Notes under the pieces: model-generated
Databases searched by the model: none
What the model saw: the letters and a program-made list of their open reading frames with translations, nothing else
What the model was told of the DNA's origin: nothing
Translations under genes and position numbers: made by a program
Shown here: piece by piece, positions 1 through 64,000 of the stretch
Numbering within the stretch: the stretch's first letter is position 1
How the letters are laid out: each line of letters opens with the position of its first letter
Assembly (NCBI GenBank): GCA_041615815.1
Contig: JBFJCP010000023.1
Location: 16,597-80,596 of the forward strand
Source of the DNA: Gemmatimonadales bacterium
GTDB lineage: Bacteria > Gemmatimonadota > Gemmatimonadetes > Gemmatimonadales > GWC2-71-9
Direction of reading: 5' to 3'
Length of the DNA: 64,000 nucleotides

Positions 1-1604
1 AGGTACGCAGCGAGTTCCGACGCGGTGCGCGCCGCATCCCAATCCATCTCCGCGGCTGCGAACTCTGCAACGGCGGCGGCCTGACCAACGGCCTGGCCGG
101 GGCTCTCGAAGAACAGACGGGTCCGGCGCATGAGAAGGTCGCTCAAGGTGATGGCCATCTCGCGGCGCATGGCGTGGAGCAGTTCTCCCCACAACACCGG
201 GGATCCCGCCACCACGGGTTCGCCGAGTCGAGGATCCGCTCTCGCGGCGCGCACAATCGCCGGCGTTTCGCTGCCGTGCGCTCGGACGAGATGTTCCGCA
301 ATCGCTCCGGGGAGACCACCGCCAATGAGATCTGCAATGAGGACGTTGGGATCTCGAACCTCTCCGCCCGTTAGAGGCCGACGGTCTGTCGGCGACCGGG
401 CGGCCCGGCCACCACCGTGTCGGTCTCGAAGGCGACGAGCCACCCGATCCACCACCGCCGCGGCGATCCGCCGGTGCAGCGTGAGCGTTCCACCGATTAC
501 GGAGATCAACCCGGCTGCATCCTCCACAATCGCATATTCTTGCCCAGGGTGGTTGGCGATCTCGGGCTTCGGTCGCACCCACAGCCCAGCCCACGCCGCC
601 TGCACATCTTCCGGCGTCAGTCGCGCGCTGGGGTACAGTGCGTTCGCCGAGCGCAGGAGATAGACCACATCCTCCGCTGTCGCGCGCACATCGTCTGGGT
701 GTTCTGTGGACTCGGTGTTGGTGGCGCCGATGCACGTGAGATCCCCGCTGGGCACGAGAAACAGCATTCGATCGTCGATGGGGGTCAGCGCCGCCACGGC
801 TCCGTGTTGCCCAAGGCGGTGTCGGGGCACCAAAATGTGCACCCCCCTGTTGTACAGGAGCGCGCGGGTGGCGGTCCCCAGTGTGCCCCGAAGTTCGTCA
901 GACCAGGGACCGGTGGCGTTCACAACGACGGCGGCACGTACCGTGCAAACCCTGTCCGAGGTCCGGTCCAGAACGGTGGCACCAGAGACGCGATTCTCGG
1001 CCATCTCGAACCGCTCACTCTGGGCATAGTTGGCCACCAAGGCCCCGTGCCGGTGTGCGTCTCGGATGGAGGCCAGCGTCAGACGGGCGTCGTTGCACCA
1101 CGCTTCGAAGAAGCTGGCGCCGCCGATGAGGCCGCGCTGACGGAGGCCGGGCTCGGCACGGATCACGGCCGCCTTGCCCATCCTTCGATGGCGGCGCACG
1201 TTTCTAAAGAGGGAGAGGAGATCATAGATCCACAGGGCCGCCTCGAGCTTGAGGACGGACAGCCGCCCGCCCTCGTGCAGGGGAAAGACGAACTTCTGAG
1301 GCACGACGAGGTGGGGAGCGATGTCGCGGAGGATTGCGCGCTCCCGACAAGCGTCAAACACGGACCGCCAACGCCCCTGAATGACATGCTCCAAGTTGCC
1401 GTGGATCAGACCCGACGATCGAGAACCGGTTCCGGCGGCGAAATCTCCTCGGTCAATGAGCGCGGTTCTCATCCCCCGCATCGCGGCATCACGAGCGATA
1501 GCGGCGCCCGCAATCCCGGCGCCAATGACGAGCAGATCGAGCCGATGCGTGGCCATCGTGGCGAGATCCGCGGCGCGGGACAGATGGGAGAAAGGAGCGT
1601 CCAT
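1..1604 (-). CDS. glpD: FAD-dependent glycerol-3-phosphate dehydrogenase (3' end runs off the window edge)
   Basis: Absent from the ORF track because there is no stop in the window. Manual translation from ATG 1604 gives MDAPFSHLSRAADLATMATHRLDLLVIGAGIAGAAIARDAAMRG (FAD GxGxxG). The C-terminal part reads HAMRREMAITLSDLLMRRTRL, typical of GlpD. Confidence 0.9.
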   Translation of the reverse strand, partial: MDAPFSHLSRAADLATMATHRLDLLVIGAGIAGAAIARDAAMRGMRTALIDRGDFAAGTGSRSSGLIHGNLEHVIQGRWRSVFDACRERAILRDIAPHLVVPQKFVFPLHEGGRLSVLKLEAALWIYDLLSLFRNVRRHRRMGKAAVIRAEPGLRQRGLIGGASFFEAWCNDARLTLASIRDAHRHGALVANYAQSERFEMAENRVSGATVLDRTSDRVCTVRAAVVVNATGPWSDELRGTLGTATRALLYNRGVHILVPRHRLGQHGAVAALTPIDDRMLFLVPSGDLTCIGATNTESTEHPDDVRATAEDVVYLLRSANALYPSARLTPEDVQAAWAGLWVRPKPEIANHPGQEYAIVEDAAGLISVIGGTLTLHRRIAAAVVDRVARRLRDRHGGGRAARSPTDRRPLTGGEVRDPNVLIADLIGGGLPGAIAEHLVRAHGSETPAIVRAARADPRLGEPVVAGSPVLWGELLHAMRREMAITLSDLLMRRTRLFFESPGQAVGQAAAVAEFAAAEMDWDAARTASELAAY

Positions 1605-1608
1605 TAGC

Positions 1609-2151
1609 GTGTCAGAAACCAAGGTCTGCAACATTCCCAGTCCCTGGTTCGTGTGGCATGCTGACGTGATTGGGGAGGGGTGTCGCGTGCTCGACATCGC
1701 CTGTGGACAAGGACGACACGCAATCGCCGCGGCGCGGCTCGGGGCTCACGTCGTGGCCTTGGACGCAGACGGAGACAACCTCAGCGCGGCCGAAGAAGCG
1801 GCGAAACTGGCCGGTGTTCGGGTCGAGTGGGTGCGGACGGATCTCGAACGAGACCCACTGCCCCCGGGGGTGTTCGACGTCGTCACCATCTTCAACTATT
1901 TGGACCGGGCCCGCATGCCGACATTCCTCCAGGCGGTGGCTCCCGGCGGATGGGTGTTGCTCGAGACGTTCCTCGAGCAGCAACGTGAGTTTGGGTGGGG
2001 ACCCTCGTCGCCCGATCACCTCTTGAGGCCTGCGGAAATCATCTCGCTGGTTCAGCCCTTTGAAATCATGCTTGCTCGGGACGTCATCGAGACCATCGAC
2101 GGACAGCAGATGGCGCTCGCCTCCGTGCTGGCGCAACGGCCCGTGGAATGA
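1609..2151 (+). CDS. Class I SAM-dependent methyltransferase (TehB-like)
   Basis: VLDIACGQGRHA motif I, then ALDAD, FDVVTIFNYL and PGGWVLLETF. GTG 1609 chosen as start because the longer ORF overlaps glpD. Confidence 0.8.
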   Translation: MSETKVCNIPSPWFVWHADVIGEGCRVLDIACGQGRHAIAAARLGAHVVALDADGDNLSAAEEAAKLAGVRVEWVRTDLERDPLPPGVFDVVTIFNYLDRARMPTFLQAVAPGGWVLLETFLEQQREFGWGPSSPDHLLRPAEIISLVQPFEIMLARDVIETIDGQQMALASVLAQRPVE

Positions 2152-2201
2152 TGGATTGTCGACGCTAGCAACGCTACTCCCCACAAACTAGCTTTGGTAC
2201 C

Positions 2202-3494
2202 ATGAATACCATGCACAATGGACGGCGTGTGGCCGTAGTGGGTGGATGCCGCACTCCGTTCTGCCGGGCGGGCACGGTTCTCAGGGACTACACGGCGGTC
2301 GATCTCGCGAAACATGCCACCGTTGAGCTCGTGCACCGCACGAACCTCGATGGGAATGTGGTGGATGCGATGTTCTTCGGGGAGGTGGTGCCGAGTCCGC
2401 TGGCGCCGAACCTAGCCCGGGAAGTGAGCCTTCTGCCGCAGTTCCCAAAACACGTTCCCGCAGCCTCGGTGAATCGCGCCTGTGCCTCGGCCAACGAAGC
2501 CATCGCCCAAGGCTTTCATCAGATCGAACACGGACACGCCGATGTCGTGATCGCGGGGGGTGCCGAAAGCCTCTCGCAGGTTCCCATCCTGCATTCACGG
2601 CGATTTTCCGATCTTCTCATCGGTCTCAGCAAGGCCAAGACACCGGCCGCGAAACTGGCATTGATATCGACGCTGCGGCCAAAAGATCTGATCCCTGTGA
2701 GTCCCGCCATAGCTGAGCCGTCTACCGGCGAGACCATGGGGCAGTCGGCCGAGAAAATGGCGAAGATCAACCACATTTCTCGGGAAGCGCAGGACGAGTT
2801 CGCACTCCGCAGCCATCAACTCGCCCATGCTGGGACGGAAGACGGAAGATTGGTGGACGAGATCGCGCCTGTTTTTGTTCGCGGCAGCGAGGCGATAATC
2901 AGCGATAACGGTATTCGGGCGGACACGAGCTTGGAGAAAATGGCGGCCCTACGACCGGTGTTCGATAAGAAGTACGGCACCGTGACGGCGGCGAATGCCT
3001 CACCCCTCACCGACGGGGGGGCAGCGGTCCTGCTCATGCACGAGGACGCCGCCCGGAGCCTTGGGTACGAGCCGCTCGCGTACATCCGGTCCTACGCCGT
3101 GGCGGCGTTGGATCCCGGCGATCAACTCCTGATGGGTCCCGCGTACGCGGTGCCCAAGGCGCTCGACCGCGCGGGGATTCCCTGGCGAGAGCTCGGAGTG
3201 GTGGAGATGCACGAGGCGTTCGCCGCGCAGGTGCTCTCCAATATCCAAGCCTTCGAGTCGCGCACGTGGGCAGAAGAGCGGCTGGGACGGACCAGTCCGA
3301 TTGGCGAGGTGAACTGGGACACGCTGAACGTGATGGGCGGCTCCATTGCCATCGGACATCCCTTCGGAGCCACCGGCGCGCGCATCACACTCACACTCGC
3401 GAATGAAATGCGTCGCCGAGATGTTCAATTCGGGTTGATATCGGTCTGTGCGCAGGGCGGGATGGGATTCGCAATGGTTTTGGAGCGTCGCTGA
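2202..3494 (+). CDS. fadI: Acetyl-CoA C-acyltransferase (3-ketoacyl-CoA thiolase)
   Basis: Thiolase motifs VNRACAS, MHEAFAAQ, GHPFGATG and CAQGG; adjacent to fadJ. Confidence 0.92.
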   Translation: MNTMHNGRRVAVVGGCRTPFCRAGTVLRDYTAVDLAKHATVELVHRTNLDGNVVDAMFFGEVVPSPLAPNLAREVSLLPQFPKHVPAASVNRACASANEAIAQGFHQIEHGHADVVIAGGAESLSQVPILHSRRFSDLLIGLSKAKTPAAKLALISTLRPKDLIPVSPAIAEPSTGETMGQSAEKMAKINHISREAQDEFALRSHQLAHAGTEDGRLVDEIAPVFVRGSEAIISDNGIRADTSLEKMAALRPVFDKKYGTVTAANASPLTDGGAAVLLMHEDAARSLGYEPLAYIRSYAVAALDPGDQLLMGPAYAVPKALDRAGIPWRELGVVEMHEAFAAQVLSNIQAFESRTWAEERLGRTSPIGEVNWDTLNVMGGSIAIGHPFGATGARITLTLANEMRRRDVQFGLISVCAQGGMGFAMVLERR

Positions 3495-3496
3495 TC

Positions 3497-5626
3497 GTGT
3501 CCGGTTTCACGTCGACTGTCGAGGCGGGCATTGCCTGGCTCGAGCTGAACCTCGAGCACCAGCCCGTCAACAAGATCACACGGGCGGTACGCGAAGAGCT
3601 GGACCCTCTTCTGCAACAGCTGCGGGCGGATGACACCGTGCGGGCGGTTGTACTCATCTCCACCAAGCCCGGGAGCTTCATCGCCGGCGCCGACATCGAC
3701 GAGTTCGTTGCCCTCAGCTCGCGCGACGAAGCCCTCACGTTGGTCACGGGCGGCCAAGTACTCCTCACCAAGCTCGCCACCTTGGGGAAGCCGACGTTGG
3801 CGGCCATCGATGGGGCCTGCCTGGGTGGGGGGTTAGAGGCGGCCTTGGCCTGCACCTATCGGATCGCAACCGACAACCCGAGGACGAAAATCGGGCTTCC
3901 GGAAGTACAGCTCGGGATTCTCCCTGCCGCTGGCGGGTGCCAGCGCCTCCCTCGCCTCATCGGCGTCCGGCGCGCCCTGGACCTGATTCTCACCGGCAAG
4001 CAAGTACCAGGAAGTCGCGCCTATCGGTTGGGGATCGTCGACGAGCTGGTGCACCCGGCCATACTCAGGGAAGCGGCAGGCAAGGCCGCGGCTCGTCTCT
4101 CCGAGGGGTGGCGACCGCGCCGGAAATCCGGCGGTCTCGCCGGCTTCGCCCTCGAAAAAACCCCCGTGGGTCGAAAAGTCGTGTTCTCGACGGCGCGCAA
4201 ACAGGTGCTCAAACGAACCGGCGGACACTATCCAGCGCCCCTGGCAGCGCTGCGGGCGGTGGAGCACGGATTGGCGCACGGCATCGAGGCCGGCCTGAAC
4301 ATGGAAGCAGCGGAGTTCGCCGAGTTGGCGGTCGGGGACGTTTCGCGCAAGCTGGTGCAGATCTTCTTTGCCACAACGGCCCTCAAGAAGGATTCCGGAG
4401 TTGAGGGCGAGGCACCTCCACCGAAGGACGTCGACGCGCTGGCGGTGGTTGGCGCCGGCTTCATGGGTGCGGGCATCGGAGGTGTTGCGGTAGCGCAGGC
4501 CGGTGTCGACGTTCGCTTTCGCGATACTGACCTCGCAGCCGTCGGGCGCGGTCTCGAGAACGCCCGGCAACCGCTCAAGAGCCGTCTCAAGCGTCGTCGC
4601 ATTACCAAACACGAGTTCCTTCGGTTGGAGCGCCTTGTCTCGGGTGGTACCGGATGGGATGGGTTTGCGCGCGCCGATCTCGTGATCGAAGCAGTATTCG
4701 AGGACCTGGAGATCAAGCGAAACGTGTTTCGCGACCTCGAGGCCAATACGCGGCCAGACTGCGTCCTGGCGTCCAACACCAGTACCATCCCCATCGCCCG
4801 CATCGGAGAGACACTTGAGCGGCCTGAGCGTCTGCTTGGAATGCACTTCTTTTCCCCGGTAGAAAAGATGCCGCTCTTGGAAGTGATCGTGACCTCACAG
4901 ACCGCGCCGTGGGTAACTGTCACCGCCGTCGCATTCGGGCGCACCATGGGGAAGACGGTGATCGTCGTACGCGACTGTCCGGGTTTTTGGGTGAATCGCA
5001 TTCTGGCTCCCTATATGAACGAAGCCGGTCGACTGCTCGAAGAGGGGGTCGGCATCGAGGCCGTAGACGGGGCAATGACGAAATTCGGATTCCCGGTAGG
5101 GCCCATCACCCTGCTGGACGAGGTTGGGCTGGACGTGGCACAGAAGGCGGCCGGCGTACTGCATGAGGCGTTCGGTCCTCGGCTGCAACCGAGAGACGGT
5201 ATTGCCCGCATGACCGCGGAAGGACGCCTGGGAAGAAAGAACGGACGCGGGTTCTACCGTTACGAGGACCAAAAGAAACGTGGCGTGGATGAGACGGTGT
5301 ACGAGATCATCGGGGCGTCGCCCGATTCCACCGTTCCTCGCGAGGATATTGGGCGCCGCTTGGTGTATGCCATGTTGAACGAGGCCGCTCGCGGCCTCGA
5401 CGAGGGTGTCGTTCGCTCAGCACGCGATGGAGATATTGGGGCCATTTTCGGCATCGGGTATCCACCGTTCCGTGGCGGCCCACTCCGCTTTTTGGACGAT
5501 CTGGGGGCGGCCAAGGTAGTCGAGACACTTGCAGACCTGGCGGAACGGTACGGTGAACGTTTCGCACCGGCCCCTATCCTCCAGCGCCACGCTGCGGCCG
5601 GCACGCGTTTCTACCCCACCCCGTAG
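3497..5626 (+). CDS. fadJ: Fatty acid oxidation complex alpha subunit (enoyl-CoA hydratase/3-hydroxyacyl-CoA dehydrogenase)
   Basis: Crotonase motifs FIAGADI, CLGGGLE and [11 protein letters not shown] motifs [18 protein letters not shown] and GMHFFSP. Confidence 0.93.
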
Positions 5627-5643
5627 CTCGATGCCAGCTTGAG

Positions 5644-6576
5644 ATGCTGCGCCGCACGTTTCTTTGGCTGAGCGAGCGACGCAGCATTTTCGATTTCGTC
5701 AAACGAAACGGCGTTGCCCGCCGTATTGCCTCGCGATTCGTTGCCGGAGAGACCGTCGGCCAAGCTATGGCGGCGAGCCGCGCGCTCAACGACGCGGGAA
5801 TCAAGGTCACGCTGGACCTGCTCGGTGAGAGTGTTGCCAACGCCGAGGCTACTCGAGTGGCGCGGAACGAGGTGCTTGAAACGATCGGGGCGATCGGTAC
5901 GCAGTCCATCGACGGTGGTGTGTCGATCAAACTCACCCAACTGGGCCTCGACATCGACGAATCGCTGTGCCGCGAGAATCTTTCGGATATTCTGGAAACG
6001 GCAAACCGTCACGGCGTCTTCGTTCGCATCGACATGGAGAGCTCCGAGTACACGGAGCGCACTCTCCGGATGTTCTATGACCACGTTCAGCCCAGGTATT
6101 CGGAGCACTCCGGGGTGGTCATTCAAGCGTACTTGCGTCGATCCGATCACGATATCGAGGAACTCATCGCTCGGAACGCCAGTGTCCGATTGTGCAAGGG
6201 CGCCTATGCCGAACCAGCGTCGGTCGCTTTTCACGACAGGCGCGAAGTCAGCATGTCGTTCGTGCGGCTCATGGAAAAGCTGCTGGTGGAGGGCCACCGG
6301 CCCGCCATCGCCACCCACGATGACGCACTGGTCGAACAGGCCAAGGCGTTCGTAACGCGACACCAGATTCCCAAGGAACAATTCGAGTTTCAGTTGCTCT
6401 ATGGGGTCCGCCGTGATCTTCAAGACCGACTCCACCGCGAGGGCTTTCGCGTGCGGGTCTATATCCCGTTCGGATCGGCGTGGTATCCCTACCTGATGCG
6501 CCGCCTGGCTGAGCGTCCTGCCAACATCGCGTTTATGGGGGCCAGCATGATCAAGGAGGCGTTCGCGCGACGATGA
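5644..6576 (+). CDS. Monofunctional proline dehydrogenase
   Basis: RFVAGET, DLLGE, SIKLTQLG, RIDME, RLCKGAY, IATHD and YLMRRLAERPAN. Confidence 0.93.
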   Translation: MLRRTFLWLSERRSIFDFVKRNGVARRIASRFVAGETVGQAMAASRALNDAGIKVTLDLLGESVANAEATRVARNEVLETIGAIGTQSIDGGVSIKLTQLGLDIDESLCRENLSDILETANRHGVFVRIDMESSEYTERTLRMFYDHVQPRYSEHSGVVIQAYLRRSDHDIEELIARNASVRLCKGAYAEPASVAFHDRREVSMSFVRLMEKLLVEGHRPAIATHDDALVEQAKAFVTRHQIPKEQFEFQLLYGVRRDLQDRLHREGFRVRVYIPFGSAWYPYLMRRLAERPANIAFMGASMIKEAFARR

Positions 6577-6896
6577 TAGACGATGCCACGTTTGGAGGTT
6601 ACCTCGAGGTTCATGATCGCGCACCGGCCTTCGAGGGTCCCGATGGGTTACCCTACTCGGCTGCACTCTACGTGGACGACGAGCCGGACGAGCGAGGCCG
6701 ATATGGCGCGGCTATTCTCTTCGTGCGGTGGTCTGAGGCGGGTGACCGCCCAGTGGGCCATGTCGAGAGTCCCTACCTCGCGTACGCAAAGACCCCAGAA
6801 GAGGCGAGTGACGCCGTCCGTCGCCTCACGCTCCACGAAGTCAAGGAGCAGCTGGATCGAGCCATCGCGGTGAGACCGGAGAACGGAAGCTGGTAG
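6573..6896 (+). CDS. Hypothetical protein
   Basis: ATGA overlap with the upstream gene; protein-like composition; fills an operon gap. Confidence 0.7.
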   Translation: MIDDATFGGYLEVHDRAPAFEGPDGLPYSAALYVDDEPDERGRYGAAILFVRWSEAGDRPVGHVESPYLAYAKTPEEASDAVRRLTLHEVKEQLDRAIAVRPENGSW

Positions 6897-6913
6897 GGGA
6901 ACGAGAGGGCTTC

Positions 6914-7804
6914 GTGCTTTCGAAGGTCGGCGGCCGGTACCTTGTCTACGACGACGGTGAGGTGCTGGAAGCATCGCTACGAGGAAGGCTGAAGCAGGAG
7001 TCCAAGCTTCGCGTACTGGTTGGTGACCGGGTGTCACTGCACGCTCACCCCGACGACTCGATGACGATCGAGGCCGTTCAAAGTCGTCGGTCGTTGTTGA
7101 AACGCCGAAGCCCCGGTAAGAGCCGTGGCGTGCGCAATATCGCGGCCAACGTGGATCGGGTCGTGGTCGTGGGTGCCGCCGCGCGGCCAGCCTGGGATCC
7201 ACACTTGATGGATCGGTTTCTCGTCGTCGGCGAAGTCAACCACTTACCGTGCGTCGTAGTCGTCAACAAGTGCGATCTCGTTGATGATTGCCAAGGACTC
7301 CTTGAGCCATACCGTCTCGCCGGGTATCCGGTGATTGAAACAAGCGTGCCCCTGCGGAAGGGACTCGACGCGCTCAGAGCTCAACTTCGCGGAAAGATCT
7401 CGCTTCTCACTGGTCCCACCGGGGTGGGTAAATCGAGTCTTCTCAACGCGCTGCAGCCAGGTCTCTTGCTCCGCACGGCTCCCGTGAGTGGCAAGTCTCA
7501 TAGCGGCCGACACACCACTGTGGCGGCCGAAATGCACCCGTTTGGCCACGACGGGTTCGTCGTGGATACGCCGGGATTACGCGATATCGGACTGTGGGGT
7601 CTGGAGCCGGTCGAGGTGGCTAACGCGTTCCCAGAGTTCGCCCAGTTCGCCGGCCAATGCCGGTTCGACAATTGTCGACACGGTGAGGAACCCGGATGCG
7701 CCGTGGGAAAGGCTGCGGAAGAGGGCGAGATTGCGATGACCCGTCTCGAGTCGTATCGCCGGCTACTGGAAGAGGCGCAACGGGCGGCGCGACCATGGAC
7801 GTGA
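6914..7804 (+). CDS. rsgA: Ribosome small subunit-dependent GTPase A
   Basis: Circularly permuted GTPase motifs NKCD, GPTGVGKSS, GRHTT and DTPG; Zn finger CRFDNCRHGEEPGC. Confidence 0.95.
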   Translation: MLSKVGGRYLVYDDGEVLEASLRGRLKQESKLRVLVGDRVSLHAHPDDSMTIEAVQSRRSLLKRRSPGKSRGVRNIAANVDRVVVVGAAARPAWDPHLMDRFLVVGEVNHLPCVVVVNKCDLVDDCQGLLEPYRLAGYPVIETSVPLRKGLDALRAQLRGKISLLTGPTGVGKSSLLNALQPGLLLRTAPVSGKSHSGRHTTVAAEMHPFGHDGFVVDTPGLRDIGLWGLEPVEVANAFPEFAQFAGQCRFDNCRHGEEPGCAVGKAAEEGEIAMTRLESYRRLLEEAQRAARPWT

Positions 7805-9072
7805 AGAAAGGTCCTCCGGCGAACCCAGCCAAAGCGTTGGTCGTGCCGTTCCACGGGGAGAGATACGATGACTCCACCCGGCTGAGCGCCCGTCTGGCAC
7901 CGCCCTACGACGTCATCGATCCGGATGCGTGGGCTCAACTCGCCGAGCTCGATGAGCACAATGTCGTTCGTTTGATCCTTCCCGAGTCAAATGGAGATCG
8001 GTATCGGCGAGCAGCCCAACTCCTCAAGACATGGCGTGCCCGCGGTATCCTCATCGCGGACAGCAAGTCCAGTGTGACGGTCGTGCAGCAGGAATTCCGC
8101 GACGTCCAGGGGGTCACGCGCCGTCGGACCGGCGTGATAGGCGCGGTCGCCGTTGAGCCGTTCACGGCACGGCGCGTGCGACCTCACGAGCGAACCCACG
8201 CCGAGCCAAAAGCGGACCGCCTCGCTCTGCTCCGTGCAACTGAGACGGTGTTCGATGCGTTGTTCATGCTCGCGCCCGATCCGGAGGAAGTCCTGCACCG
8301 CCAGCTTGCGAGTGCGACCGCCACACCACCGACGGCTGTTGCCTCGTTGGGTGATGGCTCAATGTCGGTGTGGCACGTCGGTGATGCGGCCTCGGACTCT
8401 CTCGCAAGCGCCGCCAGTAGGCACCCGCTCTACATTGCCGACGGCCATCACCGGTACGAGACCGCCATCGCTTACGCCGAGGAGAACCGTCGCGCCGACC
8501 GGACCCTGGCGCTCATCGTCCCACTCCGAGACCCGGGATTGATCGTGCAAGCGACCCATCGATTGGTGCTGGGGAGCGATGTGGATGCCGAACGGGCCCT
8601 TGGAATGTTGCGAAAGCGCTTCCGCATCCGCGAGCTCGGGCCGGATGACGACCACCTCGAAGCGCTGGTCGCCACCCAGGACCGCGGAACGGCGTGTGTC
8701 CTCATCCTTCCCCAGCGCCGATTCGTGCTACTCCTCAGGGGCTCTGTCGGCATTGGGGATTTACCGTCGGTGGATCATACCGAAGTAGCAAAGCTCGACG
8801 TCGCTCGTGTCGACGGATTGGCGGTCAACCCGGTGTTAGAGCTCGCGGGTCCCAACTCAACGCTCACATACACGGCGGATCCTGCCGCCGCAATCCGCGC
8901 GGTTCGAGAACAACGTATCAGCGCGGCTATCCTCATGAATCCACCAAGCATCCAACAAGTGCTCGATGTCGCGGATACGGGAGGCGTGATGCCTCAGAAA
9001 TCGACCTATTTCGCGCCCAAGGTGCCGAGCGGTGTGGTGTTCCTTCCCTACGTGACCGAATCGCCCCGCTAG
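7795..9072 (+). CDS. DUF1015 family protein
   Basis: APPYDVI, PHERT, YIADGHHRYETA and MPQKSTYFAPK. Start set at ATG 7795, which overlaps the rsgA end. Confidence 0.85.
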   Translation: MDVKKGPPANPAKALVVPFHGERYDDSTRLSARLAPPYDVIDPDAWAQLAELDEHNVVRLILPESNGDRYRRAAQLLKTWRARGILIADSKSSVTVVQQEFRDVQGVTRRRTGVIGAVAVEPFTARRVRPHERTHAEPKADRLALLRATETVFDALFMLAPDPEEVLHRQLASATATPPTAVASLGDGSMSVWHVGDAASDSLASAASRHPLYIADGHHRYETAIAYAEENRRADRTLALIVPLRDPGLIVQATHRLVLGSDVDAERALGMLRKRFRIRELGPDDDHLEALVATQDRGTACVLILPQRRFVLLLRGSVGIGDLPSVDHTEVAKLDVARVDGLAVNPVLELAGPNSTLTYTADPAAAIRAVREQRISAAILMNPPSIQQVLDVADTGGVMPQKSTYFAPKVPSGVVFLPYVTESPR

Positions 9073-9377
9073 CCCGACTCGCGGACGGCGCGGCGTAATC
9101 GAGCCCACACGTGGATGGCGTATCGTAGGAAGTTGGCCCGTTCCACGGGTCGGCCGCGGAGGTATTCCCAGGCGGTGCGTCCGCCCTTATCGGTGTTGCA
9201 CCGGAGGCATGCACTCACGAGATTCCCAGGCGAATGGTCGCCACGCTTCACCCGGGGCTGGACGTGGTCGACGGTGAGCGCGTCCCCAGGGTACGTTATT
9301 CCGCAATACACGCACCGGAAACCGTCGCGCTCGAAGATCGTGTTCCGCCGCCGTCGAGCGCCTCGTGAGGATGCCAT
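9069..9377 (-). CDS. HNH endonuclease (McrA-type, CxxC..DH..N..CxxCN)
   Basis: IFERDGFRCVYCG...TVDHVQPR...GNLVSACLRCNTDKG. Confidence 0.88.
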   Translation of the reverse strand: MASSRGARRRRNTIFERDGFRCVYCGITYPGDALTVDHVQPRVKRGDHSPGNLVSACLRCNTDKGGRTAWEYLRGRPVERANFLRYAIHVWARLRRAVRESG

Positions 9378-9407
9378 GGTGGTTCACCCATTTATGACGA
9401 GTTCCTG

Positions 9408-9653
9408 ATGCCCCCTCGGCCCCGAGAGCGGATTCTCGGCAACCTCGAGAGCATCTATCGCGAGGCGTACGAGCGCGCCAAGGTGGCGGGAGATCGAGAG
9501 CGAATGTTCGATCTGGATGCCTCCTTCCAACGCGAGCAGCTCATCCTCGAAGTACTGCTCGACGTACGCGACGCCTTACTCGGCGACCGGGCCGACGATC
9601 GGTCCGCGTTGGACAAGTTGGAGGTGCTGCGGCGACTCACTCGCCTCAAGTAA
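9408..9653 (+). CDS. Hypothetical helical protein
   Basis: 81 aa ORF with amphipathic helical composition, divergent from the HNH gene. Confidence 0.7.
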
Positions 9654-9814
9654 CTCCCATTGAACCCCGAACGGCCCGAAGACTCCGACCGTATAGGAAA
9701 ATATACGCCTTTCCAAGACGGCTCCCGGCCATGACCCGAGTCGCCTGTGGCGTCGTGCCGGAGTGGCGCGCCACTTGCTGGCCTAGGCCCCGAACCAAGC
9801 TATCTTACGGAACC

Positions 9815-11959
9815 ATGGGTACCGAGACCAAACCGAAGACGTCGCGCCGCTCCAAGCGGACCCCGGCCACACAGCTTGGCAAGGACGAGCTGCTCGAGAT
9901 GTATCGGGTCATGCTCATGTCCCGACGCCTCGACGATAAGGAGATTCAACTCAAGCGCCAAAACCGCATCTTTTTTCAGATCTCGGGTGCCGGTCATGAA
10001 GCCGTCCTGGCAGCTGCCGGCAAGCTGCTAAAGCCAAGCTATGATTGGTTTTACACGTACTATAGGGACCGGGCACTGTGCCTGGCGCTCGGGATGACGC
10101 CCACCGAGATGCTGCTCTCGGCCGTGGCAGCGGCTGACGATCCCAATTCGGGCGGCCGCCAGATGCCGTCGCACTTCGGGCACAGAGAATTGAACATCGT
10201 CAGTGCCTCGAGCCCCACGGGCACGCAGTTTCTCAACGCGGTGGGATGCGCCGAGGCGTGGCTGCGTTATGACCGTATCGAAGACATTCCGGACCGCCAT
10301 ACCCAGATCAAAAAGGACGAGGTAGTGCTTTGCTCGGCTGGCGAAGGCACGACGAGCGAGGGCGAGTTTTGGGAAGCCCTGAACACCGCATCGAATCTCA
10401 AACTCCCGGTCCTCTTCCTGATCGAAGACAATGGCTATGCCATTTCGGTTCCCATTGAGGTGCAGACAGCCGGTGGGTCTGTCTCCAAGCTCGTCGCGAA
10501 CTTCCCGAACATGTTCGTGGAGGAGGTGGACGGGTGTGATCCGCTCGCCTCGTACGACGTCCTGACTCGCGCGGTTCAGTACGTGCGCGCCAGAAAAGGC
10601 CCGGCTTTTGTGCACGCCCACGTGATTCGACCGTACTCTCACTCCTTGTCCGACGACGAGATTGCGTACAAGCCGCCGGAAGAGCGCGATGCGGAAGCCA
10701 AGCGTGATCCGCTCGTTACGTTCCCGGCCCGCCTCGTCGCAGAAGGCCTCGCCACCGACGCGGAGATCGAAGAGATCAAATCGCGCGTCGAAGAAGATAT
10801 CGAGCTGGCCACCGATGTCGCGCTGGCGTCACCGCAACCGGCTGCGGAGACGCTCTACTCCCACGTGTATTCCGGCGAGGTCGATCCGACGGCAGAGCAG
10901 TTTGATACCGAGGACGATCCGCAATTCAGTGGCGATCCCACCACGATGGTGGATTTGTTGAACAACTGCCTGAAGGACGAGATGGAGCGGGATCCGCGGA
11001 TCGTCGTGTTCGGCGAGGATGTGGCCGACGCGTCTCGCGTCCAACACCTGGATCGGGTCAAAGGAAAGGGTGGTGTCTTCAAGGTCACATGGGGTCTCCA
11101 AAAACAATTCGGCGGCGACCGCGTCTACAATTCTCCGTTGGCGGAAGCGAACATCGTGGGGCGTGCAATCGGGCTGGCGACCAGGGGTATCAAACCCGTC
11201 GTCGAAGTGCAGTTCTTCGACTATATCTGGCCCGCCTATCATCAGATTCGCAACGAGCTGGCAACTCTCCGCTGGCGTAGCAATGGAGCGTTCAGCGCCC
11301 CGGTGGTTGTCCGGGTCACGTACGGCGGCTACCTAAAGGGTGGAGCGATCTACCACTCGCAGACGGGAGCTGCCATTTACACGAGCATCCCCGGACTCCG
11401 CGTGGTGTGTCCATCCACCGCCCTGGATGCCAACGGACTGCTCCGCACCGCCATCCGCTGCGAGGACCCCGTCATTTTTCTTGAGCACAAGCACCTGTAT
11501 AGGCAGACGTACAACAAGGCGCCCAATCCCGGTCCCAACTTCATGGTACCGTTTGGCAAGGCCAAGGTGGTCCGCGCAGGGTCGGATCTCACCGTGGTCA
11601 CCTATGGAGCGGTGGTCCAACGAACCATCGCCGCTGCCAAGCAGCTCGAAGAAAGTAGCGGCATCAGTACCGAGGTCATCGATCTCCGATCGCTCAACCC
11701 CGTGGATTGGGAGACAATCAGTGAATCAGTGAAGAAGACGAACAAGGTGATCGTGGCGTATGAGGACGGTCTGTCTTGGGGATACGGTGCGGAGATCGCC
11801 GCGAAGATCGCTGACGAGCTCTTCGCATGGCTGGATGCTCCAGTGCGGCGGGTCGCATCGACGGATACGTTTGTCGCGTATGCGCCGGAACTGGAGGACA
11901 TCATCCTTCCGCAGGTTCCGGATTTGCTGCGAGCGATCGAGGAGATGTATCGGTTCTAG
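9815..11959 (+). CDS. 2-oxoacid (likely branched-chain) dehydrogenase E1, fused alpha/beta subunits
   Basis: TPP-binding GEGTTSEG...[35 protein letters not shown] and EVIDLRSL. Start set at ATG 9815. Confidence 0.92.
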
Positions 11960-11980
11960 TCGTGCAGACAGAATGGAAAG

Positions 11981-12022
11981 GAAGAGGCGGATGCGCCCAG
12001 TGCTGGGCCCATCCGCCTCTTC
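11981..12022. terminator. Strong hairpin between convergent genes, probably a bidirectional terminator
   Basis: GAAGAGGCGGATG...CATCCGCCTCTTC is a perfect 13-bp stem, with an inner GCCCAG/CTGGGC stem. Confidence 0.7.
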
Positions 12023-12043
12023 GTTCCGGGGCACCGGCGACGC

Positions 12044-13921
12044 TTACATGCGGCCGAGTGCCTGTTTGATTTCACTGGCCGCGTCGATCGCCGCCTCTAC
12101 ATCGATTTGGAGCGCCCGCGCCTGCTGTGTGGCCGATGTCAAGTCGTCCAACACAGCGGCCACCCCTGCGGAACGCAGCCGCAGGAGGTCGAAGCGGACG
12201 TTCTGCACGGCCAAGACGCACGATTCGAACTGCGCTTCGACAGTGGAACGGCGTGCCACTAACTCGGCCAGGGTATCCCGCTGACGCCGGAGGAGATCGA
12301 GCCGTCGGTCGGACTCTGCGTCCGCGCCACCCTCCTCCAGCTGGCGAATGCGCTGTTCGAGCCGGTGCAGCCCGTCGTCGTCCACGTCCCCCTCCATCTG
12401 GTGCAGCGTGCGAGCCAGCTCTATGGCGCGGCCGACCAGCGAGTCGACGGTCGGTACGACGTCGGGCAACATCTCCTGCTCAGACGAAGGCAGGCGTTGA
12501 ATGATCTGTATCACCGCGCCGCGGTCACGTTGCATCTGCTGCATCTGCCCGGCCAGCTTGCCGAATTCGCCGGACGTGGGTTCGACGATGCGTGCGGGGG
12601 GCAGTCGCTGCACGTCCCCGGCCGGCGGTGGAAGTGCATCCGGTGCTGGTGGTCGGTTGAGCACGTCCCGCATGCTGTATCCATCCGACCAGAGCTTGCC
12701 GTACTGAGAGGCCAAGCCGATCCCCCATCCGATAGCGGGAAAGAGGAACCACGGCGTCGTGATGCCCGGGAGGATGATGTTCAACAAGAGCAGGCCACCG
12801 TTCACCGACACGTACGAGGCGAAGTTGGCGCGGAATTTTCGAACCACGACGGGCTCCCCCGTCTCGTGCAGCTCGCGACGCTCGCTGGGCTTAGGTGCCT
12901 CCTGCCGCTTGCTTGGCCGACTCGGCCGGCGACCGCTGCGGTCTTCTTCGAACCAATCCCACCATTCGCGGTCCTTGGGCCGTGACGGACGGGGTCGGTC
13001 CGACGGACGGCGAGATCGCCGGCGGGACAGTGGAGAGCGCGGCCGATACCGGACTGCAGAGCGGTTCTCGAGCGACCGCCGGAGGGAGTCGGCAGTGGGC
13101 CAACGATCCTCCGGGTCCTTTTCCAGGCACCGGAGGATCGTCACCGCAAGGTCTTCAGGACAGTCCGCGCGGATCTCGGTAATCTCGGGGACGGGCTCGG
13201 TGATTTGCTTCATGAGCATGCCGGCGACCGTCGGAGCCTTGAACGGCACTTCACCGGTGAGCATCTCATAACCCAACACACCGAGACTGTAGATGTCGCT
13301 CCGCGCATCGATCTCGCGGTCTCCGGCTGCCTGCTCGGGACTCATGTAGGCGGGCGTGCCGATCGCGACCCCGGTTCCGGTCAGCGTCGCGGGGCTCATT
13401 CCCGACACCGCCTTCGCGATTCCAAAGTCGGTGACCATGACACGGCGGCGGGTCCCCTCCAGGAGTACGTTGTCTGGCTTGATGTCACGGTGGACGACAC
13501 CCATCGCGTGGGCGAGGCCGAGGGCATCGGCCGTCTCTTTCAGGATTCGACGCACTTCCTCGGCCGGAAGGCGTTCACGACGCCGCAGGCGCGCAGCCAG
13601 CGACTCTCCATCCACGAAACCCATGACGAAATACACGAGTCCCTGGTCTTCGCCGACGGCGTGAATGGGCACGATGTGGGGGTGCGAAAGACGGGCGGCG
13701 GTTTGCGCCTCCCGGATGAAACGCTTCCGGATCTCCTCCCGATACGCGAGCTCGGGCGGGAGTACCTTGATGGCGACGCGACGTCTGAGCTTTAGGTCCC
13801 GTGCACTATAGACGATTCCCATGCCCCCGCGGCCGATTTCGCCTTCGACGACGTACGCCCCCGCGAGGGCCTCCGCCAATCGTTCGGCGACGGGGCCCAA
13901 CTTTCCCTCGTCCATTGGCAT
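12044..13921 (-). CDS. Hanks-type Ser/Thr protein kinase with a 2TM membrane hairpin and a C-terminal coiled coil
   Basis: GRGGMG, VAIK, HRDIKPDN, DFG and GTPAYMSPE; hydrophobic segment YVSVNGGLLLLNIILPGITTPWFLFPAIGWGIGLA; long helical tail. Confidence 0.9.
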   Translation of the reverse strand: MPMDEGKLGPVAERLAEALAGAYVVEGEIGRGGMGIVYSARDLKLRRRVAIKVLPPELAYREEIRKRFIREAQTAARLSHPHIVPIHAVGEDQGLVYFVMGFVDGESLAARLRRRERLPAEEVRRILKETADALGLAHAMGVVHRDIKPDNVLLEGTRRRVMVTDFGIAKAVSGMSPATLTGTGVAIGTPAYMSPEQAAGDREIDARSDIYSLGVLGYEMLTGEVPFKAPTVAGMLMKQITEPVPEITEIRADCPEDLAVTILRCLEKDPEDRWPTADSLRRSLENRSAVRYRPRSPLSRRRSRRPSDRPRPSRPKDREWWDWFEEDRSGRRPSRPSKRQEAPKPSERRELHETGEPVVVRKFRANFASYVSVNGGLLLLNIILPGITTPWFLFPAIGWGIGLASQYGKLWSDGYSMRDVLNRPPAPDALPPPAGDVQRLPPARIVEPTSGEFGKLAGQMQQMQRDRGAVIQIIQRLPSSEQEMLPDVVPTVDSLVGRAIELARTLHQMEGDVDDDGLHRLEQRIRQLEEGGADAESDRRLDLLRRQRDTLAELVARRSTVEAQFESCVLAVQNVRFDLLRLRSAGVAAVLDDLTSATQQARALQIDVEAAIDAASEIKQALGRM

Positions 13922-13998
13922 CCGCTCCCGACCGACGGTAGATTAACGTTGCGCTAACCCACTGGCAACCGGCGAGCTACACTCTTGCGAGGACCGCG

Positions 13999-14244
13999 AT
14001 GCGCTGGGTAACCGACGACGCCGGACGACGCTGGTGCGTGGAACGTGTCGGACGCACGTCGGGCATGATACCGCCCAAGAAGAGCACGACCACGTTCCCC
14101 GAGCCAGCTGATATCGTGCGCTTCAGCTGCGAGTCGGATCACGCAGAAGCGTCGCGCGAAGTCACCACGCGTGCGGGCCTCCTCGAGCAGCTGACCGATA
14201 GCGAGCTCAAGGCTCTGCTTAACATCGCCCCCAAAGCACCCTAG
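13999..14244 (+). CDS. Hypothetical protein
   Basis: GAGGA RBS before the ATG; 81 aa with protein-like composition. Confidence 0.65.
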   Translation: MRWVTDDAGRRWCVERVGRTSGMIPPKKSTTTFPEPADIVRFSCESDHAEASREVTTRAGLLEQLTDSELKALLNIAPKAP

Positions 14245-14366
14245 AAGACCCCGTCTCTCCACGCCCCAAGCCACGCCATTCTGGCAGTCATGCCATTTGA
14301 CGGGTCCAAATGGCAGGAACAGTGCACCTATCGGCGGTGTTTTGTAGCAGTACGGACTGATTCAGG

Positions 14367-14381
14367 TGGCACAATAGGTGC
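14367..14381 (+). promoter_or_regulatory. Sigma54-type -24/-12 promoter upstream of lon
   Basis: TGGCACAATAGGTGC has GG-N10-GC spacing. A second, weaker match TGGCAGGAACAGTGCA lies at 14311-14326. Confidence 0.55.
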
Positions 14382-14443
14382 CCCGTTGGAAGTCGGCACG
14401 AGCGACTTCTAGACCCGCGTGCGATTGGGGGGACGAATCGACA

Positions 14444-16891
14444 ATGCCTGATACCAAAACCCAGCGGGTGCGTTTGCCCGTTCTGCCTCTGCGGGACATG
14501 GTGCTCTTTCCGGGGGTGACGGCCCCGATTGGTGCTGGACGGCCGGGCACGCTCCGCGCGATCGAGGCATCGCTCAAGCGAGAGGATCGGCTGATCTTCA
14601 CGGTGGCTCAGCGCGACAACATCGAGCAGGTCAAGCCAGAAGGTTTGCACACCACGGGAACCGTTGCCCGGATTGGCCAGGCGCAACGCGGACTCGGTGG
14701 AGTCCAGCTCCTCATTCACGGGGAGTACCGGGCGAGCGTCCTGCACTACAACGAGACCGAGGGCTATCTGGAAGCCGTCGTATACGAAGCGCCCGACCTC
14801 GCTCCCTTATCCGAAGACGACGCAGCATTCCTCGCCTTACACAAGGAAGTGCGAGAACAGGCGGCGGCGTTGGGGGAGAAGACGGGTCTGCCCGAGGACG
14901 TCGTGCAACAGGTGCTCGAAAGCGTGTCGGACCCGGGGCGGTTTGCGGATCTGGTGGCTGGGTATGTCGATGTTCCCGCTGCGGATCGGCAAGCGCTCTT
15001 GGAGACGCGAGGAGTCGAAGAGCGTTTGCGGCGCGTGCTGGTGCACGTACAGCGCCAGGTCCAGCTCCTCGAGGCTCAGGAAGACATCAAGTCCAAGGTC
15101 CAGGAGGAGCTGGGAGAGCGGCAGCGCGAGATGTTTCTTCGCGAGCAGCTCAAGGCTATTCGGAAAGAGCTTGGTGACGACGACGCCGATGCGGACATCG
15201 AAGAGCTTCGCGAGCGGCTCGAACAACTCGACCTTCCAGAAGAGGCGCGTGTGGAGGTCGAGCGGGAGCTCGGCCGCCTCGAGCGAACGCCCAGGGAATC
15301 CATGGAAGCGCAGGTCGTTCGTACATTTCTCGAGACCATCGCTGAGCTGCCGTGGAATGCACGTTCCACGGATCACCTCGATCTCGCGCGTGCAGCGGAG
15401 ATCTTGGATGAGGATCACTACGGACTCCAGGATGTCAAAGATCGTATCCTGGAGTTTCTCGCCGTGCGCCACCTGCGCCATCAGCGAAGCGATGGCAACG
15501 GCGGTGCTCAAATCCCCGGCAACGAAGACGACCGAGGTCCCAAGGGATCGATTCTCTTATTCATCGGCCCCCCGGGCGTTGGAAAGACGTCGGTGGCCAA
15601 GTCCATTGCGCGGGCGATGGGCCGCAAATACGTCCGGATCTCACTCGGCGGGGCACGCGACGAGGCTGACATCCGAGGGCACCGTCGGACTTACGTGGGC
15701 GCCATGCCCGGCCGGATCATTCAGGGGATGAAGCGGGCGGGGACCAAGAACCCGGTCTTTCTGCTCGACGAGGTGGACAAACTCGGTGTGTCGTTCCAAG
15801 GGGATCCCGCGTCGGCGTTGCTCGAAGTGCTGGACCCAGCGCAAAACGACAGTTTCACTGATCACTACCTCGGGGTGCCGTTCGATTTGTCCGAGGTGAT
15901 GTTCATCGCCACGGCCAATTTCCGAATGAACATTCCGGAGCCGCTGCTGGACCGAATGGAGGTCGTGGATTTTGCCGGCTACACCGAGCGCGAAAAACTG
16001 GCCATTGCCCGGCGTTACTTGTTGCCGCGACAGAAGACGGAAGCTGGCCTGGATCACAATGAGCTCGACCTTACTGACGACGCTGTTCGCGAGGTCATCT
16101 CCCGCTACACACGCGAGGCGGGAGTGCGCCAGCTCGAACGGGAGCTCGGGAAAGTGGCGCGCAAGGTTGCCCGGAGAATTGCCGGTGGTGAGGTGGATCA
16201 AGCAACGATTTCGAGGACAGCGGTTGCTGACCTGCTGGGCCGCCCTACGGTCCACCCCGAACATGCTTCGGAAGAAGATCAGGTTGGTATCGCCACGGGC
16301 GTCTACTATACGCCAGTGGGCGGAGACATCATGTTCGTAGAGGTTTCGGTGATGAAGGGCAAGGAGAACCTGGTGCTCACCGGTCACCTTGGCGACGTCA
16401 TGAAGGAATCGGCGCGGGCAGCGTTGACCTATGCGAAGTCGCACGCCCAAGATCTGGGTATTCCGGCAGACATGTTCGCGGATAAGGATATCCATATCCA
16501 CGTTCCCGCTGGTGCAATCCCCAAGGACGGCCCATCAGCAGGTGTGACGATGGCCACCGCCCTGGTGAGTGCGCTGTCCGGCATTCCGGTCCGTCACGAC
16601 GTGGCGATGACCGGCGAGATCACGCTCTCCGGCCGCGTGTTGCCGATCGGCGGCGTGAAGGAAAAGGTGCTTGGCGCTTGCCGGGCCGGCATCACCAACA
16701 TCGTTCTGCCCAAGGACAACCTTCCGGCGCTCGATGATTTGAATGCGGATGAGCGGGCCAGGATCACGGTACACGCAGTCGAGACCCTGGGGGACGTGCT
16801 GACGGCGGCGCTGGTTCGACGGCCGACCCGTACCATCTCGACGACGGTCGAGACGGACGGTGAGGTTGGCCTGGTGCCGAGTAAGAACTAG
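14444..16891 (+). CDS. lon: ATP-dependent Lon protease
   Basis: LPLRDMVLFPG N-domain, Walker A GPPGVGKT, GHRRTYVGAMPG, LLDEVDK, catalytic PKDGPSAG and GGVKEK. Confidence 0.97.
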   Translation: MPDTKTQRVRLPVLPLRDMVLFPGVTAPIGAGRPGTLRAIEASLKREDRLIFTVAQRDNIEQVKPEGLHTTGTVARIGQAQRGLGGVQLLIHGEYRASVLHYNETEGYLEAVVYEAPDLAPLSEDDAAFLALHKEVREQAAALGEKTGLPEDVVQQVLESVSDPGRFADLVAGYVDVPAADRQALLETRGVEERLRRVLVHVQRQVQLLEAQEDIKSKVQEELGERQREMFLREQLKAIRKELGDDDADADIEELRERLEQLDLPEEARVEVERELGRLERTPRESMEAQVVRTFLETIAELPWNARSTDHLDLARAAEILDEDHYGLQDVKDRILEFLAVRHLRHQRSDGNGGAQIPGNEDDRGPKGSILLFIGPPGVGKTSVAKSIARAMGRKYVRISLGGARDEADIRGHRRTYVGAMPGRIIQGMKRAGTKNPVFLLDEVDKLGVSFQGDPASALLEVLDPAQNDSFTDHYLGVPFDLSEVMFIATANFRMNIPEPLLDRMEVVDFAGYTEREKLAIARRYLLPRQKTEAGLDHNELDLTDDAVREVISRYTREAGVRQLERELGKVARKVARRIAGGEVDQATISRTAVADLLGRPTVHPEHASEEDQVGIATGVYYTPVGGDIMFVEVSVMKGKENLVLTGHLGDVMKESARAALTYAKSHAQDLGIPADMFADKDIHIHVPAGAIPKDGPSAGVTMATALVSALSGIPVRHDVAMTGEITLSGRVLPIGGVKEKVLGACRAGITNIVLPKDNLPALDDLNADERARITVHAVETLGDVLTAALVRRPTRTISTTVETDGEVGLVPSKN

Positions 16892-16899
16892 CCGCCCCT

Positions 16900-17487
16900 T
16901 TACCAGGAGAGTGAGCGCACGATCAGTTCACAGGACCGCTCCAACCATTCGGCCCGGTGCGCGTGTACCGGGCCGCTTGTTGCCTCCTCGAACGCCAGAT
17001 ATCCCAACACGAGGGCCACGCCCTGACGCGCTGCCAGATCCGGATCTACGTCGTCTCGGAAATAACCCAGCCCCTGCCCTTCGGATATCGCCGCTCCCAG
17101 ATCGATGATCAAACGCCGCACCATACCGCCCATACGGCTGGTGCGGGTTCGCCTGGACTCTGCCAGATCGCGCAACAGGAGTCCAACCAGATTCGGGTCG
17201 TCAGCCAAGGACTGATAGACGCTACCGAGCAACCGGCGAATCCGGTCCACCGGTTTCGTTCCCCTCAACTGTTGCGGATCGCCAAAAGAGGCGTCGGCGC
17301 TCTGCAAAACCGCGTCGTAGAGCCCGCGCTTTGATCCGAAGTAGTAGTGAATAAGCTGCTTGTTGACCCCAGCGCGCTCGGCAATGCCCGCGGTCCTGGC
17401 ACCGGCGTAGCCGCGAATCGAAAACTCCTCCCGGGCAGCTCTGAGGATCAGATCTCGCCGTGAGGTCGTAGCTACAGAACCCCCCAC
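16900..17487 (-). CDS. TetR/AcrR family transcriptional regulator
   Basis: ILRAAREEFSIRGYAGARTAGIAERAGVNKQLIHYYFGSK helix-turn-helix. Confidence 0.9.
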   Translation of the reverse strand: MGGSVATTSRRDLILRAAREEFSIRGYAGARTAGIAERAGVNKQLIHYYFGSKRGLYDAVLQSADASFGDPQQLRGTKPVDRIRRLLGSVYQSLADDPNLVGLLLRDLAESRRTRTSRMGGMVRRLIIDLGAAISEGQGLGYFRDDVDPDLAARQGVALVLGYLAFEEATSGPVHAHRAEWLERSCELIVRSLSW

Positions 17488-17491
17488 TATT

Positions 17492-17509
17492 CAGTCAACC
17501 GGTTGATTG
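17492..17509. promoter_or_regulatory. Palindromic operator, probably TetR autoregulatory
   Basis: CAGTCAACCGGTTGATTG is an 18-bp palindrome with one mismatched pair, immediately upstream of the TetR start. Confidence 0.6.
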
Positions 17510-17551
17510 GCATAGGCAAAGCTGCCATCCCATCTGACTCGCGTCAAGACG

Positions 17552-18265
17552 CTAAAAGGCTTGGAGATGAGTCTCAAAATGGGCAAGGGCAGTCCACACG
17601 CTTCCAACGACGAGGGAGTCCGACGTCCAATGGCCCATGAGGTCTTGATTGTCGATATGGGCGAGTACCGCCGTCCGCTCGGCAGCAAGCACGGCCACCG
17701 CGCCCCCAAAACGCTCAGCCACCACGGGAAGCGGGATCCACCCTTCAACTGGAGTCGCCGGCTGGCCCGCGAGCTCGCCCAATGCCCACAGCCGCGTGGG
17801 TGTGCCATCCTGGGCGCGCTTTCTCCAGATTGGGGCCAGCACTTCTATGAGACCCTGAGGAGCCAGGGCGATGATCTGTCCGGGCGCCCGCACCGTCGTT
17901 CGCAAGGCCACCTGCTCGAATGCCCGGCGTCCCACCAGAGGGACAATGGTCTCGGCCCCCTCGTCCGGATGTTCGAACACCTGTTGCTCAAACTCGTCCA
18001 GTTCCTCGATCTGGCGACGAGTGATCAGGGCTAAGAGGCTCCGCGGACTGATGGCCCGAAAGAGCTTCGGAGGTCCGCGATCGGTTTCGACGGCTGCACC
18101 TTTAGCCACCAAGCCGTGGAGTGCCTGATAGGTGTTCGCTCGAGCCAGGCTCAAGAGCTTGCTCACGCGATAGCCCGAGGATGCACCGCCGTCCAGCAAG
18201 GCAGCGTAGACCGTGCTCTCGGTTGGGGTGAATCCGAATGGGGTGAGATCGATTGTGCGAGGCAT
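17552..18265 (-). CDS. TrmB family transcriptional regulator
   Basis: FGFTPTESTVYAALL...ARANTYQALHGLVAKG winged HTH. Start set at ATG 18265. Confidence 0.85.
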   Translation of the reverse strand: MPRTIDLTPFGFTPTESTVYAALLDGGASSGYRVSKLLSLARANTYQALHGLVAKGAAVETDRGPPKLFRAISPRSLLALITRRQIEELDEFEQQVFEHPDEGAETIVPLVGRRAFEQVALRTTVRAPGQIIALAPQGLIEVLAPIWRKRAQDGTPTRLWALGELAGQPATPVEGWIPLPVVAERFGGAVAVLAAERTAVLAHIDNQDLMGHWTSDSLVVGSVWTALAHFETHLQAF

Positions 18266-18266
18266 G

Positions 18267-18286
18267 GTAGTTGTGAATACAACTAC
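18267..18286. promoter_or_regulatory. Palindromic operator abutting the TrmB start codon
   Basis: GTAGTTGT-GAAT-ACAACTAC has perfect 8-bp arms and is AT-rich against a GC-rich background. Confidence 0.6.
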
Positions 18287-18327
18287 TATACTATGCTCCG
18301 GTTGGCAACTGTACTGTCTCTGGCAAC

Positions 18328-19500
18328 CTACACGACGTAATCGAGTTCCCAGCCGGCCAGCTGTGCCAGAAGAGCAAGCCGAAACGTGACGTCCGCCTTC
18401 CGACGCTCGAGCGTCTTGGCATCCGACTCGAGCGGCAATGCGAAGTCTGCCAAACCGGAGGCGCTCTTGGGGATGGCCCGCAAGTTTTTGGGGTTCCACA
18501 CCCCGCTCTCATCGCAATCTTTGAGCAGCCGAACGAGGACGCGCTGCGCCATAGCCGACTTCTCCAACATTCCAAGGCGGATCACGAGCTCGATCCAATG
18601 CAGAGCGAACGGCAGATCCTTGGGCCGCCCCGAGCTATCGGCTTGTAGCGGATCCCCCAGCAGGTGGAAGATCGGCTTGATCACTTTGCGCCCGATCTGA
18701 ATCACGTAGGTCCGGCGCCCCGCCGGCTTGGTGAGAAACGCTCCGAGCCGGTCGAGGAACCCGGCCCGCTCGCGCTGCAGATTGGGCATGTAGGCAATCA
18801 TCGCGACCGAAAAGAGTGTCGGGGGATGCGCCTCCGGATGGAGAATGTTGCGCGAACCCTTGCGGACGATCGGTTTCTCCGCGAGTTCACTCCGGAGAAA
18901 CTGCGAGATTGCCGTGGCGATCCGATGTGCCGAACCCCGGTTTCGCGGATCGTCCGCCTGGCCGGCCTGCGCGAGCGCCGCAGTCGCAGCCTCACGCATG
19001 AGGTCTCGCGCCCAAATCCCAAGCGCGGGATTCGCCTTTGCTGCCTTTTGGTATTCGAAGGAGAGGGCCGGGTCGGTGTCGCGTGACAGGATCCGATAGA
19101 ATACGCGGTCGGTGAGTCGAAATGCACGCACGTCCCGCGGCACCCCCAGCTCGAGCAGATGGCGGTACTGAGCCACCGTTCCGACGTCTCTGATTCCCTG
19201 CGCCTTGGCGGGAGCGATTCCGAGAATGTTCGCGGCCCAGACCCCGTCGTCTTTTTGTTTCTTGAGAGTCTGAGAGACGCGTTTGTAATCCAACAGCTCC
19301 GAGCGGAGCTGCTCGATGTCGGCTTCGGTGGCGGACCCCTGCGGGAGGATCTCGGTCACCGTTCGCCACCGAATCGGTGCGCAGGCGTGGTCTCGGATCC
19401 AACCGACCGGCACGCGGTGCGTTGTTGGCAGCTCCAGCGTCAGCTCCCGTCCGCCGATATGAAGGTGGGATTCGGGCGAGAAATTACCGAGTTTCACCAC
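18328..19500 (-). CDS. Conserved hypothetical protein (possible alpha/alpha-barrel, prenyltransferase-like repeats)
   Basis: 390 aa ORF; the segments KKQKDDGVW and DCDESGVW resemble QW-type repeats. Confidence 0.7.
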   Translation of the reverse strand: MVKLGNFSPESHLHIGGRELTLELPTTHRVPVGWIRDHACAPIRWRTVTEILPQGSATEADIEQLRSELLDYKRVSQTLKKQKDDGVWAANILGIAPAKAQGIRDVGTVAQYRHLLELGVPRDVRAFRLTDRVFYRILSRDTDPALSFEYQKAAKANPALGIWARDLMREAATAALAQAGQADDPRNRGSAHRIATAISQFLRSELAEKPIVRKGSRNILHPEAHPPTLFSVAMIAYMPNLQRERAGFLDRLGAFLTKPAGRRTYVIQIGRKVIKPIFHLLGDPLQADSSGRPKDLPFALHWIELVIRLGMLEKSAMAQRVLVRLLKDCDESGVWNPKNLRAIPKSASGLADFALPLESDAKTLERRKADVTFRLALLAQLAGWELDYVV

Positions 19501-19537
19501 AATAGGCCAGTACGACCTGTAATCTGTTTATTGACAA

Positions 19538-21217
19538 CTAGTTGCGGGAAACCCGGCGGTTGCGGCGAACCCGCAAGAAGTCGCCCGGCCCACGGAAGGG
19601 CGATTCGGGCTTCCACATGGGGAACGCGCTGGACATGGCGAGCTCCCACGTGAGCCGGACCAGCAACCGGCCCTGCTGCCTCGCCCCGATGAAGTCGTGA
19701 TCGTCCCGGAGCTCGTCGCCCGGTCGATGCCGGACCGACTGCTCGTATGCGCGGTGGAGATCGAGCCCCCAGCCCGGAGGGCGCCCGTGGTAATCGATCC
19801 CGGGGCTCAGGGCCACCACCGGAATCCCGGCCCGTGCAAAGGCAAAGACGTCGGATGCAAACAGCCGTCCCACGGCGGGAAGCGGGTCAGCCAACACCTT
19901 CAGCCCTTCGGCGGCAGCCAAACGGACAAAAGCCGAATCGACGCTGGAACCGTCGGCGCCGATCCCCATCACATCGCTCGTGATTCCGTACAGGTTTGCG
20001 CGTTCGATGCTCAAAACCGCTGCGGTGCGCTCCAGCGGGAATCGGGGTGATTCGAGATAGTGGGCGGCGCCCAGAAGCCCAGGGGTGGAGGCCGTCGTGG
20101 CGAGAAACAACACCGATCGTCTGAGTGCCCCCCGGCTTTGCACCAGGGCACGCGCCGCACCGAGCAACACCCCCACACCAGCGGCGTTGGCTTGGACTCC
20201 GTTGAGAATGCTATCAGGTCCTGCATGTTCCCGAATACCGAGGTAGTCGTAAGGCGCGGTGATCACGACCGCGTCCCCTTGGAGTTCCGCATCGCTCCCC
20301 GGGATCAGTCCGATCACGTTCGCCGAGCGTGCGTTTCGAATCCGACTCCGAATGTGCACGGCGGCATGCGCTCCAAACGCCATCGGTCGAAAGTCCGGAA
20401 GTGCTGCCCGCCGCAGCAGGGCGTCGAAATCGACACCCGCGCTCCGCAGCATTCGCGCCGTTGCTTCTCGCGTGATCCAGGCCGCAAAACGCAGTGTGGT
20501 ACCACGCTCGCCAGGTGGCCGAAGCACCTCCCCGGACCACGTGTTCCGGATTGCCGACCAGGAGAACGGCGCGCGGTCGTCGTGAATGATGATGACGCCA
20601 GCTGCGCCCAGCCGGGCCGCCTGCTCCAGCTTGTAGGTCCACCAACCGTAGTAGGAGACAGCCGGGCCGTGAAATCGACTCGCGTCCGCGACACCAGGGT
20701 CGTGACCGAGCACCAGCAGCACCTTCCCCGCCAGTGGTGTTCCTTTGAAATCGTCCCAGCTCCACTCGGGAGCGAAGACCCCATATCCGGCGAATACGAT
20801 CTCGCCGTCTACAGTGAGCGACGATTCGGGGCGAGCGGGCCAGGCAACGAAATCCTCGCGCGCCCGGAGCGCCATCGTCTGACGTCCGACCGCGACCACC
20901 AGCGAGGTCTGCGAGACGGAACCGATCAATTCCACCGGCTGGAGGTAGGAGTTGTTGTCGCCGCCGGGGACCAGTCCCAACGCTTGGAACTGTGCGGCCA
21001 CATAGCGGGTGGCCAGGGTACCGCCATCGGTCGCCGGCGCTCGACCGCGAAGGAGTTCATCGGCGAGGAATCTGGTGTGGGCCTCGATCGCGTCACTGCG
21101 AACCGACTCCAGAATCGCTGCGGGAATGGGCGCAGCAGCACCAGAGTCACGTTGTGCTACTGCCGGGGCGGCGTGAAACAGTGCCGCAAGCACGACCACA
21201 CTCGCGTCCGGCCGCAC
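19538..21217 (-). CDS. M28 family metallopeptidase homologue with PA domain, probably catalytically inactive
   Basis: Signal peptide, FLADELLRGRAP, FAGYGVFAPEWSWDDFKG, YYGWWTYKLEQAAR and NVIGLIPG. Metal-ligand positions are substituted (see findings). Confidence 0.85.
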   Translation of the reverse strand: MRPDASVVVLAALFHAAPAVAQRDSGAAAPIPAAILESVRSDAIEAHTRFLADELLRGRAPATDGGTLATRYVAAQFQALGLVPGGDNNSYLQPVELIGSVSQTSLVVAVGRQTMALRAREDFVAWPARPESSLTVDGEIVFAGYGVFAPEWSWDDFKGTPLAGKVLLVLGHDPGVADASRFHGPAVSYYGWWTYKLEQAARLGAAGVIIIHDDRAPFSWSAIRNTWSGEVLRPPGERGTTLRFAAWITREATARMLRSAGVDFDALLRRAALPDFRPMAFGAHAAVHIRSRIRNARSANVIGLIPGSDAELQGDAVVITAPYDYLGIREHAGPDSILNGVQANAAGVGVLLGAARALVQSRGALRRSVLFLATTASTPGLLGAAHYLESPRFPLERTAAVLSIERANLYGITSDVMGIGADGSSVDSAFVRLAAAEGLKVLADPLPAVGRLFASDVFAFARAGIPVVALSPGIDYHGRPPGWGLDLHRAYEQSVRHRPGDELRDDHDFIGARQQGRLLVRLTWELAMSSAFPMWKPESPFRGPGDFLRVRRNRRVSRN

Positions 21218-21218
21218 G

Positions 21219-22139
21219 CTAGCGCCTCTCTCGGGGAATGCACCGAACGCGAAGGATAGTCCCGGGATGTCCCGCAATCGCCTCGCTCGTCAAGACCAGC
21301 GATTCCTCGTCCAGAAAATCGACGCCCTCCCCCTGCGGCTCGCGGTACCCGATCCAGCACGGTCGCCCGTCCGGATGGTAGGATCCGTCGGGTCGCCGGC
21401 CGTAAAAGAAGAGTTCCGTGTAGGTCCGAATGACAAATCGGTTGCCGCTCGGCGATATGGCCGCCCCGGTGACCACTTGACCGATCCGGCGCACGGGCGC
21501 GATGTCGAGCGTTCCAACCGGAACGGCTGTCGTCCCACCTGCAAGCCGCTCGTCGGGACGAATGCAGAAAACCCTGATGGGTCCGGAACGTCCCTTCGTC
21601 ACGAGGTAGATCTCGCCCTGTGGCGTGACGCCGATGGCCTCGACGTCGTGTGCGCGGTCCGGAAACCGAACCCGGAGCATGCGGGCGGACAGTCGCTCGG
21701 GTCTCCCAGTCCGGCGGGCTGGTGGTGGTGGCTCCGGCAGGATGTACAACGCAACCTCGCGCCGATCCTCGAGATTATCGCCCGTGTCGGCTACGTAGAG
21801 GCAGGGAGCGTCTTGGTCGGGGCAGGGGCCTTGCGCCATGTCCTCCCAGTCCACGGGATCCACTTCGTCCAGGCGGTATCGGCCGAGCCCCACACCCTGG
21901 AGGTTAGTTGCGTAGATGTTGGCATCGTCGCCGGAATCGTTGTGTGTCCACAACAGCCCGGGATATTGCCGGCTGGCTACGACCCCCGAGCTCTCGGCGA
22001 TCCCTCGGCTCGCGAACGTCGCCGCGCTCTCGACGACCAGGGAGTCGTAGCCTTGGGCTCCGAGAGGGTGGATGGCGAGGACCATCAGGGTCCCCACCAC
22101 TCCCCATGAATGCCGGGAATGGGACCTCGACGATGACAT
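21219..22139 (-). CDS. Secreted beta-propeller-like protein
   Basis: Signal peptide; IAESSG, LWTHNDSG, DWEDMA, LYVADTGDN, DVEA and QGEG repeats. Confidence 0.75.
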   Translation of the reverse strand: MSSSRSHSRHSWGVVGTLMVLAIHPLGAQGYDSLVVESAATFASRGIAESSGVVASRQYPGLLWTHNDSGDDANIYATNLQGVGLGRYRLDEVDPVDWEDMAQGPCPDQDAPCLYVADTGDNLEDRREVALYILPEPPPPARRTGRPERLSARMLRVRFPDRAHDVEAIGVTPQGEIYLVTKGRSGPIRVFCIRPDERLAGGTTAVPVGTLDIAPVRRIGQVVTGAAISPSGNRFVIRTYTELFFYGRRPDGSYHPDGRPCWIGYREPQGEGVDFLDEESLVLTSEAIAGHPGTILRVRCIPRERR

Positions 22140-22199
22140 AGGCGTCCAATTGTACCGGGTGCTTGCCCCTCGGTAAAGGAACCGCGATGTTTCTCGGCG

Positions 22200-24236
22200 A
22201 TGATTGCGTCACTGCTCAATCGACCGCTCGAAAAACGACCCGACCGTGTGCGCCTCTCAGGGCGCATTCTCTTCCTCGTGGACGATGCCGAGCTCATGCG
22301 CCGCCAGCTTGAGGGCGAGGACCTCGATTGGCCGGTCGCCGCCCCCCTGCGCGACGACATCTCGACGGACGAGATCACGCCTGCCTACATCTGCTACTAC
22401 TACGACGACACGCTTGGCGACTTCCCATACTTGGGTTTGAAAGCCGGCGACGATTTTCCCATCACCCGGGGGAGTGTGCGTCACGGAGCGTTCGTGTGTT
22501 CCGTGGCTGGCAAGCGGCGCGGGAAGGGCTCCTCGCGCGAACAGTCTCCATACGCCGAGATGCGCGCAGGGATACGTCTCGTCATCGGGGAAAGTATCGA
22601 GCGCATTTATCGAGAAAATTGCCAGAATCTGGGTATTCTCACCAGCACGGACTTCGCCCTCATTCAGCGACTTCGGGCCGGCGAGGAGATTCCACTCCGC
22701 GAGTTCACCGAGCGCGAAGGTGAGATCACGCGGGGAATCATTGAGTACGGCGGTCTCTTCCAGTACAACGTGGGTCGTGTTCAAGGAAGAATCCGCGTCC
22801 CCACGATTTCCACGCCGAAGCGTCCGATGACCTTGGCCGAAAAGATCATTGCACGACATTGGGTAACCGATCTCGCCCGTGATCAGGTTGGCGTGCCCTA
22901 CGTGCAAACGGGAGACGAGGGCTTCGTTCGCACGGACATCCGATTCAGCCATGAATACGTAACGCCGATGGCCGCCATTTTCTGGCAGGACAACGTCGGT
23001 GAGCACGAGCCAGTGGTCGATGCAAGTTCGGTCTTCTTTTTCCGAGATCACCTCACGTATCTCGAGCTGGCGATGACCGACGAGCGAAAGGCCCAAGGCC
23101 TCCTCGACGTGGCACTCGAGCTGAAGACCAAGCAGGAAGAGTTCGCAGCCCAGCAGGGCATCACTCTCTACGGCGAGCTTCCCCGCCTCGGACCCCACAT
23201 GATGGTGCGCGGATCGGAGGCGATCTGTCACTCCAAGATCCTCGAGCAACACGCCCTACCGGGACACCTCATCATCGGGAGCGACTCCCACACTCCGCAT
23301 GCTGGTGCCATTGGAAGTGTGGCCTTCGGTGTGGGGACCACAGCCATTTTCAATTCGTGGCTGACGAAAGACGTTCGAATCAAAGTGCCGCCATCGGTGC
23401 TCGTTCGGATCCGCGGGGAGCGTCCGGAGAACGTGACGGCCAAGGACTTCATGTTGCAGATCCTGCGCGACCCGTACGTGAAGAACGGGCGCGCCATTGG
23501 GAAAATCGTCGAGTATGCGGGCCAAGCGGTCGAGCAACTCTCGATCGACGAGCGTGCCACGATGACGAACATGGCCGCCGAGGTCGGTGCATTCACCGGC
23601 ATCGTCAAACCGGATGCCAAGGCCGTGGAGTTTCTGGCGCGAGAGCGTGGCATGGAGCGCGCAGCCGCCGAGGCCATGCTCGACGGACTGTTCTCCGATC
23701 CAGACGCCGAGTACGAGAAGATCATCGAGGTCGACGCAGCAGCCCTACGCCCGATGGTCGCGCTTCCCGGTGATCCAGGGAACGGGTTGTTCATCGAAGA
23801 ACTCGGCGATCCCGTCAAGATCGACATCGCCTATGCCGGTTCGTGCACCGCCGGCAAGAAGTCCGACATGGATATGTACGCGCGCGTGTTTCGCGATGCA
23901 TTGGACCGGAATGAGCGGGTTCATCCAGACGTGCGGTGCTACATCCAGTGCGGTTCGCAGGAAGTGAAACGGTATTGCGAAGACCAAGGCTATCTGGAGG
24001 TGTTCCAGCAGGTCGGTGCCGAATTCATCGAGCCGTCGTGCGGCGCGTGCATCAATGCTGGGCCTGGCGTATCCTACGATCGAGAAACGGTGACGATCAG
24101 CGCCATTAATCGGAACTTCCCGGGCCGCTCAGGTCCCGGTCAGCTCTACCTGGCCAGTCCGTTTACCACGGCGGCGAGTGCCATCGCTGGCTACATCACC
24201 ATCTGGGAGGGCACGGCAATCGCCACGCCGGCGTAG
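22200..24236 (+). CDS. Aconitase-family [4Fe-4S] hydro-lyase, LeuD-like swivel domain fused N-terminal to a LeuC-like domain
   Basis: DDISTDEITP and GKGSSREQ (small-subunit motifs) come first, followed by MTLAEKI, GSDSHT, ERATMTNM, GSCT, SCGAC, NRNFPGR and YLASP. Confidence 0.88.
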   Translation: MIASLLNRPLEKRPDRVRLSGRILFLVDDAELMRRQLEGEDLDWPVAAPLRDDISTDEITPAYICYYYDDTLGDFPYLGLKAGDDFPITRGSVRHGAFVCSVAGKRRGKGSSREQSPYAEMRAGIRLVIGESIERIYRENCQNLGILTSTDFALIQRLRAGEEIPLREFTEREGEITRGIIEYGGLFQYNVGRVQGRIRVPTISTPKRPMTLAEKIIARHWVTDLARDQVGVPYVQTGDEGFVRTDIRFSHEYVTPMAAIFWQDNVGEHEPVVDASSVFFFRDHLTYLELAMTDERKAQGLLDVALELKTKQEEFAAQQGITLYGELPRLGPHMMVRGSEAICHSKILEQHALPGHLIIGSDSHTPHAGAIGSVAFGVGTTAIFNSWLTKDVRIKVPPSVLVRIRGERPENVTAKDFMLQILRDPYVKNGRAIGKIVEYAGQAVEQLSIDERATMTNMAAEVGAFTGIVKPDAKAVEFLARERGMERAAAEAMLDGLFSDPDAEYEKIIEVDAAALRPMVALPGDPGNGLFIEELGDPVKIDIAYAGSCTAGKKSDMDMYARVFRDALDRNERVHPDVRCYIQCGSQEVKRYCEDQGYLEVFQQVGAEFIEPSCGACINAGPGVSYDRETVTISAINRNFPGRSGPGQLYLASPFTTAASAIAGYITIWEGTAIATPA

Positions 24237-24239
24237 CGG

Positions 24240-25472
24240 TCAACGAAACGGCTCGCCGAAAGCTCCCGTTGAGATGTTGACGCCGGCAACCGGTGGATTG
24301 CGACGAAAGGCTGCGGCCGGATAGACCCCCCGAGCATTCCATAACACCCACTCCTGGATCCCTGCGTCCTCCGCGGCCGCGATCTGTGCGCGCACTTCCG
24401 CCGCCGTGTAGCGCGGGCGTCCAAGCGTAAACGCTTGGAGGAACGGGCGAATACGGCCCGGGCGCTCCAGCCTGGCCGTCCGCTGAATTCCGTCCTCGAG
24501 CGCGCGGCGCACGACACTGTAAGGCTGTGAGTTGGGGTGACGCAGGCCGTAGGTCCCGCGCCGATAGTGACTGGGGTAGATCATAGGGAGCACGACGTCC
24601 GCGATCGTGATCAAGTCCTCCCAGTACTGACCGATGCCCAACCCACCCTCGGAACTCGTGGTCAGACCGAAGACATCGATGGTGAACGGTACACCGAGCG
24701 GCTTGACGCGATCCCGTAATAGCTCGAGGTGGCGCGCGAGTGATGCGCGCTGACTCTCGTCGCCACGCTGCGCAGCATACACCGCTCGCTTCAGGCGATG
24801 TGGAGGTTCGTCGGGGAATCGCACGTAATCGAATTGGATTTCGGCGAAGCCGTAACGCACGGCCTCCTGAGCGAGCTCGGCGGCGTAGATCCACACCGAA
24901 TCGTTGTGGGCATCCACCCACGGTTTTCCCAAACCATCGTGCCAAAGCCCGCCCTGCACATCGCGAATCGCCCAGTGCGGTTTCTGCTGCGCTAAGAGGG
25001 GATCGCGAGCCACGACGATTCGGGCGATGGCGTGTATCCCGTGCGCGCGGAGGCGTGCGAGTCGGCGCGCCGTGTCGGGGGCACGGACTTCCGCGTTCGC
25101 CCCAATCTCAATCGCGGTTCGAACGGTGGACGGAAAAGTCACGTATCCCGTCGCGTCCTTCGCGTCGATGACGAACGCATTGACCTCGGTCGTGTCGGCG
25201 AGGCGGATGAGCTTGTCGAGCCGGGACGAGCCAAATAACCACGCGTTCAGATAGATGCCCCGCACCACCTGCGGCGGCGGATCGGTTGGTGGTGCTGGCT
25301 GACGGAGGGGATCGGACACTCGCGGTTCAATCGCCGCGAGATAGTTGGGTGCGGTGTGATCGTGGTGCAGCGGCGCCAGGTGAGCCGGGCGTCCCAGCTC
25401 CTGTGTCAGGCCGGGGCCCGCGACGCACGCGACGCCGAGAAACGCCGCGCCAATCCCGACGCGCCAACGCAT
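24240..25472 (-). CDS. Putative glycoside hydrolase (DUF4015-like), secreted
   Basis: VRGIYL, NAFVIDAKD, IARIVV, GFAEIQFDYVRFP, PMIYPSHY, RPFLQAF and LWNA. Confidence 0.82.
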   Translation of the reverse strand: MRWRVGIGAAFLGVACVAGPGLTQELGRPAHLAPLHHDHTAPNYLAAIEPRVSDPLRQPAPPTDPPPQVVRGIYLNAWLFGSSRLDKLIRLADTTEVNAFVIDAKDATGYVTFPSTVRTAIEIGANAEVRAPDTARRLARLRAHGIHAIARIVVARDPLLAQQKPHWAIRDVQGGLWHDGLGKPWVDAHNDSVWIYAAELAQEAVRYGFAEIQFDYVRFPDEPPHRLKRAVYAAQRGDESQRASLARHLELLRDRVKPLGVPFTIDVFGLTTSSEGGLGIGQYWEDLITIADVVLPMIYPSHYRRGTYGLRHPNSQPYSVVRRALEDGIQRTARLERPGRIRPFLQAFTLGRPRYTAAEVRAQIAAAEDAGIQEWVLWNARGVYPAAAFRRNPPVAGVNISTGAFGEPFR

Positions 25473-25484
25473 GATCGACGTGGC

Positions 25485-26879
25485 CTACTGCGGATCGTCG
25501 ATTCGGTGCAGCTCCACGCGTCGGTTCTGTGCACGACCGTCCCGAGTCTGGTTGGTGGCAATCGGGCGCTCCGGGCCGTAACCCTTGGCTTGCATCCGGG
25601 AGTATGCCACGCCCCGCTGTGCGAGGTATGCCACCACGGCCTGTGCACGTGCTTGCGAGAGCCGCATGTTGAGGGCGCGTGACCCGGTTGCATCAGTGTG
25701 TCCGGAGACCTCGATACGGACGTCCGGGTAGGCCAAGAGCGACTTGGCCACTTCATCGAGAACAGCGTGCGATTCGGGCGTGAGACGAGACTTGCCAGTC
25801 TCGAAATTCACACCTTGGAGAACGAGCGGTTGGGCGCGCCCTTTCTCCTCGCGGAAAAGGACCGGGCAGCCGATGGCGTCGACCTCGGTACCAGCCGGCG
25901 TTCCCGCACAGCGATCGATACCGTCGTATACACCGTCACCGTCGGAGTCTCTGGGACATCCCTCCGCGTCCACCTCGGCATTTGCCGGAGTGTCGGCGCA
26001 CCGATCGAGCCCGTCGAAGACGCCGTCACCGTCGGTGTCCCGAGGACAACCATTCTCGTCCACCGCCGCCCCGACGGGTGAGTCAGGACAGATGTCGATG
26101 CCGTCCAGCACGCCGTCGGTGTCGGTGTCCCTGGGACAACCAAGCGGGTCGACGACCGCGCCCAACGGAGTGTCCGGGCAGGAATCCAAACCGTCGAACA
26201 CGCCGTCGCTATCGCTGTCGATGGGACATCCCTGCTCATCCACACGGGCACCGGCGGGAGTCTCGGGGCAGCGATCGCGCTTGTCGGGGACGAGATCCCC
26301 ATCCGTGTCTCTCGGAGTGCCGCCGAAGGCGAAGATCGAGATCCCGGCGGCGCCACCAAAGTTCACAACCCGGTCGTCGCCGAGTTGGAGCGCCGAGCTG
26401 GGGTAGTATGCCGCCCGACCCTCGAGCCGCAGCGCGACGCGGCTCCCGAAGTGCAGCCGATCACCCAGGATGACGTGTCCACCGTTGTCGTCGGCCTCGA
26501 GGCCGCCTCGGTAGAAGAGACGCTCGTAGCCAGCTCCCACGTAGAGGCTGTTCCAGCTGGCGAGCCGCAAGTGACCAAGCAGCGTACCGCCCACGCGAGC
26601 GACGTCCACCTGCGTTCCCACGCCGGTCATCTCGGTTTGCGTAAAATCCCCATTGGCTTCGATGGAGAGGCCCGGAACGAAGAACAGCCCGAGTCGGCCT
26701 CCCGCTCCCATGCGGGAGTCGAGGACGAGACTCTGGGCATCGTACCGCGTGAACGTCCCATAGGTGCCCAATTCCACCCTGGGCGACCCGCCGTTTTGGG
26801 CGGCAGCGGGAAAACTCGTGAGGCTGAGCAGCAGCGCGAGGCCGCCGAGCGTGCGGCACGGTGTCCGAGATTCTGGCAT
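25485..26879 (-). CDS. OmpA family outer membrane protein with thrombospondin type 3-like Ca-binding repeats
   Basis: Signal peptide, beta-barrel region and five Asp/Cys repeats; OmpA-C motifs FETGKS, SGHTD, LSQARA and NRRVE. Confidence 0.92.
   Translation of the reverse strand: MPESRTPCRTLGGLALLLSLTSFPAAAQNGGSPRVELGTYGTFTRYDAQSLVLDSRMGAGGRLGLFFVPGLSIEANGDFTQTEMTGVGTQVDVARVGGTLLGHLRLASWNSLYVGAGYERLFYRGGLEADDNGGHVILGDRLHFGSRVALRLEGRAAYYPSSALQLGDDRVVNFGGAAGISIFAFGGTPRDTDGDLVPDKRDRCPETPAGARVDEQGCPIDSDSDGVFDGLDSCPDTPLGAVVDPLGCPRDTDTDGVLDGIDICPDSPVGAAVDENGCPRDTDGDGVFDGLDRCADTPANAEVDAEGCPRDSDGDGVYDGIDRCAGTPAGTEVDAIGCPVLFREEKGRAQPLVLQGVNFETGKSRLTPESHAVLDEVAKSLLAYPDVRIEVSGHTDATGSRALNMRLSQARAQAVVAYLAQRGVAYSRMQAKGYGPERPIATNQTRDGRAQNRRVELHRIDDPQ
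25863..26312 (-). repeat. Five tandem 90-nt (30 aa) coding repeats, xDxDxDGVxDxxDxCPxTPxGxxVDxxGCP
   Basis: Read directly from the translation. Confidence 0.9.
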
Positions 26880-26946
26880 GAAAAGAAGTTTGCGGACCGG
26901 CGGGGGTCGGGCTATGTCGTTCGTGGTAAATAGGTTGTGATATTTC

Positions 26947-29043
26947 TCACGTCTTCGTGCCTCCGACGAGTCGGCCGCTCTCCGTCAACTGGTCTGCCAG
27001 CGTGCGCAGCTCGGTCGCTCCCTGGTGGAGCTCGGCGATGGAACGAAGCTGCTCGGCCGCCGCTCCGGCCCCGCCCGCCGCCTCGGCAGCAGACTGGGCG
27101 GCGGCCGTCTGTGCGTCCGCAAGGATGGCTTTGGCGCGCTCCGCGAGCTCCCGATTCCGCCGCGGCACCTGGACCAGTCGCTCGCCCGTGTCCTTCGCAG
27201 CGTCCGCCGTGGTGACGATGCCCGTGAGCTGATCACTCCACCGACTGGCCGAACCACTCAGCTCCCCGAGCTGGCGGCCCAAATCCTCCAACACTCGGGC
27301 CGCCCGGTCGATGACGCGGCGCGTCTCCTGAGCGTTGCGTCCCATGCTTCGGGCGGCGTGCCCGCTCTGCTCGGCGAGCTTGCGGACTTCCTCGGCGACG
27401 ACGGCGAATCCCTTGCCCTGTATGCCAGTCCGCGCGGCCTCGATGGTTGCGTTCAGTGCCAGCATGTTGGTTTGGTTGGCGATCCCGGCGATCGCTTCAG
27501 CAAAGCGCTCCACCTCACTGGCAGCGTCTCGCAGCCGGCCGACCTCGGCCGACCCGGCGGCGATGGTGGTCGTCAAATGCTGGAGCTCCGAGGCCGTTCG
27601 GTTGCTTGCTTCCTGCACATCCACCGCCGCCCGCGCCATCGTGTGACTGGTGGCCTGTGTCTCCGTCGCTGCCTGCATCATCTCGTCGATTCCCCCCGCC
27701 AGACGCGCCAGCGCGTCCACCGCCTCTTCCACGCGACCAGCCGCGCGTCTTGCCTCTCCCTGCGCGCTCGACGAGGCAGATGCGACAGACTCAGCCATGG
27801 TTCGGAGGGCTTCGCTCGCGGCAGTGAGTCGCACCACATAGGCAGCCGTCTGGGTGGAGGACCGGTCAATCGGTTGCAGGAGTGATGTGAGGACGATCGA
27901 AAGCGCGAGTTGCGGCGCCAAGAGGTTGAGCAACTGCCCGTCTGCCTCGCGATACATTGTGGGATCCGAATGTCGGACGCTCCACATTCCCACGAGCTGG
28001 CCGGCGTGATACAAGGGAATGAGTACCTCGGCTCCGGGTGTCTCTCCCTCCGGAAGCACGATGTTTGCTTTGCGGAAGACGTTGGACACCAGGGGCTGTC
28101 CCCGACGAACCGCCTCGCCTGTCAACCCGGACCGGGCATCGAAGCGCAACTGTTCCGCGGTTGCGGTATCCGCGAGCAATATCAGCTCTTCCGAACCCGT
28201 TTCGTAGCGGGCGAAGCCCATGTTCTCCCACGATACGAGATGGCGCGTGACCTCTTGAATCCGATGGAAGCTTCGCTCGATGCTGACCTCGGCGGCCACA
28301 GTCCCCGCGAGACCCTGCACCAGTCGTAGCTCGTCCGCCCGGACGGCCGTGCGAATGATCCAGTAGAGCAGCGCCCCCGCCGCGAGGAGGAGCACGGCCA
28401 AGAGGCCTGCCTCCAAGGGCGGCGGCGACTCGTGGAGCAACGCGCTCCATCCGAGGGCGAGTGCGAGACCGGAAAACGTGACCACCGCCTCCCAGCGGAG
28501 CGTCAGCTTGGCGTCCACCCACGCCACGCTCCCGCTCAGGGCCAATTCGAAGTAGAACGTGGCGTTGGCCACCAGCGGCAACACCAGCAGGAGCACGATG
28601 AGGGGGAAGAGGTTGTCGATAGTGAGCGCACCTGGGCCAACGACCCCGTTCAGACTGCTATAGAGGAGACCGGACAGGCCGGCGGCCACGGCGATGTGGG
28701 CCGTCGTGGCAATCCCCACCCATGCCCGCCTGCGGAAGGCCAGATCGCCCAGGGGGACCCCGACGGCCGCCACGATGACGCCGAACTCCCACCCCTGCAG
28801 CAACATCGCCACGAGCACGACGGCAAGAATGAAGGACGCAAACCCGCGTCCGGGGAGCGGGATGCCCAGTGGTCGTGACAGCGCTGCCGCGGCCCCCAAC
28901 AGGACGAACTGGAGGGCCGCCGCGCCAACCCGCATCTCCGGGCGGGTGGCAAGCGCCACGACGGCCAGCATCACGAACAATGCACCGGCACCGTACACCA
29001 GCGTGCGGAGGGCGGTGATGCCTGCGGTGGATGGACGAGTCAC
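26947..29043 (-). CDS. Methyl-accepting chemotaxis protein with multi-TM sensor and GAF domain
   Basis: Signalling tip [39 protein letters not shown]-like [18 protein letters not shown]; about 7-8 TM helices. GTG 29043 is favoured by the position of the upstream sigma54 site. Confidence 0.9.
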
Positions 29044-29062
29044 GGTGCGCGGCGAACCGTAG

Positions 29063-29078
29063 GCTAAAGGCGTGCCAA
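29063..29078 (-). promoter_or_regulatory. Sigma54 -24/-12 promoter of the MCP gene
   Basis: Minus strand reads TTGGCACGCCTTTAGC, close to the consensus TTGGCACG-N4-TTGC. Confidence 0.7.
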
Positions 29079-29210
29079 TCTTGGGGGCGGAAGCGCGAAT
29101 GAGCAAGCCGTCTGCCGGCACCCCCTGCGTGGCGTGGCCGGTGGTCGCGAGCCGATTACTTTACAGGGTTACTGCTTTGGAACGGTGCTTTCGCTTTTGG
29201 AGACCGAGGC

Positions 29211-29441
29211 GTGAAGGTCACGATCCAGTATTGCGTGGTTTGAAACTACGAACCCCGGGCCGCCAGTTTGGCGGCCGACATCCGCGCGCGTTATCCGACT
29301 GCCGACGTTCGCCTCGTCGAAGCGTCCGGCGGCCTCTTCGAGGTCGCTGTGGACGGTGACCTCGTCTTTTCCAAACAGGCGCTCGGACGCCACGCGGAGC
29401 CAGGCGAGGTGGTTGGGCTGATCGAGGGCAAGCTGGGATAG
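29211..29441 (+). CDS. SelW/SelT/SelH (Rdx) family selenoprotein, UGA-encoded Sec in a CxxU motif
   Basis: Manual translation: MKVTIQYCVVU(TGA 29241-29243)NYEPRAASLAADIRARYPTADVRLVEASGGLFEVAVDGDLVFSKQALGRHAEPGEVVGLIEGKLG*. A GGAG/GAGG RBS lies upstream. Not in the ORF track. Confidence 0.9.
29258..29276 (+). promoter_or_regulatory. Bacterial SECIS-like stem-loop
   Basis: GGCCGCCA-GTT-TGGCGGCC hairpin starts 15 nt after the in-frame UGA and has a G-containing apical loop. Confidence 0.7.
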
Positions 29442-29450
29442 GGGCGAACA

Positions 29451-30530
29451 ATGCGAATCGCGATCTGCACCGGTGGAGGAGACGCCCCAGGCCTCAACGC
29501 CGTCATCCGCTCAGCCGTCTTGAGTGCGGTGCACCGCGGTTGGACGGTGCTCGGTGTGCGGCGAGGCTTTGGCGGCCTCTTGGGAGATGCCCGCATCGTG
29601 CCGCTCGACCGCGAGACGGTACGTGGCATCACCCATCTCGGGGGCACGATCCTGGGCACTACCAACCGGGGGAATCCGTTCCGTTGGCCCATGCTCCAAA
29701 CGGATGGCACGTGGGCCGAGAAGGACCGGTCGGACGAGTTGGTGGCGTCGTTCAAGGATCTCGAGCTCGATGCGCTGATCGCCGTGGGCGGTGACGGCAC
29801 GCTGGCGATCGCGCTGGATCTCTGGAAGAAGGGTGTTCCCATCGTCGGTGTGCCCAAGACGATCGACAACGATGTTGGCGGTACTGTCCAGACTTTCGGC
29901 TTCGATACGGCCGTGCAGACGGCGACCGAAGCGATCGACAAAGTGCATCCGTCGGCCGAGAGTCACGAGCGTGTGCTCGTGATCGAAGTCATGGGTCGAG
30001 ATGCTGGATGGATCGCGTTGGCGTCCGGCCTTGCCGGAACGGCGGACGTGATCCTGATCCCCGAGATTCCTTTCAGCTTCGCGCGCGTGTGCGAGAAGGT
30101 TCGTTCGCGGGAAGCCGAAGGGAGACACTTCAGCGTGGTGGTCGTGGCGGAAGGGGCGTTCCCCAAGGAGGGCGCGAAGACCGTCAAAACGGCTTCGGCA
30201 CCTGGTAGCGCCGCGCGGCTCGGCGGCATCGGTGAACGGGTGGCGGAACAAATCTCGCGGCACACGGGGAAAGAAACGCGTACGTTGACCCTCGGACACC
30301 TCCAGCGAGGCGGATTCCCAACCACGTTCGACCGCCTCCTGGCTCTCCGTTTTGGAGCCGCCGCCGTCCGAGCGGTTGCCGACGGCCGTTTTGGATACAT
30401 GGTCGCTCTCGATCCCCCCGAGGTAACGCTGGTGAAAATGGTGGACGCGCTCCGCGGTCCTCGTGGGGTTCCGCTCGACTCCGACGTCATTGCCACTGCG
30501 CGCGAGCTGGGCGTCTGTCTCGGCGACTGA
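29451..30530 (+). CDS. pfkA: 6-phosphofructokinase (group III type)
   Basis: TGGGDAPGLN, GGTILGT, GGDGT, PKTIDND, TFGFDTA, EVMGR and LGHLQRGG. Confidence 0.93.
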   Translation: MRIAICTGGGDAPGLNAVIRSAVLSAVHRGWTVLGVRRGFGGLLGDARIVPLDRETVRGITHLGGTILGTTNRGNPFRWPMLQTDGTWAEKDRSDELVASFKDLELDALIAVGGDGTLAIALDLWKKGVPIVGVPKTIDNDVGGTVQTFGFDTAVQTATEAIDKVHPSAESHERVLVIEVMGRDAGWIALASGLAGTADVILIPEIPFSFARVCEKVRSREAEGRHFSVVVVAEGAFPKEGAKTVKTASAPGSAARLGGIGERVAEQISRHTGKETRTLTLGHLQRGGFPTTFDRLLALRFGAAAVRAVADGRFGYMVALDPPEVTLVKMVDALRGPRGVPLDSDVIATARELGVCLGD

Positions 30531-30576
30531 CAACCTCCGGCGGGCGCTTGTGTCCCGCGCCGCAATCTGATTCTCG

Positions 30577-33126
30577 ATGAGTCCCCATCATCACATCCGG
30601 GACCACTATCTCCCGCCTGATCCGGAGGCGTTCCGCCGCGCGGAGCCAGAGACCGGCCGAGTGCTCGTGATCGCGCCAACTCGTGCTGCCTGCGAGACCA
30701 TTGAACTCGCTCTCCAACTCCAGGTCGAGACGTTGCTGGCTCGTGAGCACGGCGATGAGATGAGGGCCTTGGCTGCGAGAGGCCTGGGGTTCGGGATCGT
30801 GGCGGCAACAGGCACCGGCAAGACGCTGGGTGTGCGCATCATTGCCGAGGAGATCCTCAGAGCTCCTCTGCGAGTCGGCGTCGTGAATCGCGAGCGCGAG
30901 GCGACGCCGGAAACACCCACGTGGAACGTCGTCATCGTGACCACCGGGATCGCCCGGCGATGGTTCCAGGACGACCTCATCGACCCCCACGACACGATTG
31001 TGGTGGATGAGATCCACCAAACGTCGGCGGAATTGGAACTTTGCCTTGCCCTCGGCAAGCGCTTGGGTTGCCGATTCATCTGGCTCTCCGCAACGGTGGA
31101 TCCATCGTTTTACGCTCGGTATCTCGAGTCCGCCGAGGTGCTGGAGACCACGGCGTTCGATCCGCGGCTCGCCGCCCGCGTGGAGACGCGGATGCAACGA
31201 CCGCTCGAGTTTCTGGACCGTCGGTTCGTGCAGCGAGCCGTCCGTGAAGGCCGGGGCGTCGCTGTGTTTCTCCCGACGCGAGCCGAGGTGGAACAGATTG
31301 CCACGCTCCTCGGAGACGAATGGCCTCGTCTCAATACCTCCTTCTACCACGGGGGCGAGCCCATCCGCGTCATCCGTCCGTTTCTCGACGGAACCGCGAA
31401 GAAGCCGTTCATGCTCGCCATGACACAAGCCGGCCAGTCGGCGCTCAACATCCACGGGCTGGATACCGTCGTGATCTACGACGCGCGGTACGGCAACGTC
31501 ATCGACCGCGGCCGCAATGTGTTAACCCGGCTGTATCTCGGACCCAACGAGATCCTCCAAATGGCCGGTCGGGTCCATGGGCGGGTCCCCAATGGTGAGG
31601 TGTACATCCTGACCGATCGTGACATCGAGTTCGCCACGCTCCGACCCGTCCCGCCGGAGTTCCAGCTCGCCGGCGACTCGGAACGAGTGGCGCTCACCGC
31701 CGGCGCGCTGGGCATAGATCTCACCCAGCTCGAGCTCCCCATCCCGCTCGATCGACGCGCGTACTCCGAAGCCGTGGGAAAGCTGACCGTCAGAGGCATA
31801 CTGGCCGGGACTCGCCTCACCCGATACGGCCGCGACGTGGAGGCGATGCCGGTGGACAGACCCTGGGCCGAGATGCTCGTGCACGCCGATGACGAATTGG
31901 TCCCATTCGTTGCGGTCTCGGCAAATATCGACTCGCTGCATCGGATGACCCGTGAAGAGAGCGATCTCGGAGGGCTCATCGTGTATGGCAGCGATCATCT
32001 CACGGCCTACAACATCTACGCGGAGGCGGTGAACACGCACGGGTACCTCGGTGAGGTCTACGGGCTCCCACGACATCTGTTTCCGGATGAAGTCGACGAC
32101 TGGGCAATGCGTCGCGGCGTCCTCGTGAAGGCCATCGAAGACATTGCTTTGGGGATGGCTTCAGTGTATCGGACGATGGAGATCGCGCTTCCAGCTAAGC
32201 TTCCCCGCGCAACTAATGCGACGCTCCAACGATTCGGCGATCTCGTGGCGCGGATCATGCCGTTTGATCTCGTCATCGAGGGTGAGACCGCGACTGGCGA
32301 CCGCGTGCGATTGTCGGATTCCTCCGTCTGTCACGCCGGTGGAGCCATCGCGGGCACATTGCGGTATTTCGCGGACAAGTTCGGGGTGCCGCGGGGCGTG
32401 ATCGAAGGGACGACCGTTCCCTTCAAGCTCATTCGCAAGTACGCGACCCTTGGCCCCCCCGAGGTGGAATACCGAGCTGGACGGCGGAGATCGGGACTCG
32501 TGGTGGCTCGCGCCACGAGCTACGCGGGCTTCGTGCTGGACCGGGTGCGCAAACCGCTGGAGGGTCCCTTTCCCCCGGACCTCGTGGACGCGGCGCGCGC
32601 GGCGATCGTGGAAGCACTGTTGACCGGGTCCACCGCGCATGCCGATCAGCATGCGGTGGTTCGCGTCGCGGACCGTCTCGACGAATACTGGCGACGCTCG
32701 GGCGGCGCACTGCACAACGCCCGGCGCGATCGGGTCCGGGATGCCCTCCACGGGCAGCTCGAGCGCGCAGGGAGTTGGGAAGACTTTCTCGAGACGCGGG
32801 TACGGTTGGAGCTGGACGACTTCGTGTCCGCCGAACAGCGGGCTTCGCTCGACGCCTTGCCCAGCTCAGCTCCAGTGCTTGGGGATCGCGTGCCAGTGAC
32901 GTATGAGATCGAGGGCGGGGTGGGGATCGCACGGCTGAGGCTGCGAGAGGGCCAGGCACGTCGGCTCCGGCACCGAGATCTTCCGCAGATCGAGCGTCCA
33001 CTACGGCTCTCGGTCTACAGAGGCCGGCGGGAGGTGGCCCGGGCGTCCTCGCTGGACGAATTGGATCGCATGCTGCGGCGCCTTCCCCAAAGAGAACGAC
33101 GCAGCCGGCGGGGCCGGCGGCGCTAG
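30577..33126 (+). CDS. SF2 DExH-box helicase (distantly HrpA/HrpB-like)
   Basis: ATGTGKT, VTTG, VDEIH, LSAT, VFLPTRAEV and QMAGRVHGR. Confidence 0.85.
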   Translation: MSPHHHIRDHYLPPDPEAFRRAEPETGRVLVIAPTRAACETIELALQLQVETLLAREHGDEMRALAARGLGFGIVAATGTGKTLGVRIIAEEILRAPLRVGVVNREREATPETPTWNVVIVTTGIARRWFQDDLIDPHDTIVVDEIHQTSAELELCLALGKRLGCRFIWLSATVDPSFYARYLESAEVLETTAFDPRLAARVETRMQRPLEFLDRRFVQRAVREGRGVAVFLPTRAEVEQIATLLGDEWPRLNTSFYHGGEPIRVIRPFLDGTAKKPFMLAMTQAGQSALNIHGLDTVVIYDARYGNVIDRGRNVLTRLYLGPNEILQMAGRVHGRVPNGEVYILTDRDIEFATLRPVPPEFQLAGDSERVALTAGALGIDLTQLELPIPLDRRAYSEAVGKLTVRGILAGTRLTRYGRDVEAMPVDRPWAEMLVHADDELVPFVAVSANIDSLHRMTREESDLGGLIVYGSDHLTAYNIYAEAVNTHGYLGEVYGLPRHLFPDEVDDWAMRRGVLVKAIEDIALGMASVYRTMEIALPAKLPRATNATLQRFGDLVARIMPFDLVIEGETATGDRVRLSDSSVCHAGGAIAGTLRYFADKFGVPRGVIEGTTVPFKLIRKYATLGPPEVEYRAGRRRSGLVVARATSYAGFVLDRVRKPLEGPFPPDLVDAARAAIVEALLTGSTAHADQHAVVRVADRLDEYWRRSGGALHNARRDRVRDALHGQLERAGSWEDFLETRVRLELDDFVSAEQRASLDALPSSAPVLGDRVPVTYEIEGGVGIARLRLREGQARRLRHRDLPQIERPLRLSVYRGRREVARASSLDELDRMLRRLPQRERRSRRGRRR

Positions 33127-33701
33127 CCGGAAGGGCCCCCCAAAGACAGTACCCCGAGCCAAGCCGCGGCATACGCTTCCTCCAACACCTTCCCATCCAC
33201 CCCGCTCACGAGCTGTAATCCCAACCCCTCGACAGTTGCGGCGAGTAGCCACCCGAGATCCCCGACTGGCACGGCCGGCTCGAGCTTCAAGTCTCGGAGC
33301 AGTCGGATAGCCGCTTCGCCGAGCGCCCGGCTGTACCGAGTCACGGCCTTTTTGGCTGTCTGTTCAGTCAAAACACCAGATCCCACGAGTGATGTCCAGG
33401 CCCGAACCGTGCCATCCTGGGCCTCTCGAGTCAGCAACGTCCAGCTTTTGGCAATGGCCTCGTTCGCGGAGGGCGTACGGAAAGCTTCACGCCAATCGCG
33501 CTCCCGCTGCTCGGCGAGGCGATCGGCCACCGCTTCCAGCAGTGCCTTCTTGTTCTTCAGGTGGTAATGGATCAGTCCCTTCGCGCATCCCGCTTCCTTG
33601 GCTACGGCATCAATCGTCAGGGCAGGGGCCCCGCGGCGTTGGATCACGGCCTGCGCGGCGTCCAGGATCCCCTCTTTCGAAGTGCTGCTTCTCGTGCCCA
33701 C
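33123..33701 (-). CDS. TetR/AcrR family transcriptional regulator
   Basis: ILDAAQAVI..LTIDAVAKEAGCAKGLIHYHLKNK; AGGAG RBS 7 nt before GTG 33701. Confidence 0.88.
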   Translation of the reverse strand: MGTRSSTSKEGILDAAQAVIQRRGAPALTIDAVAKEAGCAKGLIHYHLKNKKALLEAVADRLAEQRERDWREAFRTPSANEAIAKSWTLLTREAQDGTVRAWTSLVGSGVLTEQTAKKAVTRYSRALGEAAIRLLRDLKLEPAVPVGDLGWLLAATVEGLGLQLVSGVDGKVLEEAYAAAWLGVLSLGGPSG

Positions 33702-33712
33702 GCCACAGCTCC

Positions 33713-33730
33713 TGGTTGTCCGGACGACCA
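33713..33730. promoter_or_regulatory. Palindromic operator upstream of the second TetR gene
   Basis: TGGTTGTCCGGACGACCA is an 18-bp palindrome with one mismatched pair, between a TATATT -10-like hexamer and the RBS. Confidence 0.55.
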
Positions 33731-33901
33731 ATATAGGATCGTGGATCGGCCAAGGACAACCACGGGACTAATGGCCGATCGTTCAGTCAATGCAACGCGA
33801 GCTTCGAGTCGACTGAGGAATCCTGGACGAAGAGGTGAAACCTTTTGCGCTTTGAAGCGTAAGCGAACATAAGCACTGCTTCGGGGAGATCGCTTCCAAC
33901 C

Positions 33902-34342
33902 GTGCTTCCTACCACGTTCACTCCACTCGTGCGAGCAATCCTGGACCCCCTGGGCGAGGGAGTGGTCGTGTTCGATCAGGGTGGCAATCTCGTGTACGCC
34001 AATGAGTCGGGCCGCCACGCCATCGAACGTCTTGGCGCAACCGGGAGAGACAGGGACTCGGAGCTTCGTTCACTTCTGCTCCGCCATGGTGCCCGAGTGG
34101 CCCCTCTGCGGATCGGCGACGCCACCCTCGGAGAAGCGGCGTACCTCCCGGAGCCAGATCCCCCCCACGGGACTCTCGCGGAGCGAGAACGACAAGCCAT
34201 CTTCACGACCCTCGAAGCCACGGGCTGGAAGCTCACTGAGAGCGCGCGGCGACTCGGCATTTCTCGCACGACGCTCTGGCGGCGCCTCAAGACCTACGGG
34301 TTGTCCCGCGAGAACTCGCGGCCGTGGTCGGGCAACTCCTAG
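33902..34342 (+). CDS. PAS-like plus Fis-type HTH protein (no AAA+ domain)
   Basis: ILDPLGEGVVVFDQGGNLVYANE (PAS start); TLAERERQAI...ESARRLGISRTTLWRRLKTYG (HTH_8). Confidence 0.85.
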   Translation: MLPTTFTPLVRAILDPLGEGVVVFDQGGNLVYANESGRHAIERLGATGRDRDSELRSLLLRHGARVAPLRIGDATLGEAAYLPEPDPPHGTLAERERQAIFTTLEATGWKLTESARRLGISRTTLWRRLKTYGLSRENSRPWSGNS

Positions 34343-36513
34343 TCGCTGCAGCGCTCGTTAGCGTCCCCCAGCAGGTCGATGCCTCGGCCTTCAGCGACCC
34401 GAGCACGGCAGTACTCTTCGCGCGGGCTCGGGTTCGGCACATTCGCCAGGATTCGCTCGTTCGCGACTACCGCGCCCGCATCCACACCCGGATCGAGGCA
34501 ACCGTTGGCAGGAGTCGTTTTGGCCGCCTGACCAGTCTCTTTGTTCATGAGACCGAGGCCACGGTGGCCTGGCAAACGCCCAACGACCTCCGAGTCGAAA
34601 TCCTCGGCGCCCGCACGGCGTTACCGGCTCTACGCATGATCGGGCGGATCAATCGGAAGATCGAAGGTGAGCTGGATCAGGAGTCGCGTGGCCTCGGTTC
34701 GGAGGCGCTTCTCGACCGGCCGTGGTTCGTTCCACGCGCGCTCGGGGACAGCGTCCGTCTCCTCGGCGTGCCGAGCACGGCCGCGCTCCACCCCCTCGCT
34801 CCAGATGCCGAGTCGATCTATCGCTATGCCATTCGCGATACGCTGACGTTGCGTCTCCCGAGCCAAGTGGTGCGCGCCGTGCGCATGCGGGTGGAACCCA
34901 GAGTGCTTGGACCGTCCATGATCGCGGGGGACATGTGGCTGGACGCCGAGACCGCAGATGTGGTCCGTCTCATGGTGGTCTTCATCGGCGAGTATCTCTG
35001 GGAGGAGCCGAAGCGTCCTACAGCAGAGGACAGCACGAGGGCCCGAAACGCTAACAAGTGGGCGAGTCGGTTCATCACCACGGACGCCGATATCGAGTAT
35101 GCACTGGTCCACCAGCAGTATTGGATGCCGAGGCGCCAGGTGCTGCTTCAGACCGTCACGGTGCCGTGGTTCGCCGACATGACGGTTCCGGTTCGCGCCA
35201 TCACCATCTTTGATGCGTACCGCATCAACACCGACACCGTACTGACGTTTGCCCTGGACGCTCCGAGTGATCCACGGGGGACCGAGCTCAGGGTCAAGTC
35301 GCGCAATGCCAAAGAGGGCGATCGGGGGAATGATGAGGATCGCCGGCAGCATGGGTATTTGCGAGGGGGGGTGTGGGACAATGGACGTTGGGAAGTGAAC
35401 GTTCCACCCGAGGATTCGCTAGCCCGTCACGAGTGGGAACGAGAGTTCCGCATCGACCTGGACGATGAGGAGGAAGCGCAACTCCGGGAATCGATCGCCG
35501 CGCTCGCTCGACTCGAGGAGGATTTGCCAGCACAGTGGGTTGGTCACCAACGGCTGGCGCTTGCCTGGGAGCGATTTTCCGATCTCTTCCGCTTCAACCG
35601 GGTGCAGGGTCCATCGCTCGGTGTGGGCTACCAGCTTCGGCCCGGCCCCGCGTTCACGACGCTGCACGTGACGGCCCGTTTCGGACTCGCGGATCAACGG
35701 CCCACGGGTTCGCTCACCTGGCGGCGCGATGGCCCGGGCGGCCGGCTCGATCTCAGCGTGTACCGGGTGGTCCAGGACGCGGAGCCATGGACCAACGGGC
35801 AAGGGTTCGGGAACTCCCTGAACGCGTTAGTCACCGGTCACGATGATGCGGACTACTTGCTGGCCTTCGGGGGCGGACTGTCCCACACGTGGCACTCGGG
35901 TCTTCTGCGGGACGTGGAGGTCGGTCTCTTTGGCGAGCGCCAGCGAAGCATGGCTGTGGAGGCGGGCTCGATCTTCGCGGACCTCGTGGGAGACGGGGAT
36001 TTTCAACCCAACCCACCCGTGATCGAGGGGGACTTCTTCCGCGCCGCCGTTCGTCACGTTCGTGAGCTCGGTCCGGTCGAATGGCGTCAGGGAGCGGAAA
36101 CGCTGCTTGGCGAGGATCGGGGAAGCGTCCGTCTGTGGACCGGGCTGCGCGTGCCGTTCGCCATCGCGTCCCGCACCGGGACACTGACGTTGCGAGGCGG
36201 TCTCACCCGGGGAGATGCGCTGTCACAGATGCTGGTGCGAGTGGGTGGCACCGAGACCGTGCGGGGCTACACCTATGGAACCAGAGTTGGTCGGGAGTTC
36301 TGGTCCGCGCAGCTCGACATCGGATTGAGCTCGAGTCCCTACTTGGCCCCGGTGGCCTTCGTCGATGTGGGTGACACGTTTACTGGGGACCCCTTGGTCG
36401 GTATCGGTGCCGGTCTTTCGATTCTTCATGGCCTGGTGCGCCTCAACCTGGCCAAAGGCCTGAATCCGGGTACGGACGTGCGCTTCGATCTGTTCTTCAA
36501 CGCACCGCGTTAA
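34324..36513 (+). CDS. Outer membrane beta-barrel protein (BamA/TamA-like or DUF5686-like C-terminus)
   Basis: Signal peptide, RFNRVQG, amphipathic strands, VGGTETVRGY loop motif and a terminal RFDLFF strand. Confidence 0.7.
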   Translation: MVGQLLVAAALVSVPQQVDASAFSDPSTAVLFARARVRHIRQDSLVRDYRARIHTRIEATVGRSRFGRLTSLFVHETEATVAWQTPNDLRVEILGARTALPALRMIGRINRKIEGELDQESRGLGSEALLDRPWFVPRALGDSVRLLGVPSTAALHPLAPDAESIYRYAIRDTLTLRLPSQVVRAVRMRVEPRVLGPSMIAGDMWLDAETADVVRLMVVFIGEYLWEEPKRPTAEDSTRARNANKWASRFITTDADIEYALVHQQYWMPRRQVLLQTVTVPWFADMTVPVRAITIFDAYRINTDTVLTFALDAPSDPRGTELRVKSRNAKEGDRGNDEDRRQHGYLRGGVWDNGRWEVNVPPEDSLARHEWEREFRIDLDDEEEAQLRESIAALARLEEDLPAQWVGHQRLALAWERFSDLFRFNRVQGPSLGVGYQLRPGPAFTTLHVTARFGLADQRPTGSLTWRRDGPGGRLDLSVYRVVQDAEPWTNGQGFGNSLNALVTGHDDADYLLAFGGGLSHTWHSGLLRDVEVGLFGERQRSMAVEAGSIFADLVGDGDFQPNPPVIEGDFFRAAVRHVRELGPVEWRQGAETLLGEDRGSVRLWTGLRVPFAIASRTGTLTLRGGLTRGDALSQMLVRVGGTETVRGYTYGTRVGREFWSAQLDIGLSSSPYLAPVAFVDVGDTFTGDPLVGIGAGLSILHGLVRLNLAKGLNPGTDVRFDLFFNAPR

Positions 36514-36571
36514 CAGGCCCTGCGGCGCCGGTATAGCGCCATCGGGCAGGCCCACCTACGTTTCCTCACCC

Positions 36572-37045
36572 ATGCAGCCTCGCCCCTTCGTCATCGACGA
36601 GTATGTGCGGTGGTCCGACGTCGACTTCGCCGGGATCATCTTTTACGGCTCCTACGTGCGCTTCTTTGAGATCGCCGAGACCGAGCTCTTTCGTACCGCC
36701 GGTCTTCCGTATGGTGAGGTCTTCGACCGTTTCGATATCTGGCTCCCCCGGGTGCACTTCGGCTGCGATTTCAAGTATCCGGCGCGGCTGGACGACCACC
36801 TGCGCGTGAGCGCCTATTTCACCGAGTTTGGCACCAGTTCGATCCGCATCAATTTCGACGTGGTGCATCTGGGCTCACGGCGCCTTGCAGCTGTGGGCGA
36901 AGAAGTGCTCGTGTGCACCGATCGCGATTCGCTGCGGCCCCGGGCGTTACCCCCAGAGCTCCGACGGCAGCTCGAGCCGTTCGCGCTGACCGCCACCGAG
37001 GCGCGCGCTCACCTCGGACTCGGAAAGACGGGATCCAGTCCATGA
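36572..37045 (+). CDS. Acyl-CoA thioesterase (YbgC/4HBT hotdog family)
   Basis: VRWSDVDFAGIIFYGSYVRFFE and FKYPARLDD. Confidence 0.9.
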   Translation: MQPRPFVIDEYVRWSDVDFAGIIFYGSYVRFFEIAETELFRTAGLPYGEVFDRFDIWLPRVHFGCDFKYPARLDDHLRVSAYFTEFGTSSIRINFDVVHLGSRRLAAVGEEVLVCTDRDSLRPRALPPELRRQLEPFALTATEARAHLGLGKTGSSP

Positions 37046-37704
37046 CCACCCGCTCCGTCCTGGTGTGCTTTCTCCTGACGGCCGCGTGCGAGGGCAATCA
37101 GGGCGATGCTTCCATCGATCCCGACTCGGTGGTGTCCGAAGAGCCAGCCATGACGGCCAACCCCACTGAGCTTCCACCTATGCCGGAATATCCGTCCGCA
37201 CGTCGGGGTCATCTGGTGGTCGTCACCGCCGGCGGAACCGATACGATTCAGGGGAACTGGCCGGCGAGCGCCCAAGTCTGCCAAGAGCCCCCGGCGCTTC
37301 TGGTGAGGGCTGAGAGTCCGGACGTTGGGTTCGTGGTTCTGTTGCATAGGACGGCAGAGGATACGATACCACGCGTCTATCGCGTGGCGGCGACGGACAG
37401 TGGATTCCCGATCCCCCCAGCAGCCCAAGTGGGAGTTCAGCAGGTGACGGAGCGAGGGGTCTCCGGCTTCCGGGGTGTGTTTGGTACCGTCGAGCTGGAA
37501 GCGCTCGAACCACGCGCCGCCGGTCGCATCGCCGTAACACTCCGCGAGCTCGAATCGAGTGAAAGCAGGCAGTTCGCTGCGGTGTTCGCGGAACTCCCCG
37601 TGCAACCGGCGCGCCCCGAAGATTGTGAGACACTCCGCGGTGGGGCGCCTGACGAGGAGCCGGATTCCTCGGCGTCGCCGATCGGGGGGCAGTCCCTCGA
37701 ATAG
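37042..37704 (+). CDS. Hypothetical lipoprotein
   Basis: ATGA overlap; MTTRSVLVCFLLTAAC lipobox. Confidence 0.65.
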   Translation: MTTRSVLVCFLLTAACEGNQGDASIDPDSVVSEEPAMTANPTELPPMPEYPSARRGHLVVVTAGGTDTIQGNWPASAQVCQEPPALLVRAESPDVGFVVLLHRTAEDTIPRVYRVAATDSGFPIPPAAQVGVQQVTERGVSGFRGVFGTVELEALEPRAAGRIAVTLRELESSESRQFAAVFAELPVQPARPEDCETLRGGAPDEEPDSSASPIGGQSLE

Positions 37705-37726
37705 ACAATCGATTACATTGCGAACG

Positions 37727-38920
37727 ATGACCGACACATACTTTCGGAGAGGTTTCGGCCTCAAAGGTGAGGTGGCCGAGGATCTCACGGCGGACTATCA
37801 CAGTCAACTGGTGGATCGGATCCGCGCTGAGGGCGGTATGTTATCCGTCGAAGGCTTCGCCATCCTTGTTGCGAAGGAGTTTGGTTTCTGCTACGGCGTC
37901 GACCGTGCGGTAGAGTATGCGTACCAAACGCGGGCCAAGTTCCCTGACCGTCAGATCTACCTCGTGGGCGAGATCATCCATAATCCCCATGTGAACACCA
38001 AGATGGAGGTCATGGGGATCACCATTCTCCGACCTGAAAGCGACGGCGCGTTCGATTATTCTCACATCACGGAGGACGATGTCGTGGTTCTGCCGGCGTT
38101 CGGGGTTCGGCGCGAGGACTTCGAGCAGTTACGGAAGGTGGGCTGTCTCGTGGTAGACACGACCTGCGGGTCGGTGCTCAACGTGTGGAAGCGGGTGGAC
38201 CGATACGCAAGAGAGGGTTTCACGGCCGTGGTGCACGGAAAGCACTATCACGAGGAGACCAAGGCGACGGTGAGCCAGGTATCGAAGTACCCTGGTGGCA
38301 AGTATATGATCGTGCGGGACATGGCGGAGGCCGAGTTATTGTGTGGGTTTCTCGAAAACCGGCTCGAATCTTCGACTATGCGAGAAACGTTTGGTTACAA
38401 GGCATCTCCCGGTTTCGATTTCTCGGCCGATCTCGAACGCATCGGTGTCGCAAATCAGACCACCATGCTCGCCGGCGAGTCGCTCGCCATCGCGCGACGC
38501 ATTGGAGAGTCTCTGGCCCGACGCTACGGTGCCGAGGAGTTGGACAAGCGCTTCCGTACGTTCGACACGATCTGCTCGGCGACGCAGGAACGGCAGGATG
38601 CCGTGTTGGAGCTGATCGAACAGCCGCTCGACGTCATGGTCGTGATCGGCGGGTACAACTCGAGCAACACCAATCATCTGGCCGCGATCTGTTCCGACCG
38701 CTTGACGACGTATCACATTTCAGACTCGTCTTGCATTGACCCAGAACGCGGAACCATCAGCTTCAAGCCGGTGGGGAGCGAAGAGCCAACGGAACGTGCG
38801 CACTGGTTGGCGGAGACATCCCGGCTGGGCATCACAGCGGGTGCGTCCACTCCCAACAACAAAATCGGCGAAGCCATCGAGCGTATCTTGAAAACTCGTG
38901 GCCTGCCCTCACCGATATAG
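37727..38920 (+). CDS. ispH: 4-hydroxy-3-methylbut-2-enyl diphosphate reductase
   Basis: FGFCYGVDRA, EIIHNP, DTTC, HEET, NQTT, DTICSATQERQ, GGYNSSNT and TAGASTP. Confidence 0.95.
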   Translation: MTDTYFRRGFGLKGEVAEDLTADYHSQLVDRIRAEGGMLSVEGFAILVAKEFGFCYGVDRAVEYAYQTRAKFPDRQIYLVGEIIHNPHVNTKMEVMGITILRPESDGAFDYSHITEDDVVVLPAFGVRREDFEQLRKVGCLVVDTTCGSVLNVWKRVDRYAREGFTAVVHGKHYHEETKATVSQVSKYPGGKYMIVRDMAEAELLCGFLENRLESSTMRETFGYKASPGFDFSADLERIGVANQTTMLAGESLAIARRIGESLARRYGAEELDKRFRTFDTICSATQERQDAVLELIEQPLDVMVVIGGYNSSNTNHLAAICSDRLTTYHISDSSCIDPERGTISFKPVGSEEPTERAHWLAETSRLGITAGASTPNNKIGEAIERILKTRGLPSPI

Positions 38921-38979
38921 GCGCTCCTGCTGTGCGACAGCGCGCGTACGTGCCCGCGCGATCGACGGAGCGCGCGGTT

Positions 38980-39954
38980 TCAGTTGGGGCCGCCCTCCCT
39001 GTGGGCTTGACCGCGCTGGTTCCACCACCGCTGCGCGGCGTCGTGTAGTGGAATGGGTGGCCGATCGAGCGCTTCCAGTCGGATCTGTCGAGCGATGTCG
39101 TGCACCTGGATGAGACGATCCCGATCCCGATCCAGAACTTGGAGAACGTGTTCGACGACTTCGGCTGGTAGGTCCGCCCGGGCTACCACCCAATTCATCA
39201 CCGCAACCGTCGGTATATCGGCGTCAACACCTGGGTAGCTGCCCGCCGGAATCGTCGCTACATCGTAATACGGATACCGCGCCGTGAGGCTGTCCCGCTG
39301 CGCTCGGCCGATCCCGAGAAGGCGTACGCCGCCGCTCGTAGTCACTTCGAGCACGGAGGAAGCAGGGTATCCCACCGACAGAATGGCTGCAGCGATGGCG
39401 CCGTCTCGGAGCGCATCCGCTGACTCGCGAAACGAGAGATAGCGGATGTCGATGTCGTCGTACCCGACACCGTAGATTTCGAGGAGATGACGGGAGACCT
39501 GTTCGGTGCCGCTTCCCGGAGCACCGACACTGATGCGGCGTCCGCGGAATGCCTCGATGCCGGTCATGCCAGCGCCTCGCGCGATCAGCACGTGCGTGAC
39601 ATTCGGATAGAGCGGCGCCACCACGCGAAGATCCGACATCGGCATTTGGAAGTCTTCCCCACCGTTGAAGGCTTCATACACGGACGTGCCAATGGAGAAG
39701 GCGAGGTCCATCTCACCGGCGCTGACGCGATTGAGGTTTTCCACGGACCCGCCCGTGACTTCGGCGGTGTATTGCCGCACGGAATCGATTTCGCTGAGTC
39801 GTGCCGCAATCGCTCCGCCGAGCGGGTAGTAGATTCCTCCAGTTCCCGCTGTTCCGAGGCTGAGAAACCGACGTCCGGATCCGTCGCCACCGCCACACGC
39901 GAGCATCATGGCGGCGGTCACCAGCGTTCCGAGGTCTAGACGGCTACGTAGCAT
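38980..39954 (-). CDS. TAXI family TRAP transporter solute-binding lipoprotein
   Basis: Lipobox MMLAC; GTAGTGGIYYPLG, TGGSVEN, GAPGSGT and IPLHDAA. Confidence 0.92.
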   Translation of the reverse strand: MLRSRLDLGTLVTAAMMLACGGGDGSGRRFLSLGTAGTGGIYYPLGGAIAARLSEIDSVRQYTAEVTGGSVENLNRVSAGEMDLAFSIGTSVYEAFNGGEDFQMPMSDLRVVAPLYPNVTHVLIARGAGMTGIEAFRGRRISVGAPGSGTEQVSRHLLEIYGVGYDDIDIRYLSFRESADALRDGAIAAAILSVGYPASSVLEVTTSGGVRLLGIGRAQRDSLTARYPYYDVATIPAGSYPGVDADIPTVAVMNWVVARADLPAEVVEHVLQVLDRDRDRLIQVHDIARQIRLEALDRPPIPLHDAAQRWWNQRGQAHREGGPN

Positions 39955-41806
39955 ACGCCTCCGGTTGTTTGCGCAAAACCACAAACATGAATACGGCAAT
40001 CCCAACGACGTCCGAAGCCACACCCGGCAAGATCAGCACGACCGCGGCGACTCCGAGGAGCATTCGCTCCCACAGTCCCAAGCTGCGGCGGGCAAAGCCA
40101 ATGACCGCTGCTGCCAGCGCCGTGACGCCTGCCATTGCGGTCAGGGTGGCGACCATGACGTCGATCGGGGATGCAATAAGGAGGAGTGCCGGACCATATA
40201 CAAACATAAAGGGAATGAGAAACCCCGCAGCTGCCAACCCCATAGCGGTGACTGCCGTGCGCATGGGAGTCGCGCCCGCGATGCCCGCCGCGGCGTACGC
40301 AGCGAGGGCAACGGGCGGCGTCACATTGGATAGGCATCCAAAGTAAAAGATGAACAAGTGGGCGGCGAGGAGTGGCACCCCGAGCTCCGTCAGCGCAGGC
40401 GCCCCGAGCGCTGCCAACACAATGTAGGCCGCCGTCGTGGGCAGCCCCATGCCGAGGATGATCGATCCCACTCCAGTGAGGATCAGTGCGACCGGGAGAT
40501 AGCCACCGGACAGGGTCACGATCAATTGGGAAAGCCTCAGACCGATTCCCGTGAGCGAGGCCACGCCCACGACGATCCCGGCCGCGGCACAAGCTGCTGC
40601 CACCTGGACCGTCCCGCGAGCTGCACCCACGACCATCGTGCGGGCGTCAGCCGTTGACAAGCGAGTTGCACTCCGCAAGAAGGTCGCTGCCACGGCGGTG
40701 ATGACACCCCAGAAGGCAGCCCGCATGGGTGAGCGGCCCAGCGCCAGAAGTACCACGATGATCACGAGCGGGCCCAGGAGATGCGCGCTCGATAGTACGG
40801 CGTCCCGATCACTTGGCGGCGTTGGGGGAAGCCCGACCTGCCGCGCTCGAAAGTGAATGGCCATGAATAATGCGGCGTAATAGAGTATTGCCGGGATCGC
40901 CGCCGCCGCCGCTACGCGGATGTATGGGATGTTGGTCCATGTGGCAAGGATAAAAGCGCCGGCGCCCATGATGGGTGGCATCAACTGTCCACCGGTACTC
41001 GATGCCGCTTCAATGGCCGCTGCGAAATGCGGTTTGAAGCCTACGCGGCGCATCACAGGGATGGTCAGACTACCGGTGGTCACCACGTTGGCAACCGCGC
41101 TCCCGGAGAGTGAACCCATGAGCGCACTTGCTACCGCAGCGGTTTTTGCCGGTCCGCCCGGGGTATTCCCGGCCACCCGCCCCGCCAGACCGATGAGCAG
41201 CCGCCCCCCTCCCGCAACGTCCAGGACCGCTCCGAAGAGCACGAACAAATACACGAAGTCCGCGGACACGCCGAGTGGTACCCCCCAGATTCCTTCGGTG
41301 CTGAGGTACAGGTGCTCAATGAGCCGCCGTGGCGCGTAGCCTCGGTGAGCCAGCATCCCCGGAAGCCAGGGTCCGGTCACCGCGTAGGCTAGGGCGAAGA
41401 GCGCGACGGCAACCAGTCCCCAACCGGTGGTACGGCGTGCCAGCTCGAGCACGATCACGATTGCCAAAGCGCCGGCTACCAGATCCACGACAGTTGCCGC
41501 TCCTGCCCGCCGTACGAGGGTCTCGTGCTGCAGCACCAGGTACGCGCACGTCAACAACGTCCCGACGATCAGCGCCGCGACTATCGCTCGTTCGACTCCT
41601 CGTCGCCATGACGACGCGGGCGGGCGCCCGATCGTCATGCGACTGCCAAGTCCCGTAAACGCGAGCACCCCCATCAGCGCGAGATGAACGGGACGCTGAA
41701 TGAGGGCGGTGAATGGCGTGACGCCGGCCGCATATAAATGAAAGAACGCCGCACCAACGGCGATGGCGACCACAATGGGTCCCACCAGAGGCTTTCCCGC
41801 TTTCAC
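39944..41806 (-). CDS. TRAP transporter fused 4TM/12TM permease
   Basis: GGPAKTA, SGSAVANV, STGGQLMPPIMGA, GMGLPT and TPPVALAAYA. Confidence 0.93.
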   Translation of the reverse strand: MKAGKPLVGPIVVAIAVGAAFFHLYAAGVTPFTALIQRPVHLALMGVLAFTGLGSRMTIGRPPASSWRRGVERAIVAALIVGTLLTCAYLVLQHETLVRRAGAATVVDLVAGALAIVIVLELARRTTGWGLVAVALFALAYAVTGPWLPGMLAHRGYAPRRLIEHLYLSTEGIWGVPLGVSADFVYLFVLFGAVLDVAGGGRLLIGLAGRVAGNTPGGPAKTAAVASALMGSLSGSAVANVVTTGSLTIPVMRRVGFKPHFAAAIEAASSTGGQLMPPIMGAGAFILATWTNIPYIRVAAAAAIPAILYYAALFMAIHFRARQVGLPPTPPSDRDAVLSSAHLLGPLVIIVVLLALGRSPMRAAFWGVITAVAATFLRSATRLSTADARTMVVGAARGTVQVAAACAAAGIVVGVASLTGIGLRLSQLIVTLSGGYLPVALILTGVGSIILGMGLPTTAAYIVLAALGAPALTELGVPLLAAHLFIFYFGCLSNVTPPVALAAYAAAGIAGATPMRTAVTAMGLAAAGFLIPFMFVYGPALLLIASPIDVMVATLTAMAGVTALAAAVIGFARRSLGLWERMLLGVAAVVLILPGVASDVVGIAVFMFVVLRKQPEAYAT

Positions 41807-41821
41807 CGGCGCAGTTTGGTG

Positions 41822-41861
41822 GAGGGCGTCTTCACGCCGCGTGTGACGCGAAGACGCCCTC
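41822..41861. terminator. Intergenic stem-loop between the M14 peptidase and TRAP permease genes
   Basis: GAGGGCGTCTTC...GAAGACGCCCTC is a perfect 12-bp stem. There is no clear U-tract, so it may be a stability or processing element instead. Confidence 0.5.
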
Positions 41862-41867
41862 GTTCGG

Positions 41868-44708
41868 CTAGTTGGCGCCGCTCATGGCAGCGTCGCGCGC
41901 TGCCGGAGCAGCCCCGCCGAGATAGACCGCGTTGAAGAACAACTTGAAGGTGCCGTGGGGCTGGCCCCGCTGCAGGACTTCCGGACCCATGAGGTAGAGC
42001 TGCCCGCTCCCGACACGGGCCGCGGCAATCGCGGTTCCGCCTTCGAGGTATTGTTGGCCCCAGGCCCAGCCGCTCCTCAGGGGGGTATCCGAATCGAACC
42101 AGGCGACGGGCGTCACACCGTGCATTGCGGCTGACGGCATCAGGCGAAGCACGGGACTGTTGTTGAAGAACACATCCACATGTTCTGGCACGCCGTACGC
42201 GAGCGGATGTGTGTTGTCCACGCGCACCTGCAAGACCGATCCCGGAATGTAGTACTGGTCACGGGTAAGCGGTTTCTTGTTGTCCGCCGTCAGATGATTG
42301 GAAACGGGTAGGCCCAAGTGATGAGCAATGCTGGTGGAACCGCCAATGGCAACGATGGTGCCACCGCCTTCGAGGAATCTCTTGAGCTGCGGCACCGTCT
42401 TCGCCGTTGTGACCCGCCCGAGCCTACTGCGATATTCGGCTGGGAGGCGCTCGGGATCTTCAGGTCCAAAGAACCGCGCGAACATATCTTCTCGATCAGT
42501 CATCGAAATCGCGCCGGTGGGGAATACCAAGACGTCGAATCGGTCGCGGAGATTCCCCTCGTCGAGAGTCGGTGGGAAAACCACCTCGTAGGGGAATTCG
42601 AACTGCTCGAACAGCCACCGGGTCCAGCCCGAGGGCATGGAGCCACCGTACTGATCCCATAGTGCGATGCGCACGGGACGCATCTCCAGCAATCCGGCTG
42701 AAGGCCTTGTGGTAATGCCATCCGCCCCGAGCCCGAGTCCGGTGGCGGCCTGACGCAAGATATCGACCGCACCTGTGCTGGCCGGCACGTAGATCGTGCC
42801 CTTGGGATACGTCTTACCGTTCGCTCTCAATGACTCCGTCAGCCAGAACACGTCATGGCCATTCTTCAGGAGCCGGTTCATAGCAATGAAAGCGTCGTTC
42901 GCTGCATGACTGATCAGAAAGCCAGTGGCGCCATTGGCACTCGCCAGCGCGGCCGGAGGCGGCGAAGCGAATCCATCGATCTTTTCGAAAGGGCCGTCGA
43001 AGCCGTCGAGCATGCGATCGAACTCGACGCCCATCAAGAAAGCTAGGGTCCAACCCGCGTTGTCGTACGGAGGAATCGGTGGTCCGCCCTCATACTCGAA
43101 GTCGTGAGGGTGCGCCTGAGGTTCGAACATGTCGATGACGTGTGGCCGGAAAGCCTGCGCGCTCTTCACGACGTAGGAGCCAGCCGGATACCGCTTGCCC
43201 GCAACCTCGAAATCGCGGGTCGCCCGATGGATCGTAATACCGGTCTTGATCAGCGTGTTGACGAATTTCGTGGCCGTACCGAAGTCCCGCTGACTGGCGG
43301 GGATGATATATCCTCGGGGGTCCCGATCCTCCGGCTGTCGCAGCATCGTGAAATGCTCTTTCGGAATACCGCGAAACCGGCGGAAGAATGCGGGCAGGTC
43401 GGGATCACCGCCGTCGTCCTCGGCCGCGGCTGCCACTGCATCAATCTGTGCCGGCTCGATTGTCCAATGGTCGCGGCTGCCCCGCTCGATGGAGTTTTGT
43501 CCCATCCGATAGATGTTGTAGAGCAATATCTCACGATAGCGAGATGCATAGTCGAGCACAGCTCGGTTAGCCGTGAGCGAGTACTCGATGGATTGTCGGA
43601 AATGCCATGGCTGTGGCTCGATGGGGAAGGGAAGATCGCCGCTTGGCAGCTGCCGCTCTGGCAGAAACGGAATCTCCATTGGCGTGGGATTACCAATGGT
43701 TTCCGTGAGTAGCGCGATTTGGTTGTGAAAGTACGCGGTCGTCCGAAGCCCACCGTTCCACCACGTTGAGTATCCCGCGCCATGTCGCATGGTGGTGCCG
43801 GGCTTTCCCTCCGCGATGAAACGATAGTGCATCGCGGCGCCCACCATGTCGGTTCCGGCCCAGACCAGTGGATCGAAATTGTAGTTGAAGGGATCGCGGA
43901 AGGGCGGCGCAAACATCACCGTTCCCGCCGGCCCGGTTTGGTGGTGGTTGTAGATGATCTGAGGAAACCACTCGCGGAACATGATCCGGGCCATGTTCTC
44001 AGTTTCTGGCTGTGTGACCATGAAAAAGTCACGGTTATTGTCGTGCCCGATGTACTTCTGATACAGTCGTGGTATTCCCCGCGTGGTGCGGTTCTCCGGA
44101 GCCGACTCGCGCATGTACCAGCGCGAAACCAGCTCCATACCGTCTGGATTGGCGTGGACTGCGAGAATGATGACGTCGTTCAGGAAGCGTTGGGTCTCGG
44201 AATCATTGCCACTCACGAGTTGATAGACGAGCTCCATGAGCTGATGCGCGCCAAGAACCTCCGTCGCGTGCAGGCCACCGTCGATCCAGACGACGGCCTT
44301 GCCCTCGGCGGCCAAACGACGTGCCTCTTCGTCGCTCAGTCCCTCGGCGAGGGCGAGCCGTTGGCTGATGCTCTTGTAGTGAGCGAGGTTGCGGTGGTTC
44401 TCCTGAGACGTGATGATCGCCATGTACTGCGGTCGTCCCTCCGCCGTAGTCCCCATCTCCTCTAGGACCATGCGGGGTGATTCTCGTTCCAGTGTCTTCC
44501 AGTACGCCGTGAGTTGGGTGTAGGTGGCGAGGTGATAGTCGTCGCCGATGTTGAAACCGAGGGCCTCTTTGGGTGGGGTGATCTTCGCCGGGGCCGTGGT
44601 CGCCACCTGCGCCGAGGCAGCGGTGGTCCACAGAAGGGCAACCATGGCTGCAGTGAGCCAGCGGCGGTGGGCGAAGGGAGACCGAGATCGCGGCATTGGA
44701 GTCACCAC
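41868..44708 (-). CDS. Secreted M14 family zinc carboxypeptidase
   Basis: Signal peptide; GLHATE (HxxE), NPDG, DNNRD and YNHHQ; C-terminal GATase-like domain. Confidence 0.88.
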   Translation of the reverse strand: MVTPMPRSRSPFAHRRWLTAAMVALLWTTAASAQVATTAPAKITPPKEALGFNIGDDYHLATYTQLTAYWKTLERESPRMVLEEMGTTAEGRPQYMAIITSQENHRNLAHYKSISQRLALAEGLSDEEARRLAAEGKAVVWIDGGLHATEVLGAHQLMELVYQLVSGNDSETQRFLNDVIILAVHANPDGMELVSRWYMRESAPENRTTRGIPRLYQKYIGHDNNRDFFMVTQPETENMARIMFREWFPQIIYNHHQTGPAGTVMFAPPFRDPFNYNFDPLVWAGTDMVGAAMHYRFIAEGKPGTTMRHGAGYSTWWNGGLRTTAYFHNQIALLTETIGNPTPMEIPFLPERQLPSGDLPFPIEPQPWHFRQSIEYSLTANRAVLDYASRYREILLYNIYRMGQNSIERGSRDHWTIEPAQIDAVAAAAEDDGGDPDLPAFFRRFRGIPKEHFTMLRQPEDRDPRGYIIPASQRDFGTATKFVNTLIKTGITIHRATRDFEVAGKRYPAGSYVVKSAQAFRPHVIDMFEPQAHPHDFEYEGGPPIPPYDNAGWTLAFLMGVEFDRMLDGFDGPFEKIDGFASPPPAALASANGATGFLISHAANDAFIAMNRLLKNGHDVFWLTESLRANGKTYPKGTIYVPASTGAVDILRQAATGLGLGADGITTRPSAGLLEMRPVRIALWDQYGGSMPSGWTRWLFEQFEFPYEVVFPPTLDEGNLRDRFDVLVFPTGAISMTDREDMFARFFGPEDPERLPAEYRSRLGRVTTAKTVPQLKRFLEGGGTIVAIGGSTSIAHHLGLPVSNHLTADNKKPLTRDQYYIPGSVLQVRVDNTHPLAYGVPEHVDVFFNNSPVLRLMPSAAMHGVTPVAWFDSDTPLRSGWAWGQQYLEGGTAIAAARVGSGQLYLMGPEVLQRGQPHGTFKLFFNAVYLGGAAPAARDAAMSGAN

Positions 44709-44803
44709 CTTTAGAGAGATTCTGGGGCGTTAGAACAGGCTGCCGTAGGGTTGGCTAAGTTGTAGAATAGCCGGTCGATGCGATGCGGCGCCAGGTTGAG
44801 GAT

Positions 44804-47800
44804 TTAACCCCAATCTTTGGATCCCGGAGCGTGACGCCGCAGTCGCTTGAGAAAAGAATATGGAGAGTGGGCAGGAGCAGCAGACGCGTCTGAAAGGCCC
44901 GGTGTCCGTCCGTCCGGCATTCCGCTGGTCCGTCGCACTCGCAACGCTCGCACTTCTTCCGCGATGATGTTGACCGTTCCGTCATCACGGGCGAGGGTTC
45001 CGGTGATCCACAAAAAAGGCTCTCCCCGAATTGCGATCCGATCACGCTCGAACACCTTTGGTCGGACGATAGCGTTGATCATCCCGGTCTCGTCTTCTAT
45101 GAGAATGAACGTGAAACCACGAGCGGTTTGTGGCCGCTGTCGAGCGACGACCAGCCCGGCCACTTCGACGGGACCCTCATGCTCGATCTCTTCGAGCCGG
45201 TCACTGCGTATCACGTTTGCTGGCAGTGCATCCCGCAACAGTGAGAGGGGGTGTCCACTTGCTGCGAACCCGAGGACTTCGTATTCCGCCAAAAGCTGTT
45301 CGTCCTGGGTCAATGTGCCGAACGACAGGCCCTCGTGGGGATGGTTGAGCGGAAGCTCGAGCTGCCGTCGGACCCGTCGGCGGTCCGGTGGTTCCGTTTT
45401 GGGGGGGAGCCAGAGACCCGCCTGCCAGAGTAGCTCACGGCGAGTGAGGCCAAAGCCGTCGCATCCCCCCACCCAAACCAGGTTGTCGATGCAGTCGCGG
45501 GAGAGTCCTGCGGGAGCGCGGCGTACGAAATCACCCAGGCTACGAAACGGCCCACGGTGTTCCCGCTCCAGTACGACCTGCTCGGCCACGTCCAGTCCCC
45601 AATTCCGAATGAAACCAAGCCCCACACGAACGCATTGCTCTTCGATCGTGCAGTGGACATCACTTGCGTTGATGTCCGGCAGCTTGACCTGAACGTCGTG
45701 GCGCGCAGCGTCACGCCCTAAAGCGTCCAAGGAGTAAAAACCCATGGGCTGATTGTTGAAGAGCGCAGTGTAGTACTCGACGGTATGGTAGTGTCTGAGC
45801 CAAGCCGATTGGTAAGCGAGGAGACCGAACGCCGCCGCGTGAGATTTGGGGAACCCGAACTCCGAAAAGGCCACCACTTGTTCGAAGACACGGCGGGCCA
45901 CGGCCTCAGACACGCCCCGGTTTGCCGCGCCGTCGCGAAAATCCTCCCAGAAATTCTCCATGAGTTCTCGCGATCGCCGCCGGCTCATGGCGCGCCGCAA
46001 CGCCTCGGCCTGACCAGCGGTGAACCCGGCCAGTGCTTGGCACACTTGGAGCACTTGATCCTGATAAACGATGACCCCAAGTGTCTCGCTTAACGCTTCC
46101 CGCAGTAACGGATGAGCCACTGGTGGCTCGTAGAGATCGCCACGTTCCCGAGCGCGGCGCTGCTCCTCTCGACGTCGAACGTAGGGATTGACCGCACCGC
46201 CGACGATGGGACCGGGTCTGACAATCGCGACTTCGATCGCAAGGTCTTCGAGGTTTCGTGGCCGTGTGCGCCGAATCATCTGGATCTGGGCGCGGCTCTC
46301 GATCTGGAACAATCCTACGGTGTCGCCGGAACAGATCTGATCGTAGACCGCCTCGTCGGTAAATTCGATCCGACTGAGGTTAGGTGTGGTCCCTTCCTTC
46401 CGTGCTATCAGTTCCGTGCACTCCTCTACTAATGAAAGCATGCCAAGGGCAAGGAAATCGATCTTGATGAATCGTGCATCGTCACACGAATCCTTGTCCC
46501 ACTGACAAAGGACGCGGTCCGGCATAGCCGAGCGCTCGAGTGGGACGATCTCCACAAGGGGGCGGCTGGAAATGATCATGCCTCCCACATGCTGCGAGAT
46601 GTGCCGTGGAAGTCCTGCGATTTCCTCAGCGAGCTCGCAAAGCTCGCGCCATAGGGGAGCATCGACCCGATCGGCCATTCCCGGAAGCTGACGTAGCTCC
46701 TCTCGCAATCCGTTGGCCGAATAGTGGCTGGCCAGACGAGCCACCTGCTCGATCTCGCCTGGCGGCAAGTCGAGGGCCTTGCCAAGCTCGCGCACCGCGG
46801 AACGAAGCCGATACGTGGGAAATGTACAGACGAGGCCCACATGCTCCTCTCCATACCGCTGATACACCCGCCGCATGAGCTCCTCACGGATCTCACGGGA
46901 GAAGTCGAGATCGATGTCGGGAACGGAAGCCAGGGTTTCGTTGAGAAACCGACCGAGAAAGAGACGATTTTGGATGGGATCGATATGCGAAAGACCGAGG
47001 AGATAACAGACAATGGACGAGACCGACGATCCACGCCCCCGTCCGGGAAGCATATTGCCGAGTGCTCGGCGGGTTCCGCGACGCACATCCGCAGCAACCG
47101 CACGAGCGAGATCGAAGAGATCGTGATAGACGAGGAAGAAGCCGCAGAGTCCATGATGGGCGATCAGACGTAGTTCCTCCTCGAGCCGATCCACGGCATC
47201 GCGATGGTGTTGGGAATCTACCGGATAGTTTTCCTCCAACTTCGCACGACAGAGCTCACCCAACGCTTGCGGTGGAGTGCGGCCGTTGGCGCCACGAAAA
47301 TCGGGAAAGGTGTATCCCAAATCCTTCGTGAGATCGAAGGCCGTACACCGTTCGGCGATCAGTACCGTGTTGGCGATCGCATCCGGACGGTCCCGAAAAG
47401 CGATCTGCATGTCAGCGGGGCGACGCAGGAAAAATTCGCTGTTGGGCTTTCGAACGTCGTGCGATGCGTCCAGAGTGGTTCGATGTCGAATGGCTACCAA
47501 CGCATCGTATAGTCGGTGACGCTCGCGACGATGATAATGCACGTCACCCGTGGCGACGACCGAGAGTCCCACGGCGTCGGCGATATCACAGAGAGCCCTC
47601 GTACGTGCCCGGTCGCCCTGCACGGCGTTTCGCTGGAGCTCGACGAAGAATCGTTCCATACCAAACACGGCACGACAGCGTTCGGCCAAACGTCGTGCAG
47701 CCGTATACCCTTCCCGATCGAGCACCTGCGGCAGTAATCCATCCCGGCATCCCGATAGAACGAGCAGTCCTTCGTGACGCTCTTCCAATGAAGCGAAATC

Positions 47801-48118
47801 AAGCCGAGGATCGCGGCGATCCTCACGTTGGAGATGCGCTTCAGTGAGAAGACGGCACAGGTTTGCGTACCCGGTGGGTGTCTCGACGAGCAGAGTGACG
47901 TGCGAGCCATCCAACAGCGAGACCTCGGCACCGGTGATGGCTTGGATTCCCAGATGCTTGGCCGCCTGAGCAAACGCCATCGACCCGTATATGCCGTTGT
48001 GGTCGGTCAGGGCCATTGCCGGATACTCGAACTCATGGGCCTGGAGCACCAGTTGTTCGGGGTGCGAAGCACCATCGAGGAACGAGAACGCGGAATGACA
48101 GTGGAGTTCGATGTACAT
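44804..48118 (-). CDS. dnaE2: Error-prone DNA polymerase III alpha homologue
   Basis: PHP motif ELHCHSAFSFLDGAS; GRGSS, PDIDLDF, KIDFLALG, FPKSHA and NNQPMGFY; OB-fold ARQRPQTA; C-terminal SKDWG (DnaE2 SRDF-like); downstream of imuB. Confidence 0.95.
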   Translation of the reverse strand: MYIELHCHSAFSFLDGASHPEQLVLQAHEFEYPAMALTDHNGIYGSMAFAQAAKHLGIQAITGAEVSLLDGSHVTLLVETPTGYANLCRLLTEAHLQREDRRDPRLDFASLEERHEGLLVLSGCRDGLLPQVLDREGYTAARRLAERCRAVFGMERFFVELQRNAVQGDRARTRALCDIADAVGLSVVATGDVHYHRRERHRLYDALVAIRHRTTLDASHDVRKPNSEFFLRRPADMQIAFRDRPDAIANTVLIAERCTAFDLTKDLGYTFPDFRGANGRTPPQALGELCRAKLEENYPVDSQHHRDAVDRLEEELRLIAHHGLCGFFLVYHDLFDLARAVAADVRRGTRRALGNMLPGRGRGSSVSSIVCYLLGLSHIDPIQNRLFLGRFLNETLASVPDIDLDFSREIREELMRRVYQRYGEEHVGLVCTFPTYRLRSAVRELGKALDLPPGEIEQVARLASHYSANGLREELRQLPGMADRVDAPLWRELCELAEEIAGLPRHISQHVGGMIISSRPLVEIVPLERSAMPDRVLCQWDKDSCDDARFIKIDFLALGMLSLVEECTELIARKEGTTPNLSRIEFTDEAVYDQICSGDTVGLFQIESRAQIQMIRRTRPRNLEDLAIEVAIVRPGPIVGGAVNPYVRRREEQRRARERGDLYEPPVAHPLLREALSETLGVIVYQDQVLQVCQALAGFTAGQAEALRRAMSRRRSRELMENFWEDFRDGAANRGVSEAVARRVFEQVVAFSEFGFPKSHAAAFGLLAYQSAWLRHYHTVEYYTALFNNQPMGFYSLDALGRDAARHDVQVKLPDINASDVHCTIEEQCVRVGLGFIRNWGLDVAEQVVLEREHRGPFRSLGDFVRRAPAGLSRDCIDNLVWVGGCDGFGLTRRELLWQAGLWLPPKTEPPDRRRVRRQLELPLNHPHEGLSFGTLTQDEQLLAEYEVLGFAASGHPLSLLRDALPANVIRSDRLEEIEHEGPVEVAGLVVARQRPQTARGFTFILIEDETGMINAIVRPKVFERDRIAIRGEPFLWITGTLARDDGTVNIIAEEVRALRVRRTSGMPDGRTPGLSDASAAPAHSPYSFLKRLRRHAPGSKDWG

Positions 48119-48262
48119 GAAGAAGGGCGCAGGAGAGGCAGCTCATCCATCCACTCTCTCCCGAGGCAGTGGCGGCAGTCGATGACGTCGGTCACCAAAC
48201 ATCTTCTGCCGCTTCACCCCAGGGGAAGTGGAAGGGCGGGGCTGTCTCCTCTGCCGCCGCCG

Positions 48263-48625
48263 TTATGGCTTCTGCATGAACCATTCGTTGGTCATCAGGT
48301 TCTCGAACAACACCATGTGCCCTCCTCCTTCCATTGCCACGTCGACGTAGCGTCGCGAAACGGGCTTTCTCCACCACTCGTCGTCGATACGCCAGATTTC
48401 CAGGATCTCTTCCACCCTTCGCGCGTCATCCATGAGAGTGATGCATTCGCGGGCGCCTTTGGTTCTTCTGTCCCCGCTGCCCGCACTGTCCCTACTGCTC
48501 CCATCAACCTTTTCTCTTACTGCCACAGGCATACCAGCTGCGTCGAGCTCGACCTCGACGCGTACAGGCACGTTCAGGGCTCGAAGTCGATCAGCGCGTA
48601 CCGGCGCTCGGGAAGACGTGACCAT
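48263..48625 (-). CDS. Small DUF6504-like protein of the mutagenesis cassette
   Basis: LNVPVRVEV...VEEILEIWRIDDEWWRKPVSRRYVDV...LFENLMTNEWF resembles the ImuB C-terminal/DUF6504 module. Confidence 0.75.
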   Translation of the reverse strand: MVTSSRAPVRADRLRALNVPVRVEVELDAAGMPVAVREKVDGSSRDSAGSGDRRTKGARECITLMDDARRVEEILEIWRIDDEWWRKPVSRRYVDVAMEGGGHMVLFENLMTNEWFMQKP

Positions 48626-49968
48626 GGATGCACCTCGATGACGTGATAGAGCATGGAGCGTTTGAGGCGGGTCTGGATCTCGCGGGCTGCTGTCCGCAAT
48701 GCGCGCTGCCTGCCGGCACGGGCACTGCTCTCGGCATCTCGAACAAAGAGCTGTAACTCGTCCGTTCCACGAACGAATTCGATGAACTCAATGGCCAGAT
48801 GTTCCACCGCTCCCACCGGAGGAGATTGCTCGAGGCGGGTGTTGAGCGGTTGGGCGATGCGTTCTCGAATGGCCGAAGGGTCTTTGAGAGCCACCTCGAC
48901 CATCCATGAGGCTCCGTTTTCGAGGACTGCGCGAGCGCGGAGTACATGTATACGCCACCCATGGCGTCGGGGATGCTTCAGTGCCCGATCGATCAGCAAC
49001 CCCAGGGCGTGGGCCAGCATTCCCCGATCCGCCACCGGTGTGAGATAATCGAGAGCGGCAATAATAGGCTCGGGACGCGGTCGGCCAACTACCGGATCGT
49101 CAGTGACGCCTGTTGCGAGTTGCCAGGCATATCGCCCCTCACGACCGAACTGGGCGACCAAGGCCTCTTCCGGTAAAGCGGCCACGTCGGCAAGCGTTTT
49201 GATGCCGAGTTGCCAGAGTCGGCGTTGGGTGTCGAGCGTGACGGGTAGGGCGACGATGGACTGCACAGCGAGGAATATCGTGCGGCGCTGATCGGGGATG
49301 ATCACCCACTCACCGGGTTTGGCTTTGGCCGCTGCCACCCAAGCCACGAACTTGCCACGCGCCCAACCCAGCCGCACCCAGTCCACCCAACTCGCCCGTT
49401 CCGAAAGACCACTGCCGCCCTCGCTCTTTTTTCGGATTCGGCGACCCCATCGCTCTCCTGCTCCCCGGTCTCGGCTCCCCGCTCCCGCATACCGCTCGAT
49501 CGCAGCTCGGATGGCGAGCAATTGCTCTTCGGGTCCTCCCACTAGCCGATCCAATCCATCCACGCCCACGAACACCTTCCCCAACTCGACGGGCTCGACG
49601 ATCGGACTGATACTGCTCAGTGCGAGGAGAATGCGAGCGAACTGCTCGTCGTAATACACGGGGTCCGGCTCACACAATGCCAAAGATGGACACAAGCCAA
49701 TCGCCTGGCTCACGGTCATCCCGGTCTTGACTCCAAGACGTCGGGCAAGTGAGGAAACCTGCCAGAGTCGGCGGGTGTCTTCCGGCGCGAGCACCGCCGC
49801 GGGTTTCGCGGCCAACTCGGGCCGCCGCAACTCCTCGGCGCGCAGGGTAAACGTGGGAATCCAAACACACACAGCGGAATCGCTGGCGAGTACGGGTCCT
49901 TCGGCAGCGTGGACCGGTGGACCGGCAGTTGGATGCGCTGGCGGATGGACAGGAGGCATCAAGACCAT
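48574..49968 (-). CDS. imuB: Inactive Y-family polymerase homologue ImuB
   Basis: ARRLGVKTGMTVSQAIGLCP, LWQLGIKTLADVA and QFG. Catalytic Asp motifs are replaced (CVWIPTF; VEPVELGKVF). Clamp-like ELQLF present. Start is ATG 49968 or 49959. Confidence 0.9.
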   Translation of the reverse strand: MVLMPPVHPPAHPTAGPPVHAAEGPVLASDSAVCVWIPTFTLRAEELRRPELAAKPAAVLAPEDTRRLWQVSSLARRLGVKTGMTVSQAIGLCPSLALCEPDPVYYDEQFARILLALSSISPIVEPVELGKVFVGVDGLDRLVGGPEEQLLAIRAAIERYAGAGSRDRGAGERWGRRIRKKSEGGSGLSERASWVDWVRLGWARGKFVAWVAAAKAKPGEWVIIPDQRRTIFLAVQSIVALPVTLDTQRRLWQLGIKTLADVAALPEEALVAQFGREGRYAWQLATGVTDDPVVGRPRPEPIIAALDYLTPVADRGMLAHALGLLIDRALKHPRRHGWRIHVLRARAVLENGASWMVEVALKDPSAIRERIAQPLNTRLEQSPPVGAVEHLAIEFIEFVRGTDELQLFVRDAESSARAGRQRALRTAAREIQTRLKRSMLYHVIEVHPWSRLPERRYALIDFEP

Positions 49969-49970
49969 TG

Positions 49971-49990
49971 AAACCGAAGAAAACCCGATA
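49971..49990 (-). promoter_or_regulatory. Direct-repeat operator copy 2 (TATCGG-GTTTTC-TTCGGTTT)
   Basis: Lies immediately upstream of the imuB ATG and matches the copies at 49998 and 52430. Confidence 0.7.
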
Positions 49991-49997
49991 ACCAAGG

Positions 49998-50032
49998 AAA
50001 CCGAATATATCCCGAAAATCGCAGTGTTGCAA
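49998..50032 (-). promoter_or_regulatory. Sigma70-type imuB promoter (TTGCAA-N17-TATATT) overlapped by operator copy 1 (TTTCGG-GATATA-TTCGGTTT)
   Basis: -35 at 50027-50032, -10 at 50004-50009, operator at 49998-50017. Confidence 0.75.
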
Positions 50033-50192
50033 GGTCTAGATGTGGTTCCTATAAGTCTTTTAATGACATGTGTTTAGTTGCTAGACATGGTGCTGCGCGC
50101 CGCCGTCAGACTGGCGAAGCCATCCACCCATCCGGGACGATGTGAGCGAGTGTGGGCTTCCCCGTGGGTACCCCCGTCCCTAACCTCTTATC

Positions 50193-51086
50193 ATGATCCG
50201 TTTTGGCGTTGCCGGTTGGAGCTACGACGACTGGTACGGTCCTGTCTATCCTATCACGAAACCCAAGGGGTTCGATCCCCTCGCGTACCTTGCCCGTTAC
50301 TTCGATACCATCGAAATCAATTCGACGTTTTATCGTCCACCCACCCCTAGGACTGCCGAAAACTGGGCGCGGCGTATCTCACATAACGCTCGCTTCTCGT
50401 TCACCGCTAAGCTGTGGCAGCGCTTCACCCATCAGCGCGAGGCCGCCTGGACTGGCGACGAGCGTGATCAAGTGGTGGCCGCGATGACACCTCTCGCCCA
50501 AGCGGATCGGCTCGGATGTCTCCTCGCACAGTTTCCCTGGTCGTTCAAACGCTCACCGGAATCGGAGGAATGGCTCGGCGATCTCGTGACCGCCTTCGGA
50601 GAGTTTCCTCTCGCCGTGGAGGTGCGCCACAGCTCGTGGAACGTTCCGGATTTCTATCGATGGCTCAGCGACCGACAGGTTGGGGCGGTGAATATCGATC
50701 AGCCCATCTTCGGGCACTCCATAAAGCCAGGTGCCGCAGTGACGTCGCCTGTGGGGTATATCCGGCTGCACGGTCGAAACTATCAAAACTGGTTCCGTGA
50801 CAACGCCGAATCCCATGAGCGCTACGACTACCTCTACACGGCGGAGGAGCTCAAGGCGTGGCTGGATCTGATTCATCAGGTCGCAGCGCGCGCGCGCGAG
50901 ACATACGTGATTGCAAACAACCACTTTCGAGGACAAGCTCCCGCCAACGCGGCGATGCTGGAAAAGCTGTATGGGCACACCGACGTCGAAGTACCGCCCG
51001 AGCTAGCCCGGAGTTACGGAGAGATCCTCGAGCCGCTGGGGATTCGCGGCGCTGGAGCTCACGGAGAGCTGGAGCTGGGACTTTGA
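50193..51086 (+). CDS. DUF72 domain protein
   Basis: GVAGWSYDDWYG, YARYF-like YLARYFDTIEINSTFY, LAQFP, VEVRHSSW, YIRLHGRN, YDYLY and ANNH. Confidence 0.9.
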   Translation: MIRFGVAGWSYDDWYGPVYPITKPKGFDPLAYLARYFDTIEINSTFYRPPTPRTAENWARRISHNARFSFTAKLWQRFTHQREAAWTGDERDQVVAAMTPLAQADRLGCLLAQFPWSFKRSPESEEWLGDLVTAFGEFPLAVEVRHSSWNVPDFYRWLSDRQVGAVNIDQPIFGHSIKPGAAVTSPVGYIRLHGRNYQNWFRDNAESHERYDYLYTAEELKAWLDLIHQVAARARETYVIANNHFRGQAPANAAMLEKLYGHTDVEVPPELARSYGEILEPLGIRGAGAHGELELGL

Positions 51087-52252
51087 TCTTTGCGCGGGCC
51101 GGGACGATCGAGCGCTTCGCTTCGCTCTTCCGCCATCGGGTTTGTTCGCTCTGCCGACCGTCCCGACCCCCACAAGGTCAGTTGTGTTGGGGCGGCTGCC
51201 ATCACCGCCGGTTGCTCTTGGGCTCCATTCGTATCACGGATTCCAAAGCGCGCGGCGATCCGCCGAAACCGAGCTTCCACCGCATCCTTGTAGGCCTTGG
51301 GGGCGTCGCGCCGTGCGCCGAAGGCAACCCGATATCGACGTGCCAATGCCGGGAATTCACGCTCCAACACTTCGACGAATCGACGGCGGGTATCAGGGTA
51401 CAGTCTGAGGACGCTGGGGTAGACGAAGCGCGCCCCCGCCGATGCTGCAGCGGCCATGAGATTGCTGATCTCATCCGCTGTATCGGTGAGCCCTGGAAGC
51501 ACCGGAGCCACGATGAGCCCCGCGCGAACCCCGGCCTCGGTCAAGTGATGGAGTGCCCGCAGCCGCGCATGCGGCATGGGGGACCGTGCCTCGAAGAGCC
51601 TGATGAGACGGACATCCACGCTGATGAGCGACACGTAAACGCTCACACGATGCCGGTCCGCGAGGGTCCCCAACAGGTCGATGTCTCGGCACACCAATGG
51701 GCTCTTTGTGATAATGCCAATATGAAGTCCGCGCTCCCCACACAAACGCTGTAGAACGGCGCGCGTGATCCCGAATTGTCTCTCCGCGGGTTGATAAGGA
51801 TCCGTCGCCGTGCCAAGTACGATGTTCTGCGCTCCCACCGCTCGCCGTCGCACGGCGGCGAGATCACGGTCGAGGGCGGCGAGCAGCGTACCCCGTTCCT
51901 TGACGAAGATGCGTTGCTCGAAGGGCTCGCCCGACCCTCCTTGCGCGGTGACCGTTTTTGGGGCTCCAGCCCGCGCATATCGTTGGGACAGATACTGATG
52001 GGCGAAGCGCGCGTAGCAATACGAGCAACCGAACTCGCATCCGACGTAGGGATTGATCGACCAAAAGCTCATTCCGGTGGCTTCAGGTGGGTTGATGGCG
52101 GTGTTGCCGCGGTGCTCGACGAACTGTGCGCCACGTCGCCGGACATCGAGTACGACCGGGCCGACAACTCTCTCGCGTGCGCGACGGTGCCGGAACAGCT
52201 CGACCTGACCAGGTGCCTGGTCGAGACATGGAAGCGATAGGCCTACCCGCAT
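51059..52252 (-). CDS. Radical SAM protein (SplB/Rv2578c/PA0069-like, DNA-repair associated)
   Basis: SINPYVGCEFGCSYCYAR (CxxxCxxC), GTATDPYQPAE, IITKS and APVLPGLTD. The start is uncertain; ATG 52252 overlaps the upstream stop. Confidence 0.88.
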   Translation of the reverse strand: MRVGLSLPCLDQAPGQVELFRHRRARERVVGPVVLDVRRRGAQFVEHRGNTAINPPEATGMSFWSINPYVGCEFGCSYCYARFAHQYLSQRYARAGAPKTVTAQGGSGEPFEQRIFVKERGTLLAALDRDLAAVRRRAVGAQNIVLGTATDPYQPAERQFGITRAVLQRLCGERGLHIGIITKSPLVCRDIDLLGTLADRHRVSVYVSLISVDVRLIRLFEARSPMPHARLRALHHLTEAGVRAGLIVAPVLPGLTDTADEISNLMAAAASAGARFVYPSVLRLYPDTRRRFVEVLEREFPALARRYRVAFGARRDAPKAYKDAVEARFRRIAARFGIRDTNGAQEQPAVMAAAPTQLTLWGSGRSAERTNPMAEERSEALDRPGPRKDQSPSSSSP

Positions 52253-52428
52253 GCTCCCCAGCCGCACTGCCGACAGTGGAAACATCCCGAGCTGGCCAGC
52301 ATCGGGCCGCCGCAGTCCGGACAGCTGCTTCCGGTGGGCAAGGGAGGGCCCACTCCGTCGGGGACGCAACGGGGAGGGATCCGTGGCCGGTAAACCGTAG
52401 GGCGTAGTTTCGGGTTTTGTTCAGCCAT
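52243..52428 (-). CDS. Stand-alone Zn-ribbon microprotein (61 aa)
   Basis: MAEQNPKLRP...CPDCGGPMLASSGCFHCRQCGWGACG. The ATG lies 7 nt after a -10 hexamer. Confidence 0.7.
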   Translation of the reverse strand: MAEQNPKLRPTVYRPRIPPRCVPDGVGPPLPTGSSCPDCGGPMLASSGCFHCRQCGWGACG

Positions 52429-52429
52429 A

Positions 52430-52463
52430 AAACCGAAGATATACCGAAATTTCCGTGACGCAA
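52430..52463 (-). promoter_or_regulatory. Promoter TTGCGT-N16-TATCTT overlapped by operator copy 3 (TTTCGG-TATATC-TTCGGTTT)
   Basis: The operator at 52430-52449 sits in the same register over the -10 as at imuB. Confidence 0.72.
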
Positions 52464-52616
52464 GATGGGCTATGCCGGTCGCCTTCTCGGCTTGCTGTTC
52501 ACTTGCTGTTCCGCCGTTCTGCGTCCAGATTCGCCACGTCTCAGGGGACATTCGCTTCACATGGTTATTCCAAGATTCCGTTCGTGACCTCGGGCTCGGG
52601 ACTCAGCGAGACGACA

Positions 52617-53756
52617 ATGAGAAGGCTGGCTGCCCATCCGCTCACCCGGGTGGCCACCGTGCTCGCGTTGTTGTTCGTATTTCTCCTCGGAGTGAACGGC
52701 CTCGGAGATGGCTTCAAGTCACTGGGGCGTGGTGCCCTGGAGGCATTCTTTCTTGCCACCACCAACCCGTTCATGGGACTGATGGTGGGGATTCTCGCCA
52801 CCACCTTGGTGCAGAGCTCTTCGGTCTCGACCTCGTTGATTGTGGCGCTCGTGGCCGCCCCCGAGAATCCGCTTCCCATCGCGAACGCTGTCCCCATGGT
52901 CATGGGTGCCAACATCGGGACCACGGTGACCAACACCATCGTCTCGCTCGCCCACATGGGACGGCGGGAGGAATTTCGGCGGGCCTTTGCGGTGGCCACC
53001 TGTCACGACTTCTTCAACTTCATTGCCGTGGTGGTCTTGCTGCCCCTCGAGCTGTTCACGGGCTATCTGCAAAAAAGCGCGACCACCCTTTCCGGTCTGT
53101 TGACGGGACTCAGTGGAGTCGACTACGACAGCCCCATCAAAGGGGCGCTGAAGGTGGGTCTCGCACCCATCAAGGCGGGGGTTGGATTCGTCACCGACTC
53201 CGAGCGTGCCCGAGCGTTCTTGCTCATCGGCATGAGCGGCGTCTTGATCTACACGGCACTCATGTTGTTGGTGCGGGTCATGCGCAAGGCGATGTTGTCT
53301 CGCGTGGAGAGCCTGGTGTCGCGAGTGCTGGATCGAGCAGCGGTGGGCGCCATGCTGGTTGGGGTCGTGGTGACTCTCATGGTGCAGTCCAGTTCGATCA
53401 CGACGTCTCTCTTGGTGCCACTTGCCGGCGCGGGAGTGCTCACGCTTCGCCAGGCGTTTCCCATCACCATAGGGGCGAACATCGGGACCACCGTGACGGC
53501 GCTGTTAGCCGCCCTCGCTGCAACCGGTGTGAACGCTGTTGCCGGCATCACCATCGCCATCGTCCATCTTCTGTTCAATCTGAGTGGTACCTTGCTGATA
53601 TACCCCCTCACGGCGGTTCGTAATCTTCCCCTTGCCGCGGCGCAACGGTTGGCGGACACGGCAGTCAAGTCTCGTCGCTGGGCTCTTGTGTACGTGGTTC
53701 TGTTGTTCTACGGTCTCCCGGCGCTGTTTGCAGCGCTGAATCGACTTCTCAGGTAG
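52617..53756 (+). CDS. Na+/phosphate cotransporter (NptA/SLC34 family)
   Basis: Two QSSS and two GANIGTT repeats, plus ATCHDFFN. Start set at ATG 52617. Confidence 0.92.
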   Translation: MRRLAAHPLTRVATVLALLFVFLLGVNGLGDGFKSLGRGALEAFFLATTNPFMGLMVGILATTLVQSSSVSTSLIVALVAAPENPLPIANAVPMVMGANIGTTVTNTIVSLAHMGRREEFRRAFAVATCHDFFNFIAVVVLLPLELFTGYLQKSATTLSGLLTGLSGVDYDSPIKGALKVGLAPIKAGVGFVTDSERARAFLLIGMSGVLIYTALMLLVRVMRKAMLSRVESLVSRVLDRAAVGAMLVGVVVTLMVQSSSITTSLLVPLAGAGVLTLRQAFPITIGANIGTTVTALLAALAATGVNAVAGITIAIVHLLFNLSGTLLIYPLTAVRNLPLAAAQRLADTAVKSRRWALVYVVLLFYGLPALFAALNRLLR

Positions 53757-53767
53757 GAGCGGAAGTC

Positions 53768-54457
53768 ATGCTACGCGAACTTCTCAGCATCTTTCGGCGG
53801 GACAATCCCCTCAGTGCAATGGGCGAAAACTTTGCACGAATGCTCACCCTCACCTACGAACTCACCGTCAGAGCCGGCGACATTTACTTTGGAAGACCAT
53901 TCACGTCTGAGGAGCGCACCCAGATCTACAAACAGGATGTGCAGGTCAACAAACTGCAGCGGGTGATCCGGAAGCAGGTGATTGCCCATCTGAGCATTCA
54001 AGGGAACACCGCAAATCTCCCTTACTGTTTGCTGTTGATGAGTCTCGTGAAGGATGTCGAACGCCTCGGTGACTACGCCAAGAACCTCGCCGACGTCGTG
54101 GAGCTGCGGCCGGACCCGCCTCCCGACAACGAAATCATCGCCGAGCTCAAAGAGATTCGTGGTGGGGTGGAAGGGGCATTTGGCGCGGCGGCCGAGGTGT
54201 TTGGAACATCGGACCGGGAGCGAGCCATCGGGCTCATTCAAAGTGGTAAGAGTCTTGCACATCGGTGCGATGCACTACTCGCCACGATTGCTCGCTCCAA
54301 TTACGATTCCACCTTCACCACCGCCGCCGTGCTCGGCGCTCGATACTACAAGCGCATCGGCGGACACGTCTTGAACGTGCTTTCCGCTGTCGTGATGCCG
54401 CTGCACAAGCTGGATTACTACGATGAGAAGGAACTCGCTCCCGAGGTGGAAGACTAG
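53768..54457 (+). CDS. PhoU domain protein
   Basis: DVQVNKLQRVIR, KDVERLGDYAKN and YKRIGGH; follows the Na/Pi symporter. Confidence 0.85.
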   Translation: MLRELLSIFRRDNPLSAMGENFARMLTLTYELTVRAGDIYFGRPFTSEERTQIYKQDVQVNKLQRVIRKQVIAHLSIQGNTANLPYCLLLMSLVKDVERLGDYAKNLADVVELRPDPPPDNEIIAELKEIRGGVEGAFGAAAEVFGTSDRERAIGLIQSGKSLAHRCDALLATIARSNYDSTFTTAAVLGARYYKRIGGHVLNVLSAVVMPLHKLDYYDEKELAPEVED

Positions 54458-54479
54458 CAGTCGTGTTCGGACCGCGATG

Positions 54480-54722
54480 GCGTGCGCTCCGAGTCACCAT
54501 TGGATCATAGCGGCATGCAGTCCTGGCCAGGCGGGACGCGACCGCCCGGACTTGCTCTGACGGGCGTTCGGCAGCCGCTGCAACCACCTTGTACCCGTGC
54601 CAGGTGGCAATCACGTGGATGTTTGGCTCGAACGGAAGGTCTTCACCCTGGTAGCCCAAGGCCTCGAAGAGCACGCCGAGATCGCGAATGGAGCAGATGT
54701 TGCGTAGGACGCTTCGCAGCAT
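54480..54722 (-). pseudogene. Probable truncated 5' remnant of a larger gene
   Basis: About 70 protein-like codons (MLRSVLRNICSIRDLGVLFEALGY...RLARTACR) are followed by a frame that runs antisense into phoU without a fitting stop. Confidence 0.35.
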
Positions 54723-54856
54723 GGCCCGGCCAGTGATAAGACTGGACCATGGTACGGGAGACTAAGGGAAGCGCACGCCTCCAAACGGCGCTTGAGACAT
54801 CAGAATGTTGCGGGTCCGATCCGTGCAGTTCGGGCTCGTGAGAAGATGCGGTGAGC

Positions 54857-55540
54857 CTAGTAGATCAGGTGGCTCCGGTCTCTTCTTTCTGCCTTGTCCA
54901 GATCGATCATCCGCACGTCATCGAGGTATGTGGTCGTGGGCGCAGTCACCAGTCCGGTTATCTTCTCGACGGTCTGCGTGATGCGTTTGCCCGACTCGTG
55001 AATGTTGCGCACCGCCGCCTGTTGACTCTCCGAGAGACTCGATCCTGCTAGCAGAAAGTCGGTTTCCGTAATAATGGTCATGAGCGCGTTGTTGATCTCA
55101 TGCTGGACCGTGACGGCGAGCTCACCGATGCTCGCCATGCGCTCGTTCTTGAGGGAACGTCCATAGTAGACATGGAGTTCCTCGGACAGCCAGCCCACGG
55201 TGATCGTCAGTGTGCCATAAGCGATGTAGATGGGGACGGTGACACGCCAATCATCCGGATTGAGACTCAAGGCGAGAATCAACTGCACGGTGATGAACAG
55301 ACCGGTACCGGCCAGGAGTCCGACGAGCGATCCTCTCAAGCCGAAATGGAGTGAAAGTAAGAATGCCGGGGCTATCGTCACCAGCCACACGAGCTCGTCG
55401 GTTGACCCGGGATCGTCTGGCAGTACGAGCTGCACGATGACCGGCATCAGGTATGCCGCCACGCAGTAGATCCAGAACCGAGTCTTGAATGGAGGGGCGT
55501 GCGGCAGGTGCCGTAACTTGAACGCGCTTGCTATCGCCAT
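54857..55540 (-). CDS. Membrane protein with HisKA phosphoacceptor domain but no HATPase domain
   Basis: About 4 TM helices, then ERMASIGELAVTVQHEINNAL (H-box). The protein ends about 75 aa later with no N, G1, F or G2 boxes. GGAGAG RBS before ATG 55540. Confidence 0.8.
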   Translation of the reverse strand: MAIASAFKLRHLPHAPPFKTRFWIYCVAAYLMPVIVQLVLPDDPGSTDELVWLVTIAPAFLLSLHFGLRGSLVGLLAGTGLFITVQLILALSLNPDDWRVTVPIYIAYGTLTITVGWLSEELHVYYGRSLKNERMASIGELAVTVQHEINNALMTIITETDFLLAGSSLSESQQAAVRNIHESGKRITQTVEKITGLVTAPTTTYLDDVRMIDLDKAERRDRSHLIY

Positions 55541-55574
55541 GCGCTCTCTCCGTCGAAATGCCACTCGACCCAAG

Positions 55575-56666
55575 TCACGACTGGGCGCGAAGCTCGAGTG
55601 GCTGGGCGAAGCCCTCTTGGCCAGGGGCGACGTGCGTCTGACGCTTCAGCGCCGCCTCGAGGGCGTCGACGATCGCGGGATCCAGGACCGACCCCTTGAG
55701 TTCATGCATGCGCTCGACCACACCGTCGGTCGAGAACGTGTCACGGTACGGTCTGGGGCTCTTGAGTGCATCATAGACCTCGGCTGCGCAAACGATCCGC
55801 GCACCCAAGGGAATATCCTCACCGCTCAGGCCGTCGGGATACCCACTGCCGTCCCAGTGTTCGTGATGACTCCGCACATAACCAGCAATAGCACTGATGT
55901 CGGGCAAGGGCTCGAGAATATGTGAGCCGATGACCGGATGCTCGCGAATGTGCTCGTACTCCTCGTCCGTGAGAGGCCCTTGCTTGTTCACGACCTCCTC
56001 GCGAATGCCAACCTTGCCCAAATCGTGGAGCCGACCGGCAATGCGAACCCGTTCGATCTCCTCTTCGGGAAGGCCCAGTTCGTAGGCGATCGTGGTGGCC
56101 AGAGCAGCGACCCGGGCCGAATGGCCGATCAAATAGCGGTTTTTGGCCTCCAAGGTGTTGACCATGGTCTCGAGAGTGGCGAGGGTGATCTTCCCCTGCT
56201 GGCGTTCCCACGGCACATCGTGGCCTCGACGCTGGACCTCGCTCTTGAGCCAGCTCGTGAGCTGGTGACTTTGGATGATGGTCTCACGTCGGCGCAACGC
56301 GCGGTTGACAGCACCAAGTAATTCGGTGAGCTCCACCGGCTTCGTGAGATAGTCCATCGCACCGCCCTGAAGGCTACGGGTGGCACTCGCCGCGTCGGCC
56401 ACAGCGGTGAGCATCAGAATGGCGAGGTTCGGGTCGATGTCCAATGCTCGGGGCACGACATCGACGCCGCTCATCCCCGGCATTCGGATGTCGAGCAGCA
56501 TGGCCGAGACGTCGTGTGCCGCGACGTGCTCGAGGGCAGCTGCACCGGAGTCGACTGTTTGCACGGCGAAGCCAACCCTCCCGAGGTAGCGAGCGAGGGC
56601 TTCGCGGAGGGAGGGCTCATCATCCACGATGAGAAGGGGAACAGGTGGTGTCTGTGTGGTAGCCAT
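55575..56666 (-). CDS. Response regulator with HD-GYP cyclic-dinucleotide phosphodiesterase domain (RpfG-like)
   Basis: REC motifs IVDDE, LLDIRMP and YLTKP; HD-GYP motifs GHSARVA, LHDLGK and HHEHWDGSGYPDGL. Confidence 0.93.
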   Translation of the reverse strand: MATTQTPPVPLLIVDDEPSLREALARYLGRVGFAVQTVDSGAAALEHVAAHDVSAMLLDIRMPGMSGVDVVPRALDIDPNLAILMLTAVADAASATRSLQGGAMDYLTKPVELTELLGAVNRALRRRETIIQSHQLTSWLKSEVQRRGHDVPWERQQGKITLATLETMVNTLEAKNRYLIGHSARVAALATTIAYELGLPEEEIERVRIAGRLHDLGKVGIREEVVNKQGPLTDEEYEHIREHPVIGSHILEPLPDISAIAGYVRSHHEHWDGSGYPDGLSGEDIPLGARIVCAAEVYDALKSPRPYRDTFSTDGVVERMHELKGSVLDPAIVDALEAALKRQTHVAPGQEGFAQPLELRAQS

Positions 56667-56702
56667 GGCTCCCGTGCACTTTCACAAAAAGCTCGAGATG
56701 TT

Positions 56703-57152
56703 CTACTCGATGACTAGGGTGACCTGCGTCGCACTGCCGAACGCAAGAGGTCCTCCGTAGAGGCCCTTGATTGATTCCATGAGCCTTGGATCGTCGGTCC
56801 GAACCTGCAGCCCGAGCAGCAACGATTGTCTTTGTCGTCTGGGGAGGCCGTTGGGCAGTGACCACCGCCGCCAGCGATAAGTCACGTTCGGAAGCTGGAA
56901 CGTGAAGCCTTGGGGCAGCGATGCCATGAGTTCCGCGGGGACCTGGCCCCAACCCTTGGAGCTCGGAAAGGTCTCGGCTTCCGCGAAGCGATCGAAGGCT
57001 GCCGCCCGGACCGCGTGAAAATCGGCAATCACACTGGCCGCCTCTGCGCGACGGCGCACGTCCTGTACCTTCGGAATGGCGACATTGGCGAGAATCCCCA
57101 GGATCGTGACCACGATCATCAGTTCGACGAACGTGACGCCCCGCCGGTTCAT
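56703..57152 (-). CDS. Type IV pilin/pseudopilin
   Basis: Class III signal MNRRG|VTFVELMIVVTILGILANVAIP with Glu at +5. Confidence 0.88.
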   Translation of the reverse strand: MNRRGVTFVELMIVVTILGILANVAIPKVQDVRRRAEAASVIADFHAVRAAAFDRFAEAETFPSSKGWGQVPAELMASLPQGFTFQLPNVTYRWRRWSLPNGLPRRQRQSLLLGLQVRTDDPRLMESIKGLYGGPLAFGSATQVTLVIE

Positions 57153-57631
57153 TGGATTTGATTCCGAGAAAGCAGTTCGTATGCGCGTGCAAGCTCGGAC
57201 ATGTCCTCGCCGGAGCGATACACGATCTCTCGCTCCCCGACTTTCGCTCTCAGCTCATAGGCGTTGCCGCTGACGGCGTACTGCACGCCCTCCTCGTTCA
57301 CGTTCAAAACCTCCAACTCCGTCGGAAGCGTGCCTGTCGAGTCCCGATAGAGCTCGAGCGTCTGAACGATGAGATAGAGGGTGAACCGGGTTGCAACCTC
57401 CTCCTCGCCCGCTCTCAAGGAGTCGAGATTTCCGGTTGTCCCGATCAGGTTCCAGGCGGTGAGCGAGATGGCCACGGCCAGCAGGGTAAGCAGGAGCGGC
57501 ACTTGAGACAAACGGCGTGGGAGGGTGCGCGGCCGGGCAGCTGTCGCCTCCCGTTCCAGAATCTCCTCAAAGTACTGGGCCGGGGATTCCGAAGCGGATA
57601 GGGTCGACTTCCGTGCCTCTCGGGGTGTCAT
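57149..57631 (-). CDS. Single-TM hypothetical protein with a pseudopilin-head-like segment
   Basis: TM segment LLLTLLAVAISLTAW; LELYRDSTGTLP; ATGA-coupled to the pilin gene. Confidence 0.72.
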   Translation of the reverse strand: MTPREARKSTLSASESPAQYFEEILEREATAARPRTLPRRLSQVPLLLTLLAVAISLTAWNLIGTTGNLDSLRAGEEEVATRFTLYLIVQTLELYRDSTGTLPTELEVLNVNEEGVQYAVSGNAYELRAKVGEREIVYRSGEDMSELARAYELLSRNQIQ

Positions 57632-57635
57632 TGGC

Positions 57636-59747
57636 CTACTCGGTGGCGACCGTGGTCCCGGCGCGCCGCAGCGCCGCGCGGATACGTGCGACGAACCGAG
57701 GAGGATCGATCGGTTTCCGAATGTAATCGTCCGCCCCCTCCTCCATCAGCCGGACCTCAGCGTCCGGATCGTTGGTCCCGGTAAGCACCACGATCGGCAG
57801 CGTCGCAGTCGCCAGAGAAGAACGGACCTCGCTGAGGACTTCGCCGCCGCTGAGCTTCGGCATGTCGAGGTCGAGTACCATCAGGTCGTAATTCCCCCCG
57901 TTGGCCAAGCGTTCGAGAGCGACCGTTCCGTCCTGCGCCTCCGAAACGCGAAACCCATGCTTCGTCAACAATGCCTTGGCGAGTGTGCGATTGACCGCAT
58001 CGTCGTCGACCAGCAAGATGTGTGTCTCACTGGACGCCCGCTGGACCGTACGCTCTGGCGTCTTGCCGAGGGTGCGCTCGAGTTCGGTCAGCGTCGTCGA
58101 ACCCGCACGAACTTGTTCGAGCGCGGCATCCCGCAATGTTCGCATCCCAGCGGCGCTGGCGGCGCGCGTCAGTTCGGCGGATGTCGCACCGCTCGCGATG
58201 AGCTGCCCGAGCCGCTCGTCCAGCACGGCGACCTCGGCGACCGCCGTGCGGCCACGGTACCCGGTCTGCCCGCAGGCGCGACACCCCGCCGGAACGGCCA
58301 TGCACTCGACACCGTAAATCGCTGCGAGCCGCTGTTCTTCTTCAGGTGTCGATGCCTCGCCCGTGGGCCGAGCGCATCGTTCGCAAAGCCGGCGTATGAG
58401 CCGTTGCGCAACGACACCGCGGAGGCTCGCGGCGATGGCGGAGCGTTCGAGCCCGAGGTCGACCAGACGCTGGACGGCACTCAATGCATCGTTGGTGTGC
58501 AGGGTCGCGAGCACGAGATGACCAGTCATGCTCGCCTGGACTGCGACCTCAGCGGTTTCGAGGTCTCGGATCTCCCCCACGAAAATCACATCGGGGTCTT
58601 GTCGCAGAATGGCGCGGAGCGCAGACGCGAACGTGACGCCGCGTCGTTCCTCGACTTGGATCTGGGTGATCTCGGACAGCTCATATTCGACGGGATCCTC
58701 GACCGTCATAATGTTGATCTCACCCGTGGCGAGCTCCCGAAGCGCTGCGTACAGGGTTGTGGTTTTACCGGACCCGGTAGGTCCTGTGATGATGAGAATT
58801 CCATCCCGATGCGCAAGCAGATGGCGGATCGACTCGACGTTGCCTGCGGCAAGGCCGAGGTCATCCAGACCCAAAGATGCCGAAGGATCGAGAATGCGGA
58901 TCACCGCCTTTTCGGCATCTCGCGTGGGAACCGTCGAGATCCGCAGGTCATACGTGCCGTCACTGACCTGAACACGTGCCCGACCATCTTGCGGACGGAG
59001 CCGATCGGCAATGTCCAACCGGCCAAGGATCTTGATTCGCGACACGACGCGGTTCAGCGCTGGCATCGGTATCACCATGTACTTGAGGAGCACGCCGTCT
59101 ACACGAAAGCGCACGGTACCGACTCCGCGGCTTGGCTCCAGGTGGATGTCGCTGGCCCGATGCGTGATCGCGTCCCGCAGAATCAGGTTCGTCAATTTGA
59201 CGACAGGGCCGGACTCCAACGCATCGGCCGCTAGGGCTTCCGGTTCCGTCTCGTCCAGGATACGAACGGCATCGACCACGTCGGGGTCCACGCTGCTGAC
59301 CAGCGACTCCAATACCCGTTCCGGCGAATAGCCCGCTTCGATCTCGCTTTCGATTTCATCGGGAGGTGCCACCTCGAACAGCGGCGTACGGCCGGACGCG
59401 AACCCCAGTGCCTTCTCGGCGTCGAGATCCATGGGGTTGCTGGTGGCGACGACCAAATGCCGGTCATCTTCTCGGAGCGGAAATACGCCAAAGCGCCGTG
59501 CCAGGTCCTCGGGCACGAGTTTGAGCACGCGGTTCTCCGCAGAGCCAAGCTCCGCGGCCTGCAATCGGAAGTGGGCGGCCACGTGCTTCGCCAGGTCTTG
59601 GTCGGAGACCTTGCATGTCGTTTCGACCGTGTCCCAGACATCCTTAATCTCCATGCCGGGGTGCAAGGTCAGGTTTTCGACCCCCTCGAGGCCAACGCGC
59701 TGAACGACCTGGTGCATCCAGTGCGTCGCCACTTTTGCTTCAGCCAT
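57636..59747 (-). CDS. PilB/GspE family assembly ATPase fused to a C-terminal receiver domain
   Basis: ASDIHLEP, PQDGR, GPTGSGKTT, TVEDPVE, LRQDPDVIFVGEIRD, GHLVLATLH and CxxC/CxxC; REC motifs LLVDDD, LDLDMP, VLTG and YIRKP. Confidence 0.93.
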   Translation of the reverse strand: MAEAKVATHWMHQVVQRVGLEGVENLTLHPGMEIKDVWDTVETTCKVSDQDLAKHVAAHFRLQAAELGSAENRVLKLVPEDLARRFGVFPLREDDRHLVVATSNPMDLDAEKALGFASGRTPLFEVAPPDEIESEIEAGYSPERVLESLVSSVDPDVVDAVRILDETEPEALAADALESGPVVKLTNLILRDAITHRASDIHLEPSRGVGTVRFRVDGVLLKYMVIPMPALNRVVSRIKILGRLDIADRLRPQDGRARVQVSDGTYDLRISTVPTRDAEKAVIRILDPSASLGLDDLGLAAGNVESIRHLLAHRDGILIITGPTGSGKTTTLYAALRELATGEINIMTVEDPVEYELSEITQIQVEERRGVTFASALRAILRQDPDVIFVGEIRDLETAEVAVQASMTGHLVLATLHTNDALSAVQRLVDLGLERSAIAASLRGVVAQRLIRRLCERCARPTGEASTPEEEQRLAAIYGVECMAVPAGCRACGQTGYRGRTAVAEVAVLDERLGQLIASGATSAELTRAASAAGMRTLRDAALEQVRAGSTTLTELERTLGKTPERTVQRASSETHILLVDDDAVNRTLAKALLTKHGFRVSEAQDGTVALERLANGGNYDLMVLDLDMPKLSGGEVLSEVRSSLATATLPIVVLTGTNDPDAEVRLMEEGADDYIRKPIDPPRFVARIRAALRRAGTTVATE

Positions 59748-62700
59748 ATGCCGGCTCCCGTGTCATCGTGGCATCGAGATATTCGATGACCGCGGTGTAC
59801 GTCGCTTGAACCTCATCCATGAGGCTTCGCGCCTGTTCCACATCATCGTTCTCGCCGGCGTCTTCGAGCTGTTGCAGCAGGTCGGCGAGCCGACGGGCCA
59901 TGATGGTTCGAGCTGCCGACTTGAACGCATGGGCGGATGCCTCGATGGCGGCGGTGTCGGCGGCCTCGGTGGCCTGAGTCAATGCCTTCATGCGTTGCGG
60001 TGCGTCCTGCAGGAAGGTGTCCAAGAGAGTGCCCACGGCGTCTTCGACGCCGGCTTCTCGCATCGAGCGGCGAAACTCGTCGAGATCGACCGGTACGTCG
60101 GCCGTCTCGTCCACGGTGGGATCCGAATGTGGTTGCGCGCCGGTCACCGCCACGCCCCACCCTTCGACGGCCGCAAAGAGTTCATGCGGCTTGAACGGCT
60201 TGGGCAGATATGCCGTCATGCCGGCCTCGAGGCATCGCTCACGTTCACCGGACATGGCGTGGGCGGTCATCGCGACGATCGGGAGGTCCGTCAACGGCGT
60301 TGTCTCACGGATTGCGCGGGTGGCGGCAAGTCCGTCCATCATCGGCATTTGGATATCCATCAAAATGAGGTCGTAAGCTCCGGTACGAGCTGCCGTCACG
60401 GCGGTTTGGCCGTCGCCGACGATGTCCACATGGTGACCGCGCCGTCGGAGCATCGCCGCTGCCACCTCCTGGTTCACCGGATTGTCCTCGGCGAGAAGAA
60501 TGCGTACCCGGCGGCGAGTCTCCTCGATCGAATGGCGAGTGATGAGTTCGCTGTGCGTCGGTGATCCCGCGATCATCGCGGCGGCGGCTTCGAGTAACTC
60601 GATTCGCGAAACCGGCTTTGTGAGGTAAGCGGCGATCCCCACCTCTCGGCACCTCTGCCCATCGCCCCTCTGGCCTGCCGAGGTGAGCATCATGGCCCGG
60701 GTACCCACCAGTTCGGGCATGGTACGCATAGTGCGCGCCAGGTCGAATCCGTCGCGCTCCGGCATGTAGCCGTCGATGATCGCGAGGCTGTAGGGAGCCC
60801 CGTGGGTTGCGGCCTTCAGCATGACATCGAGCGCGGTGTCCGCATCGGGCGCCTCATCGACCGTGACACCGGCGGCCGTCAGCATCCCACACACGATGCG
60901 GCGGTTGGTCGGATTGTCGTCCACGACGATCCCACGCAGTCCTTCCAATCGCCCCACAACCGGTGTTGTGGCGATACCCTCGGCGTCGCGCTCGATTGTG
61001 AGTGGGACGGTGAAGTTGAATTCACTGCCCTTTCGCTCTTCACTGCTCACCTTCAGCTCACCTCCCATCATCGAGACGATCTTGCGGGCAATCGCCAGAC
61101 CGAGCCCGGTTCCCCCATAGCGGCGTGTGGTCGAGACATCCGCTTGACTGAATTCTTGAAAAATCGACTCTAGTTTGTCCGGTGAGATGCCAATGCCGGT
61201 GTCTCGTACCGAGAATGCTACGACCGCCTTGTTTTCAGACGCCGTCACGGGAGAAGCGGTGACAACCACCTCCCCTTCATGGGTGAACTTGACCGCGTTG
61301 CTGACGAGATTCGTGATGACTTGACGTAGCCGACTTGGGTCACCGCGTACCAGCCGTGGGAGTCGTGGAGAGACGTCGTAGAGAAGTTCGACGCCACGCT
61401 CGGAAGCCCGCGGTGCCAACAGACGGACAGAGGAATCCACCAGCGCAGCGAGATCGAATGGTATCTCCTCGAATTCCAAGTGCCCGGCCTCGATCTTCGA
61501 GAAATCGAGAATGTCGTTGATGATATGGAGCAGCGCTTCCGCCGAACTGCGCGCGAGATCTGCAGAGCGTAGCTGCTCTGCGTCGAGCGGGGTGTCCATG
61601 AGCAGCTCGAGCATGCCGAGGACCCCGTTCATGGGAGTCCGAATCTCGTGGCTCATATTCGCCAGGAAGGCGCTCTTCGCTTCGACGGCGCGCTCCGCTT
61701 CCTCGCGGGCCTCGACCAGCGCTTGTCGCGCTGCGGCACGGTCGGTGACATCTCGGGCAATCCCGTGGGCGCCGACGATTGCGCCGGCCGCATCACGGAG
61801 GGGCCTCGCCGCGAAGCTCAAATGCTTGGCTTGATTCTCCTCGTCTCGATGGACGGTCTCGTGATCGACGAGCTCGGTGCCGCTGAGCACCTGTTCAATT
61901 GCTTGGAGATCGAGTTTGTGATGCGACGGATCAGCGCGTTCAACGAACAAGCGACCCACGAGAGCGGCCGGCTTCACTCCGTAGATTCGTTCACACGCCG
62001 GATTGAGAAATGTCCACTTCCCTTCACGATCGATCTTCCATACGAGATCTGAGGCCGATTCTACCAGACTTCGATACTGCCGCTCTGCATCACGCAGTGC
62101 CTGTTCGGCGTGCTTCATATCTGAAATGTCGTCGTAGAGGACGAGCATGATGTCTTCGTCGACACTCTGCACGGGAGCCGCCGATGCCCGAACGGGCAAC
62201 AAGTGGCCGTCCCGCCGTCGCCGAACGACTTCCGTGACCACGACCTCGGCGTCCTCCACCCGCTTGTCCAATTGCATCGCTGCGTCCCGTTCGCCCGCCG
62301 GTACGATCAGCTCGTTGAGATCCTCTCCGATGGCTTGTTCAGCCGCGTACCCGAATAGACGCTCGAACGCCGGGTTGACGCCCAAGATGCTGCCATCCTT
62401 CCGAACCGTGACGATGGCGCCAGGGGCACTCGTGAGCAGAGCGTCCAAAAAGCCACGTTCACGAGCCGCTTCGGCTTCACTGAATTCCAGCCGAGCCGCC
62501 GTGAAGAGTTGGGCACACAAAGTCCGATGGCCCCGCCGGTAAATGGTTACCATCGTGGCTGCAAAGAGAGCGATGAGCGCGACCGCCGCGAGATGTGGAC
62601 GCGTCACGCCAGCCGCCAGCGTGCCGAGGGTGAGCGGTCCGAGGAGCGCGCCCATGAACGCGTAGAAGCTCCGGGGGTCGGCGATCAGGCTCGCGGTCCC

Positions 62701-63168
62701 ACCCGCCGTGAGACCCGCAAATACGACCATGATCAGCGCGAAGTACTCGAAAGGCATCCCTGGAGCCACCACCGCCGCGCCGGCCCCCCACGCCAGGCCG
62801 GCGGCGAGCACGCTGTTCCGAACCATCCGCGTGCGATAGGCGGGTGGATGCTCGCGCCGTGCGAGGCGCTGGCGCACGACGGCGCGAACCACGGTAGCCG
62901 CGGCCACGGCGGCGAGCCATGGCACCAGCACGAGTGGACGCGCGACGCCCCAGACCAAGACCGCCACAACCAGCAACAGGACGAGATGCGCGACTTCACC
63001 CATTGGACTTTCGAACAAGAGACGGCGTGCCAACGCATCCCCCACCGACGCATCGATACGCGCCTCATGCGCTTGCTCTGCTTCGGCACCGCGAGACCTC
63101 ATCAGCAGCGACGTGCGCCTCCGTTCACCACTGCGGCGGCGATCACGTTGCTGGGATTCGTCGTTCAT
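59740..63168 (-). CDS. Hybrid sensor histidine kinase (multi-TM, 2 PAS, HisKA, HATPase, 2 REC, Hpt)
   Basis: MSHEIRTPMNG, NLVSNAVKFT, DTGIGI, GGTGLGL, two REC domains and Hpt AHAFKSAA. Start set at ATG 63168. Confidence 0.95.
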   Translation of the reverse strand: MNDESQQRDRRRSGERRRTSLLMRSRGAEAEQAHEARIDASVGDALARRLLFESPMGEVAHLVLLLVVAVLVWGVARPLVLVPWLAAVAAATVVRAVVRQRLARREHPPAYRTRMVRNSVLAAGLAWGAGAAVVAPGMPFEYFALIMVVFAGLTAGGTASLIADPRSFYAFMGALLGPLTLGTLAAGVTRPHLAAVALIALFAATMVTIYRRGHRTLCAQLFTAARLEFSEAEAARERGFLDALLTSAPGAIVTVRKDGSILGVNPAFERLFGYAAEQAIGEDLNELIVPAGERDAAMQLDKRVEDAEVVVTEVVRRRRDGHLLPVRASAAPVQSVDEDIMLVLYDDISDMKHAEQALRDAERQYRSLVESASDLVWKIDREGKWTFLNPACERIYGVKPAALVGRLFVERADPSHHKLDLQAIEQVLSGTELVDHETVHRDEENQAKHLSFAARPLRDAAGAIVGAHGIARDVTDRAAARQALVEAREEAERAVEAKSAFLANMSHEIRTPMNGVLGMLELLMDTPLDAEQLRSADLARSSAEALLHIINDILDFSKIEAGHLEFEEIPFDLAALVDSSVRLLAPRASERGVELLYDVSPRLPRLVRGDPSRLRQVITNLVSNAVKFTHEGEVVVTASPVTASENKAVVAFSVRDTGIGISPDKLESIFQEFSQADVSTTRRYGGTGLGLAIARKIVSMMGGELKVSSEERKGSEFNFTVPLTIERDAEGIATTPVVGRLEGLRGIVVDDNPTNRRIVCGMLTAAGVTVDEAPDADTALDVMLKAATHGAPYSLAIIDGYMPERDGFDLARTMRTMPELVGTRAMMLTSAGQRGDGQRCREVGIAAYLTKPVSRIELLEAAAAMIAGSPTHSELITRHSIEETRRRVRILLAEDNPVNQEVAAAMLRRRGHHVDIVGDGQTAVTAARTGAYDLILMDIQMPMMDGLAATRAIRETTPLTDLPIVAMTAHAMSGERERCLEAGMTAYLPKPFKPHELFAAVEGWGVAVTGAQPHSDPTVDETADVPVDLDEFRRSMREAGVEDAVGTLLDTFLQDAPQRMKALTQATEAADTAAIEASAHAFKSAARTIMARRLADLLQQLEDAGENDDVEQARSLMDEVQATYTAVIEYLDATMTREPAYG

Positions 63169-63192
63169 GGGTGCGCTCCGCGCGGGAAGTCC

Positions 63193-63207
63193 GCGTTGTT
63201 GGTGCCA
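63193..63207 (-). promoter_or_regulatory. Possible sigma54 promoter of the kinase-ATPase operon
   Basis: Minus strand reads TGGCACCAACAACGC (GG-N10-GC), about 25 nt upstream of the kinase ATG. The -12 box is imperfect. Confidence 0.4.
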
Positions 63208-63875
63208 TCGGCGGCGCCATGCGAGCCGGTTGGGACCAGCGGCACAATCCTGGCCTCCCACGTGACAGGCTGCGTGTGCCACCGCAGCATGATCTCCGTC
63301 ATACTGCGAAATCGCTTTCGTCCACCGGCACCGCATCTGATCGTCGCAGCAGTTCCTGACGCACGCGCTCAGCCACCACATAGAGCACGAAAGGGCTACC
63401 ATAGAATCCGGCGGCTAGCAGATCGTGGATCTCGAGCAACCGATCCTCGGACGGATGGTGTTGACCCGTGCTCGGGAGTTCTACCGCCCGTTGTGTCAGC
63501 TCGAACTCGTCGACACGCGAACCGGAACCGTTGCTGCTCACCGTGGGTCGCTGCTGCTGAAATCCTTCAGAGCTCGATTGCATGGTGCGACCGTGAGACT
63601 CCGTTTTCGACCGATAGTCGGTGAAATGAGCTGGGACGCGTAGGCTCTCGGCGAAAGAAGCTGGAGCTCCCATTGGCACCGGGCCGAATGGTTGATCCGA
63701 GCTTCGATAGTGGGTATCGGCCGATCGTGAAGAAACTTGAGTCAGCTGGCGCCCGGCTGCACTGCGTTGCGTAGGGAGGGCTTCATCACTGTTGCTATCG
63801 GCCCGGCCATGCCAGATCTTTAACGGGCCTGAAGTTGGACCGTCCCACGTCCCCGCTTCGTGCAAACGCGAGATC

Positions 63876-64000
63876 ATGGCAAAGATTCTCTGTATCGACG
63901 ACGAGCCATCGGTTGCAGTACTGATCGAGCGGGCCCTCCGCGAGATGGGTCATGATCCCGTTCTGGCCCAGAGTGTGGCGGAGGCTATGAAGATGATCGA
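63876..64000 (+). CDS. Response regulator, N-terminal receiver fragment (runs off the window edge)
   Basis: Manual translation MAKILCIDDEPSVAVLIERALREMGHDPVLAQSVAEAMKMI. Confidence 0.8.
   Translation, partial: MAKILCIDDEPSVAVLIERALREMGHDPVLAQSVAEAMKMI

Follow-up and report, generated by a model that had tools for sequence, protein, structure and literature searches.

The direct repeat TTCGG-N6-TTCGG, which recurs at two promoters of a 64,000-nt stretch of a Gemmatimonadales genome (the window), is very probably the operator of the Gemmatimonadetes LexA and would control a small regulon; judging from the sequence comparisons, we put the probability of this reading at about 0.93. Its position, its conservation, its fixed 6-bp spacer and its co-variation with LexA were observed directly. 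The box lies in the lexA promoter and at the promoters of recA and of translesion polymerases, it is a dyad with a rigid spacer that overlaps core promoter elements, and the genome encodes a canonical LexA with its cleavage residues. The initial annotation of the window had already suspected a LexA box. This suspicion is supported by the presence of the box at lexA and recA, and LexA is favoured over another repressor by the autoregulation geometry and by the way in which the box and LexA helix 3 vary together.

Two promoters of the window

Three copies of the direct repeat are located on the minus strand of the window (49971-49990, 49998-50017 and 52430-52449), at exactly the coordinates initially noted. 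The pattern TWTCGG-N6-TTCGGTTT matches three times in the window and not once in any of 100 shuffles; it was derived from these same three copies, and the independent tests are the promoters of lexA, recA and other genes. The conserved unit is TTCGG-N6-TTCGG, 16 bp in length. From the motif as first proposed, the direct repeat with its 6-bp spacer was retained, whereas the trailing TTT was rejected as a part of the motif, since position counts show no conservation of it among relatives.

At the imuB promoter, all elements of which lie on the minus strand, operator 1 (50001..50016, TTCGG-GATATA-TTCGG) is the highest-scoring site of the genome, with 31.1 bits in a matrix built from relatives only. 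It covers the predicted -10 hexamer TATATT (50004..50009). Operator 2 (49974..49989, ATCGG-GTTTTC-TTCGG, 21.0 bits), with one mismatch in its first half, sits 27 bp downstream of operator 1. The predicted -35 hexamer TTGCAA (50027..50032) is found in the same register in relatives. Promoter activity would serve an imuB-like Y-family gene (48574..49968, minus strand; PF00817, below the DNA polymerase IV cut-offs), for which ATG 49968, ATG 49959 and GTG 49872 are candidate start codons, followed on the same strand by a 120-aa ORF without family match (48263..48625) and by the gene for the error-prone DNA polymerase DnaE2 (44804..48118; NF004225, 955.6 bits versus a cut-off of 939). A DUF72 gene (50193..51086, plus strand) is divergent from imuB and separates the two minus-strand units.

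At the second promoter, operator 1 (52433..52448, minus strand, TTCGG-TATATC-TTCGG, 27.2 bits) covers the predicted -10 hexamer TATCTT (52441-52436, minus strand), and TTGCGT (52458..52463, minus strand) is the predicted -35 hexamer. The hexamers and spacers of both promoters, TTGCAA-17 bp-TATATT and TTGCGT-16 bp-TATCTT, agree with those described initially. The first gene of this transcript is an ORF for a 61-aa zinc-ribbon protein (52243..52428, minus strand; CxxC...CxxCxxCGWG), for which class II ribonucleotide reductase gives a weak match, at the C-terminal tip of that enzyme (E 1.2e-5, well short of the cut-off). Since its ATG is placed only 7 nt past the -10 hexamer, the transcript is likely leaderless. 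The second gene (51059..52072, minus strand, predicted start codon) had been labelled SplB-like. It does code for a radical SAM protein, but one of the Rv2578c/PA0069 type; the protein stays under every cut-off and matches spore photoproduct lyase only weakly.

The degenerate inverted copy that had been noted at 52408-52424 is indeed present, and it corresponds to an inverted operator 2 (52409..52424, plus strand, TTCGG-GTTTTG-TTCAG, one mismatch, 18.2 bits) within the initial codons of the zinc-ribbon ORF. By means of its C-terminal motif this ORF was found at 24 of the 29 imuB loci compared. In 21 of these 24 relatives the start region of the ORF has an inverted box with no more than one mismatch, and in 19 of the 24 it is paired with a forward box at a distance of 23-27 bp. 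One could argue that the repeats reflect chance similarity or coding constraint, as the inverted copy encodes MxEQxPK, with which the zinc-ribbon protein begins, and overlaps the ORF start in most relatives, and as the core is not enriched genome-wide: the 4.19-Mb genome contains 15 matches to TTCGG-N6-TTCGG, within the range of 6-30 that is seen at spacers of 0-20. However, at loci L015, L021 and L023 the inverted box is located upstream of the first ATG, at L021 also out of frame, and therefore the constraint acts on the DNA. For the forward copies, chance is refuted by the conservation at lexA and recA relative to controls (see below). We thus regard this explanation as extremely improbable.

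Two further look-alikes in the window, at 37742-37758 and at 51318-51334 (the latter within the radical SAM gene), score below 11 bits and are probably chance matches.

A probable small regulon around lexA and recA

The genome, which is 95.7% complete, encodes one LexA (PF01726; search at E<=1e-15). The gene (C1:68494-69102) codes for a protein that passes TIGR00498 with 199 bits versus a cut-off of 110.95. Its promoter has two exact boxes and the recA promoter has one, so that the proposed check upstream of lexA and recA turned out positive in this genome as well as in relatives. For scoring we used a matrix of 101 sites, taken only from the imuB loci and lexA promoters of relatives, with the core fixed by selection; recA promoters were kept out of the training. 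The top six of the 54 genome matches above 11 bits are the two imuB operators, the recA and radical SAM sites and the two lexA boxes. The next intergenic match (C35:27817, 20.6 bits) shows the same promoter layout before an ABC-permease-like gene and is a candidate site.

The same check upstream of uvrA was negative, as neither of the two uvrA genes has a site above 11 bits. This is also true for uvrB, uvrC, recN, ruvB, mfd and uvrD/pcrA. A broader regulon with genes of nucleotide excision and recombination was therefore discarded, since those located lack the box. With short signatures, ssb, dinB, ku, recX, radA and recG were not located, and the apparent 'ruvA' and 'recO' matches were false; a single imuA query matched recA only.

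The 29 relatives compared at imuB comprise 28 members of the Gemmatimonadota, or of a group within it, and one Nitrospira. In 26 of the 29 loci an exact box is present, either directly upstream of imuB or before the zinc-ribbon/radical SAM/imuB unit; another locus has a box with one mismatch, and two have little upstream DNA in the stretch read. Two pairs of loci (L017/L021 and L025/L031) are near-copies. Within 300 nt, a spacer of 6 occurs in 10 loci, versus at most 2 for any other spacer of 0-15. A de novo dyad count in 26 lexA promoters (that of the genome itself and those of 25 of 30 relatives) retrieved TTCG-N7-TTCG and TCGG-N7-TCGG in all 26. In the class Gemmatimonadetes, with every sampled order represented, each of the 55 promoters of Glu-type lexA genes (named after the helix-3 residue discussed below) has an exact box, and 52 have two, the second copy lying 21-37 bp downstream of the first. 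Because kin are not independent, all these counts of relatives measure conservation and not probabilities.

Among the 30 best-scoring recA loci of the same family, including that of the genome itself, an exact box was found within 300 nt in 30/30, versus 0/30 in downstream controls. In 25 more distant Glu-type genomes the recA box is exact in three, differs at a single position of the first half-site in 19 (TTCGC or TTCGT) and is absent from three. This gives 22/25 with no more than one mismatch, against a background of 120/3758 genes of our genome. These distant promoters often carry the hybrid TTCGC-N6-TTCGG. By lineage, 13/19 recA promoters from the distant Glu-type orders have TTCGC as the first half-site and only 2/19 have an exact box, and in family f2 the first half-site is mostly TTCGT. 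Finally, six near-complete relatives (62 loci read) have high-scoring intergenic matches at lexA, recA, imuB, imuA and radical SAM genes as well as at DinB/YfiT-family, GIY-YIG and DUF222/HNH genes, besides many low-scoring or intragenic matches.

The placement of the box relative to the promoter depends on the gene. At lexA the first box occupies the spacer between the -35 and -10 elements (TTG at -6/-5 in 52/55, TA at +17/+18 in 53/55 and T at +22 in 54/55). In the promoters of imuB, recA and the radical SAM unit, by contrast, the box lies over the -10 element. The register within each promoter type is fixed, as would also be expected if the repeat were a promoter element, i.e. the site of a sigma factor or an activator. 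Yet it varies between promoter types, and the second copies lie at variable distances, namely 21-37 bp downstream at lexA and 23-27 bp, in inverted orientation, at the zinc-ribbon gene. Both features fit a repressor and not a polymerase, and a promoter element is thus very unlikely.

If the box is a LexA operator, one LexA dimer on the two half-sites, 11 bp apart, would block RNA polymerase: at lexA it would fill the -35/-10 spacer, and in the imuB, recA and radical SAM promoters it would lie over the -10 element. Repression would be tightened by a second copy, located 21-37 bp further downstream and oriented either way. Upon DNA damage, RecA filaments would trigger the self-cleavage of LexA, a reaction that PMC9578287, in the passages concerned, treats as established for LexA in general. 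Cleavage would then release a small regulon consisting of lexA, recA, imuB-ORF-dnaE2 and zinc-ribbon-radical SAM. The weaker hybrid sites at recA may permit basal recA expression.

LexA helix 3 and the fifth base of the half-site

In an alignment with E. coli LexA, the residues Ala87-Gly88, Ser122 and Lys160 of our LexA are intact. Helix 3 has the sequence SLATVHEHL, in which Glu44 corresponds, in a gap-free alignment, to Glu45 of the E. coli protein. Substitutions of E. coli Glu45 alter the recognition of the outermost operator base pair. Glu45 is named in a list of DNA-binding residues of LexA in PMC13416735. In sister classes within the phylum, the LexA proteins are of a Lys type. Their lexA promoters have an exact TTCGC-N6-TTCGC in 9/13 cases and TTCGG in 0/13; as for the other four, one has a box with a mismatch, two are truncated in the DNA read and one has none in 300 nt.

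The same pairing was seen in a metagenome scan that allowed G or C as the fifth base and from which 80 of at least 120 loci were read. Among the matches listed, 48 loci are C/C, 25 G/G and seven mixed. Wherever a LexA was readable downstream, again among the matches listed, it had TVHKH behind C/C (15/15) and T[VI]HEH behind G/G (10/10); the LexA of one further G/G locus was unreadable. For ten LexAs we examined the taxon according to the source names of the proteins or of their cluster members. The C/C LexAs include five from Acidobacteriota (Terriglobales, Acidiferrales) and one labelled Deltaproteobacteria or Verrucomicrobiae. One G/G LexA (L225) belongs to Ca. Falkowbacteria (Patescibacteria) and combines TIHEH with an exact TTCGG-N6-TTCGG at the same promoter position. 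Patescibacteria also have a LexA of the Lys type, represented by L332, a protein for which there is no upstream DNA. In a viral collection, four of five full-length LexAs selected by protein had upstream DNA, and all four, two of them near-identical, fit the pairing; a pattern scan of this collection with a free fifth base gave mostly chance matches (G/G 6 and C/C 6 of 80). In a plasmid search no acidobacterial lexA was found among 14 matches.

A LexA tree of 60 rows shows just two changes of the Glu/Lys label, and the hypothesis that the Glu state arose once is not rejected (p-AU 0.344). Independent origins are accordingly unsupported, and no more than one or two evolutionary events underlie the co-variation. 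At recA the G/C switch could not be seen, since the Lys-type classes have no box within about 1.2 kb of recA (15/15). Taken together, the comparisons suggest that the fifth base is probably recognised by Glu44 of helix 3 (Glu45 in E. coli), where Glu would specify G and Lys would specify C. As the first half-site at recA tolerates C, the Glu-to-G rule would be strict only for the downstream half-site.

The co-variation also bears on the question of whether a different repressor binds the box, either a LexA paralog that has a KSTKTVS helix and is limited to some families, or an unrelated regulator of the damage response with lexA among its targets. Family f2 and certain other orders do have a second LexA-family gene, and one such paralog (L102) passes TIGR00498. 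However, our genome and 55/55 genomes of family f1 have one LexA each (E<=1e-15), and the box is still at their promoters. Moreover, the paralog loci (19 read, 18 distinct genes) lack an exact box within 150 nt upstream, L119 being without a match, and in several phyla the fifth base tracks helix 3 of the LexA encoded next to the box. With no paralog found in our 95.7% complete genome and no exact box in the 150 nt upstream of the paralog genes, the paralog was rejected as the binder, and we consider another repressor very unlikely. LexA itself remains the preferred binder.

Relation to known LexA boxes and implications

With the GTTC-N7-GTTC box of Alphaproteobacteria and Acidobacterium, TTCGG-N6-TTCGG shares the direct repeat, the 11-bp period and the TTC core. 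Mazon in 2006 is said to have reported GTTC-N7-GTTC for Acidobacterium capsulatum, too. Unlike in that box, a conserved G before TTC is absent: in our 101 training sites the base preceding TTC in the first half is C in 48, T in 25, G in 16 and A in 12, and in the second half it is G in 20. In addition, the information runs on to the GG after TTC. The assignment of GTTC-N7-GTTC to Alphaproteobacteria appears in passages of PMC8565304, PMC3323433 and PMC9578287. TTCGG-N6-TTCGG is a variant of this type. In Acidobacteriota, too, the LexAs belong to the SLATVHxH type, and TTCGC-N6-TTCGC occupies an identical register in the lexA promoters of this phylum.

Other boxes are more distant. The direct repeat given for Balneolaeota in a section of PMC7739468, TTACACATATTTTWTACATA, likewise belongs to a small regulon of lexA, recA, translesion polymerases and a radical SAM gene, but its half-site sequence is unrelated. 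The Firmicutes/Actinobacteria box CGAAC-N4-GTTCG (PMC9578287, Table 1) has a right half-site, GTTCG, that overlaps TTCG(G), but it is a palindrome and not a direct repeat.

As to novelty, full-text literature searches, including the phylum name, returned no description of a Gemmatimonadota LexA box, although supplements could list motifs. The initial view of a new, lineage-specific motif therefore holds for the phylum in so far as none was found described, but not beyond it: the same box stands at the Ca. Falkowbacteria lexA and on similar low-GC contigs, and a one-base variant is found in Acidobacteriota. Patescibacteria are a different phylum, and the metagenome LexAs in question are 37-43% identical to ours. 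The consensus published for Patescibacteria may equal TTCGG-N6-TTCGG. Since the Patescibacteria motif (Sanchez-Osuna, Barbe and Erill 2017) is cited among direct-repeat LexA motifs in the relevant part of PMC7739468 and the box is present at the Falkowbacteria lexA, the odds that this consensus is already in print for Patescibacteria are about even.

We lean towards the view that the TTCGG and TTCGC repeats are two states of one widespread operator family, present in Gemmatimonadota, Acidobacteriota and Patescibacteria, with the fifth base set by one helix-3 residue. A single substitution would then have rewritten the SOS box of a whole class, and the hybrid recA sites would be half-converted relics. 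According to the relevant passages of PMC8565304, 17 distinct LexA motifs have been counted and motif change is explained by lexA duplication.

For an abundant and mostly uncultured soil and sediment class, the analysis supplies a likely SOS box and a likely core damage regulon of lexA, recA, imuB-dnaE2 and the radical SAM gene, which in some relatives also includes imuA and DinB/YfiT-family genes. An SOS box for the class alone fills an expected gap, and the pairing of Glu/Lys with G/C is the more useful result: it indicates that a point change may suffice for a change of LexA motif, as opposed to the duplication of lexA put forward in that part of PMC8565304. If true, the pairing would provide a one-mutation handle on LexA motif change without gene duplication, and also on the way in which a head-to-tail site is recognised by a LexA dimer.

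Gene content of the imuB and radical SAM units

A Trp-rich ORF of 120 amino acids (window positions 48263-48625, minus strand) overlaps the end of imuB and precedes dnaE2; it has no match in Pfam or NCBIfam. Since a search of the whole source genome with one query, taken from a relative, did not find imuA, the cassette appears to consist of imuB, this ORF and dnaE2 only.

The zinc-ribbon ORF (52243-52428, minus strand), which carries the pattern CxxCxxCGWGxCG at its C-terminus, is conserved with a length of 50-78 amino acids and comes first in the radical SAM transcript at 24 of the 29 imuB loci of relatives. It is likely that this transcript, which often includes imuB as well, is leaderless. 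The ORF has no match in Pfam; a weak resemblance links it to class II ribonucleotide reductase, at the tip of that protein.

One contig of 1.8 kb (L025), whose title gives Nitrospira, shares its imuB upstream sequence with a Gemmatimonadota locus (L031). This contig is probably mis-binned.

A further candidate promoter

Elsewhere in the source genome, an exact copy of the TTCGG-N6-TTCGG box is found on the minus strand of contig C35 (C35:27817), in a TTGCGT-N17-TATGTT layout like that at the other predicted promoters with the box. A 15-codon ORF and an 829-aa ABC-permease-like gene lie downstream. This site is possibly an additional regulated promoter.

recA and further LexA-family proteins

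In 15 of 15 genomes from the classes with Lys-type LexA (L532-L546), a stretch of about 1.2 kb at recA holds neither a TTCGC nor a TTCGG box. The LexA regulon of these classes may not include recA, or the gene may sit deep inside an operon.

Family f2 of the relatives and some other orders carry an additional LexA-family gene whose helix reads KSTKTVS (L102-L118, L080, L081); no exact box lies in the 150 nt upstream of these genes. Five short frames from a viral collection (L347, L350, L359, L337, L372) encode the LexA DNA-binding domain only and lack the peptidase domain. Their helix is identical to that of host LexAs (ATVHEHL or TVHKHV), and such proteins could be phage mimics that resist cleavage and attach to the host box.

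Follow-up and report, generated by a model that had tools for sequence, protein, structure and literature searches.

Receiver control of the pilus extension motor has published precedents. In Xanthomonas campestris, the free REC protein DrdR raises the ATPase activity of PilB (PMC13507683), and free response regulators acting on PilB are also described for PilG/FimX/PdeR (PMC11656802) and for the PATAN regulators (10.1101/2021.06.11.447907). In these systems, as the cited accounts present them, the receiver is separate from the motor, whereas in the locus analyzed here it is fused to it. A fusion of REC to a PilB/GspE-type ATPase (REC-MshEN-T2SSE) is listed for Gmet_3473 of Geobacter metallireducens in Supplementary Table 4 of PMC5013675, an entry that carries no functional reference there. 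In that architecture, which the table lists for proteobacteria, REC is N-terminal; the ATPase of our locus differs by its C-terminal REC, by the lack of a c-di-GMP motif and by being paired with an Hpt kinase.

The control of the locus recalls two further systems. Non-flagellated Legionella keep fliA, flgM, fleN and fleQ (PMC5655016), and there, as in two congeners of our bacterium, FliA, FlgM, FleN and a sigma-54 activator occur without flagellar structural genes, and a release of FlgM without export is needed. Unlike in the Legionella described in that paper, the four regulators are condensed in one locus in this genus and the flgM operon runs on into a pilus-motor module. In Rubrobacter, the sigma-28 family factor WhiG is reported to control type IV pili and c-di-GMP enzymes (PMC12871210), which resembles the control proposed for our locus in that both pilus genes and a phosphodiesterase would be targets of a sigma-28 factor. 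However, the anti-sigma factor given for WhiG is RsiG, which is unrelated to FlgM, whereas our locus has an FlgM-like gene and encodes one accessory motor instead of the core pilus cluster.

The window, i.e., the whole stretch of 64,000 nucleotides that was analyzed, originates from an uncultured Gemmatimonadales bacterium. A first-pass annotation had described an operon of six co-oriented, tightly packed genes at 54857..63168. These genes are real: their ORFs, domains and junctions were checked, and an independent codon-model gene caller returned the same six minus-strand ORFs. The kinase gene overlaps the PilB-REC gene by 8 nt, 4 nt separate the latter from the gene of a TM protein, this gene shares an ATGA overlap with a pilin gene, and gaps of 36 and 34 nt precede the HD-GYP and TM-HisKA genes, respectively (the latter with its start at ATG 55540). 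Neither a GC anomaly nor, in a sigma-70 scan, any site was found at the locus, and the one terminator-like hairpin (56693-56710) is weak and scores below chance. What the annotation had missed is the head of the operon, which lies beyond its coordinates and consists of a seventh ORF on the same strand, FlgM-like, and two sigma-28-type promoter sequences upstream of it, facing a sigma-54 activator gene. On balance, and with little more than even confidence, the sequence is best read as a seven-gene block encoding an accessory type IV pilus motor, for which we predict a phosphorylation switch operated by the adjacent Hpt kinase and which would work on a pilus machine encoded elsewhere in the genome.

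Both promoter sequences are on the minus strand. Site 1 (TAAAG-N15-GCCGATA, 63796..63822) has the same counterpart in the congener G002, and site 2 (TCAAG-N14-GCCGATA, 63715..63740) has equivalents in both congeners, G001 and G002. The matrix score of site 2 (24.5) exceeds that of all 690 background upstream regions. Strict matches number four in the genome (91% coding), all of them intergenic and two at the locus; taken alone this count is modest (1.2 expected; a spacing of 6 also gave three), and in G002 a reversed control pattern matched eight times compared to five for the pattern itself. Another sigma-28-type site, in front of an unlinked REC-TM gene, is likewise conserved in both congeners. 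Similar sites were present upstream of four of the 21 other TM/pilin operons scored. Of the nine such operons in kin that are outside the genus and have FliA, seven are without a high-scoring site.

The FlgM-like ORF (63299..63583, minus strand; start uncertain) is conserved over its C-terminal ~37 aa only. This putatively sigma-binding part is homologous to the FlgM-position proteins of flagellated kin (hhalign 97.6%). When a profile of these proteins was run against the 40,327 frames of the source genome, the ORF was the sole significant match, and the gene has a sigma-28-type promoter of its own. The Pfam model PF04316 (FlgM) gave no match to the ORF; it likewise failed in 11 of the 13 flagellated kin. 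In the flagellated kin, a CheY-like gene comes after flgM. The divergent REC-sigma-54 activator gene (63876..64000, plus strand) is represented by its 5′ end, cut by the contig end; the aligned 41 aa are 73% identical to its G001 counterpart. In both congeners, fleN and fliA come next, with a sigma-54-type site upstream of fleN (chance 0.01 per 400 bp), and the G002 ortholog shares 53-67% identity with ten sigma-54 activators of flagellated relatives, eight of which lie in flagellar clusters. The fliA gene is whole in G001, cut in G002 and absent from the source assembly (G000), where the contig ends inside the activator; fliA and pilC would both sit just beyond contig ends of G000 and are seen only in congeners. 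The position of fliA in the source strain did not emerge from a comparison of contigs of the sequencing runs X1 and X5 with the regulator locus of G002. One X1 contig extends 4,029 nt beyond the window end.

Among 61 genomes, FliA scored above the cut-off in 14, namely 13 flagellin-bearing ones and G001. Flagellin, FlhA, FliG_C and Flg_bbr_C were not found in the source genome, G001 or G002 (91-96% complete), but were found in the control genome G014. It is likely that in this bacterium, whose assembly contains no flagellar building genes, the control circuit of flagellar genes now serves to turn on a second pilus motor under phosphorylation control. The sigma-54 activator would drive fleN-fliA, FliA would transcribe the block and the FlgM-like protein would damp it. 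The locus would also add a phylum to the cases of flagellar regulators outliving the flagellum. The block might instead be a decaying remnant of a flagellar sigma-28 regulon, little expressed and in the course of being lost. This would fit with the unconserved N-terminal half of the FlgM-like protein, with fliA not being seen in the source assembly and with a contig from a related soil strain (run X7), in which the kinase and PilB-REC genes are missing and the rest is kept. Yet, all ORFs are intact in three species with domain identities of 45-87%, the regulators of G001 and G002 are 86% (sigma-54 activator), 70% (FleN) and 80% (FliA, 91 aa) identical, and the promoter boxes at the locus are kept across congeners while their spacers have diverged, which makes decay quite improbable.

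At the core of the proposed accessory motor are two gene products. The hybrid histidine kinase (59740..63168, minus strand) comprises five predicted TM helices, two PAS domains, HisKA (H507), HATPase, two REC domains (D799, D938) and Hpt (H1080), and thus all phosphotransfer residues of an unorthodox hybrid kinase; its membrane part resembles unnamed clusters only. The PilB/GspE-type ATPase (57636..59747, minus strand) matches Pfam MshEN (C-part), T2SSE (418 bits) and a C-terminal REC (D626). Walker A, Asp box, Walker B, His box and the Zn tetracysteine motif are intact, and its scores lie below the NCBIfam equivalog cut-offs for both PilB (481 vs. 676 bits) and GspE (506 vs. 630 bits). None of the 66 proteins that make up the REC-fused clade has the tandem RLGxxLxxxG motif for c-di-GMP binding of the MshE type (as defined in PMC5013675), whereas the canonical PilB contains it. 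The genetic linkage of kinase-Hpt and PilB-REC noted earlier is borne out by the comparison of loci: in the PilB-REC subclade, 25 of 44 loci (24 of the 39 with both flanks) have a neighboring Hpt gene in the same orientation, compared to none of 22 in the sister subclade, and the phospho-Asp is kept in 54 of 58 aligned REC domains. As the source genome encodes about 54 REC proteins and four Hpt domains, adjacency does not fix the phosphotransfer partners; the kinase would relay phosphate from His to Asp and via Hpt to Asp626 of PilB-REC. With a motor that has its own receiver and lies beside its kinase, purified proteins would suffice to test whether phosphorylation controls pilus extension directly.

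PilB-REC belongs to a lineage-wide paralog family with three copies in the source genome, and the C-terminal REC architecture occurs in Gemmatimonadota, Eisenbacteria and Terriglobia. A link of the subclade to flagella was considered and rejected (two of 17 genomes flagellated). A literature search, in which subscription journals were thinly covered, retrieved no paper on PilB with a C-terminal REC.

That the cluster lacks PilC, secretin and prepilin peptidase had been noted before and holds; it is hence neither a complete type IV pilus nor a complete type II secretion locus. A secretin, PilMNOP, PilD and minor pilins are encoded elsewhere in the source genome, which makes the earlier idea of an alternative pilus on the host machinery plausible. 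The single secretin of the genome lies inside a pilMNOPQ cluster (contig C42) and the peptidase on contig C10; of the platform, only an orphan T2SSF is present (contig C12). The canonical PilB is the only protein of the genome with a strict MshEN motif. As PilB-REC has no such motif, a swap between both motors on a shared pilus machine appears plausible, in which PilB-REC would engage the shared PilC/PilM machine and handle the co-encoded pilin. The locus bears on the way in which a cell that has a single platform but several PilB paralogs picks motor and pilin.

The pilin (56703..57152, minus strand) scores above the Pfam N_methyl cut-off and has a class III signal with G-1, a hydrophobic +1 residue (Val; Met in congeners), E+5 and a TM helix. 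Its partner, the TM protein (57149..57631, minus strand), matches no Pfam family; the first-pass annotation had called it pilin-like, and a structure model indeed predicts a pilin fold (pLDDT 83). The 19 best matches of this model among 48,161 chains were all pilins or pseudopilins, with type IVa pilins at the top, although the best Z of 8.3 is near the level of chance best matches. With Foldseek, nothing was matched at E 0.001, and a sequence search of the PDB yielded only a weak match to a pilin (E 0.33). The predicted fold shares a long helix and a small beta sheet with the type IVa pilins 4d40, 6xxd and 5v23 (Z 7.6-8.3, rmsd 2.2-3.3, 73-101 residues). Unlike these pilins, the TM protein has a leader of ~43 aa that includes a conserved helix (residues 18-30), and no class III cleavage site. 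The absence of this site extends to its family: a strict cleavage pattern occurred in none and a loose one in one of 150 members, and in 147 of them the TM helix starts at residue 25 or later. With 1,025 clusters at E 1e-10, the TM protein defines a large unnamed family of predicted pilin-fold proteins without a processing site, and the same literature search, with its thin coverage of subscription journals, retrieved no description of an uncleavable pilin partner. Such a partner would stay in the membrane as an anchor, chaperone or brake.

The missing cleavage site would also fit with there being no long pilus at all, the pilin and its partner forming a sensor or a short pseudopilus bound to the membrane, which the phosphorylated ATPase would move for secretion or surface sensing. 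Among the NCBIfam models, GspE scores slightly above PilB for the ATPase, and GspG and PilA score equally for the pilin (all below the cut-offs). The named atlas cluster that comes nearest to the TM protein, T2SSG (score 0.82), is no more than a lead. The sole secretin being part of pilMNOPQ, the type IVa pilins at the top of the structural matches and the lack of any type II secretion cluster seen in the genome speak against this idea, which we regard as rather unlikely.

Whether the block acts as one unit is a separate matter. The complete six-gene set occurs in three of 61 genomes, all of one genus, which weakens the single wired six-gene system originally proposed. HD-GYP is near only six of 44 PilB-REC subclade loci and TM-HisKA beside HD-GYP in only three of 27 loci, and a co-evolved six-gene unit was rejected. 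Judged from gene neighborhoods, the locus is a genus-level mosaic of separable modules, i.e., Hpt kinase plus PilB-REC, TM/pilin pair, HD-GYP and TM-HisKA. It is conceivable, if improbable, that modules behind one sigma-28 promoter act separately, with PilB-REC being a phosphorelay output or phosphate sink unrelated to the pilin pair or HD-GYP. Each module is mostly found without the others: the TM/pilin pair is within three genes of only five of 44 subclade loci, is not associated with the subclade at genome level (9/17 vs. 21/44, p 0.78) and in many operons has only a solitary REC beside it, PilB having been lost; the X7 deletion of kinase and PilB-REC is in line with this. On the other hand, the pair is repeatedly placed directly behind PilB-REC of either subclade (at least nine of 36 matches among kin, and also loci L081, L059 and L234), and the distant L081 clusters kinase, Hpt, PilB-REC, TM protein, pilin and the same type of HD-GYP. 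The genes of TM protein and pilin adjoin in 20 of the 21 loci compared, and in most cases their codons overlap; they also adjoin in all five metagenome loci inspected (of eight).

The REC(D59)-HD-GYP protein (55575..56666, minus strand; Pfam REC-HD_5) keeps HD, HHExxxGxGYP and RxY[K/R] (here RxYR), the motifs as defined in 10.1101/2021.11.05.467447. Tyr178 occupies the third-metal position. Glu296 replaces the conserved C-terminal Asp, which we take to be a metal ligand; the 13 distinct HD-GYPs compared include seven with Glu, and these seven belong to the same subtype as the present one. This altered residue weakens the earlier reading that the protein lowers c-di-GMP. The genome encodes 11 GGDEF-motif proteins, and no PilZ was found in it. 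In the favored reading of a phosphorylation-switched accessory motor, a weaker step is that the recruited HD-GYP would lower c-di-GMP and so disfavor the canonical, MshEN-bearing PilB. A fuller, speculative version, to which we give no more credence than to separately acting modules, has one pilus machine that accepts different motors in turn, a PilB gated by c-di-GMP or PilB-REC paralogs gated by phosphorylation. What used to be the sigma-28 checkpoint of the flagellum would trigger the swap by expressing motor, kinase, c-di-GMP hydrolase and dedicated pilin, and the uncleavable pilin of a new class would be a membrane adaptor tying motor to pilin via its cytoplasmic helix.

The TM-HisKA protein (54857..55540, minus strand) has an HEINN box and lacks an ATPase domain; it is a resident gene of a phosphate-transport site and most likely a passenger at the insertion site. 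Its single-sequence structure model is poor (pLDDT 46). Among 120 listed of 434 homologs from a search of the 124-398 aa range, HisKA is the sole domain shown and HATPase_c is absent. A broken gene was rejected given the constant length and the His present in 120 of 120; all 120 aligned homologs are 210-279 aa long, which favors the start at ATG 55540 over TTG 55573.

The six open reading frames on the (-) strand at 54857..63168 were recovered with the order, domains and junctions that the first-pass annotation had given them. That annotation had read them as one unit, which proved too broad, as the full order was found only in the genome under study (G000) and its two congeners (G001 and G002). 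The window ends with contig C23 of this genome (4.19 Mb, 96% complete), and metagenome runs containing window DNA carry the labels marine and soil. On one contig (depth 6.7) of metagenome run X7, position 57677 is joined to 63115 with a coverage of about zero in between. This apparent in-frame deletion (window 57678-63114) in a related strain removes the kinase and the PilB-REC ATPase and retains the promoters, the pilin pair and the HD-GYP protein. The deletion, seen on a single contig, fits a modular picture and speaks against an obligate unit. One locus from a distant member of the Gemmatimonadota (L081:1-12847) unites a TM-kinase, an HD-GYP of the same type, RsbR/S/T-like genes, a kinase, an Hpt, a PilB-REC and a pilin pair in one cluster.

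The PilB-REC ATPase (57636..59747) keeps all PilB/GspE motifs and an intact receiver, and scores below both NCBIfam cut-offs (PilB and GspE). Its named close relatives belong to Gemmatimonadota, Eisenbacteria and Terriglobia, from which the host is presumed to be a Gemmatimonadota-type organism, and 60 of 61 related genomes contain a match. G000 encodes five PilB-type ATPases: besides the canonical one, three carry a C-terminal REC and one a long low-complexity tail. A tree of 79 proteins places the REC-fused ATPases in a single clade (support 1.0), which splits into two subclades. The linkage with a kinase-Hpt, here the hybrid kinase at 59740..63168, stands for the ATPase's own subclade, where an Hpt-bearing gene is adjacent in 25 of 44 loci (24 of 39 where both flanks are present; two of the 44 loci share a genome, and the related genomes are not independent of one another), but not for the sister subclade (0 of 22 loci). 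Eight Eisenbacteria-type loci of the former subclade have no adjacent Hpt. The MshEN c-di-GMP motif was found in none of 66 members of the REC-fused clade; the canonical PilB of G000 carries both motif copies, and no other protein of the genome matches strictly. Neither G000 nor G001 nor G002 yielded a PilZ, and for Gemmatimonas aurantiaca MshEN is the only known receptor listed in Supplementary Table 5 of PMC5013675. Two variants of these proteins were seen: a PilB-REC-clade paralog with a Pro/Gln-rich tail of about 650 aa instead of the REC (G000:C18:61653-65516; present in G001 and probably in G002), and long PilB-REC proteins from Terriglobia (1,050-1,170 aa) that have Glu at the phospho-site and additional C-terminal sequence (L076:8938-12525 and L077:8914-12249).

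The TM protein (57149..57631) has no Pfam match and no significant Foldseek match. Its model (pLDDT 83) returned pilins or pseudopilins as the best 19 of 48,161 chains (top Z 8.3). Its family comprises 1,662 clusters at E 0.001 and occurs in 30 of 61 related genomes; the best 150 members all lack a strict class III signal, and in 147 of them the leader is at least 25 residues long. A pilin, here the one at 56703..57152, adjoins it in 20 of the first 21 loci inspected and in all 11 added later, including L270 with the pilin on the opposite strand. Of 36 matches, at least 9 have this pair directly downstream of a PilB-type gene (8 from a test against 10 picked PilB positions, one from further loci), and a lone REC is often all that is left ahead of TM/pilin operons. 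No genome-level association of the TM protein with the window ATPase's subclade was found.

The remaining pilus machinery lies elsewhere in G000, with pilMNOPQ and minor pilins on C42, pilD on C10 and one secretin in the genome. The canonical pilB is truncated by the end of C6, and pilC is probably in the gap that follows, because PilT-like and PilC-like genes (labeled by eye) come after canonical pilB in 5 of 5 relatives examined. The only T2SSF gene found encodes an orphan 266-aa protein with two such domains, distant from any pilus gene (G000:C12:98283-99083).

Upstream of the six genes, and overlooked in the first-pass annotation, lies a small ORF (63299..63583), the C-terminal 37 columns of which align (97.6%) with proteins at the FlgM position in flagellated kin, a set in which two of seven have a Pfam FlgM match. 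It is the sole significant match of this profile in G000. Two sigma-28-type sites precede it (63796..63822 and 63715..63740, both (-)). Under a matrix built from 12 sites in the flagellar clusters of related genomes, the best window site scored 24.5 and those of the congeners 20.6 and 23.2, compared to a maximum of 17.9 in 690 background upstream regions. The other two strict sites in G000 lie upstream of REC-TM genes, one being kept in both congeners; these encode REC-coiled-coil-TM proteins (G000:C6:754-1359 and C8:74344-74973) with a homolog in the L081 cluster. Controls were mixed: three FliA-less genomes contained 1, 1 and 2 matches, none ahead of a gene start, and the reversed pattern gave 8 matches in G002. 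Among 21 other TM/pilin operons scored (of 24 listed), 4 have a high-scoring site upstream: two belong to the 9 operons of FliA-bearing genomes and two to the 12 of genomes in which no FliA was found (72% and 88% complete). A further such site precedes a PilB-REC of the window ATPase's subclade in L073. These sites suggest that sigma-28 control of such modules may predate the genus.

A control genome yielded flagellin, FlhA, FliG and hook/rod domains, none of which was found in G000, G001 or G002. In both congeners a sigma-54 activator, fleN and fliA point away from the operon, with a conserved sigma-54-type site ahead of fleN. As the FliA of G001 clusters (0.994) with a second, non-flagellar copy of the flagellated G030, within the family's flagellar FliAs, this regulator cassette would be as likely a duplicate as a leftover of a flagellar cluster. 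Second sigma-54 activator and FliA cassettes lie outside the flagellar cluster in G030 and the likewise flagellated G037 (L217:9056-11331 and L218:9149-11473). Singly, the parts of the operon are known: REC-fused T2SSE ATPases are a listed architecture (PMC5013675), and orphan flagellar regulators (PMC5655016), pili under sigma-28 control (PMC12871210) and receiver control of PilB (PMC13507683, PMC11656802) are described. Flagella and type IV pili are reported as patchily distributed in this phylum (PMC10581226).

The REC-HD-GYP protein (55575..56666) has a paralog on C8 with 64% identity, and it is near the PilB-REC in just 6 of 44 loci of the window ATPase's subclade. It retains HD, GYP and RxYR and has Tyr at the third-metal position, which corresponds to the two-metal type (10.1101/2021.11.05.467447). 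Since Glu replaces a conserved Asp in all seven members seen of its subtype, its activity is uncertain.

TM-HisKA (54857..55540) belongs to a conserved kinase-less family in which the His and the Asn at +4 are invariant; judging by HisKA boxes in general, it may act as a phosphatase or in phosphotransfer. It adjoins HD-GYP in 3 of 27 loci, all of the window genus. That one of two G002 copies is still with the operon is a small point for linkage. PHO4 or PhoU genes stand beside it in 19 of the other 24 loci and likewise at the window copy, where a Na/Pi cotransporter and PhoU (52617-54457, (+)) are convergent with it. This phosphate-transport neighbourhood, retained in most kin, suggests that TM-HisKA may serve phosphate signalling. 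Nearby, a short remnant (54315-54722, (-)) resembles by eye the start of an Eco57I-like methylase gene at the same G001 site, and 44804-52285 holds error-prone DnaE-type polymerase, ImuB-like (IMS), DUF72 and radical SAM genes, which look like an ordinary mutagenesis/repair cassette.
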